Position numbers and translations under genes: made by a program. Positions 1 through 38,650 of a stretch of 38,650 bases of DNA are shown piece after piece. This stretch comes from an uncultured Gammaproteobacteria bacterium (GTDB taxonomy: Bacteria > Patescibacteriota > Microgenomatia > PFEM01 > CAYPPS01), in NCBI GenBank assembly GCA_964412685.1, contig CAYPPS010000004.1, forward strand, positions 1 through 38,650, read 5' to 3'. The first letter of the stretch is position 1, and every line of letters starts with the position of its first letter. Under the pieces are notes generated by a model. The model searched no databases and had not been told where the DNA came from. It was given only the letters and a program-made list of their open reading frames with translations.

Positions 1-8
1 TCATATTT

Positions 9-626
9 TTATCTTAAATAGGAAAGAACTCCTCTAACTACGCCTTCTATTCTACAGTCTTCCTTTGCTGTAAATGGTGCAAACTCTGGATTCAGGGAAA
101 TTAGATTATAAGTAATATTATCTCCTTCTGTAGGAATTTTTTGGACTTTCTTTATAAGCACTTCTCCATTATTGACACAAATCACAATCTTTCCACCATC
201 TATGTCTACTGCTTTTTTAGCTATCACTAAATCGCCAGGGTTAATTTTAGGGATCATAGAAGTTCCCTTAGCTTTAACCACAAACGCATCAACCGCTGAG
301 AACCCTAATACTTTGGAGGAGATTCTAATTTTGTCTATTGGATTACCGTCAAGGATTGAACCTTTTGGACCACATTGTGCCATACCGTAGACATTTAGAT
401 AAACAACATTACTGTCAGGATTGTCTGCTAAGACTTGATAGTCGTGAGAGTTAGAGGGATTTTTTCTCAAAAGACCTTTATCGATCAATTTCGTGAGATG
501 GTGATGGACTACACTTGGAGAAGAGGCCCCTATACGATCCTGCAACTTCCTTATTGTTAGGGGGTCATCAATGTTTGATTTCAGAATTTCTATTAGTTTT
601 TGCTGTGTTGGGTGCATTGTTTGCAT
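9..626 (-). CDS. lexA: LexA-type repressor (winged HTH + S24 self-cleaving peptidase)
   Basis: The ORF runs 9..797, but the likely start is the ATG at 624-626 (MQTMHPTQQKL...). HTH segment: LTIRKLQDRIGASSPSVVHHHLTKLIDKGLL. S24 motifs: AKGTSMIP and GDLVIAKK. A sigma70-like promoter lies immediately upstream. Confidence 0.85.
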   Translation of the reverse strand: MQTMHPTQQKLIEILKSNIDDPLTIRKLQDRIGASSPSVVHHHLTKLIDKGLLRKNPSNSHDYQVLADNPDSNVVYLNVYGMAQCGPKGSILDGNPIDKIRISSKVLGFSAVDAFVVKAKGTSMIPKINPGDLVIAKKAVDIDGGKIVICVNNGEVLIKKVQKIPTEGDNITYNLISLNPEFAPFTAKEDCRIEGVVRGVLSYLR

Positions 627-638
627 GGCAGTATATTT

Positions 639-680
639 ATTATAGAAATTTAAGTTAACTAAGTCAAGAACTACTTGACT
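639..680 (-). promoter_or_regulatory. lexA promoter (-35 TTGACT, 17-bp spacer, -10 TATAAT) with an overlapping inverted repeat, candidate operator
   Basis: On the minus strand the -10 TATAAT is at 639-644 and the -35 TTGACT at 662-667. The inverted repeat AGTCAAG-N5-CTTGACT spans 662-680 and covers the -35. The -10 ends 12 nt before the ATG. Confidence 0.6.
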
Positions 681-869
681 TGTTCTCCAATCTGTTCTAA
701 GAATTGGTATAGTCTTCCCTATGATTGGGAAACAATAATTATAACTATGATTATACACAAAAAGCGTATTCGTAATATTAAGCCGTATATCCGCCATATT
801 AGTAATGGCACTAAAGTAATTGTTGGTATTTTAGATTCCCAAAGATTTTCTTCATGGTAAAATAAGAGC

Positions 870-1706
870 ATGAAAGAAAATTTGGTCAGTGCTGTTGTTC
901 TTGCTAAAAACGAAGAAGAAATTATTGGTCGTTGTTTGAAATCTTTATCTTGGGTTGATGATTTGGTGGTTGTTGACGATAATTCTAGTGATAAAACCGT
1001 TAGTCTTGCCGAGAAATTGAGGGCCAGAGTTTTTTCTCATTCTCTAGAGAATAATTTTTCTCGGCAGAGAAATTTTGGTCTTGAAAAAGCTCGAAATAAG
1101 TGGGTTTTGTTTGTTGACGCCGATGAACAAGTTACCGTTGAGTTAAAAGAAGAGATTTTAAGAGAGATAAAAAAAGATGCTTTCCATGGCTTTTTGATCA
1201 AAAGAAATGATTTTCTTTGGAGGAAAGAAGTAAAATGGGGGGAGTTGAAGAATATTTGGCTGCTTCGTTTGGGCAAAAAAGATAAAGGTACTTGGCAAAG
1301 ACAAGTGCATGAAAGTTGGCTGGTGGAAGGTAAAATAGGCAGGTTGAAGAATCCTCTTCTTCATTACTCTCATTTCAGCTTGGCCGATTTATTGACTAAG
1401 GTTAATTTTTATTCCACTTTGCACGCCAATTGCCTTTTAAAAGAAGGCAAGTCAGGAAATTGTTTGAAAATCCTTTTCTATCCGTCATTGAAATTTGTTA
1501 ATAATTATTTTTTAAAATTAGGGTTTCTTGATGGGACGAGGGGATTGATAATTAACATGATTATGAGCCTGCATTCTTTCCTGGCTCAAGGCAAACTATT
1601 ACATCGGCTGCAAGGCGAAGTCGCAGGCCCGAAGTTTTCGGGACAGCACAGCCACGTAAGACGGAAGCTTCGGCTGACGTCATTTTTATTGACTAGAAAA
1701 AAATGA
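870..1706 (+). CDS. Family 2 glycosyltransferase
   Basis: N-terminal GT2 signature VSAVVLAKNEEEIIGRCLKSLSWVDDLVVVDDNSSDKT, plus FVDADE. The last ~30 codons come from an atypical GC-rich patch. Confidence 0.8.
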   Translation: MKENLVSAVVLAKNEEEIIGRCLKSLSWVDDLVVVDDNSSDKTVSLAEKLRARVFSHSLENNFSRQRNFGLEKARNKWVLFVDADEQVTVELKEEILREIKKDAFHGFLIKRNDFLWRKEVKWGELKNIWLLRLGKKDKGTWQRQVHESWLVEGKIGRLKNPLLHYSHFSLADLLTKVNFYSTLHANCLLKEGKSGNCLKILFYPSLKFVNNYFLKLGFLDGTRGLIINMIMSLHSFLAQGKLLHRLQGEVAGPKFSGQHSHVRRKLRLTSFLLTRKK

Positions 1707-2863
1707 GAGAGAAAATTTTACCTGCTTTTCTTTTTTTAGGTTTAGTTGCTTTTCCTTTTGGTCAGTTGGCCGTTTTGCCCCTACCTTTTGATGGGGCGCG
1801 GCTTTTATGGTTGGATTTATTTGTTTTTAGTTTTACCTTTGTCTTTCTTTTCTTTTCTTTTCTAAGTAAACAGAGGTTAATTAGATCATCTTTATTTTGG
1901 CCTGGCCTAGGGTTTTTAACTATTGCCACTTTGTCTTTATCGGTTAATTTGTCTGGCTTGGAATTTAATTCGAGCTTAATTGCCTTCTTTTATTTGTTGA
2001 GATTAGGAACCTACTTTTTCTTTTACTTAAGCTTGGTTAATCAGAAGCTTTTCAGAAAACAAGCTTTAACTTGTTTTCTGAAAACAATTGGTTTGAGTGT
2101 GGCTCTTTTTGGTTTAGTTCAATATTTTTTTTGGCCCGATCTAATTGCTTTAAAATATTTGAATTGGGATGATCACTATTTTCGATTGATTAGTTTATTT
2201 TTAGACCCTAATTTTACCGGCATCATTTTAATTTTCACTTTTATTCTTTTTCATTTCGATAAGGATAAATGGTTGATGAACAAAAACATTGTTTTGGCAA
2301 TTTTACTTTTGTCTATCAGTTTGACTTACTCGCGGAGTACTTTTTTGAGTTTGTTTGCTGTCGGCTTGGTTGGAGCGATTGCTTTTAAAAAAATTAAGCT
2401 CTTATTGCTAATCACTGGCTTCTTGCTTTTAAGCATTTCTTTTTTACCTCGTTCCCCCGGAGGAGAAGGAGTGAAATTAGGGCGGACTCATAGTATTAAT
2501 GCTCGAATTGAAACAACCAAAGAAGCGATAGAAATTTTCAAAAAGAAACCCTTTCTGGGAATTGGTTTTAATACCTATCGTTACCGACGTCAAACGGATT
2601 ATTTAAAAGAAGCTTCCAGTCGAGCTGGTGGAGGAACAGATAATAGTTTTCTGTTTGTCTTGGCAACAACAGGAATAGTTGGATTTTTAGGATTCATTTT
2701 TTTGGGAGAGAAAGCACTTTTTTTAAGTTTTAGAGAGAAGGAAAAAATAATTTTTCTATCTCTGGTTGCTCTTGGAATTCATTGTCTTTTTGTGAATTCG
2801 CTTTTTTATCCTTGGGTGATGTTTTGGTTGGCAATCTTGTTCAGTACTAGGAAGAATAGTTGA
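1703..2863 (+). CDS. O-antigen ligase / Wzy-like polytopic membrane protein
   Basis: About 10 hydrophobic helices. Has the SLTYSRSTFLSL motif typical of the O-antigen ligase family and a periplasmic loop. A 4-nt overlap with the GT2 gene indicates an operon. Confidence 0.65.
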   Translation: MREKILPAFLFLGLVAFPFGQLAVLPLPFDGARLLWLDLFVFSFTFVFLFFSFLSKQRLIRSSLFWPGLGFLTIATLSLSVNLSGLEFNSSLIAFFYLLRLGTYFFFYLSLVNQKLFRKQALTCFLKTIGLSVALFGLVQYFFWPDLIALKYLNWDDHYFRLISLFLDPNFTGIILIFTFILFHFDKDKWLMNKNIVLAILLLSISLTYSRSTFLSLFAVGLVGAIAFKKIKLLLLITGFLLLSISFLPRSPGGEGVKLGRTHSINARIETTKEAIEIFKKKPFLGIGFNTYRYRRQTDYLKEASSRAGGGTDNSFLFVLATTGIVGFLGFIFLGEKALFLSFREKEKIIFLSLVALGIHCLFVNSLFYPWVMFWLAILFSTRKNS

Positions 2864-3560
2864 TGGTGATTATTTTTTCGATTTTATTGCCTGCTTTATC
2901 TTCAACCACGAACATGATTTCATTATCACCTTCCTTAAGATTGATGGGGTATTCAAAATTACCTTCTCGATCAATGATAACTAGTCTTTCGTTGATGATT
3001 AAAGTAGCTTCCGTTTCTGTTTTTCCAGTGAGATTAACTTTCTCTTCATGAATGGTAATTCTTTCTTCCTCCGGAAAAGTTAATTCTAATTCAGGAGGTT
3101 CATCATCAAGAACAATTTTCAAAGAATCGGATTGAGAGCTTTCGTTTCCAGCCTGATCTTTGGCAATCGCTTCGATTTGATTGTTGCCTTCGGTAAGATT
3201 AATTTCGGTTTTGAATAGGCCTTCGTTATCAGCGACAATTTCTTTTTCTAGGGTTCCGTTTAGATCAATAAAAACAGAAGAACTTGGTTCAGCATAGCCG
3301 ACTAGGATAATTTGGCTACTACTAGTAGCTTCCAAGCTGGTGGTGAAAATAGGTGGCGGTGGGGGAACGGTGTCTCGAGATTCAACCGGCAAAGAACTGG
3401 AACGAACGTCTCCGAGGAAGACAGCCAATCTAATTAATAAAGGAATACCGAAAAGAACTACTCCCAAAGCAAGAACAAACGTAAGCAAACCATAAAAAAA
3501 GGCTAACTTAAGATTATGTGATTCTTGTTTGCGGTCTAACCTGGAAAACTTTCGTTTCAT
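2847..3560 (-). CDS. Membrane-anchored surface protein with bacterial Ig-like repeats
   Basis: N-terminal TM helix, PPPPP linker, then two beta-rich repeats (NLTEGNNQIEAIAKDQAGNES / NLKEGDNEIMFVVEDKAGN). Confidence 0.55.
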   Translation of the reverse strand: MKRKFSRLDRKQESHNLKLAFFYGLLTFVLALGVVLFGIPLLIRLAVFLGDVRSSSLPVESRDTVPPPPPIFTTSLEATSSSQIILVGYAEPSSSVFIDLNGTLEKEIVADNEGLFKTEINLTEGNNQIEAIAKDQAGNESSQSDSLKIVLDDEPPELELTFPEEERITIHEEKVNLTGKTETEATLIINERLVIIDREGNFEYPINLKEGDNEIMFVVEDKAGNKIEKIITINYSS

Positions 3561-3595
3561 AAACTGGTCTTTCCTATTTTATTAGGATGAAGCTT

Positions 3596-3627
3596 TAAAA
3601 ACAAGCTTCACTTGGTAGTGAGCTTGT
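3596..3627 (-). terminator. Rho-independent terminator after tRNA-Thr copy 1
   Basis: Minus strand reads ACAAGCTCAC-taccaa-GTGAAGCTTGT (one bulge) followed by TTTTT. Confidence 0.6.
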
Positions 3628-3635
3628 TGAGTCAG

Positions 3636-3707
3636 AGCCGAAGGTGGGAGTCGAACCCACGACCGATGGTTTACGATACCATTGCTCTACCACTGAGCTA
3701 CCTCGGC
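3636..3707 (-). tRNA. tRNA-Thr (anticodon CGU), copy 1
   Basis: Reverse complement: GCCGAGGTAGCTCAGTGGTAGAGCAATGGTATCGTAAACCATCGGTCGTGGGTTCGACTCCCACCTTCGGCT. It folds as a 72-nt cloverleaf with anticodon loop AUCGUAA. No CCA is encoded. Confidence 0.9.
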
Positions 3708-3925
3708 AAATCAGAGCGGGTAACGATAGACTGCTCGAACCTATTTGGCCTGGACAACTATATCAAAGAGTATCTTGAAACTCATCCAGAGTTGCCAATT
3801 GGCACCCAGCTAAAAATTATTTTACGAGAGCTTCTCACCTGCGACATTATTGTACAACTTAAAGAGTTTATGAACCATATAGGTATTATCAGTTTTAGTA
3901 AACCATTAATTAAAAGACTGCCAAA

Positions 3926-4945
3926 TTAATCAACTTTTCTAACCTTATAAACTCCCGCCTTCTTCCCAGAGACTAAAGTTCCATATTCTTCTTCTAGTTT
4001 TAACTGGCTTTTATAGTTCCCAACCAGTTCCTTAAAGAGCTCTTTTTGTGCTGTGAGAATCACCATCACTCCTCCTGATCTCAGAACACGAGTGAACTGC
4101 TTAAGCATCAGACCATAAAACTTTGGAATATCTTTATCTGTGTCGTATAGTCCCCACGGTGGGTCAGTCACAATCTTGTCAACTGAGCTGTTTGGAACGG
4201 TGCTTAAAGTAAGAGCGTCTATGGGATCTACAATAACTTTTTTACCAAACTTTCTTTCAAGTTCTTTTTGTAATTTTCTCTCTATCTCACCAGCTCTAAT
4301 TTGCTTATGAGGAAAATTTAATCGTTGAGCCGGAATAGCTCCATGTCCTGCGAAAGGATCAAAGAACACATCTACTTTATTTGGCTCTGAAATCAAACAG
4401 AAAATATATGCTAGTTCCGGATAAAGCTCGCCTTTAGCCAGTGTTTTTTCGTAGTTTGGTCTTTTGCTAAATTGAATCCCTACAAGGCCAAACCCCTCAC
4501 TTCTGATGGAAATTAAAACTTCAATATCGGGCAAGCTACGATCTACTCTCAAATTAGGTACAAAAGAGACAATTTTCTCTTCGAGGTTCCTCAGTAAGTT
4601 TTTGTCGATAGATACAAATTGATTTTTTACTGTGGCTCGAATCCTGAATTTCAGCTTTTTAGCTGAATAATGCTTCCTGATTACCTTTTCTAAGTTGGGG
4701 TCTTTAATCAAAGCCTTAACAATATCCCTAATTGGGTTAGTGGGCAAATGATCGAACCTTCTTAGTAATATAAAGCTATTGTTTAGAAATTTAAGGCCTC
4801 TAATGTTATTTAGATTGGAGTTAGTTTTATAAATAACTAACCCATCAGTTAATAGTTCAATTTGAACATCATTGATTGAGTCTATCAGAGCTTTTTTGAT
4901 AACCTGATCAAAACCCGTGATAAACGTTGAAAAATACAAATTCAT
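3926..4945 (-). CDS. THUMP-like domain SAM-dependent methyltransferase (probable RNA methyltransferase)
   Basis: Motif I: FDPFAGHGAIPAQR. Motif IV: VTDPPWGLY. The ~170-aa N-terminal domain resembles the THUMP/ferredoxin-like modules of the RlmL/Trm14 type. Confidence 0.65.
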   Translation of the reverse strand: MNLYFSTFITGFDQVIKKALIDSINDVQIELLTDGLVIYKTNSNLNNIRGLKFLNNSFILLRRFDHLPTNPIRDIVKALIKDPNLEKVIRKHYSAKKLKFRIRATVKNQFVSIDKNLLRNLEEKIVSFVPNLRVDRSLPDIEVLISIRSEGFGLVGIQFSKRPNYEKTLAKGELYPELAYIFCLISEPNKVDVFFDPFAGHGAIPAQRLNFPHKQIRAGEIERKLQKELERKFGKKVIVDPIDALTLSTVPNSSVDKIVTDPPWGLYDTDKDIPKFYGLMLKQFTRVLRSGGVMVILTAQKELFKELVGNYKSQLKLEEEYGTLVSGKKAGVYKVRKVD

Positions 4946-4953
4946 ATACTCGC

Positions 4954-4962
4954 ATTATACCA
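4954..4962 (-). promoter_or_regulatory. Extended -10 promoter (TGGTATAAT) for the methyltransferase gene
   Basis: Minus strand reads TGGTATAATgcgagtatATG. The -10 ends 8 nt before the start codon and there is no SD. Confidence 0.5.
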
Positions 4963-5012
4963 ATAATCCAGGCTAAATTGTGCTAGAATTGGCCTACCGA
5001 ATGGCCCTTGTG

Positions 5013-5074
5013 GTGAAGGTGTCTTACTTTTAAAGAACTGGTGGCACGCAAGTGACCTATCTTAGCTACAGGGA
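5013..5074 (+). repeat. Copy A of a conserved hairpin element (candidate structured RNA)
   Basis: GTGAAGGT..GTCTTACTTTTAAAGAACTGGTGGCACGCAAGTGACC..TTAGCTACAGGGA aligns with 7099-7209. Hairpin: GGT-GG-CAC-GCAA-GTG-ACC at 5040-5057. A possible plus-strand extended -10, TGCTAGAAT, lies at 4981-4989. Confidence 0.55.
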
Positions 5075-5091
5075 TGTCTTAAGAGGTGTAA

Positions 5092-5574
5092 TTAAAAACT
5101 AATACAACTGACGCCTGCTATTGAATTAAAGTTGGAGTCATTAGTTACAATGTGTTTTATCTGCTGATCTTGTAGATATGCTAGATGAAAGGCATCTCGA
5201 GGCTTTAGATCATAAGATTCAATATTGTCAACAGCTTTTGAACATGAAGCGGCACCACCATTAGTAAATTGTGTGACTCTGAATGAATGATTGTTCAGTA
5301 GAACTGATATTGCTGTTTTTAACTCATTTATGTAATCCTTGTGAGATTTATTAGGCAATAGACCGTTTATTCTTTCTTGATCTCTTAAAGTTTTGTAAAT
5401 AGCATGTAACATTTCGTCCACAGACAAAGGTGAGAAAACCATAGTAGTTTTAGCAACTAAGATTTTAGCAAATAGCTTTTGCGCTTTTTTGGCATCTGTG
5501 TGAGGCCCAAGTAAGTAGGCTGTTAAAAAATTAGCATCCAAATATACTTCTGAAGATTTTGGGACTTTGTTCAT
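5092..5574 (-). CDS. PIN-domain ribonuclease (VapC-like)
   Basis: The four acidic PIN positions are visible: YLDANF, SVDEM, PRDAFHLA and VTNDSNF. Its start overlaps the upstream gene's stop as ATGA. Confidence 0.75.
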   Translation of the reverse strand: MNKVPKSSEVYLDANFLTAYLLGPHTDAKKAQKLFAKILVAKTTMVFSPLSVDEMLHAIYKTLRDQERINGLLPNKSHKDYINELKTAISVLLNNHSFRVTQFTNGGAASCSKAVDNIESYDLKPRDAFHLAYLQDQQIKHIVTNDSNFNSIAGVSCISF

Positions 5575-5990
5575 GATTCATGAGATTCTATGTAGCTATA
5601 CACAGAGTTGATATCGATCTTGTTTGCAAATTCTAAACTACCAGCGGTTCGCGCCATAAGCATTTTTTGCTTATCATCTAATTTCCTAAAAAGAATTATT
5701 CCAATGTTTTCAAACAAGCTGAGAATTTTACTAACAAGATTGTTATCGTGGTAATAATAAGTTTCTCCAAACACTTGATCTGAGAGAACAGGTTGTCTTT
5801 GATAGAGAAATGTCTTTAGAAGATTATTTGTAGTAATCATATTGGGTTCATTAGATTTGTATAAGTTTGCTAGAGGCAAGGTGACCATTACCCGACTATC
5901 TATGGTCCCGCTATTCTCCAGCATAAATTGGCCCATCATCTCTGGAAATAATTCCGAATTGCTTGTGCTGTATGAAACGAGATTTTGCAT
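5571..5990 (-). CDS. Hypothetical protein, middle gene of the PIN cassette (antitoxin position, no recognisable fold)
   Basis: The ORF extends to 6071. The ATG at 5988-5990 sits 1 nt after the upstream stop (5992-5994), giving 139 aa. No motif was recognised. Confidence 0.5.
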   Translation of the reverse strand: MQNLVSYSTSNSELFPEMMGQFMLENSGTIDSRVMVTLPLANLYKSNEPNMITTNNLLKTFLYQRQPVLSDQVFGETYYYHDNNLVSKILSLFENIGIILFRKLDDKQKMLMARTAGSLEFANKIDINSVYSYIESHES

Positions 5991-5991
5991 A

Positions 5992-6675
5992 TTATTTGAA
6001 TAATTCTTTTGAATAACTCTCCAAATATTTAGTGCTTTCTTCCAGGTATTTAACGATATTTTTGCTATCAAGCTTGTGTATTTCTTTTGGCAAAGTATTT
6101 ATATCAAACATAAGGGCTATTTTTTTGGGATCTACATCACCATCCTGCTTTTTGTCAGGGTTTATGCGAAACCAAATATTAGAAGTTTTTTCATTAATTA
6201 CGTCTTTTCTCAAGAGCCCAAAATTAATATCCTTCCAACTTTTTCCTTTTTTAAAATCTCCAAAGTATTTTGTTGATATAAATTCTACTGAGTCATTAAC
6301 TGTGGATTTTAGGTTAAAAACATATCCTATCCTATGAGCCACTAAAGGACTGACCTTATAAAGGGTATCTAGAAGAGATTTATAAATCTTAATTACTTCA
6401 TTAGAAGAATTTGTAAACTTATCATTCGCCTTAGGATTGATAAAGAAATCAATCTTGTTTAATGAAATATTCAAGCTTGCTTGGTTGGTTTTGTTTCGAA
6501 GTATGATTCTTGGTATTTCTGCAGGCGCATCATTTGGAATTGGTAGAACTATTGATTCCCCATCAAAAAGATCCCCCGTTCCTTCTTTCATTTTTTGCGC
6601 AAGAGCCAGCTTATCGGATAAATCAATCCCAGGTGAAAACAATGCAACCTGAATGTTTGTTATTTGGAAATTCAT
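5992..6675 (-). CDS. Hypothetical protein, first gene of the PIN cassette
   Basis: 227-aa intact ORF with a promoter-like -10 upstream. No motif was recognised. Confidence 0.55.
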   Translation of the reverse strand: MNFQITNIQVALFSPGIDLSDKLALAQKMKEGTGDLFDGESIVLPIPNDAPAEIPRIILRNKTNQASLNISLNKIDFFINPKANDKFTNSSNEVIKIYKSLLDTLYKVSPLVAHRIGYVFNLKSTVNDSVEFISTKYFGDFKKGKSWKDINFGLLRKDVINEKTSNIWFRINPDKKQDGDVDPKKIALMFDINTLPKEIHKLDSKNIVKYLEESTKYLESYSKELFK

Positions 6676-6686
6676 AAGTATACTGT

Positions 6687-6692
6687 ATTATA
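6687..6692 (-). promoter_or_regulatory. -10 box (TATAAT) of the PIN cassette
   Basis: Minus strand reads cctgtTATAATacagtatacttATG. The -10 ends 11 nt before the ATG at 6675. Confidence 0.45.
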
Positions 6693-6763
6693 ACAGGTCT
6701 CATCTTTCTAGTCGAAAGGTTCGAACCCCGTTACCGGTATGTTTCACTTCCAGCCTAACGTCT

Positions 6764-6808
6764 AAAAAACAATTAACCTGGCTCGTACTAGGTTAATTGT
6801 TGATTTTT
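6764..6808 (-). terminator. Bidirectional hairpin terminator downstream of tRNA-Thr copy 2
   Basis: Perfect 12-bp stem AACAATTAACCT / AGGTTAATTGTT (6768-6801) with a 10-nt loop. An A-run lies on one side and a T-run on the other. Confidence 0.65.
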
Positions 6809-6848
6809 AGGCTAACTTTGAAGATTTTTGGAAATCATTCCCTTTATG

Positions 6849-6920
6849 AGCCGAAGGTGGGAGTCGAACCCACGACCGATGGTTTACGATACCATTGCTC
6901 TACCACTGAGCTACCTCGGC
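6849..6920 (-). tRNA. tRNA-Thr (anticodon CGU), copy 2
   Basis: Identical in sequence to 3636-3707. The adjacent 5' leader is similar but diverged. Confidence 0.9.
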
Positions 6921-7098
6921 AAATCAGAGCTGGTCACCGTACTTGGCTCGAACCTAAGACGGCTTATTCCCGATAAGCTAATTTTACAACTTGAGGCACT
7001 AAAAAGCCATTTAGGAATCCAAAGTTTTGTTAAATCTTATATTAAAAAACCTCCAGAAACCGCAACTAAAAAAGAGTAGAAGTTCAGTTAATTGCGGA

Positions 7099-7209
7099 GT
7101 GAAGGTATCCTCCTACGCTAAAGCTTTGGCGAAACAAGTCTTACTTTTAGAGAACTGATGGCACATTAGTGATCCATCCCTGTCTGCGCAGGCAGGTTAG
7201 CCACAGGGA
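7099..7209 (+). repeat. Copy B of the conserved hairpin element (candidate structured RNA)
   Basis: Same blocks as copy A plus two insertions (7107-7137 and 7178-7196). Hairpin: GAT-GG-CAC-ATTA-GTG-ATC at 7157-7174. The outer pair differs from copy A in a compensatory way. Confidence 0.55.
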
Positions 7210-7259
7210 CCGCCTTTCAGGGTTATATGAAAAAGAAGCGGATTTGGATTGGTTTTTAG

Positions 7260-7288
7260 TTGACAGTGATATTTCTGATGTCTATACT
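7260..7288 (+). promoter_or_regulatory. Sigma70-type promoter of the defence island (-35 TTGACA, 17 bp, -10 TATACT)
   Basis: TTGACA at 7260-7265 and TATACT at 7283-7288, 19 nt upstream of the ATG at 7308. Confidence 0.65.
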
Positions 7289-7307
7289 CATGACAGGATA
7301 ATTAACT

Positions 7308-7703
7308 ATGTCTAAAATAGCGATCAGTCAAGCGGCCAAAATACTAGGAGTAAGTAAAAAAACTCTCATGCGTTGGGATGAGCCAGGTTTATTCCCAGCC
7401 CAGCGAGAGCCTGTTAGTAACGTGCGTGTTTACGACAAAGAAGGGGTTGAAAAATTAGCTAAATGGTTCGAGTTGCGAAAGAAACACTTAAATCATTTAA
7501 GAAAACTTAAACCAATCAAGGATGAATGCCAGCGCTTTGTATCAACAAGACCGCTTGATCCTCATAATCCCCCCAAAGGGCACAATCTACCAGATATGAA
7601 AAAAGCGTTTGACAAAATGAAGCAATGGCAGCGTGATCTAAGTGAACTACAAAAGAAATATATAGAATTTACAGAGGATTACTATAAAAAACTGAAAAAA
7701 TAA
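7308..7703 (+). CDS. MerR/excisionase-type HTH DNA-binding protein
   Basis: ISQAAKILGVSKKTLMRWDEPGLFPAQREPVSNVRVYDKEGVEKL matches the MerR-superfamily HTH. Confidence 0.7.
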   Translation: MSKIAISQAAKILGVSKKTLMRWDEPGLFPAQREPVSNVRVYDKEGVEKLAKWFELRKKHLNHLRKLKPIKDECQRFVSTRPLDPHNPPKGHNLPDMKKAFDKMKQWQRDLSELQKKYIEFTEDYYKKLKK

Positions 7704-7716
7704 GAATTAAGCTACT

Positions 7717-8775
7717 ATGACAAAAAAACAACCAGTAACTACAGTTAAAGGTCTCGAAATCGATACCTTTAGGCGTGAGTCAGACTTTCTACTTTACACC
7801 ACTCCCGATGGCAAAGTGAGAGTAGAGATCTTTATTAAAGATGAAAACATTTGGTTAACCCAAGAAAAGATAGCTCAGCTTTTTGGAGTGCAAAGGCCAG
7901 CGGTCACGAAGCATCTACAAAATATATTTGAAGGTGGGGAGTTACAGGAAAATTCAGTTAGTTCCATTTTGGAACATACTGCCAGTGATGGCAAAACTTA
8001 TCAAACTAAGTTTTATAACCTGGACGCCATCATTTCTGTCGGTTATCGAGTTAATTCAGCACAAGCTACCCACTTTCGTATTTGGGCAACGGAGCGGTTG
8101 AAAGAGTACATCATCAAAGGTTTCACGATGGATGATGAGCGACTTAAGGACCCACAGCGTATTTTTGGCAAAGACTACTTCAGAGAATTACTGGAGAGAA
8201 TTCGCTCGATTCGTGCCAGTGAGCGCAGAATTTACCAGCAGATTACAGATATTTTTGCCGAGTGTAGTATTGACTACGACTCCCAATCCCAAACCACCAA
8301 AGACTTCTTTGCTACCGTTCAGAATAAATTCCACCATGCTATCACTGGGCATACAGCTGCTGAGATCATTGATGAACGAGTCGATCGCGAACAACCAAAC
8401 ATGGGGCTTGCCACTTGGAAACAAGCACCGGCCGGCAGGATTTTATCTACTGATGTAACTGTCGCCAAGAACTATTTACCTGAAAAACAAATTAAAAAGC
8501 TTGAGAGAACTGTGACGGGATTTTTTGATTACATCGAAAACCTGATTGAGAACAGGCAGGCCTTTACCATGGAAGAGTTTGCCGAAAGTGTCAACAAATT
8601 TTTAACCTTCAATGAATATAGGATCTTGGACGGTAAGGGAAAGATTTCCAAAAAGAGTGCTGATAAAAAGGCGTTGGCTGAATACAAGGAGTTTAATAAG
8701 ACTCAGCCGATTGAGTCTGACTTTGACCGGATGGTGAAAAAGTTAATAAAAGGCGAGAAAAAAAGAAAAAAGTAA
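7717..8775 (+). CDS. rhuM: RhuM-family protein
   Basis: Long collinear match to the RhuM consensus: ...VWLTQEKIAQLFGVQRPAVTKHLQNIFEGGEL..., FYNLDAIISVGYRVNS..ATHFRIWATERLKEYIIKGFTMDDERLK, and HTAAEII. Confidence 0.85.
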   Translation: MTKKQPVTTVKGLEIDTFRRESDFLLYTTPDGKVRVEIFIKDENIWLTQEKIAQLFGVQRPAVTKHLQNIFEGGELQENSVSSILEHTASDGKTYQTKFYNLDAIISVGYRVNSAQATHFRIWATERLKEYIIKGFTMDDERLKDPQRIFGKDYFRELLERIRSIRASERRIYQQITDIFAECSIDYDSQSQTTKDFFATVQNKFHHAITGHTAAEIIDERVDREQPNMGLATWKQAPAGRILSTDVTVAKNYLPEKQIKKLERTVTGFFDYIENLIENRQAFTMEEFAESVNKFLTFNEYRILDGKGKISKKSADKKALAEYKEFNKTQPIESDFDRMVKKLIKGEKKRKK

Positions 8776-8804
8776 TTCCACCGATTTTGATGGAAATAAT
8801 ATAA

Positions 8805-11800
8805 ATGACAATGACAAACGATATTTTACAAAACTATATCCAAGGGATCTCTTCAAAATTTGCCCACGAAGAAACCAGCGAGATGGGATATCGGACTGAC
8901 TTTGAGCTGTTGCTTAAAGGTATTTTTGAGGCAATTAATGTTTCCCGCTTTGATCATGATGCTCGAACAAAACAAGGCAATAAGCCTGATTTTGTAGTTT
9001 TAAAAAATGATATTCCTATTCTTTACATCGAAACAAAGGACATTGGAATTTCCTTAGATAAAATCGAAAAGTCTGAGCAAATGTCTCGGTATTTTGGCTA
9101 TGCCAACTTGGTGCTCACTGATTATGTCGAGTTTCGTTTCTATCGTAACGGTTTGCCTTATGGAGAACCGATCAAGATAGCAGAGTACAACAAGAATAGT
9201 CGGACAATTTCAGCTTTCCCCAATAACTTCGAATACCTTGCAAAAACACTTGTGGACTTCACTCAGTCCCATAAAGAGCCGATTAAATCAGGCAAGCATC
9301 TATCAAAGATCATGGGAGGAAAGGCTCAACGTATCCGCGATAATGTTCGTCAGTTCCTAACCGTCGAATCGGAAAAAGAATCAGAGCTTTTTCGTGTATA
9401 TGAAACCATAAAAAAGCTTTTAGTGCACGATCTTAATAAAGAGACATTCGCCGATATGTATGCCCAAACTCTTGTTTATGGTTTGTTTGTAGCCCGTTTT
9501 TACGATGAAAGTCCTGCAGATTTCTCCAGACAAGAAGCTCGCGATCTTATTCCCAAATCAAACCCACTACTGAGACATTTTTTTGATCATATCGTGGGGC
9601 CTAATTTTGATAAAAGACTTGAATATATTGTGAACGAGTTATGTGAGGTCTTTTCTCATGCCGATGTTGAGAAGTTGATGAAGGAGTATTTCCAAGAAGA
9701 TTTATTTGGGAACGAGCAAAGAGGACCAGATCCAGTTATTCATTTTTATGAAGACTTTTTGAAAGAGTATGACCCTGATTTGAGGAAAAAAATGGGGGCA
9801 TATTACACTCCACTGTCGGTGGTAATGTTTATTGCTCGCAGCGTGGATAGTTTACTTAAAAATGAATTTAAATTAAGCGGCGGGTTGACTGATACCACTA
9901 AGACAGAAAACGATTTACATCGTGTGCAAATTCTTGATCCGGCGGTCGGCACGGGTACTTTTATTAGTGCTGTAATCAGAATTATTTATGCCCAGTTGCT
10001 TAAGTCTGGCCAAAAAGGTCGTTGGCATAAATATGTCCACAATGATTTACTACCCAGAATCCATGGTTTTGAGCTAATGATGGCCCCCTATACTATTGCT
10101 CACTTAAAGCTGGTGATGGCTTTTAAAGAAACAGGCTTCAAGTATTTCAATCGACGTTTGGGAATTTATCTTACCAACTCTCTAGAAGAAACCGCCAAGC
10201 AAGAAGAATTGTTTTCAGCTTTTGGCTTGGCAGAAAGCATTGCTGAAGAATCAAAAGAAGCGGCTGTTATCAAAAACAAAACCCCAATTATGGTGGTGAT
10301 TGGTAATCCTCCATATTCTGGTGAATCAAGTAATGCACAGTATAGTGGCAACAATGTTTACAAGATTGAGCCTGGTGGGGGTAAGTTACAGGAAAGAAAT
10401 TCCAAGTGGCTCAACGATGATTATGTAAAGTTCATTCGCTTTGCAGAAGGTATGGTGGAAAAAACCGAGGAGGGCATTGTAGCCATGATTACTGCCCATG
10501 GTTACATAGATAATCCTACTTTCAGAGGAATGCGTTGGCATCTGATGAAAACTTTTGATGAGATTTATGTTTTGGATTTGCACGGCAATGCTAATAAAAA
10601 AGAAAAGGCTCTTGATGGTGGTGAGGACAAAAATGTGTTCAATATCAAAACTGGAGTGGCTATTTTCTTTGGGGTTAAAAAGAAGGACAGCAAAACAGAC
10701 TTGGCTCAAGTTTATGTGGCAGATCTGCATGGCAAGAGACAGGCTAAATTTAAATATCTGAATGACAATCTAATTAATTCAGTCAAGTGGGCTTCTCTAA
10801 AACCATCAGGACCAAATTATGTATGGGTAAAGCGAGATGAAAAGAAGTTGTCAGAGTACAACAAAGGCTTTTCCGTTAACGATCTATTCCCAGTTTCAAG
10901 CGTGGGGGTGGTTACTTCTAGAGATGCCTTTGTGATTGACACAAGTAAAAAGGTTCTCGCCGAGAGAATTCAGGAGTTCTTGCGTTGCCAAACTTCACAA
11001 GAAGCTAAGGCAAAATTTAATTTAAGAGAAAACAAAAAATGGAAGGTGGCCAATGCTCTAAAACACGAGTTTGATGAGAAAAATATTGTTCCTATAAGCT
11101 ATCGCCCGTTTGATACCAGATTTATCTACTATCACGATGACTTTATTGAAAGATCAAGAAAAGAAGTAATGAAGAATTTTTTAGTTGGAGAAAATGTTGG
11201 ATTAGTAACTGCCAGATCAAACAAAAACCCAGAGGTGGATCACTTCTTTATATCGGGATCTTTGACCGAAGCCAAATTGGGAGAGTCTAGTACTCAATCA
11301 GCCGTGTTTCCTTTGTATTTACATAGGGAAAACGGAAATAAAGATAACAATTTTAATGTAGAAATTTTCGAACGAGTTGAAAAGATTGTAGGAAATATAT
11401 CTGCAGATCAACTACTTGATTATATTTATGCATTTTTATATTCGTCAGCATATCGTGATAGATACCAAGAATTCTTAAAAATCAGCTTCCCAAGAGTACC
11501 TTACCCTAAAGACAAAAAGTCATTTACAACGTTGGCAAAATTAGGCAGTGAGCTGCGTCAACTGCATTTATTTGAATCTCCAAAAATGAATGATTTTGTA
11601 ACCACCTATCCTGAGGCTGGTTCAGATATGGTGGATAATCCAATCTATAAGGGTGACAGAGTTTATATCAACGACGTGCAGTATTTTGGCGATGTTCCTA
11701 AGGTGGCTTGGAATTTCCACATCGGAGGTTATCAGCCAGCTCAAAAATGGCTCAAGGATCGTAGAGGTGCTACGCTTGCAAATTCAGATATTGAGCACTA

Positions 11801-11873
11801 TCAGAAAATGATTATTGCCCTGGTTGAGACAGAGAGGATTATGAAAGAAATAGATAAGACAATAAAGTTATGA
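8805..11873 (+). CDS. Single-polypeptide restriction-modification enzyme (Type IIG/IIL, MmeI/YeeA-like): PD-ExK nuclease + gamma-class N6-adenine methyltransferase + C-terminal specificity domain
   Basis: PD-ExK: KPDFVV (D62, 8988-8990) and YIETK (E76/K78, 9030-9038). AdoMet motif: ILDPAVGTGTF. Catalytic NPPY at 10305-10316. C-terminal segment: HIGGYQPAQKWLKDRRG. Confidence 0.8.
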   Translation: MTMTNDILQNYIQGISSKFAHEETSEMGYRTDFELLLKGIFEAINVSRFDHDARTKQGNKPDFVVLKNDIPILYIETKDIGISLDKIEKSEQMSRYFGYANLVLTDYVEFRFYRNGLPYGEPIKIAEYNKNSRTISAFPNNFEYLAKTLVDFTQSHKEPIKSGKHLSKIMGGKAQRIRDNVRQFLTVESEKESELFRVYETIKKLLVHDLNKETFADMYAQTLVYGLFVARFYDESPADFSRQEARDLIPKSNPLLRHFFDHIVGPNFDKRLEYIVNELCEVFSHADVEKLMKEYFQEDLFGNEQRGPDPVIHFYEDFLKEYDPDLRKKMGAYYTPLSVVMFIARSVDSLLKNEFKLSGGLTDTTKTENDLHRVQILDPAVGTGTFISAVIRIIYAQLLKSGQKGRWHKYVHNDLLPRIHGFELMMAPYTIAHLKLVMAFKETGFKYFNRRLGIYLTNSLEETAKQEELFSAFGLAESIAEESKEAAVIKNKTPIMVVIGNPPYSGESSNAQYSGNNVYKIEPGGGKLQERNSKWLNDDYVKFIRFAEGMVEKTEEGIVAMITAHGYIDNPTFRGMRWHLMKTFDEIYVLDLHGNANKKEKALDGGEDKNVFNIKTGVAIFFGVKKKDSKTDLAQVYVADLHGKRQAKFKYLNDNLINSVKWASLKPSGPNYVWVKRDEKKLSEYNKGFSVNDLFPVSSVGVVTSRDAFVIDTSKKVLAERIQEFLRCQTSQEAKAKFNLRENKKWKVANALKHEFDEKNIVPISYRPFDTRFIYYHDDFIERSRKEVMKNFLVGENVGLVTARSNKNPEVDHFFISGSLTEAKLGESSTQSAVFPLYLHRENGNKDNNFNVEIFERVEKIVGNISADQLLDYIYAFLYSSAYRDRYQEFLKISFPRVPYPKDKKSFTTLAKLGSELRQLHLFESPKMNDFVTTYPEAGSDMVDNPIYKGDRVYINDVQYFGDVPKVAWNFHIGGYQPAQKWLKDRRGATLANSDIEHYQKMIIALVETERIMKEIDKTIKL

Positions 11874-12682
11874 CAAAAAATATGAAACAAGCTACCAGGG
11901 ATTCTACTGATGGCGGATATTATGCCTTGAAGGGTTTTACGTATCAATTCGACAAATCCTTAATTGAAGTTCTCACCAACTCGGACAAAGACATTGAAGT
12001 TGAACAAACGCAAGATATTGGTTTGTCCAAATACTATATTCAAGTAAAGTACAGAGAGGGCCAAACGTATTCGCCATCGAAGATTCATAAAGCGATGGCC
12101 CAGCTTCTTGAAAACTTCATTGCGGACAAACAGAGTTCATTTGAATTGTACTGCTATTTTAATAATAAGGTTCCTGAAAGCAAGTCGTTTACTTTAGCTG
12201 AATTGGATAATGTACTTTCTACCGAAAAAAATAAATATACACAAAGTGATAAGCGAGATTTTATTAACAATTTTACACTGATTTTTTCAGAGAACTTTGA
12301 AAAGCAGTTCAAATCACTAATCAACAGGATTAAGAGTGATTTTGACTTGAAAAATGAAGAACAGGCAATAGAATATCATGCCCGTTTCAGAGCTTATTTA
12401 TTGGAAATAGTAACTCAGAAAAACAAAAAGAAGAGGTTAATCAACTTTAATAAATTAAAAACAGTCGTTAATCAAAACGAAAAAATCATATTCGACTTTG
12501 CTTATTGTAAGTTATTGACAGAAAGAAAGTATTTTTCATACCTGAAAAAAGAGTATTTCACATTTAAAAAACTAAATATTGCCAACAAAGAACGCCTTTT
12601 TGTTATTGAGGTAGATAATTTTGTGGGTGACGGTGATATTTTACAGATCATTACAAATATTCAAAATAAGTATTTTAAATAG
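11870..12682 (+). CDS. DUF4297 (Cap4-like PD-(D/E)xK nuclease) protein, N-terminal 270 codons ending at an in-frame TAG
   Basis: DGGYYALKGFTYQFDKSL start motif, then DIEVEQTQDI ... YIQVKY. The ATGA overlaps the RM gene's stop. Confidence 0.7.
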   Translation: MTKNMKQATRDSTDGGYYALKGFTYQFDKSLIEVLTNSDKDIEVEQTQDIGLSKYYIQVKYREGQTYSPSKIHKAMAQLLENFIADKQSSFELYCYFNNKVPESKSFTLAELDNVLSTEKNKYTQSDKRDFINNFTLIFSENFEKQFKSLINRIKSDFDLKNEEQAIEYHARFRAYLLEIVTQKNKKKRLINFNKLKTVVNQNEKIIFDFAYCKLLTERKYFSYLKKEYFTFKKLNIANKERLFVIEVDNFVGDGDILQIITNIQNKYFK

Positions 12683-13030
12683 CACTCATCTCCCGCCCCC
12701 TACATTTGTTTATCAGGGAACCTTACTAAGGAAAGAACAATAGCCATTAAACAAAAGCTTTGGGATAAAAGTATGTTCTTTGTCGATGGAACTCATTTTG
12801 ATGGTGACCGATTTAGAATCGGTGATCTGATTGCAAGTACGCATGACAACAATTCAAATATAAAATATAAACTTGTTTCTATAGAAAACATTTACCCTTT
12901 ACTAACAAAACAGATTAATGAAGTTTATGTTTTTACAATAAACGGTGATTATAGCTTGAAAACAAGCGCAAATAAATTAAATAAATTTTATGTTAATCGC
13001 ACTAAAAATATTACTAAAATAATTGAATAA
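12683..13030 (+). pseudogene. Same-frame continuation of the DUF4297 gene beyond the TAG (includes track ORF 12773..13030)
   Basis: There is no further stop between 12683 and 13027 in the frame of 11870. Joined length would be about 386 codons. Confidence 0.55.
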
Positions 13031-13037
13031 GATATTT

Positions 13038-13868
13038 ATGTCAGACACAATAGTAAAAGCAGAGGTAATTGCAGTCTCCCCAAATAAGGTTAAGGTTGCT
13101 GTGAATGATATCGAAGCATTCAAACTTGATGACGAAGTATTGACAGTTGGCTCTTATCTTAAGGTTTTTGACCACAAGGATTGTTCAATTATCGCAATAA
13201 TAGAAAATTTCTCAATTGAGATTCAAGAACCCGATGAGGATGGAAAAAGAAAAAAAGTTTATATCATTGAAGCGGTGCCTCTTGGTTTTCTTGATGCAGA
13301 AGATGTGTTTATTAGGGGTGGAAATAATATTGCTATTCCTCCAAAGACAGTTGAGCCTGCAAAAAAAGAGGATATACAAAAAATTTACGATGACATAGGA
13401 GAACAGAGTAGATTTTGCTTTTCTAAGTTAGCGCTAGACACATCGATAAAAGTGCCTGTTGATGGCAATAGGTTTTTCAATAAGCATATAGCTATAGTTG
13501 GTTCTACCGGATCTGGTAAATCACATTCTCTTGCAAAAATTTTGCAGGAGGCCACCACTTCTAAGGATGATGGATACTCTGGGTTAAACAACTCTCACAT
13601 CGTCATATTTGATATTCATTCCGAGTATAAGTCGGCGTTTCCAGGTAAGCAGTCAAATGTTCTCGATGTTAGCAACTTACTATTACCATATTGGTTACTT
13701 AATTCAGAAGAAATTGAAGACCTACTAATAGAAAGCAATGAGGAACAATCACATAATCAGATTGCAACTTTAAAAAAGCTGTTATTGAAAGTAAACAAAA
13801 ACATTTTGTTGGTAGCAAAGAAGAAAAGGAGAGAGTTCATTATGACTCACCAGTGTTCTTTGATATAG
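13038..13868 (+). CDS. HerA-type (DUF87) ATPase, N-terminal part in the 0 frame
   Basis: N-terminal barrel-like segment. Walker A: VGSTGSGKSH (13500-13523). The likely start is the ATG at 13038 (the track ORF starts at the TTG at 13023). The 0 frame ends at 13868, after the A-run at 13772-13777. Confidence 0.75.
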   Translation: MSDTIVKAEVIAVSPNKVKVAVNDIEAFKLDDEVLTVGSYLKVFDHKDCSIIAIIENFSIEIQEPDEDGKRKKVYIIEAVPLGFLDAEDVFIRGGNNIAIPPKTVEPAKKEDIQKIYDDIGEQSRFCFSKLALDTSIKVPVDGNRFFNKHIAIVGSTGSGKSHSLAKILQEATTSKDDGYSGLNNSHIVIFDIHSEYKSAFPGKQSNVLDVSNLLLPYWLLNSEEIEDLLIESNEEQSHNQIATLKKLLLKVNKNILLVAKKKRREFIMTHQCSLI

Positions 13869-14686
13869 TCGAAGTGCTCCAGAGTGTAAAAGGAAAAAAT
13901 GAGGAGATGGTGCCAGGTGCAAGGGTTGGTACAGAAAAACAAGGCTCCTTGTTTGGCAAGCTAGATAATTTTATTACTAGATTAGAAAATAAAATAAATG
14001 ATAAGCGCCTTAAGTTTTTGTTAGGCGAACAAGTAAGAAAAATATCCCCTGAAAATGTATTAAGGCAATTTATTTCTTATAAAAAAGATAATGAAGCCAA
14101 TATTACTATCATTGACCTAAGTGGAGTACCTTTTGAGGTTTTGAGTATAACAGTGTCACTGATTTCTAGAATTTTATTTGATTATGCTTATATCTACAAG
14201 AAATCAAATCCTCAGGTTGTGAATGAGACACCTTTGCTTATTGTTTACGAGGAAGCACACAAATATGTACCAAAGACTGGTCTGACACGATTTAATGCTT
14301 CTAAGTATGCAATAGAGCGAATTGCAAAAGAGGGGCGAAAGTATGGCGTCACTGCAGTTATTGTTAGTCAGCGCCCTTCAGAAATTTCTGAAACCATATT
14401 CTCACAGTGCAGTAATTTTATCTCCATGAGACTGACTAATCCAGAAGATCAAAATTATGTTAAGCGCTTATTGCCCGATACTCTTGGCCCATTAACTGAG
14501 ACGCTTTCCATGCTTCAGGCGGGAGAAGCGTTGCTAATCGGAGATTCTGTAGTAATGCCATCATTAGTTTCTATTGATCATTGTGATCCTAGTCCATCAT
14601 CTAACGATATAAGGTATTTGGAGGAATGGAAAAAACAATGGAAGAATGTAGATTTTGATCCGATTATAAAAAAATGGCAAGAATAA
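13778..14686 (+). CDS. HerA-type ATPase, C-terminal part in the -1 frame (track ORF 13853..14686)
   Basis: The -1 frame is open from 13778 (AVIESKQKHFVGSKEEKERVHYDSPVFFD...). Walker B: LLIVYEEAHKYV. Also RKYGVTAVIVSQRPSEISETIFSQCSNFISMRLTN. Confidence 0.75.
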   Translation, partial: AVIESKQKHFVGSKEEKERVHYDSPVFFDIVEVLQSVKGKNEEMVPGARVGTEKQGSLFGKLDNFITRLENKINDKRLKFLLGEQVRKISPENVLRQFISYKKDNEANITIIDLSGVPFEVLSITVSLISRILFDYAYIYKKSNPQVVNETPLLIVYEEAHKYVPKTGLTRFNASKYAIERIAKEGRKYGVTAVIVSQRPSEISETIFSQCSNFISMRLTNPEDQNYVKRLLPDTLGPLTETLSMLQAGEALLIGDSVVMPSLVSIDHCDPSPSSNDIRYLEEWKKQWKNVDFDPIIKKWQE

Positions 14687-14698
14687 TACTTAAAAATT

Positions 14699-16066
14699 AT
14701 GAACAACAAAACTAAATGTCCAAAATGTGGTGAATTATTTGAGCCTGGAGATGCATACAAGCATGAGGTAGAAGAGACTGTACGCAAAGAGTCACAGGTT
14801 AAACACCAGCAGGAGTTAGAAGAAGCAAAAAAACAGATAGCAGAGACTACTAAGTCTGAGGTTGAGAAGAAAGCAAAAGTTGAACTCGAATCTGCTGTAG
14901 AAGCTACAAAAAAAGAAGCTGAAATCAATGCCAGGCAAGCTCTCAAGCTCCAGGAAGATCTTGATGAGCAAATTAAGCTCTCCGCCGAACTAAAGGCAGA
15001 AAAAAGCAAACTGCGTGAGACACACGAAAAAGAATTAGAAGAAACTAGGAAACAAATATCTGAGAAGGCCAAGTCGGAGGCTCAAAAGAGTGTGGCTAAG
15101 CAGCTCAAGGACAAAGAAGAGCAGGTCTCAGAGTATAAAAAACGAGCGGAGCAAGCCGAAGAACAAGAGCTTCAAATTAGGAAAGAAAAGCTCGAGCTAG
15201 AAGAATCTAAGCGTAAGTTTGAGTTAGAAAAACAACGTCAGCTTGATGAGGAACGAGACAAAATTCGCAACAAAGCTCTCAAGGAGGCACAAGAAACGCA
15301 TGAACTTAAAGATAAAGAAAAGGAGATGCTTATTGAGAATCTCAAGAAATCATTGGCAGATGCCCAGAGAAAAGCCCAGCAAGGCTCACAACAAGCTCAG
15401 GGTGAGGTAATGGAGCTTGAATTAGAAGATCTGCTTAAACGAGAGTTTCCCATGGATAAAATTGTCGAAGTCAAAAAAGGACAACGTGGTGCAGATGTGG
15501 TGCAAGAGGTGATTGACAAAAAAGGGAGAAATTGTGGTGTGATTTTGTGGGAATCAAAAAATGCTAAGTGGCAAAACACATGGGTAGCTACTCTCAAGGA
15601 GAATCAAAGACAAGCAAAAGCACAGATAGCCGTTCTTGTGTCTAACAATACTCCGCCAGAAATCGAAACCTTTGTTTATAAGGAAGGTGTTTGGATAGCA
15701 AACAGAAAAATGGCTTTGCCTTTGGCATTGGCGTTAAGGTTCGACTTGGTTCGAGTTACCTTTGAAAAGATGGCTAACGTCAATAAATCTGAAAAAGCGG
15801 AGATTTTATATCAGTACATCACCAGTACTGAATTTAAGCACCGGATTGAAGCAATAGCTGAAACATTTACAGATATGCAAAGCACGATTGAGACTGAAAA
15901 ACGTTGGTTTACTTCAAAATGGGCAAAACAGGAGAAGCAAATTAGGCGTGTGGTTGATAACACCATTGGTATGAGGTCTGATCTGGAAGGATTGGTTGGT
16001 AATGCGTTACCTTCTATTGACTATCTAGAACTGCCAGATTCTATAGAGGAAGATAAAAAGGATTAA
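14699..16066 (+). CDS. DUF2130-family protein: Zn-ribbon, long E/K coiled coil, C-terminal PD-(D/E)xK-like domain
   Basis: CPKCGE at the N-terminus, about 200 aa of heptad-like E/K/Q sequence, then GADVVQEV...GVILWESKN. Confidence 0.65.
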   Translation: MNNKTKCPKCGELFEPGDAYKHEVEETVRKESQVKHQQELEEAKKQIAETTKSEVEKKAKVELESAVEATKKEAEINARQALKLQEDLDEQIKLSAELKAEKSKLRETHEKELEETRKQISEKAKSEAQKSVAKQLKDKEEQVSEYKKRAEQAEEQELQIRKEKLELEESKRKFELEKQRQLDEERDKIRNKALKEAQETHELKDKEKEMLIENLKKSLADAQRKAQQGSQQAQGEVMELELEDLLKREFPMDKIVEVKKGQRGADVVQEVIDKKGRNCGVILWESKNAKWQNTWVATLKENQRQAKAQIAVLVSNNTPPEIETFVYKEGVWIANRKMALPLALALRFDLVRVTFEKMANVNKSEKAEILYQYITSTEFKHRIEAIAETFTDMQSTIETEKRWFTSKWAKQEKQIRRVVDNTIGMRSDLEGLVGNALPSIDYLELPDSIEEDKKD

Positions 16067-16095
16067 CTAAGTTTGTTGACATAGCCCCAACTTTT

Positions 16096-16566
16096 TCAAT
16101 TCAACACCACAATCGCTGCATTCAAAATCGTGGCAAAACTTACCCAGAGAAGATCTGGCACGAGAAGGTAAGCGGCCCATTTTGACAGTGGGTAAAACTT
16201 CTTTATAGTCATTGCAATTAGTGCCCACATTGCCACAATTATGATAAGCCCTAGCAATGGTGCCTTTAATCCAAAGAAAATTGGTGACCAGATGAAATTC
16301 AGCCCCAGTTGAGCGAGAAAATACATTCCGGCAGTCTTCACTTTCTTCTTTTTCCAGCCTTGTTTCCAAATCAGATAAAACGCAACGCCCATTAGGAAAT
16401 ACAAAAGTGTCCAAACTGGTCCAAAGAGCCAGTTGGGAGGAGAGAAGAAAGGCTTGTTGAGAGTAGCGTACCAAGTAGGGATGGCAGAGATAGTAAAAGG
16501 TGTTCCTAGGAACCCCACCAATTCACAACCAACGATGGAAATAATAAGTTTGGGCAAGTTTTTCAT
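16096..16566 (-). CDS. tspO: TspO/MBR tryptophan-rich sensory protein
   Basis: WYATLNKPFFSPPNWLFGPVWTLLYFLMG, five TM helices, Trp-rich. Confidence 0.85.
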   Translation of the reverse strand: MKNLPKLIISIVGCELVGFLGTPFTISAIPTWYATLNKPFFSPPNWLFGPVWTLLYFLMGVAFYLIWKQGWKKKKVKTAGMYFLAQLGLNFIWSPIFFGLKAPLLGLIIIVAMWALIAMTIKKFYPLSKWAAYLLVPDLLWVSFATILNAAIVVLN

Positions 16567-16690
16567 CTGTCTACAGTATGGAGTAAATTCGATAAGAGGG
16601 CAATCAATATTGTAGGAATCGATTCACTTCCTTTTTTTAGCTTGATTTATTGGGGAAATTCGCTCTTTTTTTGATTTCAGTCCGGTTATG

Positions 16691-16761
16691 AGCGGAGTGC
16701 GGGAGTCGAACCCGCCTTTCCACCTTGGGAAGGTGACGTTGAGCCGCTCAACTAACCCCGC
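16691..16761 (-). tRNA. tRNA-Gly (anticodon CCC)
   Basis: Reverse complement: GCGGGGTTAGTTGAGCGGCTCAACGTCACCTTCCCAAGGTGGAAAGGCGGGTTCGACTCCCGCACTCCGCT. Anticodon loop UUCCCAA. Confidence 0.85.
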
Positions 16762-16787
16762 TTTAGACGGCTTATTGTCCTTTTATT

Positions 16788-16796
16788 ATTCTAACA
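16788..16796 (-). promoter_or_regulatory. Extended -10 (TGTTAGAAT) upstream of tRNA-Gly
   Basis: The minus-strand TGTTAGAAT lies 26 nt upstream of the tRNA 5' end. Confidence 0.4.
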
Positions 16797-16819
16797 CTCT
16801 TGCGATAGAGAGAAAGACC

Positions 16820-17437
16820 TTATCGGGGAATAACTAGAGTATTTCCCGGATGAATTAGGCCTGGGTTTTCAAGATCATTCGCTTCTGCAATATCTGACCA
16901 ACGAAAACCGTCATCATAGGCTCTAACGGCAATTCGCCAGAGACTATCGCCTTCAACGATCTGATAGTTTTCATCACTGATATCATTAACTGTTTCTTGA
17001 ATTCCACCTTTCTCGATCTCTTCGCCAGCGAGAGTAATCACTTCAACTTTAGGAATAGTCAATTCTTGACCAATGGCAATCTTGTCGGCACTATTCAAGT
17101 TGTTCGCCTCAGCGATATCAACCCAATTGTAGCCCGAATTGTAGAATTTTTCCGCAATCAACCAAAGATGATCATTCTCTTTAACAGTGTAAACAGTCGG
17201 TAGTCCTTGAGGGACTAATTTACCTTCCTCTTCAATTAAAACCACTTCTTGTTCTTCTTGATTGGTTTCAGTTTCTGTTCCTGATTCAATTTGACCCTCT
17301 TGGTTTAAGGATCGAAAATAATTGAAGATCAAAGCGCCGATAACTACCACAACTACTATTCCCAAGAAAGTGCTGATTTTATTTTCGTTCGCTTTTAATT
17401 TATCAAAAATTCCTTCTTCTTTTCTTTTTTTAGGCAA
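16820..17437 (-). CDS. Membrane-anchored protein with two LysM domains
   Basis: TM helix, then two repeats: YTVKENDHLWLIAEKFY..WVDIAEANNL..IAIGQELTIP and YQIVEGDSLWRIAVRAY..WSDIAEANDL..IHPGNTLVIP. Confidence 0.85.
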   Translation of the reverse strand: MPKKRKEEGIFDKLKANENKISTFLGIVVVVVIGALIFNYFRSLNQEGQIESGTETETNQEEQEVVLIEEEGKLVPQGLPTVYTVKENDHLWLIAEKFYNSGYNWVDIAEANNLNSADKIAIGQELTIPKVEVITLAGEEIEKGGIQETVNDISDENYQIVEGDSLWRIAVRAYDDGFRWSDIAEANDLENPGLIHPGNTLVIPR

Positions 17438-17497
17438 TTAACATTACCTCCTTCCTGGGCAGAAGCTTGTCACGTTTTTCCTTTTAGCAAAACTTCG

Positions 17498-17575
17498 TGG
17501 CGGTCGCGACCGGACTCGAACCGGCGATCTCCACCTTGACAGGGTGGCGTGTTAAACCAACTACACTACGCGACC
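17498..17575 (-). tRNA. tRNA-Asp (anticodon GUC), CCA encoded
   Basis: Reverse complement: GGTCGCGTAGTGTAGTTGGTTTAACACGCCACCCTGTCAAGGTGGAGATCGCCGGTTCGAGTCCGGTCGCGACCGCCA. Confidence 0.9.
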
Positions 17576-17591
17576 TTTTAACTTACGCTTA

Positions 17592-17620
17592 AATATATCA
17601 AATAGCGGTATTTGAGTCAA
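17592..17620 (-). promoter_or_regulatory. Promoter of tRNA-Asp (-35 TTGACT, 17 bp, -10 TATATT)
   Basis: On the minus strand TTGACT is at 17615-17620 and TATATT at 17592-17597, 16 nt before the tRNA 5' end. Confidence 0.55.
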
Positions 17621-17679
17621 TCAGACTATAGGAGAAACATTGCACCTTCGGTAAGGGAGGTTATAATGGACAAAAGGAA

Positions 17680-19473
17680 ATGGCGGTTAAGAATTATTAC
17701 TTCAACAATCAACAAGTTACTCAAATTTTAAAAGAGACGGCGGCGGCACTTGAAGTTAAGGGTGAAAATCGATTCCGGATTAGAGCTTACGAAAGAGCCG
17801 CTACGGCAGTTGAACACGCAACGGTGGAAGTTAAAGATTTGTGGGATGAGGATAAATTAACCACTCTTTCCGGGATTGGCTCCAATATCGCTCAACATTT
17901 AAGCCAACTTTTCGAAAAGGGCCAAGTGAGCCATTTTAAGGAGCTAAAAAAAAACCTTCCTCCGGCAATGTTTAAATTCCTGGAAATTCCGGGAATTGGG
18001 CCCAAAACTGCCTTTAAATTAAGCCAAGAACTAGGGATCAAACGAACAGAGGGAGCAATTGGTAGGCTTAAAAAGGCCATTAAATTAAAAAAGATAAGAA
18101 AGATCGAGGGATTTGGAGAAAAAAGTGAGCAAGAAATCTTGGGAAATTTGAAAAGGAACAAAAAAACAGATTTGAAAAAGAGGATGTTGTTGCCTTACGC
18201 TTGGTTTTTGGCTCAAAAAGTGATTGATTATTTGAAACCAGAAAAGACGGTTTTGCAAATAGAGGCTTTGGGAAGCCTGAGAAGAAAAGTGGCTACCGTA
18301 GGAGATATTGATTTAGCTATTGCTTCCAAAAAATCAACTAAAGTAATAGAAAGACTAAAAAAATATCCGGAAATTGAAAAAATTGTGGTGGCTGGTAAAG
18401 ATACGGCTCGTTTTGTCTTGCGCTCAGGCAAGCAAGTTGATTTAAAAATAGTATCACCGGAGAGCTACGGAGCCTTACTCCAACATTATACTGGCTCAAA
18501 AGAGCACAATATTCATTTAAGAAAAATTGCCCAAAGTAGAGGAATGAGCCTGTCAGAATACGGAATTAAATTTCGAGGAAAGCTTAAACGGTATCGAAAA
18601 GAAGAAGAGTTTTACCGGGCTTTGGAAATGGATTGGATTCCACCAGAATTGAGAGAGGACAAAGGTGAAGTAAAAGCAGCCATGTCCGGAAAACTACCTA
18701 ATTTAGTCGATGAAAACGATATTAAAGGAGATTTACATCTTCATTCCGATTTTGCCATTGAACCGGGGCATGATTTAGGCCAGGCTTCTTTCGAAGAGAT
18801 TTTAAAGAAAGCGAAAGAATTGAATTACCAATATCTAGGTTTTTCTGAGCATAATCCGAGCCTGAGTCGGCATTCTAGCGCTCAGGCGATTGATTTGGTT
18901 AAAAAGAAACGAGAAATGATTGATGAAATAAATTATTCATTAGGAAAAAAGTTATCCATTAAAGTGCTAAATGGCCTTGAGATAGACATAAAAAAGAATG
19001 GAGAATTGGCTTTTCCTGACGAAGGAATGAAACATTTAGACTATGCGATTGCGTCTATTCATACTAATTTTAGTTTAACCAAGAAGGAAATGACCGATCG
19101 GGTTTTAAAAGGTCTTTCTCATCCTAAAGTAAGATTTTTAGCCCATCCGACTACCCGTAAATTAGGAGAACGAGAGGGGATAGAGCTTGATTGGGAACAA
19201 CTTTTTGACTTTTGCAAACAGAATGACAAGTTTTTGGAGATTTCTTCTTGGCCTCAACGATTAGATTTGCCAGATTTTCTTGTTAAGCAGGCTGTGAAAA
19301 GTGGTGTGAAAATGGTGATTAATAGTGATTCTCATGCTTTGTCGCATCTAGAATTGATGTCCTATGGGGTTTCGGTTGCTCGTAGAGGATGGGCGCAAAA
19401 AAGTGATATACTTAACACTCTGGAGTGGTCGGGATTTAAGAAAAAGTTTTTAAAACAAGATGGAACTAGATAA
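17680..19473 (+). CDS. polX: Family X DNA polymerase with C-terminal PHP domain
   Basis: HhH repeats ([18 protein letters not shown]), [17 protein letters not shown] nucleotidyltransferase motif, and a PHP domain (DLHLHSDF ... SEHN ... NSDSH). Confidence 0.9.
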
Positions 19474-22069
19474 ATTTACTCAAAAAGCTCAGGAAGCCTT
19501 AATTAACGCTCAGAATAAGGCAAAAGAAGAAAAAAATGCTCAAGTAGAACCACTTCATTTGCTTTTCTCTCTTCTTGAGGATCCTCTAGGAATTCCGGTT
19601 TCCCTTTTAAAACAATTAGGCGTGGCGGTTGATCAATTATCTCAAGAAGTGGAAAAAGAAATAAGATCCTTGCCTCAAATAGAACAAGATCCCGGTCAAC
19701 GCTTCGACTCTCAATTTCAAAGCTTAATCAATGAGGCACAAAAAGAAGCTCAGACTCAAGGAGACGAATTTGTTTCCACCGAGCATCTGTTTTTGTCTCT
19801 TTTTTCTGTTAATGGAACCAGTAAGATATTAAACCGATTGGGTTTAGATCAAAAGAAGCTCAAAGAAGTTTTGGTCAAGATAAAAGGAGAGCAAAAAGCC
19901 GATTCCCCTCATCCCGAAGGGAAATATCAGGCTTTAGACAAATATACCGTTAATTTGACCGAACTGGCTAAAAACGGCAAAATTGATCCAGTCATCGGCC
20001 GGGATCAAGAAATTAGACGCTTAATGCAGGTTCTGTCTAGACGGACAAAAAACAATCCCATCTTACTTGGTGCTCCTGGAGTTGGAAAAACGGCCATTGC
20101 TGAAGGCTTGGCGATTAGGATTGTTGATAAAGACGTTCCTGAAATTTTAACTGAGAAAGAATTAATTTCTTTGGATTTAGCCTCTATTTTAGCTGGAGCC
20201 AAATTCAGAGGAGAGTTTGAAGAGCGTTTGAAAGCGGTCTTGAAAGAAATAGAGAAAGCTGAAGGTAAATATATTCTCTTTATTGACGAAGTCCATGTTT
20301 TAGTTGGGGCAGGAGGAGCAGAAGGGTCAATTGATGCTTCCAATATGTTGAAGCCGGCTTTGGCGAGAGGAAGCTTGCGAGCCATTGGGGCGACAACTTT
20401 AAGCGAGTATCGAAAATATATTGAAAAAGATGCTGCTTTAGCAAGGAGATTTCAGCCGATTTTGATTGATGAGCCCAGCCCGGCTGATACTTTGGCAATT
20501 CTTAGGGGGATCAAGGAACGTTATGAACTTCATCATGGAGTAAGAATCAGAGATGAGGCTTTAGCGGCGGCGGTTAATCTTTCTCGGCGTTACATTACCG
20601 ATCGATTTTTACCAGACAAAGCGATCGATTTAATCGATGAGGCGGCGGCAAGTATCAAAATTGAGGCAGAGAGTTTGCCAGCAGAATTGGATCAGCTCAA
20701 GAGAGAGTTAACTCAAGAAGAAATAGAACTGGCAGCCTTGAAGAAAGAAAATGGAACTCAATCCAAAGAGCGCTTGAAGATGCTTAAAAAGAGCGTGGCC
20801 AACAAGAAAGAGGTTTTGGGAGCTCGTCAATCAGTTTGGCAAAAACAAAAAGATCTGAGGCAGAAAGCAAAAGGGATAAATAAAAAACTGGAAAGCTCTC
20901 AACAGCGTTTAGATGAAGCTGAACGAGGAGTTGATTTAGAGAAAGCGGCAGAGATTAAATATGGCCAAATTCCTCAACTCAAAAAAGATCTGGTTAATTT
21001 AGAGAAAGAATGGGACAAGATACCGGAAGAAGAGCGATTAATAAAAGAAGAGGTTTCTTCTCAAGACATCGCTTCGATTGTTTCTCGTTGGACGGGAATT
21101 CCGGTTACCAGATTGCTTTTAACAGAAGTAAAAAGACTAAAGAATTTAGAGAAAGAAATTGAACAAAGGGTTGTTGGACAAGATCAGGCGGTTAAAGAAG
21201 TTGCCAATGCGATTCGTCGTTCGCGGGTCGGCATTGGTGAGCCTAATCGACCGATCGGTGCTTTCCTTTTCTTGGGACCAACTGGGGTTGGAAAAACAGA
21301 ATTAGCTCGAGCTTTGGCTTTTAATCTTTTCAATGACGAAGCGGTGTTGGTTAGGATTGACATGAGTGAATATCAGGAACGCCACGCGGTTGCTCGATTG
21401 ATAGGAGCACCGCCCGGATATGTTGGCTATGAAGAAGGTGGACAATTGACTGAGGCGGTAAGGAGAAAGCCTTACAGTGTCATTTTGCTCGACGAAATCG
21501 AAAAAGCCCATCCCGATGTCTTTAACCTCTTTTTGCAACTCTTTGACGAAGGTCGATTAACTGATGGCCAGGGACGGACAGTCGATTTCAAGAACACAAT
21601 CATTATCATGACTTCCAACTTGGGGGCTCAAATAATTCGTCAAGGTTTTTCAGAGAATCGAGTCAAAACCGAAAAAGAAGTGATGGAACTAGTAAATTCT
21701 CATTTCCGACCTGAATTTCTCAACCGACTTGATCAAATTATCATTTTTTCTCCTCTGGACAAAAAGGAACTGGAAGAGATTGTGGAAATCCAATTAGAAA
21801 GACTGAATCAACGTTTGAAGGAAAAACGGATTAAATTGGTTGCCAATCAGAAAACCAAAGAATGGTTGGTTGAGAAAGGTTACGATCCTTCTTTCGGAGC
21901 TCGGCCTCTAAAACGCTTGATTCAAACGACAATTTTAGATAAATTGGCTTTGGCCCTACTTGATGATCAAGTTCAAGAAGGACAGAAGGTTAATCTGGAA
22001 GTGAAGAATGATCAAATAATTTTAATCCCGTTCCAAAAGCGGGACAAAACGAAAGGAGGTGAACAATAA
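19460..22069 (+). CDS. clpB: ATP-dependent chaperone ClpB
   Basis: Clp N domain, two AAA+ modules ([15 protein letters not shown]; [15 protein letters not shown]) and a coiled-coil middle domain. 869 aa. Confidence 0.95.
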
Positions 22070-22666
22070 GTGAATTCATTACTAATTCTTTTAATTTTTG
22101 CGGTTGTCGTTGGCGGTTATCTTTGGACTGTTTACAATCGTTTTATCAGTACTAAAGCAAGAATCAAGGCTTCGATTCAAGAGATTGCTAATCAGCTCAA
22201 GCGACAGGCAAATCTTATTCCTAATTTAACTGCTTCGGTCAAAGGTTACATGAAGCATGAATCCAAGATTTTTAAAGCCCTAACTGAGGCCAGAAAAATG
22301 GTAACCAAGCTTAATGCAGCCAGCAGTCCGAAAACATTAATCGAGGCTTCAAGTCAATTACAATCAGCTTTGCAGCCGATCAGAGTGGTTTTGGAATCGA
22401 CCCCAGAGCTTAAAGCCGCGGGTCCAACCAGTAAACTAATGGACGAATTGAGAGATACGGCCGATAAAGTGATGTACTCGAGAAGAACTTTGATTGATTT
22501 GACGGCCGATTACAACATTATGCGTCAAACATTTCCTTCTAACTTGGTGGCCAATTTGTTTAGTTTTAAGGCTCAACCAGGCCTATCTTCCCAATCAGCG
22601 GAAGCAGAGAAAGAAATGACTGAGGTCAGCAAGGGAGAAGTGAAAACTCCTAAAGTAGACCTTTAA
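22070..22666 (+). CDS. lemA: LemA family protein
   Basis: TM helix + YNRFISTKARIKASIQEIANQLKRQANLIPNL + RRTLIDLTADYN. GTG start. Confidence 0.85.
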   Translation: MNSLLILLIFAVVVGGYLWTVYNRFISTKARIKASIQEIANQLKRQANLIPNLTASVKGYMKHESKIFKALTEARKMVTKLNAASSPKTLIEASSQLQSALQPIRVVLESTPELKAAGPTSKLMDELRDTADKVMYSRRTLIDLTADYNIMRQTFPSNLVANLFSFKAQPGLSSQSAEAEKEMTEVSKGEVKTPKVDL

Positions 22667-22678
22667 GAAAAGGAAAAA

Positions 22679-23569
22679 ATGATAAATGTCTATGAGGCAG
22701 TTGATGCCAACAAGAGAAAAAGTTTTTTGGTGGTTGGTTTTTTCGCCCTTTTTATCGCTTCGGCGGGATGGGCTTTTGTTTGGCTGACCGATTTGAGCCC
22801 CGGTTTGGTTATCGTGGCTTTTTTCATTGCCATCGGGACAAGTTTTTCCGGTTATTGGTGGTCAGACAAAATTGTCCTTTCTTTGACCGGAGCCAAGAAA
22901 GCCGAAAGAAAAACTAACTTTAATTTTTACACCGTGGCTGAGAATTTGAGTTTGGTAGCCCAAATCCCAAAACCTGAACTTTATGTTATTGACAGTCCTT
23001 CTCCTAACGCTTTCGCTACGGGGAGAGATATTGATCATGCCGCTTTGGTGGTAACCCAAGGGCTTCTGAATAAATTAAATCGAAGTGAATTAGAAGGAGT
23101 TGTTGGTCACGAAATTGCTCACATCAAATCTTACGACACCAGGCTAATGGTGGTGGTTTCGGTTTTAATCGGAACGCTCGCCATCTTAAGTAATTTTTTC
23201 TTGAGAAGTTCTTTTGGTTCCAACAGGGAAGATAGAAAGAGTGGGGGAGTCTTATTTTTTGTCGGTCTAATCCTAATCATTCTTTCTCCTTTGATTGCCC
23301 AATTAATTCAATTAGCCATTTCCAGAAGACGGGAATACAGCGCCGACGCTTTAAGTGTTAAATTAACTCGTAATCCAGGAGCTCTAGCTTCGGCTCTTGA
23401 AAAGATAAGCCGAGATCGAACTCCGTTTAAACAAGCCAATAATGCTACCGCTCATCTTTTTATCAGTAATCCATTTAAAGGCAGACAAGCAACTTCTTGG
23501 TTGGTAAAAATCTTTAATACCCATCCACCGATTGCGGATAGGATTAAAGCTCTGGAGGCAATGGAATGA
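22679..23569 (+). CDS. htpX: M48 zinc metalloprotease HtpX-like
   Basis: HEIAHIKSYD zinc motif, four TM segments, REYSADA and THPPIADRI. Confidence 0.9.
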   Translation: MINVYEAVDANKRKSFLVVGFFALFIASAGWAFVWLTDLSPGLVIVAFFIAIGTSFSGYWWSDKIVLSLTGAKKAERKTNFNFYTVAENLSLVAQIPKPELYVIDSPSPNAFATGRDIDHAALVVTQGLLNKLNRSELEGVVGHEIAHIKSYDTRLMVVVSVLIGTLAILSNFFLRSSFGSNREDRKSGGVLFFVGLILIILSPLIAQLIQLAISRRREYSADALSVKLTRNPGALASALEKISRDRTPFKQANNATAHLFISNPFKGRQATSWLVKIFNTHPPIADRIKALEAME

Positions 23570-23871
23570 AGCAAGCAAAAATAAAGATCGATAAAGAAAC
23601 GGTTAAAAAAACAGCTCGACTGGCGAATTTAACTTTGGCAAAAAAAGAACTGGATGAATTGACGAATCAATTGAAAGAGATTGTCGCTTTTGTTGAAAAA
23701 TTAAACGAAGTAGATACGGTTTCAGTGGAACCCACCAGCCAAGTAACAGGATTAGAGAATGTTTGGCGTCGGGATAAAGTTGAGCCCAGTTTGAAGTCAG
23801 TTGAAGCTTTGAAAAACACCAAAGCAACCCAAGACGGTCGTTTTAAAGTTAAGGCAATTTTGAATAAATAA
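23566..23871 (+). CDS. gatC: Asp/Glu-tRNA amidotransferase subunit C
   Basis: VKKTARLANLTLAKKELDELTNQLKEIVAFVEKLNEVD. It sits immediately upstream of gatA. Confidence 0.85.
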   Translation: MKQAKIKIDKETVKKTARLANLTLAKKELDELTNQLKEIVAFVEKLNEVDTVSVEPTSQVTGLENVWRRDKVEPSLKSVEALKNTKATQDGRFKVKAILNK

Positions 23872-25265
23872 TGGAATTAGATAATTTGACCGCCATTTCG
23901 GCTTTAGAAAGATTAAAAACCAAATCGATCAGTTGTCGAGAATTGGTTGAATTTTTTTTGGAAAAGATCGAAACGGAAAACCCAAAGATAAATGCTTTTT
24001 TGACTGTTTGTCGAGATGAGGCTTTGGGACAAGCTAAAGAGATTGATGAAGAAATTGCCAAGAACGGCTCAGAGGCATTTATCGGCAAACCGCTTCTAGG
24101 ATTGCCTATTGCTTTGAAAGATATCTTTTCAACCAAAGGGGTTAAAACAACGGCTGCTTCAAAAGTATTGGAAAATTACATTCCTTCTTTTGATGCTACT
24201 GTCGTTTCCAAATTGAAAACAGCGGGAGCAATTATTCTGGGAAAAACTAATTTGGATGCTTGGGCTCATGGTTCTTCAGGGGAAAATTCTGCCTTCGGAC
24301 CGACTAAAAATCCTCACGATTTGACTCGAGTTTCCGGTGGTTCGAGTAGTGGTTCAGGAGCGGCAGTGGGAGCTAATTTAGTCTTAGGAGCGACGGGAAC
24401 GGATACCGGTGGATCAATTAGACTTCCAGCTTCTTTCTGTGGAGTAGTTGGTTTAAAACCAACTTACGGTCGGGTTTCTCGTTACGGTATCATTGCCATG
24501 GCTTCTTCGTTCGATTCAATTGGTCATTTGACCAAAACAGTCGCTGATTCGGCTTTGATCTTAGGGGTCACAGCTGGTAAAGATCCTCGAGATGCTACCA
24601 CTTTGAAAGAACCAGTGGGTGATTATCTTAAAGTTTTAGAGCAGAAGAAGGCTGGACTAAAGATTGGTTTGCCAAAGGAGTTTTTTAGTCAAGAAATTGA
24701 TCCCAAAGTGAAAAGCTTAATTTCTGAAAAAGCAAAACGATTAGAGAAACAAGGTTTTACTTTGAAAGAAGTCTCTCTTTCTCTTACTCCTTACGCTCTG
24801 CCAGCTTATTATATTATTCAGTCGGCAGAAGTTTCTTCTAACTTGGCTCGCTTTGACGGAATTCGTTTTGGCAATGGTCGGGATGCTTTTGGAGCAGAAG
24901 CAAAAAGGCGAATCATGTTAGGAACTTACACTCTATCAGCCGGCTATTACGAAGCTTATTATTTAAAAGCGATGAAAGTGAGAACTTTGATTTGTCAAGA
25001 GTTTGAAAAAGTTTTTGATCAAGTGGATTTACTTTTGGGACCAGTTTCCCCTTCTTTACCATTTAAATTGGGTGAAAAAATGAATGATCCGATAAAAATG
25101 TATCTCTCTGATGTTTTGAACGTACCGGTCAATTTAGCGGGCTTACCAGCCCTGTCGATTCCTGTCGGCCAAGTAGATAATTTACCTGTTGGTGCTCAGT
25201 TGATTGGGCCGCAATTGTCAGAAGAAAAATTATTCCAAGTTGGAAGAGTGATAGAAGAGTTATGA
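23871..25265 (+). CDS. gatA: Asp/Glu-tRNA amidotransferase subunit A
   Basis: Amidase signature GGSSSGSGAAV...GTDTGGSIRLPASFCG. Confidence 0.95.
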   Translation: MELDNLTAISALERLKTKSISCRELVEFFLEKIETENPKINAFLTVCRDEALGQAKEIDEEIAKNGSEAFIGKPLLGLPIALKDIFSTKGVKTTAASKVLENYIPSFDATVVSKLKTAGAIILGKTNLDAWAHGSSGENSAFGPTKNPHDLTRVSGGSSSGSGAAVGANLVLGATGTDTGGSIRLPASFCGVVGLKPTYGRVSRYGIIAMASSFDSIGHLTKTVADSALILGVTAGKDPRDATTLKEPVGDYLKVLEQKKAGLKIGLPKEFFSQEIDPKVKSLISEKAKRLEKQGFTLKEVSLSLTPYALPAYYIIQSAEVSSNLARFDGIRFGNGRDAFGAEAKRRIMLGTYTLSAGYYEAYYLKAMKVRTLICQEFEKVFDQVDLLLGPVSPSLPFKLGEKMNDPIKMYLSDVLNVPVNLAGLPALSIPVGQVDNLPVGAQLIGPQLSEEKLFQVGRVIEEL

Positions 25266-25444
25266 AAAAAACTTATCGACGAATAATTAAAAATAAAAAT
25301 TTTACTCGTGTGTGGATCGTCCAAATGGCATCGATGATCAGCGCTTTTACGTTGAATTTTGTTATTAGGAGGTTTGGTGATTTTTGTCGTTGGTCGATTA
25401 GCTTATCGCCATCAAAGGTTAATTTTAGGATTCAGCAACAGTAA
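25262..25444 (+). pseudogene. Relic of an MFS transporter gene wedged between gatA and gatB (60-codon ORF)
   Basis: NKNFTRVWIVQMASMISAF resembles an MFS N-terminus. A second frame reads LLGGLVIFVVGRLAYRHQRLILGF. ATGA overlaps the gatA stop and TAATG overlaps the gatB start. Confidence 0.4.
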
Positions 25445-26772
25445 TGGAAACTAAAAAGTTGAGAACAATCATTGGTTTAGAAATCCACGTTGAATTAAAA
25501 ACTAAGTCAAAAATGTTTTGTGGTTGTTCCACTGACCATTTTGGTAAAAAACCAAACACTCACACTTGTCCAGTTTGCTTGGGTTTGCCGGGAGCTTTGC
25601 CAGTTCCCAATCGAAAAGCAATTGAATGGAGCTTGATGGCTGGCTTGTCTTTGGGCTGTCAAACAAATTCTCTTTCTAAATTTGATCGAAAAAGTTATTT
25701 TTATCCCGATCTTCCCAAGGGATATCAGATCAGCCAGTACGATTTACCCTTTTCTTATTCTGGAAAAGTTGAAACTGAAAAGAAAGAGATTGGCATTACT
25801 CGAGTTCATTTGGAAGAAGATACTGCTAAATTAATTCATCGAAACGGAGTGAGCCTAATTGATTTTAATCGCTCCGGTGTTCCTTTGATGGAAATTGTCA
25901 CCGAACCAGAGATTGACTCGCCTGAATTAGCCAAGATTTTCCTAAAAGAACTCCAAACGAAATTGCGCCATCTGAAAATTTCTGATTGTGACATGGAGAA
26001 AGGCTCAATGCGATTGGAAGCTAACATTAGTTTAAGTCAAAATGATCAACTGCCGGGCTACAAGGTTGAGGTTAAAAATCTAAACTCTTTTCGTTTTGTT
26101 GAACGATCAATCCGTTTTGAAGTAGAACGCCAAAAAGAGATTCTGGCTCAAGGTGAGACTCCTCTTCAAGAGACTCGAGGTTGGGACAGCAAGACTCAAT
26201 CGACCTATTCTCAACGACAAAAAGAAGAGGCCAAAGATTATCGTTACTTTCCAGAACCCGATATTCCTCCAATTAATCTGAAGACTTCTTCTCAGAGTGA
26301 ACAACCGCTTGATTTAGAACAAATCAAGAAACAACTCCCGGAATTGTCTCAGAGAAAAGAGGCTCGTTTTCAAGAGGATTATGGTTTAAGGCCAGATCAG
26401 GCTAAGATTTTAAGTCAAAATCCTCAAACGGCCGATTTTTTTGACCGAGTCGCCAAAGTAGCCAAGAAAAAGGGGCTTGAAATAAAAGCGGTTGCCAATG
26501 CTATGATAAACAAGAAGATTAATTGGCAGGAAATAAGTCCGGAGGACTTGGTGGAGCAGCTTTCAAAAGCAGGTCAAAAGAAAATCTTGACTGCTTCTGC
26601 GTTGAAAGAGGTTGTTGGCCGAGTGATTAAAAATAACTCTAAACCAGTGGCTGATTTCAAAAAAGGACAACAGGGAGCGATTGAGTTTTTGGTCGGTTTA
26701 GTAATGAAAGAAACCAAAGGGCAGGCAAACCCCAATCAAGTGCGGCAGGAAATTTCTCGACAGTTAGCTTAA
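25444..26772 (+). CDS. gatB: Asp/Glu-tRNA amidotransferase subunit B
   Basis: IGLEIHVELKTKSKMFCGC...CPVCLGLPGALP, HLEEDTAKL, and a C-terminal YqeY-like domain. Confidence 0.95.
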   Translation: METKKLRTIIGLEIHVELKTKSKMFCGCSTDHFGKKPNTHTCPVCLGLPGALPVPNRKAIEWSLMAGLSLGCQTNSLSKFDRKSYFYPDLPKGYQISQYDLPFSYSGKVETEKKEIGITRVHLEEDTAKLIHRNGVSLIDFNRSGVPLMEIVTEPEIDSPELAKIFLKELQTKLRHLKISDCDMEKGSMRLEANISLSQNDQLPGYKVEVKNLNSFRFVERSIRFEVERQKEILAQGETPLQETRGWDSKTQSTYSQRQKEEAKDYRYFPEPDIPPINLKTSSQSEQPLDLEQIKKQLPELSQRKEARFQEDYGLRPDQAKILSQNPQTADFFDRVAKVAKKKGLEIKAVANAMINKKINWQEISPEDLVEQLSKAGQKKILTASALKEVVGRVIKNNSKPVADFKKGQQGAIEFLVGLVMKETKGQANPNQVRQEISRQLA

Positions 26773-26813
26773 AAAAGTTTCGGACTTTCAGTCCGAAGAA
26801 GTCTATTAAATCA

Positions 26814-29800
26814 ATGGCGAATTTTGTTCACCTCCATGTTCATAGTGAATATTCTCTTCTCGATGGTTTGCCCAAAATTAAAAACTTAGTGGGTACTGCC
26901 AAAGAAATGGGAATGAAAGCCTTGGCTTTAACTGACCATGGGGTCATGTATGGAGCAATTGAGTTCTACAAGGAATGCTTGAAACAAGAAGTAAAACCGA
27001 TTGTGGGCATTGAGACTTACATCGTCAACCAAGATCACCAAATAAAAGATGCCAGCAACAAAGAGAATTTACATTTGGTTTTATTAGCCAAGAATAATGA
27101 AGGTTATAAAAACTTGATGCGTTTGGCGACCATAGCGGCGCTTGAAGGTTATTATTATCGACCTCGAATCGATAAAGAAATTTTAAAAAAGTATTCAAAA
27201 GGGCTAATTGCTCTTACTGCTTGTCCCAAAGGAGAAATTGGCCAATTGTTGATTGAAGGCCATTATCAAAAAGCAAAAAAAGCGGTTAATTGGTATTCAG
27301 AAGTTTTCGGAGAAGGCAACTTTTATTTGGAAATACAACGTCATCAATATAAGGATTTCATTAAACAGGCTAAAGATCGACAGATTATCGATGAACTCAA
27401 AAAGAGTGCCGGTTGGGAAAAAATTTGGGTAGATAAGACAATCGAGTTAAGTCGAGAGCTGGGAATCCCTTTGGTGGCTACTAACGATGTTCATTATGTT
27501 AACCAAAAAGACGCTTTTGCTCAGGATGTTTTAGTTTGTATTTCTACTGGCAAACAAGTCGAAGATCTTAATCGTTTACGTTATGTCGACAACCCCACTT
27601 TTCATCTTCGATCAGAAAAAGAAATGAGAGAAATATTTGCTGACGTTCCGGACGCGGTTGACAACACGGCTAAAGTAGCTAAACAAATTGATTTGAAAAT
27701 AAGTTTGGGCAGTTGGCGTTTTCCGAAGATAGACTTGCCTGAAGGAGAAACTGCTGGAGAGCAGTTAGAAAAACTTACTTGGGAGAGAGTGGGAGAAGTG
27801 TATCAAAAGATTGATAAAACGCTTAAGGAAAGAATTAACTTTGAATTAGATGTGATTATTAAAAAGGGTTACCCCGCTTACTTTTTAATGATGGCTGACA
27901 TGGTTAACTGGTGCACCAATCAAGGAATTATTACCACTACCAGAGGATCAGCGGCCGGTTCAGTTGTTTCTTATATTTTAGGAATTACTTCGATTGATCC
28001 GATTCATTACAGTTTGCCTTTTGAAAGATTTCTCAATCCTTTTCGGCCCAAACCGCCTGATATTGACTTGGATATTGCAGACAATCGAAGAGAAGAACTG
28101 ATTGTTTACACAACCAAAAAGTATGGCAAAGACAAGGTGGCTCAAATTTGTACTTTCGGTCGAATGTTGGCTCGAGGGGCGGCCAGAGATGTTGGTCGAG
28201 CCCTGGGCCATCCTTATGCTTTTCCTGACCAAATTGCCAAATTGATTCCTTTGGGCGCTCAGGGTTTCCCGATGACGATAGAGAAAGCTTTAGAGGTAGC
28301 TCCAGAATTGAAGTCCTTGTATGACAGCGACGAGAAAGCGAAGCAAGTTTTGGATGTCGCTCAAGAAATAGAAGGAAATGCTCGACACGCCTCTGTTCAT
28401 GCCGCGGGAATCGTCATTTCTCCGACAGAGATGACTAATTTTACTCCGCTTCAATTAGAGCCTAAGGGAGAAAAAATAATTACCCAATACGAAATGCACG
28501 CTTGTGAAGATATTGGTCTGGTTAAATTTGATTTTTTAGGATTGCGAAATTTATCTATTTTGGGAGCGGCTTTAAAAATTATTAAAGGTGCTCATGGAGT
28601 GGAGATTGATCTCAAAAAGATTCCTTTGGATGACAAAAAAACCTTCAAGATGCTGACTCGAGGTGAAACAATGGGGGTTTTTCAATTGAGTGGTTCAGGA
28701 ATGACTAAATGGCTTAAGGAATTAAAACCAAACCGAATCGACGACATCATGCAAATGATTGCTCTTTTCCGACCGGGACCAATGGCCAACATTCCTGAGT
28801 TTATTGCCCGAAAATCGGGAAAAAGAAAAGTTAGATACATTCATCCGAAAATGGAGGCATATTTAGAAAAATCTTACGGCATTTTGGTTTATCAGGAAGA
28901 TGTTATGTTCACTGCAATAGAATTGGCAGGCTATGACTGGAAAACAGTAGACAAACTACGAACCGCAATCGGGAAGAAAATTCCTGAAGAAATGGCCAGA
29001 CAACATAAAATCTTTGTCAAGGGTTGTCAAAAATATTCTAATCTCTCTGAAAAGGAAGCCGAAAAAATTTGGGAATTGTTTGTTCCTTTTCAAAGTTATG
29101 GTTTTAACAAGGCTCACGCGGCAGCTTATGGAATGGTTTCTTACCAAACGGCTTATCTTAAAGCTCATTGGCCAGTTGAGTACATGACGGCTTTGTTAAC
29201 TGCCGAATCGGGCAATACAGACAAGATCACCGAAGCGATTGCCGAATGTAAGCGGATGGGGATCAAGATTCTCCCTCCGGATATTAATGTTTCCAAGTTA
29301 GGCTTTCGAGTTGAAAAAGAAGCCGACTCTCTTCAGAACAAAGGTATTCGGTTTGGATTAGACGCGATTAAAAATGTTGGCAGTGCCGCCATTAGTTCGA
29401 TTCTGGCCGTTAGGGACGAAAGTGGTTCTTTTGAATCTTTGACCGATTTTTGCACTCGAGTTGATGGGCAGAAGGTCAACAAAAAAGTTTTAGAGAGTTT
29501 AATTAAAGTTGGAGCGATGGACCATTTTGGCAAAAGATCAGCTCTACTCCAAGGTTTGGATGCGATTCGAAGTAAGTGTCTAGAGCAATTGAAACGAATG
29601 GTGTCAGGGCAAGAACAACTTTTTGATCTGGGAAATGTTGGTGATGGTTACAAGATGGAGGATGATTTGCCGTCAGTAGAAGAACTTGATAAAAAAGAAC
29701 GATTAAGTTTAGAAAAAGAGCTTTTGGGGTTTTTCCTTAGTGATCATCCTTTGAATTCGATTAAAAATCTTTTATCAGCCTTTCAGGTTGATCAAACAGT

Positions 29801-30305
29801 TGAAATAACCAAAGAAAGACAAGGAGAGATAATGAAAGTTGGGGGAATCATTATGGATATGCGCAATGTTTTTACCAAAAAGAACAATCAAGAAATGGCT
29901 TTTGTTCGAATTGAGGACACCAGTGGTTCATTGGAAGTGGTTGTTTTTCCTCAAATATTTGCTAGCAGTAAAGACTTGTGGGTTAAAGATAAACCAGTGA
30001 TGATTAAAGGAAAGGTTAGTTATCGAGAAGAGGAAGTTAGTTTGGTTGCCGAAGAAGTCTTTGATCCTGAAGATCAAGAAATGGTTCAGAAAATCAAAGA
30101 AGGTCAAGAAATAGAAATTAAGATTCCCGCCAATACGCCCTCAGTCAAACTAATGGCGATCAACAAATTATTACGAGAGAGTTTGGGAAAACAAAAAATA
30201 GTTTTGGTTTTCATTAACGGTGAAAGCAATAAAAAGATGCCTTTGCCTTACAAGATTAACTATGACAGAGTTTTAGAGCAAAAAATAAAAGAGATTATCG
30301 AATAA
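26814..30305 (+). CDS. dnaE: DNA polymerase III alpha subunit
   Basis: PHP domain (FVHLHVHSEYSLLDG), palm/fingers segments (DIDLDI, GLVKFDFLGLRNL) and an OB fold. 1163 aa. Confidence 0.95.
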   Translation: MANFVHLHVHSEYSLLDGLPKIKNLVGTAKEMGMKALALTDHGVMYGAIEFYKECLKQEVKPIVGIETYIVNQDHQIKDASNKENLHLVLLAKNNEGYKNLMRLATIAALEGYYYRPRIDKEILKKYSKGLIALTACPKGEIGQLLIEGHYQKAKKAVNWYSEVFGEGNFYLEIQRHQYKDFIKQAKDRQIIDELKKSAGWEKIWVDKTIELSRELGIPLVATNDVHYVNQKDAFAQDVLVCISTGKQVEDLNRLRYVDNPTFHLRSEKEMREIFADVPDAVDNTAKVAKQIDLKISLGSWRFPKIDLPEGETAGEQLEKLTWERVGEVYQKIDKTLKERINFELDVIIKKGYPAYFLMMADMVNWCTNQGIITTTRGSAAGSVVSYILGITSIDPIHYSLPFERFLNPFRPKPPDIDLDIADNRREELIVYTTKKYGKDKVAQICTFGRMLARGAARDVGRALGHPYAFPDQIAKLIPLGAQGFPMTIEKALEVAPELKSLYDSDEKAKQVLDVAQEIEGNARHASVHAAGIVISPTEMTNFTPLQLEPKGEKIITQYEMHACEDIGLVKFDFLGLRNLSILGAALKIIKGAHGVEIDLKKIPLDDKKTFKMLTRGETMGVFQLSGSGMTKWLKELKPNRIDDIMQMIALFRPGPMANIPEFIARKSGKRKVRYIHPKMEAYLEKSYGILVYQEDVMFTAIELAGYDWKTVDKLRTAIGKKIPEEMARQHKIFVKGCQKYSNLSEKEAEKIWELFVPFQSYGFNKAHAAAYGMVSYQTAYLKAHWPVEYMTALLTAESGNTDKITEAIAECKRMGIKILPPDINVSKLGFRVEKEADSLQNKGIRFGLDAIKNVGSAAISSILAVRDESGSFESLTDFCTRVDGQKVNKKVLESLIKVGAMDHFGKRSALLQGLDAIRSKCLEQLKRMVSGQEQLFDLGNVGDGYKMEDDLPSVEELDKKERLSLEKELLGFFLSDHPLNSIKNLLSAFQVDQTVEITKERQGEIMKVGGIIMDMRNVFTKKNNQEMAFVRIEDTSGSLEVVVFPQIFASSKDLWVKDKPVMIKGKVSYREEEVSLVAEEVFDPEDQEMVQKIKEGQEIEIKIPANTPSVKLMAINKLLRESLGKQKIVLVFINGESNKKMPLPYKINYDRVLEQKIKEIIE

Positions 30306-30391
30306 GAATGAAGAGAGACTCATTCACTCTAAGCTTCTCCTCCAGTTACACCTATCTTTTTTTCCCTGTTTACTTGTGTTAAAATCCGTTC

Positions 30392-30730
30392 ATGGCTAAT
30401 CAGGCAAAGCACAAAGAAACCAGTTTTAATGTTGGCGACTTGATTCGAGTTCACCAAAAAGTCAAAGAAGCAAATAAATTTAGAATCCAAATTTTTGAGG
30501 GGGTCGTTTTGGGGATTAAAGGCCGAGAGGAAAACAAAACGATCACTGTTCGCAAAATTGGAGCCAACAAAATTGGCGTGGAAAAAATTTGGCCATTGGT
30601 CTCTCCTTGGTTGGAAAAAATCGAAGTAATTAAGAAGGGAAAGGTTAGACGGGCCAAACTTGGCTATTTACGTCAGGGAATAAATCAGTTAAAATTTAAA
30701 ACATTGGAAAAGAAAGCCAAGAAAAAATGA
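30392..30730 (+). CDS. rplS: 50S ribosomal protein L19
   Basis: [15 protein letters not shown]...[14 protein letters not shown]...ITVRKI...[11 protein letters not shown]. An extended -10, TGTTAAAAT, lies upstream near 30376-30384. Confidence 0.9.
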
Positions 30731-31374
30731 ATGCGACATTAAACAAATTAGACAAAACGTTAAAACTCAAGAATAAAAAGAAATTTGTTCTCGGTAAATT
30801 AAATAAAAAGGTTTATTACTTTTTGGTCGTTATTATTGTCGTTAGTTTGCTTTATTTGGGCAAAAGTCTTTTTGTGGTTGCTTTGGTTAACAATCAACCC
30901 ATTAGCCGTTTGAGTCTGATTAAAGAAATGGAAAAGACTGGCGGAGATCAACTTTTACAACAAAAAATTGATGAGGTTCTTATTCTCCAAGAGGGCAAAA
31001 AACAACAAGTGGTTATCGGTGATGCAGAAGTTGAGGCTAAAATTAAAGAAATTGAGGAAAGTTTAAGTCAACAAGGGCAAAATTTGACCGATATATTAAA
31101 ACTTCAGGGGATTAATCAAGAAGAATTGGTTAAACAAATTAGAACTCAGTTAACGATCGAAAAGCTCCTTTCTGACCGAGTAACAGTTACTTCAGTCGAA
31201 ATCGAAGAAAGCTTCGAGCAAAATCGTGATTTTTACCCAGAAGAAGCCACTTTCGAAGAGGTCAAAGGGGAAGTGGAAGCAAATATGATTCAACAGAAAC
31301 TAGCCCAAGAATACCAAACTTGGCTTGAAGAATTAAGAGCCCAAGCCAAGATTCGCTACTTTGTCAATTACTAG
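30727..31374 (+). CDS. SurA N-terminal-domain chaperone-like protein (no PPIase domain seen)
   Basis: TM anchor followed by a helical domain with [15 protein letters not shown] and [14 protein letters not shown]. Confidence 0.55.
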
Positions 31375-31990
31375 ACTTCAGATAGAAACATTTTCAGTCG
31401 GACAATTAAAAGCTAATTGTTATCTTGTTTTTGATCCTGAAACAAAAGAAGCTTTATTGATTGATCCAGGCGAAGCTCCTGAATTTTTAGCTCAAAAGAT
31501 CATCGAAGAAAAATTGAAATTAAAGTATTTGATTGCTACTCATGGGCATTTCGATCACGTTCTTGCCGTGGGAGTCTTGAAGGCGATTTTCAAGACATCT
31601 TTTTTAATGAACAAAAAAGACCAAAAGCTTTTAAACAAGATGAATGATTCAGCTTCTTATTGGTTGGGAATAAAAAGTCGTTATCCGGTTGCTGAAGTGA
31701 ATCAGAACCTGGAAGAAGGTCAAATTTTAAAGCTTGGAAAAAAGAGTTTGAAAGTGATTGAAACTCCGGGACACACTCCGGGAGGAATTTGTTTGCTTGG
31801 TCAAAAGATTCTTTTTTCCGGTGACACTCTCTTTCTATCGGGAATTGGACGGACAGATTATTCTTATTCCGACAAAGATCAAATGAAAAAATCTCTGCAA
31901 AAATTGCTCAAGTTACCAGCGGCAACCATTGTCTATCCAGGCCATGGTTCGATTACTAGTATTAAAAATGAAAAAATGAGGTTAAAATAA
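31361..31990 (+). CDS. MBL-fold metallo-hydrolase
   Basis: ANCYLVFD, ATHGHFDHV, TPGHTPGG, GDTLF. Putative TTG start. Confidence 0.85.
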   Translation: MSITRLQIETFSVGQLKANCYLVFDPETKEALLIDPGEAPEFLAQKIIEEKLKLKYLIATHGHFDHVLAVGVLKAIFKTSFLMNKKDQKLLNKMNDSASYWLGIKSRYPVAEVNQNLEEGQILKLGKKSLKVIETPGHTPGGICLLGQKILFSGDTLFLSGIGRTDYSYSDKDQMKKSLQKLLKLPAATIVYPGHGSITSIKNEKMRLK

Positions 31991-31998
31991 TACCGTTT

Positions 31999-33171
31999 AT
32001 GCTGGGAAAACTTTTTACTATTTCTACTATTTTTGCCGTTTTGTTTATTTTTCTTAGTCTTTTTAGTTTTTTTGCTTCTCCTTTATTTGCCCAAGAAGAA
32101 AGCGAGGCTTTTTTCTTTTGGGGGCGAAGTTGTCCTCATTGTGTCGACGAAGAGGTTTTTTTGGAAGAATTAAAAGACAAGTATCCCTCTTTAAGGATAA
32201 AAAGCTTTGAAGTTTACAACGATAAAGAAAATCGATCCATTTTTGAAAAAGTAGCTCAAGGTTATGGAGTTGATTCTGGTTCTGTTCCGGCCTTTTTTAT
32301 CGGTGATGATCATTTGATTGGCTTTTCGAGCCCTGATACAACGGGGAAAAAGATTGAAACTCTGATTAAAAAGTATCAAGCGATTGCTTGTCCTTCTCCG
32401 GGTCGATTTTTGGAAGAAGGAGAGGAGGCAGTTGATTGCACCCCTGAAGAAACAAAAGAGAGTTGGTTTTCTTTTTTAGGAGTTGAGGGAAAAATTTCTC
32501 ATTCTGTTTCCTTGCCCGTTCTAGGAGTGGTTTTGGGATTGGCCGACGGGATTAATCCGTGCATGTTTTCGGTTTTGCTCTTTTTAATTACTTATTTGTT
32601 GGCGATTGGTTCTCGAAAGAGGATGTTCAAAGTCGGCTTTACTTTTATTGCTGGTGTTTTTGTAGTTTACGTTTTTTTAATGCTCGGATTGCTCAACCTA
32701 ATTTCTTTATTGGGCTGGTTGAGTAAGATAAGACTTTTAGTCGCTCTTGTCGCTCTTTTCTTTGGATTGGTGATGGTCAAAGATTTCTTTTTCTATGGTC
32801 GCTGGTTCTCTTTAGAGATACCAAAAAAGACAAAACCTCAATTAGAGAATTTAATCAAACGAGGAACGATCGTTTCTGCTCTCGTCTTAGCTCTATTTTC
32901 TTCCCTCGTTGAATTGCCTTGCACTTCTGGCTTGCCTTTAGTGTATGTTACTATTCTCGCCGAACGAGGTTTAGTGGCCTGGCCTTATATTCTTTGGTAC
33001 AACCTCTTTTTTATTTTACCTTTGGTTTTTATTGTTGTTTCTGTTGGCTTGGCCTATCAAAAGATTGACCAATTAGAGAAATGGCGAAAAAGATTCAGAA
33101 AAGTAATGCGGCTTGTTTCCGGTTTGCTCTTGCTCTTTTTAAGTGCCGGATTATTCTTAGGCTGGTTTTAA
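31999..33171 (+). CDS. Thioredoxin-like (CPHC) domain fused to a CcdA/DsbD-type thiol-disulfide transporter
   Basis: Signal/TM, FFWGRSCPHCVDEE, then a polytopic domain with DGINPC and LPCTSG. Confidence 0.7.
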   Translation: MLGKLFTISTIFAVLFIFLSLFSFFASPLFAQEESEAFFFWGRSCPHCVDEEVFLEELKDKYPSLRIKSFEVYNDKENRSIFEKVAQGYGVDSGSVPAFFIGDDHLIGFSSPDTTGKKIETLIKKYQAIACPSPGRFLEEGEEAVDCTPEETKESWFSFLGVEGKISHSVSLPVLGVVLGLADGINPCMFSVLLFLITYLLAIGSRKRMFKVGFTFIAGVFVVYVFLMLGLLNLISLLGWLSKIRLLVALVALFFGLVMVKDFFFYGRWFSLEIPKKTKPQLENLIKRGTIVSALVLALFSSLVELPCTSGLPLVYVTILAERGLVAWPYILWYNLFFILPLVFIVVSVGLAYQKIDQLEKWRKRFRKVMRLVSGLLLLFLSAGLFLGWF

Positions 33172-33181
33172 CATTTTAACA

Positions 33182-33895
33182 ATGGACATTTTAAAAAAAA
33201 TCCTTGGTGGTAACACACTCTATTACCCTGGCTGCTTAACTAAAACAGTTGGACGAGATTTGCAAAAAGATTGGGAAGAGATTCTAAAAATTAACGGGAT
33301 TGATTTCATTAAATTGGATAAATTAGAAGTTTGTTGTGGTTCGCCGGCACTAAGTGCAGGGGGGAAAGAAATTTTTAAAAAATTGGCTCTCAAAAACTTC
33401 AAAATTTTCAAGCAGCACGGGATAAATCGAATCGTGACCAATTGTCCCGCTTGTTTTTTTATCTTTAAAAAGGAATATTCGAAAGTTTTAAAAGAAAAAT
33501 GGGATATTGAGGTCAGGCACGCTTTAGAATTAATAAAAACCCCTTCAATTAGTAAGAAAAAAAACATCAAAGTTACTTATCATGATCCTTGTCATCTGGG
33601 TCGCAAAATGGGTCTTTTTGATAAACCAAGAGAGATCATCAAAGCGGTTGGTTACGAATTGATCGAAATGGATTTGACCAAAAAAGATTCTTATTGTTGT
33701 GGCGGCGGAGGCGGAGTCAAAAGTAATGAAACCAATTTGGCTAATCAAATTGCTCAAGCAAGAATTGATCAAGCTAAAAAAACTAGAGCAAAAATACTTA
33801 TCACCAGTTGTCCTTTGTGTTACTTCAATTTAAAAGAAAATAGTTTAGGCTTAGCCGTGAAAGAAATTAGCGAGGTTATCATTAATAATGATTAA
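33182..33895 (+). CDS. Cysteine-rich (CCG) domain Fe-S oxidoreductase, LutA/GlpC-like
   Basis: Two CCG motifs (LEVCCGSP, DSYCCGGGGG) and CP..C pairs. Confidence 0.75.
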   Translation: MDILKKILGGNTLYYPGCLTKTVGRDLQKDWEEILKINGIDFIKLDKLEVCCGSPALSAGGKEIFKKLALKNFKIFKQHGINRIVTNCPACFFIFKKEYSKVLKEKWDIEVRHALELIKTPSISKKKNIKVTYHDPCHLGRKMGLFDKPREIIKAVGYELIEMDLTKKDSYCCGGGGGVKSNETNLANQIAQARIDQAKKTRAKILITSCPLCYFNLKENSLGLAVKEISEVIINND

Positions 33896-35150
33896 TAAAT
33901 TTTTAAAACCAGAAGTGAAGAAAGCGCTTTTACGTTTTGCTCTTGAGTACGGTAAAAAGAGAGCTGGGACTCTAAAACAAAAAAATGAAGGTTACGAAAA
34001 AAAACAAACAGAACTCAAAGTCTTACGAGAGAAAATCTTTAAGGATCTCAAGGCTATTCAAAATCAAACAGTGAAAGCTTTGGAAAAGAATGGTATTCAG
34101 GTTCATCTCGCCCAAGATGCGAGTGAAGCAAGAAAGATCTTTAATCGGATTGTTGGCAAAAAAACAAGACTAGCTCAAGCCAAAACGAGCGCTCTGGCAG
34201 AGATAACAAACAAAGATTTCTTGAAAGGCAAAAATTTACTTAAAACCGATTTGGGTGACTTCCTGGCCAATTTAATTGATAATAATCAAGGAGCCCATCC
34301 AGTTTTACCAATAATTGAGTTCTCTAGCGAGAGAATCACCGAACTTCTTTATCAGAAATTCAAAAAGAGGGTTGAATCAACTCCGGAAGCCATTAGCCGG
34401 TTTGTTAAGGGAGAAATTAGACAGAGGCTACTAGAGATCCAGGTAGGGATCACCGGTGCCAATGCTGTTACTGCTCAAGGAGAAATTGTTTTGATTGAGA
34501 ATGAAGGCAATATTTCTCTTGTTTCCCGATTACCGGAAACTCACATTGTTATCGTTGGCATGGAAAAATTAGTTCCTTCACTAAAAGAAGCCAATCAATT
34601 GATCGAAGCAATGTGTCTTTGGGGAACTGGTCAAGACAAACCTGTTTACACTTCAATTATTACCGGCCCTTCTAAAACCGCAGATATAGAAAATAAATTA
34701 GTCGTTGGTGCTCAGGGACCAAAAGAAGTCCATTTAATTTTATTAGATAATGGTAGGAGTAAATTAATTAACCATGGTTTTTGTGAATTGCTTCATTGTC
34801 TGAATTGTGGTGCTTGTTTGAACTTTTGTCCGGTTTTTAATGCCATTGGTGGTCGTTATGGTGGAACTTATTTGGGTAGTCGGGGAGTAATTCAAACGGC
34901 TTTCGCTAATGATCCAGTAACGGCTCGAGAAGCTAATTGTTTTGCTTGTACTCTCTGTCAAGCTTGCCAAAGAAATTGCCCAGTAGGAATTGACTTACCC
35001 GGATTGATGAAGGAATTGCGACATTTTTTAAAAAAAGAAGGGGTTCAAACGAAAGAAAACCAAGAGATGTTGAAAAATTTAGAGAAATATGGCAATCCGT
35101 TTGGGAAAGTAGAAAAAGGTCATCTCCCGAAAAAGCTTTACTGTTGTTGA
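33888..35150 (+). CDS. LUD-domain iron-sulfur protein, LutB-like
   Basis: LUD-type segment (VGITGANAVTAQGEIVLIENEGN) and two 4Fe-4S motifs (CLNCGACLNFCP; CTLCQACQRNCP). Confidence 0.75.
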   Translation: MINKFLKPEVKKALLRFALEYGKKRAGTLKQKNEGYEKKQTELKVLREKIFKDLKAIQNQTVKALEKNGIQVHLAQDASEARKIFNRIVGKKTRLAQAKTSALAEITNKDFLKGKNLLKTDLGDFLANLIDNNQGAHPVLPIIEFSSERITELLYQKFKKRVESTPEAISRFVKGEIRQRLLEIQVGITGANAVTAQGEIVLIENEGNISLVSRLPETHIVIVGMEKLVPSLKEANQLIEAMCLWGTGQDKPVYTSIITGPSKTADIENKLVVGAQGPKEVHLILLDNGRSKLINHGFCELLHCLNCGACLNFCPVFNAIGGRYGGTYLGSRGVIQTAFANDPVTAREANCFACTLCQACQRNCPVGIDLPGLMKELRHFLKKEGVQTKENQEMLKNLEKYGNPFGKVEKGHLPKKLYCC

Positions 35151-35171
35151 GAAAACGAATAGATTGATTTC

Positions 35172-35806
35172 ATGGAACTTAAGGGTTTTGTTCAGCGGCT
35201 CGAGTTTCCCGTTTAAAATTTCCTATCAGCGGCAAACTAGCCGGTGTCAAAGTAAAAGAGGGCAATCAAATCAAAAAAGGCCAACTTTTAGCCTTCCTCG
35301 ATAAAACTCAACTCCAAGCTTATCTTGATCGGGCTTTAAAACAATACGAAAAAGAACGAGCTGATTTTGACGCCAAACAAAAAGAATCCCTGACTGAATT
35401 TGAGAAAAAGAAAATCCAGAATGAATTGGAGATAAGTGTTAAAAACGTTGAAATTGCCAAAGTTAATCTCGATGAAGCTGAGCTCCACGCCACTCTTAAT
35501 GGAATAGTGGCAAAGATTGATTTAGGGCTTGCTGGAGAGAACATTTCCCCCGCCAAATTTGTGATTACCTTGATTGATCCGCAAAGTTTCTTTTTTCAGG
35601 CTGAAATTGAAGAGGAAAAATTAACCACTGTTTCTGTCGACCGGGAAGTAGAAATAATCTTAAAAGCTTTCAAAGAAAAGGTTTTTAAAGGAAAGATTGT
35701 TCGTATTGGTATGATTCCATTAAGAAAAGGAGTTTATCCTTTGGAGATAAGCCTGGAAGACCAAGCGAACTTAAGAGTTGGCCTTTCTGGCAAGACACGA
35801 TTTTAG
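35172..35806 (+). pseudogene. N-terminally truncated HlyD-family periplasmic adaptor remnant
   Basis: The frame is open from 35183: FPISGKLAGVKVKEGNQIKKGQLLAFLD, a coiled-coil hairpin, then LHATLNGIVAKI. There is no TM anchor and no in-frame ATG; the first in-frame start candidate I found is the TTG at 35426. A 14-codon ATG ORF in another frame (35172-35216) carries a similar EFPV segment. Confidence 0.5.
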
Positions 35807-36762
35807 AGGATTTTCTGTTTTTTTTCCCAAGTGAACAATTCTCCTAAAGATTTTTCCGAATGCACTCTCTTGATTATTTTGGACAACAGGGGAGCCAGAG
35901 AAATAACTTTAAGTTTTTTATTTATTGTTTTGTTTTTTAGAGGAATCGTGTCTAATAGTAATATCTGATCAATCGGGGCTTTAGCCAGTTTCTCCTGGGC
36001 GTTATTGGAAAACAAAGCATGAGTTGCACAAACAATGATTTTCTTTGCCCCTCTTTGTTTAACTTTTTGAGTAGCGGCGACAGTTGACCCTCCTGTATCA
36101 ATCATGTCATCAAGAATAACGGCTGTTTTGCCCTTAACATCACCCACTAATTGCAGTATTTCTGCTTTGTGATGGCCAGTTCTCACTTTGTCAACAATGG
36201 CAATGGAAGTTCCTAGTAAGTCAGCCATCTTATTGACTCTCCTAGCTCCACCTACGTCTGGAGAAACGATCACCCAGTCTGATGCGTTTTTTGGTTTTAA
36301 GTATTTGGCGAATAACGGATAACCAACAAAATGGTCAACCGGAATGTCGTAAAAACCTTGGATTTGTTCAGCGTGAAGATCGACCGTTATTAATCGATCG
36401 GCTCCGGCTTTGACAATTAAATTCGCGATCAATTTCGCGCTGATTGGTTCTCGAGAAGTGACTTTCCTATCTTGACGCGAATAGCAAAGATAAGGACAAA
36501 TTAAATTGATTCGACCAACTGAGGATCTTTTCAGAGCGTCGATCATGATAAGAAGCTCCATTAAATTCTCATTAACCGGGTTCGATAATGTTTGAATGAT
36601 AAAAACATCATCACCTCTAACATTTTTCTCGATTTTCAAATAAATCTCCCCATCGGCAAATTTTTTTAGAATGATGGGGGTAAGATTTATTTTTAATCGT
36701 GAGGCAATTTTCTTAGCCAATAGAGGGTGAGAACTACCCGTCAAAAGTTGTATTTTATTCAT
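35803..36762 (-). CDS. prs: Ribose-phosphate pyrophosphokinase
   Basis: MNKIQLLTGSSHPLLAKKIA, FADGEI, SRQDRK, DLHAEQIQGF, VILDDMIDTGGS. Start taken as the ATG at 36760-36762. Confidence 0.95.
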   Translation of the reverse strand: MNKIQLLTGSSHPLLAKKIASRLKINLTPIILKKFADGEIYLKIEKNVRGDDVFIIQTLSNPVNENLMELLIMIDALKRSSVGRINLICPYLCYSRQDRKVTSREPISAKLIANLIVKAGADRLITVDLHAEQIQGFYDIPVDHFVGYPLFAKYLKPKNASDWVIVSPDVGGARRVNKMADLLGTSIAIVDKVRTGHHKAEILQLVGDVKGKTAVILDDMIDTGGSTVAATQKVKQRGAKKIIVCATHALFSNNAQEKLAKAPIDQILLLDTIPLKNKTINKKLKVISLAPLLSKIIKRVHSEKSLGELFTWEKKQKIL

Positions 36763-36831
36763 CTTTGTCACCAGTATAAAACCCAAAAGATCGATTAGAC
36801 AAGGGTCAAAAATCTTAGACTCACTCCATGT

Positions 36832-37467
36832 CTACTGGTTGGCTGGGTATAGAGTATTTGGTGGAGCACCAGGAACAAAATGATGTTCAACACAACGAGC
36901 TTCATAACCTTCTTCTTTATCTCCAACAAGAATGACCGGATCGTTATAATCAGCTGGTTGTCCTCCTATCTGACGATATGTTTCTGTCGCCGGTTGACCG
37001 CAAATTTGACCGTTCTTTTCGAAAGTGCAAACCGCCGTAAAAGGGTGAAGGTTTTGAGCCATCAACAAGATGATTGGCATCGAGCCAAAAGGTTCACCTC
37101 GAAAATCCCGTTGCAAGCCAGCAACGATCACTCGGATATCCAAATCACAAGCGAGATGTTTTATCACTCCAGGTAATTCCTTGTCGAAAAACTAAGCTTC
37201 ATCAATTCCAATAACTAATCCTTCTCCAATTTCTTTTTTTAAGGCTTCAACTTGAGTTTTTAAACCTTGCGATCCTTCAACGACAAAGGCATCGATTTGA
37301 GTACCGTCTTTGAAAACAATCACTTGCTCATTTTCTCGATTATCGATCGCTGGCTTGAAACAGACCACCGGTCTTCAAGCAATTTTTTCTCGATTGAGGA
37401 TTCGAATTAGTTCAGTTGTTTTACCTGAATTCATTGGACCGACAATTACTTCAATCTCTTTGGTCAT
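36832..37467 (-). pseudogene. tdk: Thymidine kinase with two in-frame stop codons
   Basis: One frame reads MTKEIEVIVGPMNSGKTTEL...KIA*RPVVCFKPAIDNR...VIGIDEA*FFD...VIVAGLQRDFRGEPF...YEARCVEHH. The stops are TGA at 37375-37377 and TAG at 37192-37194. Confidence 0.85.
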
Positions 37468-37695
37468 ACGAAAAAGATTATAGGAGCAAGAGTAATGGTA
37501 AACAAGTCCTTCTGGATGCTCCCTCACAAAACAATCTCCCAAATTCGATTTTGTTTGATACTATTTAGTAATTGAAGAATTAATCAAAGCAGAGTTTATT
37601 GTTTTAAAAATAAAAAGTAATTTAATTGAAGGATTGATTTGCTATACTAAAAAAGTCTAGAGATCATAGACAAATTTGCAACGAAAGGAGTAGAG

Positions 37696-37752
37696 ATGTC
37701 GAAAGACAGGAATGTTCGTTGCTGGAATGCTCTCCATTGTGAAAGGGGGTGA
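37696..37752 (+). CDS. Candidate 18-codon small ORF (MSKDRNVRCWNALHCERG) with a strong SD
   Basis: AAAGGAG lies 5 nt upstream of the ATG. The SD and ATG sit inside an 8-bp stem, GCAACGAA (37678-37685) / TTCGTTGC (37715-37722). Confidence 0.2.
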   Translation: MSKDRNVRCWNALHCERG

Positions 37753-37765
37753 TCCGAAATCTAGC

Positions 37766-37800
37766 TCCCGGAAGGGTTAATTGGTTTAACTCTTCCGGGA
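37766..37800 (+). terminator. Long hairpin (about 15 bp) after the small ORF; weak T-tract
   Basis: TCCCGGAAGGGTTAA-ttggt-TTAACTCTTCCGGGA followed by AGTTT. Confidence 0.35.
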
Positions 37801-38092
37801 AGTTTACACTCAGAAATTCCGCAATCAAATAAGACTGTGTGTGAAAGAAGAAAGTGACCCCGGCGAGACCTATTCGAACTCCCTTATTTTGTCTTTAGAC
37901 AGCTAAACGAAAGTTTTGACCAAAGTACTTATCCAGCTATTCAAAATTATCAATTTAATTACTAATCTACCTTCGTTTTGAACAATTCTCTTACTTTTAC
38001 CTCAAAGCCCACTGGTGAAAGTTGACGGGGCCTTTAGGCAGAGACTGATCACATTAAGTTACACCACGACACAGTATGGTATCATTACAACA

Positions 38093-38404
38093 ATGAGGCA
38101 AAAAAAACCTTCCCCTCTTTTACCGAGGAATATCAAAGTCAGGATTCTTCGAGGAAAATCTGGCAATTGGATAGCAGAACTTCCCGACCACGATTGTTTG
38201 TTTACTGAAGCCGACAATTTCTTAGAGTTGGTGGATAATGTGAATGATCTGGTTTTTACCATTTATAACATCCCCATGAATTTGCGGAAGACCGTATGCC
38301 TCCTCCCACCACAACTACAACCAACGCCTTCCCAGTCCCAAAGGCCAATCAGATTTAGTTCTTTTTATCAACCCAAGATTTTAGAAAAACATAGCGTGAT
38401 TTAA
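38093..38404 (+). CDS. HicB-like (UPF0150) antitoxin candidate
   Basis: IKVRILRGKSGNWIAELPDHDCLFTEADNFLELVDNVNDLVFTIY fits the HicB N-terminal pattern. Start taken as the ATG at 38093. It directly abuts the next gene. Confidence 0.45.
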   Translation: MRQKKPSPLLPRNIKVRILRGKSGNWIAELPDHDCLFTEADNFLELVDNVNDLVFTIYNIPMNLRKTVCLLPPQLQPTPSQSQRPIRFSSFYQPKILEKHSVI

Positions 38405-38647
38405 ATGAAGTCTTTTGGTGAAAGAGAACTTCGAAAGTGCCTAAAAAGGTTAGGTTTTACTTGTCAAAACCCCGAAGCTCGTCATTCTATACTTTACCCA
38501 CCCAAAGGTCGCAAGTGTACCGGGAAATATCCCTTTCTCACTGTTCAATCGGGTCGAAAGACTTACGACCGCAATGCTCAAAATAGGTATATTACACAAA
38601 TTAAGAAACTGGGCTTCACCAAAAAAGAGATCGAAAAAAACTTGTGA
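38405..38647 (+). CDS. HicA-like mRNA interferase toxin candidate
   Basis: ELRKCLKRLGFTCQNPEARHSILYPP...FLTVQSGRKTYDRNAQNRYITQIKKLGFTKKEI follows the HicA dsRBD-like pattern. Confidence 0.55.
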   Translation: MKSFGERELRKCLKRLGFTCQNPEARHSILYPPKGRKCTGKYPFLTVQSGRKTYDRNAQNRYITQIKKLGFTKKEIEKNL

Positions 38648-38650
38648 CCC

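What the first reader, a model, noticed from the sequence alone, without database searches (positions are those of the whole stretch)
8805..16066. One coupled operon joins a single-chain RM enzyme to DUF4297-HerA and a DUF2130 protein
Seen: the four reading units are packed head to tail on one strand. ATGA overlaps at 11870-11873. The DUF4297 stop at 13028-13030 is 8 nt before the HerA ATG. There are 12 nt between HerA and DUF2130. I saw no promoter-like or terminator-like gap from 8805 to 16066. Established: MmeI/YeeA-like enzymes combine PD-ExK, NPPY methyltransferase and specificity functions in one chain. DUF4297 plus HerA is a reported two-gene anti-phage pair. Inference: expressing a self/non-self methylation module together with an ATPase-nuclease pair and a third PD-(D/E)xK-like protein may form one integrated system rather than three stacked ones. 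One possibility is methylation-gated activation of the HerA/DUF4297 complex. I do not recognise this four-part architecture as a named system.
Basis: partly seen in the sequence, partly recalled or inferred. Interest (0 to 1): 0.75.

Follow-up and report, generated by a model that had tools for sequence, protein, structure and literature searches.

The report
Restriction operon with swappable, decayed defence cassette
A candidate-phylum bacterium carries a tightly packed anti-phage operon built around a one-protein restriction-modification enzyme. The operon has a slot that holds different ATP-driven nucleases in related genomes; here the slot holds a DUF4297-HerA pair that is already broken, and the operon ends with DUF2130, an uncharacterised nuclease that keeps company with such systems.

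Summary
The gene order, junctions and family assignments are correct, with two omissions. DUF4297 carries an in-frame TAG at 12680-12682. HerA carries a 1-nt deletion at 13772-13778. Both are therefore pseudogenes.

The co-directional cluster starts earlier than reported. It begins with a MerR-type HTH gene (7308) and a RhuM gene (7717), behind the best promoter-like site (7260-7288).

The exact four-family set recurs in only one other locus (L039). A looser frame does recur: RM, then one ATPase/nuclease module, then DUF2130. It appears in 5 of 8 loci with a ≥55%-identical RM enzyme and with sequence available downstream of it. The middle slot holds an OLD nuclease, an ABC-type ATPase, a Schlafen/HATPase protein or DUF4297-HerA.

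Nucleotide similarity breaks at gene boundaries, which indicates cassette shuffling.

DUF4297-HerA sits directly behind RM systems of six or seven different types in 8-10 of 36 loci. For HerA with other partners the figure is 0 of 27. The pair also occurs alone and is known to work alone.

DUF2130 recurs beside RM, OLD and HerA modules across phyla.

Verdict: a modular, layered RM-centred defence operon, not an obligate four-part machine. Methylation gating has no support.

The parts
7260..7288 (+). Best sigma-70-like promoter match of the region (TTGACA-17-TATACT, 11 of 12), just before the first gene of the cluster
   Evidence: This is a consensus match only; the number of matches in the region equals the number in shuffled sequence.
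7308..7703 (+). MerR-type HTH protein (131 aa), first gene of the co-directional cluster
   Evidence: Pfam MerR_1 8.2e-09 and MerR 1.8e-08. Short MerR-type HTH genes hold the same position in L105 and L106.
7717..8775 (+). RhuM-family protein (352 aa; PADLOC candidate PDC-S05) with a weak Bro-N-like N-terminus
   Evidence: Pfam Virulence_RhuM 2.3e-105; PADLOC PDC-S05 4.5e-151. KilA-N or Bro-N proteins hold this slot in L105 and L106. RhuM is also embedded in the RM operons of L087 and L098.
8805..11873 (+). Single-chain Type IIG/IIL restriction-modification enzyme (1022 aa). It has an N-terminal PD-ExK nuclease (D62, E76, K78), a gamma-class N6-adenine methyltransferase (DPAVGTGTF, NPPY at 501-504) and a Type_ISP_C specificity domain. 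It has no helicase. The gene is intact.
   Evidence: PDB 7lo5 9.1e-53; LlaGI and LlaBIII about 1e-39; motif columns invariant in 17 homologs.
11870..13030 (+). DUF4297 (Cap4-like nuclease partner of HerA), a pseudogene. Its start overlaps the RM stop (ATGA).
   Evidence: It is 76% identical to the intact 386-aa L005 copy. The intact sibling allele P0364 differs only at codon 271.
12680..12682 (+). In-frame TAG (AAG Lys in relatives). It cuts off the C-terminal third of DUF4297, the domain that in the solved complex holds the upper-layer DUF4297 subunits together.
   Evidence: Domain role from PMC11291478.
13038..14686 (+). HerA ATPase (anti-phage HerA type 2), a pseudogene. When repaired it gives 549 aa, 92% identical to intact P0121. 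The Walker A (GSTGSGKS) and Walker B (YEEAH) sequences are present.
13772..13778 (+). Site of the 1-nt deletion (AAAAAAG here, AAAAAGAG in L005). It shifts the HerA frame, which then stops at 13866-13868.
   Evidence: The exact N-terminal fragment is seen on 4 independent contigs.
14699..16066 (+). DUF2130 protein (455 aa): Zn-ribbon, a helix of about 230 residues, and a PD-(D/E)xK core with invariant D266, E285 and K287. The gene is intact.
   Evidence: Its closest relatives end RM operons in L096 and L097.
6848..6920 (-). tRNA-Thr(CGU), second copy of a duplicated tRNA segment. It marks the left edge of the island.
16096..16566 (-). Convergent TspO/MBR gene; right boundary of the cluster
   Evidence: Pfam TspO_MBR 5.1e-49.

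Best explanation
This is a modular, RM-centred defence operon in a Patescibacteria (Microgenomates-group) genome, sitting next to a duplicated tRNA-Thr.

Gene order: MerR-type HTH, RhuM, a single-chain Type IIG/IIL RM enzyme, a slot for an ATP-driven nuclease module, then DUF2130.

Shown:
- The genes are co-directional with spacers from -4 to 29 nt, and no internal signal stands out above chance.
- The RM enzyme and DUF2130 keep all their catalytic motifs.
- The slot holds DUF4297-HerA, which is inactivated by a shared frameshift in HerA and a newer nonsense codon in DUF4297.
- In relatives the same frame holds OLD nucleases, an ABC-type ATPase or a Schlafen/HATPase protein in the slot.
- Nucleotide similarity stops at gene boundaries, so modules are exchanged as cassettes.

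Inferred:
- The RM enzyme methylates the host genome and cuts incoming DNA as the first line of defence.
- The slot module is a second, abortive line. DUF4297-HerA is a promiscuous dsDNA nuclease. It acts when restriction fails, or on the DNA ends that restriction creates.
- DUF2130 is an accessory nuclease that works at the same stage.
- The modules are separable rather than one obligate machine.
- The costly DUF4297-HerA module has been lost here, while the RM enzyme and DUF2130 are kept.
For: - Anatomy and family assignments.
- Lesions: (only two differences of consequence against L005 at 83% nt identity). Searches show the HerA fragment on 4 contigs and an intact DUF4297 allele on 6.
- Frame conservation:
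  - L105: MerR, KilA-N, RM (85% identical), OLD, DUF2130.
  - L106: MerR, Bro-N, RM (84%), AAA_15/21 ATPase, DUF2130.
  - L107: RM (64%), OLD, DUF2130.
  - L096: RM (55%), SLFN_AlbA_2/HATPase_c_4, DUF2130 (79%).
  - L097: a different RM, OLD, S subunit, DUF2130 (66%).
  - L110: hsdM, hsdS, ABC/OLD-like ATPase, DUF2130.
  - Sources.
- Cassette breakpoints: the window matches L105 and L106 only over the RM gene, L005 only over 11847-14708, and L096 over DUF2130. L005 and L106 share only the DUF2130 gene, at 95% nt identity.
- RM upstream of DUF4297-HerA: L006, L008, L010, L011, L014, L027, L039, L045, L048. The control group gave 0 of 27.
- Literature: layered RM operons with embedded effectors and RhuM (PMC3710099). 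DUF4297-HerA is a two-gene abortive system that also degrades host DNA (PMC11291478).
Against:
- Three RM homologs at 57-58% identity on viral contigs, and four on proteobacterial plasmids, stand alone.
- Close DUF2130 homologs sit alone among housekeeping genes.
- Close DUF4297-HerA pairs sit alone on mobile elements.
- Co-transcription was not shown.
- No function is known for DUF2130 or RhuM.
- The layered-defence roles rest on analogy, not on a test.
Confidence: 0.55

Rival explanations
1. One reading: the four genes form one integrated system, in which the RM enzyme's methylation mark gates the DUF4297-HerA nuclease, and DUF2130 is an obligate third nuclease.
For: - The junctions are tight or overlapping.
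- RM and DUF4297-HerA adjacency is enriched.
- DUF2130 lies next to DUF4297-HerA in the window, L005, L033, L039, L131 and L132.
- A second RM + DUF4297 + HerA + DUF2130 locus exists (L039).
Against: - RM partners of six or seven unrelated types and specificities precede the pair, so a shared methyl mark cannot be what is read.
- The pair works alone in E. coli and cuts host DNA regardless of its methylation (PMC11291478).
- The pair and DUF2130 each occur without RM.
- In this genome the pair is dead while the RM gene and DUF2130 are intact.
Confidence: 0.1
2. Functional coupling through DNA ends. The ATPase-nuclease module and DUF2130 load on the double-strand ends made by restriction and destroy the fragments. 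This would be a RecBCD-like finishing step, which explains why any RM type can be the partner.
For: - The RM partner type varies but the position is fixed.
- The genes next to DUF4297-HerA are often end-processing nucleases: SbcCD-like pairs in L024, L028, L043, L133-L135 and L138; Metallophos in L027; a Cas4-like PD-(D/E)xK in L008; and DUF2130.
- From established knowledge: this echoes the archaeal herA-mre11-rad50-nurA operons. The end-resection role of HerA-NurA is described in PMC12977600.
Against: - There is no biochemical evidence.
- The E. coli complex also cuts circular DNA (PMC11291478).
- The pair is effective without an RM system.
- Whether these genomes lack RecBCD or AddAB was not examined.
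Confidence: 0.2
3. Plain stacking: unrelated defence genes accumulated at a tRNA-linked hotspot. The adjacency has no functional meaning beyond co-transfer.
For: - The locus sits at a duplicated tRNA-Thr with another small insert (a PIN gene).
- The modules have separate histories with breakpoints at gene boundaries.
- GC content dips over DUF4297 (0.31, against 0.41 over DUF2130).
- Every module is found alone elsewhere.
Against: - The same order, RM - one ATPase/nuclease module - DUF2130, was rebuilt repeatedly with different RM types, different slot modules and two DUF2130 subfamilies only about 23% identical to each other.
- The spacers in these loci are mostly only a few nucleotides.
- The HerA control group had no RM gene upstream.
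Confidence: 0.15

Closest known systems
DUF4297-HerA two-gene anti-phage system (recently called Hailibu; structures 8ziq, 8zir, 8zit)
   Same: The gene order DUF4297 then HerA is the same, with a 7-nt spacer. The N-terminal Cap4-like nuclease motif aligns with 8ziq (D...QxK). The HerA Walker motifs are present. The best family models are the anti-phage DUF4297 and HerA_antiphage_2 models.
   Different: Both genes are broken here. This copy is embedded between an RM gene and DUF2130, whereas the characterised system is a free-standing pair. The DUF4297 score is below NCBIfam's equivalog cut-off (155.8 against 300).
Single-chain Type IIL/IIG RM enzymes (7lo5, which I recall as DrdV; MmeI family) and Type ISP enzymes LlaGI and LlaBIII
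   Same: It has a PD-ExK nuclease, a gamma-class N6A methyltransferase and a C-terminal specificity domain in one chain. It matches 7lo5 at 9.1e-53, and LlaGI and LlaBIII at about 1e-39 over the methyltransferase-TRD part.
   Different: It lacks the helicase motor and coupler of true Type ISP enzymes (compare L027, 1633 aa), although PGAP names relatives 'type ISP'. Its target sequence and cleavage geometry are unknown.
PrrC-EcoprrI and other RM operons with embedded second-line effectors, including RhuM-containing RM neighbourhoods (PMC3710099)
   Same: An RM system is the first line, and one or more effector genes sit inside or at the end of the same operon. RhuM is present. The effector differs from locus to locus.
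   Different: The effectors here are DNA nucleases with ATPases, not HEPN RNases. No physical or regulatory link between the RM enzyme and the effector is shown. The recurrent terminal DUF2130 gene is not part of any described scheme.
OLD-family and ABC-ATPase nuclease systems (Gabija, PARIS, Septu)
   Same: In relatives the slot holds AAA_15/AAA_21 + OLD-like TOPRIM proteins (L097, L105, L107, L110). In L098 it holds an OLD + UvrD pair beside DUF2130.
   Different: The window itself has no OLD gene. Membership of those slot proteins in Gabija, PARIS or Septu was not tested.
Methylation-linked multi-gene systems with HerA-like ATPases (MADS, Dnd/DndH)
   Same: There are weak PADLOC hits: the RM enzyme to mad2 (3.5e-10), HerA to mad8 (2.3e-20) and HerA to DndH (about 1e-8). 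The idea of a methylation module plus an ATPase is the same.
   Different: Much stronger hits go to Type IIG RM and to the DUF4297-type HerA. None of the other MADS or Dnd genes is present.

Membership tests
DUF4297-HerA (Hailibu) defence system | DUF4297 protein with an N-terminal Cap4-like PD-(D/E)xK nuclease domain plus a C-terminal domain, as one intact ORF of about 380-400 aa | tested here: not met
   The homology is clear (PADLOC 1e-35; NCBIfam 1.6e-45, 155.8 bits, below the cut-off of 300; 8ziq 1e-10). However, the ORF stops at codon 271 (TAG at 12680-12682).
DUF4297-HerA (Hailibu) defence system | Intact HerA ATPase of about 550 aa with Walker A and B motifs | tested here: not met
A 1-nt deletion at 13772-13778 splits the gene.
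DUF4297-HerA (Hailibu) defence system | The two genes are adjacent, DUF4297 first, on the same strand | tested here: met
   11870-13030 is followed by 13038-14686 with a 7-nt spacer.
DUF4297-HerA (Hailibu) defence system | Protects against phage | not testable with these tools
   This needs a plaque assay. With both genes broken, no activity is expected.
Type IIG/IIL single-chain RM enzyme | PD-(D/E)xK nuclease, N6-adenine methyltransferase (motif I, and motif IV NPPY) and a specificity domain in one polypeptide | tested here: met
   P61-D62 ... E76-T-K78; DPAVGTGTF at 378-386; NPPY at 501-504; Type_ISP_C 9.1e-85. All motif columns are invariant in 17 homologs.
Type IIG/IIL single-chain RM enzyme | No helicase or ATPase motor (this separates it from Type ISP and Type I) | tested here: met
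   There are no ResIII, DEAD or Helicase_C hits, and the length is 1022 aa. In contrast, L027 has Mrr_cat_2 + ResIII + ISP_coupler.
Type IIG/IIL single-chain RM enzyme | Site-specific methylation and cleavage | not testable with these tools
   This needs methylome sequencing and a cleavage assay. From my own recollection, not checked here: the Borrelia plasmid homologs (34% identical) include the genes known as BBE02 and BBQ67, reported to restrict transformation.
DUF2130 (PF09903; PD-(D/E)xK superfamily) | Pfam match above the gathering score, and a conserved D...ExK triad | tested here: met
   193.2 bits against a cut-off of 26.7. D266, E285 and K287 are invariant in 26 sequences. The family is listed as PD-(D/E)xK in PMC3424549. 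Fold search gave only weak nuclease matches (best E = 0.015).
A single conserved four-component system (RM + DUF4297 + HerA + DUF2130) | The same four families co-occur in conserved order across lineages | tested here: not met
   There is one further case (L039, with two small genes interposed) among about 36 DUF4297-HerA loci. The slot and the RM type vary otherwise.
RM - slot module - DUF2130 operon frame (proposed here) | An RM gene or genes, then one ATPase/nuclease module, then DUF2130, co-directional, mostly with spacers of a few nucleotides (up to about 70 nt) | tested here: met
   Found in the window, L096, L105, L106 and L107 (5 of 8 loci with a ≥55%-identical RM enzyme and downstream sequence). 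Also found in L097 and L110 with other RM types.

The most novel reading that the evidence does not exclude
RM - (ATPase/nuclease) - DUF2130 is a real multi-component defence architecture. In it, DUF2130 is a required partner nuclease that cooperates with whichever ATP-driven module fills the slot (OLD, ABC ATPase, DUF4297-HerA or SIR2-HerA). It acts on the products of restriction or on restriction failure. DUF2130 would then be a new, widespread defence gene, and the slot modules would be functionally interchangeable.
Probability: 0.25. Interest if true: 0.75.

Novelty: new variant of a known kind. Interest (0 to 1): 0.55.

Why it matters
RM operons with embedded second-line effectors are an established idea. 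The recurrent frame found here appears in none of the papers I could search. It consists of a single-chain RM enzyme, one exchangeable ATP-driven nuclease module and a terminal DUF2130 gene. DUF2130 has no assigned function and no PADLOC model.

If the linkage holds in a genome-wide survey, three things follow:
- DUF2130 becomes a candidate defence gene.
- The survey gives natural swap experiments, showing which ATPase-nuclease modules are treated as equivalent.
- It gives a concrete, testable case for how abortive DNA-degrading systems such as DUF4297-HerA are layered behind restriction.

The stepwise decay seen here (HerA first, then DUF4297) also shows the cost of keeping such a promiscuous nuclease in a small candidate-phylum genome.

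Tried and rejected
- Pfam gave no hit for the DUF4297 protein at E <= 0.01. The assignment rests on PADLOC, NCBIfam and PDB 8ziq.
- phmmer of DUF2130 against PDB sequences found nothing. Foldseek of its AlphaFold model (pLDDT 76.6) gave only weak PD-(D/E)xK nuclease matches with E >= 0.015. No closer functional analogue could be named. A resemblance to RmuC (coiled coil plus nuclease) is my recollection only and was not tested.
- The literature holds nothing on DUF2130 beyond a 2012 census. The DUF4297-HerA papers I opened and searched (PMC11291478 and two bioRxiv preprints) describe no RM linkage.
- I considered that the two lesions were assembly errors. I rejected this for HerA, because the identical fragment is on 4 contigs from different sources. 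The DUF4297 nonsense codon is on 2 contigs, with an intact allele on 6.
- I considered MADS or Dnd membership because of weak mad2, mad8 and DndH hits. I rejected it: far stronger specific hits exist and no other genes of those systems are present.
- I considered DUF2130 to be a resident housekeeping gene that the island merely landed beside. Solo homologs and its genome-like GC content support that. Its recurrence at the same operon position in two divergent subfamilies weakens it.
- Internal promoters and terminators are not above chance.

Full report
**Observation**

The window comes from a low-GC (about 0.38) candidate-phylum bacterium. The nearest named homologs of its proteins come from Pacebacteria, Shapirobacteria, Woesebacteria and 'Patescibacteria group' assemblies.

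On the + strand the ORF list and translations give the following:
- 8805-11873: 1022 aa.
- 11870-13030: read through one in-frame stop.
- 13038-14686: read across one frameshift.
- 14699-16066: 455 aa.

There is an ATGA overlap at 11870-11873. There is a 12-nt spacer before DUF2130.

Promoter-like and terminator-like consensus matches in 6500-17800 are no more frequent than in shuffled sequence (28 vs 28.2; 10 vs 9.1). None of the internal ones stands out.

**Family assignments**

- The 1022-aa protein is a Type IIG enzyme. PADLOC REase_MTase_IIG scores 1.4e-290. Pfam finds HSDR_N-like, N6_Mtase/Eco57I/MmeI_Mtase and Type_ISP_C domains. It has P61-D62...E76-x-K78, DPAVGTGTF and NPPY motifs. 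These columns are invariant in 17 homologs. It has no helicase domain. Among solved structures it is closest to 7lo5 (9.1e-53) and to the methyltransferase-TRD halves of LlaGI and LlaBIII.
- The second protein has no Pfam hit. It matches PADLOC DUF4297 (1e-35), NCBIfam DUF4297_antiphage (1.6e-45, below the equivalog cut-off) and the solved DUF4297 of the DUF4297-HerA complex (8ziq, 1e-10). The nuclease motif aligns.
- The third is the DUF4297-type HerA (HerA_antiphage_2, 2.9e-241; 802 bits, just under the model's curated cut-off of 850).
- The fourth is DUF2130 (6.5e-57).

Two of the four genes are pseudogenes. Against the 83%-identical intact cassette in L005, the window differs by exactly one indel and one nonsense codon. 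The indel is a 1-nt deletion in the run at 13772-13778. The nonsense codon is AAG to TAG at 12680.

An exact-sequence look-up shows the following:
- The truncated HerA N-fragment is on four contigs from different sources, including a 45,434-nt one.
- A DUF4297 allele identical to the window's except for Lys271 is on six contigs.
- The truncated 270-aa form is on two contigs.

The HerA frameshift is therefore real and shared. The DUF4297 nonsense codon is newer. This order is what one expects if DUF4297 is useless once HerA is gone.

Other decayed copies exist elsewhere: DUF4297 is split in L007 and HerA is split in L039.

**The cluster starts earlier**

A MerR-type HTH gene (7308-7703) and a RhuM gene (7717-8775; PADLOC PDC-S05) precede the RM gene, with 13-nt and 29-nt spacers. 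The best promoter-like match of the region (7260-7288, 11 of 12) lies just upstream.

The island lies between a second copy of tRNA-Thr(CGU) (6848-6920) and a convergent TspO gene.

**Comparative evidence 1: DUF4297-HerA contexts**

Among close relatives of HerA (63-92% identity), the pair lies directly behind RM systems of different kinds in four loci:
- L006/L007: a helicase-type R subunit plus a methyltransferase-S fusion.
- L008: a Type I hsdM-hsdS-hsdR system.
- L010: an AlwI system with two methyltransferases.
- L011: a set of N6_N4 methyltransferases.

In five other cases there is no co-directional RM:
- L005: a partial upstream gene with an HNH C-terminus, not identified as an RM gene.
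- L009.
- L094 and L095: on elements with serine recombinases.
- P0136: RM systems are present, but on the other strand.

In the wider metagenome sample, RM enzymes directly precede the pair in these loci:
- L014/L015/L017 and L039: Eco57I-type R-M plus M.
- L027: a full 1633-aa Type ISP enzyme.
- L048: the pair lies inside a Type I operon.
- L045: a partial methyltransferase.

Other loci have DruA, RloB/AAA_21, SbcCD-like pairs, integrases or housekeeping genes upstream.

Overall, 8-10 of 36 informative loci have a co-directional RM gene immediately upstream. The gap is usually 2-6 nt.

In the same scan, none of 27 loci whose HerA has a different partner has an RM gene immediately upstream. 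I annotated the ten co-directional upstream genes and found none to be an RM component. Fisher p is 0.003-0.008. The lineages are not independent, and some control loci may not be defence loci.

Seven plasmid lineages of cultured Proteobacteria show no annotated RM system next to the pair.

**Comparative evidence 2: DUF2130 contexts**

The closest homologs of the window protein fall into two groups.

Solitary, among housekeeping genes:
- L001-L003 (68% identical).
- L004 (83% identical).

At the end of RM operons:
- L096 (79% identical): a homolog of the window RM enzyme (55% identical), then a SLFN_AlbA_2/HATPase_c_4 protein, then DUF2130.
- L097 (66% identical): an HSDR_N_2/N6_Mtase enzyme, an OLD nuclease, an S subunit, a 95-aa gene, then DUF2130.

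On plasmids and viral contigs DUF2130 sits as follows:
- L098: it heads an OLD + UvrD pair followed by a methyltransferase-RhuM-helicase set.
- L100/L103: it heads a Type I system.
- L108: it follows a Dam-AlwI system.
- L110: it ends hsdM-hsdS-ABC/OLD-like ATPase.

So 6 of 13 contexts retrieved through DUF2130 itself hold a co-directional RM.

DUF2130 is also next to DUF4297-HerA where no RM was detected:
- L033: DUF2130 is followed by Mrr_cat and TIR genes.
- L131 (Ralstonia) and L132 (Paraburkholderia): DUF2130 is upstream of the pair.

In L087 it is next to SIR2-HerA, inside a methyltransferase-RhuM-Res operon.

**Comparative evidence 3: contexts of the RM enzyme itself**

Three chromosomal relatives show the same frame:
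- L105 (85% identical): MerR, KilA-N, RM, OLD, DUF2130.
- L106 (84%): MerR, Bro-N, RM, AAA_15/21 ATPase, DUF2130.
- L107 (64%): RM, OLD, DUF2130.

With the window and L096, that makes 5 of 8 loci that have a ≥55%-identical enzyme and downstream sequence. The three exceptions are viral contigs (L115, L116, L119). More distant plasmid homologs stand alone.

DUF2130 comes in two subfamilies that share only about 23% identity. Type A is in the window, L096, L097 and L107. Type B is in L005, L105, L106 and L039. Both occupy the same terminal slot.

**Mosaic structure**

Nucleotide comparisons show the following:
- The window matches L105 and L106 (78-79%) only across the RM gene (8795-11873).
- It matches L005 (83%) only across 11847-14708, the DUF4297-HerA cassette.
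- It matches L096 (83%) across DUF2130.
- L005 and L106 share the DUF2130 gene at 95% nt (97% aa), a 67-nt stretch downstream of it, and nothing else.

Modules are therefore exchanged with breakpoints at gene boundaries.

GC content also dips over DUF4297 (0.31), against 0.39-0.41 over the RM gene and DUF2130.

**Interpretation**

The data do not fit an obligate four-part machine:
- The exact set recurs once (L039).
- The slot and the RM type vary.
- Each part lives alone elsewhere.
- The DUF4297-HerA pair defends E. coli by itself. It does so by degrading both phage and host DNA in an abortive manner (PMC11291478).
- In this genome the pair is dead while its neighbours are intact.

The data do not fit meaningless stacking either. 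The same order has been rebuilt with different RM types, different slot modules and two DUF2130 subfamilies, mostly with spacers of a few nucleotides.

The best reading is a modular, layered RM-centred operon of the kind described for PrrC-EcoprrI and for RhuM-containing RM neighbourhoods (PMC3710099). It has an exchangeable ATP-driven nuclease as a second line and DUF2130 as a recurrent accessory nuclease.

A more specific idea remains open. The slot module and DUF2130 may act on the DNA ends that restriction makes. The frequent company of end-processing nucleases around DUF4297-HerA suggests this: SbcCD-like pairs, Metallophos and Cas4-like proteins. So does the parallel with archaeal herA-mre11-rad50-nurA operons, which is established knowledge (the role of HerA-NurA is in PMC12977600). 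This idea is untested.

It is hard to square with RM partners of many specificities.

**DUF2130 itself**

- The alignment shows invariant C7 and C10, and D266, E285 and K287.
- The AlphaFold model (pLDDT 76.6) has a small ribbon, one helix spanning residues 16-249 and an alpha/beta core.
- Foldseek finds only weak matches to restriction-type nucleases: BstEII, Bax1, a SPARDA nuclease and BamHI, with best E = 0.015.
- The family is listed as PD-(D/E)xK with unknown function in the 2012 census (PMC3424549).
- It has no PADLOC model.

**Novelty and limits**

All the families are known, and RM operons with embedded effectors are a known kind. What is new is the recurrent RM - slot - DUF2130 frame, the preference of this DUF4297-HerA clade for the position behind RM genes, and DUF2130 as a defence-associated gene. 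None of these appears in the papers I could search.

The limits are these:
- The samples are small.
- Lineages are non-independent.
- There is no expression or functional data.
- ORF calls in the fetched loci are my own.

Noticed in passing
window 3635-3743 and 6848-6956; 5021-5061 and 7138-7178: tRNA-Thr(CGU) plus 36 nt of flank is duplicated (109 nt, 93% identical). A 41-nt repeat (83%) lies beyond each copy. Between the copies are a UPF0020-type methyltransferase gene (3926-4945, - strand), a PIN-domain gene (5092-5574, - strand) and two ORFs without Pfam hits. This looks like serial insertion at a tRNA-Thr site; the defence operon starts just after copy 2.
   Followed up: partly
L024, L028, L043, L133/L134, L135, L138: SbcCD-like gene pairs flank DUF4297-HerA in at least six lineages. 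Each pair is a Metallophos 'DNA repair exonuclease' plus an SMC/AAA ATPase. This resembles the archaeal herA-mre11-rad50-nurA operon arrangement.
   Followed up: no
L131 (Ralstonia solanacearum CP085044.1) 3289-7659; L132 (Paraburkholderia sabiae NZ_CP125297.1) 3286-7659: Cultured Betaproteobacteria carry DUF2130-DUF4297-HerA as a three-gene run with a 35-nt spacer and no annotated RM system nearby. These strains could be used to test the role of DUF2130.
   Followed up: no
L005 3303-4571 vs L106 12547-13816: Two contigs share a DUF2130 (type B) gene at 95% nt identity and 97% aa identity. The genes on both sides are unrelated: DUF4297-HerA and DUF5677 on one contig, an AAA_15 ATPase and a hydrolase on the other. 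This is a recent single-gene cassette exchange.
   Followed up: partly
L007 8870-9992; L039 HerA region: Other RM-linked copies are also broken: DUF4297 is split into 221 + 150 aa in L007, and HerA into 182 + 336 aa in L039. Together with the window, this hints that RM-linked DUF4297-HerA decays often. Assembly error was not excluded for these two.
   Followed up: no
L087 3784-16808; L098 6980-15254: Two unrelated loci share the layout DUF2130 - two-gene module - DNA methyltransferase - RhuM - Res-type helicase. The module is SIR2-HerA in L087 and OLD + UvrD in L098. This is a Type III-like counterpart of the frame seen in the window.
   Followed up: partly
L105 4259-7917; L106 6889-7918; window 7308-8775: A short MerR-type HTH gene is paired with a RhuM, KilA-N or Bro-N protein directly upstream of the RM gene in three loci. 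L105 has two such pairs. The pair may be a regulator or antirepressor-like module that belongs to the operon frame.
   Followed up: no
plasmids of Borrelia and Borreliella (e.g. NC_000956.1 40460-43627): The RM enzyme family includes the linear-plasmid genes of Lyme and relapsing-fever spirochaetes (about 34% identical over the full length), which PGAP annotates as 'type ISP' although they have no helicase.
   Followed up: no
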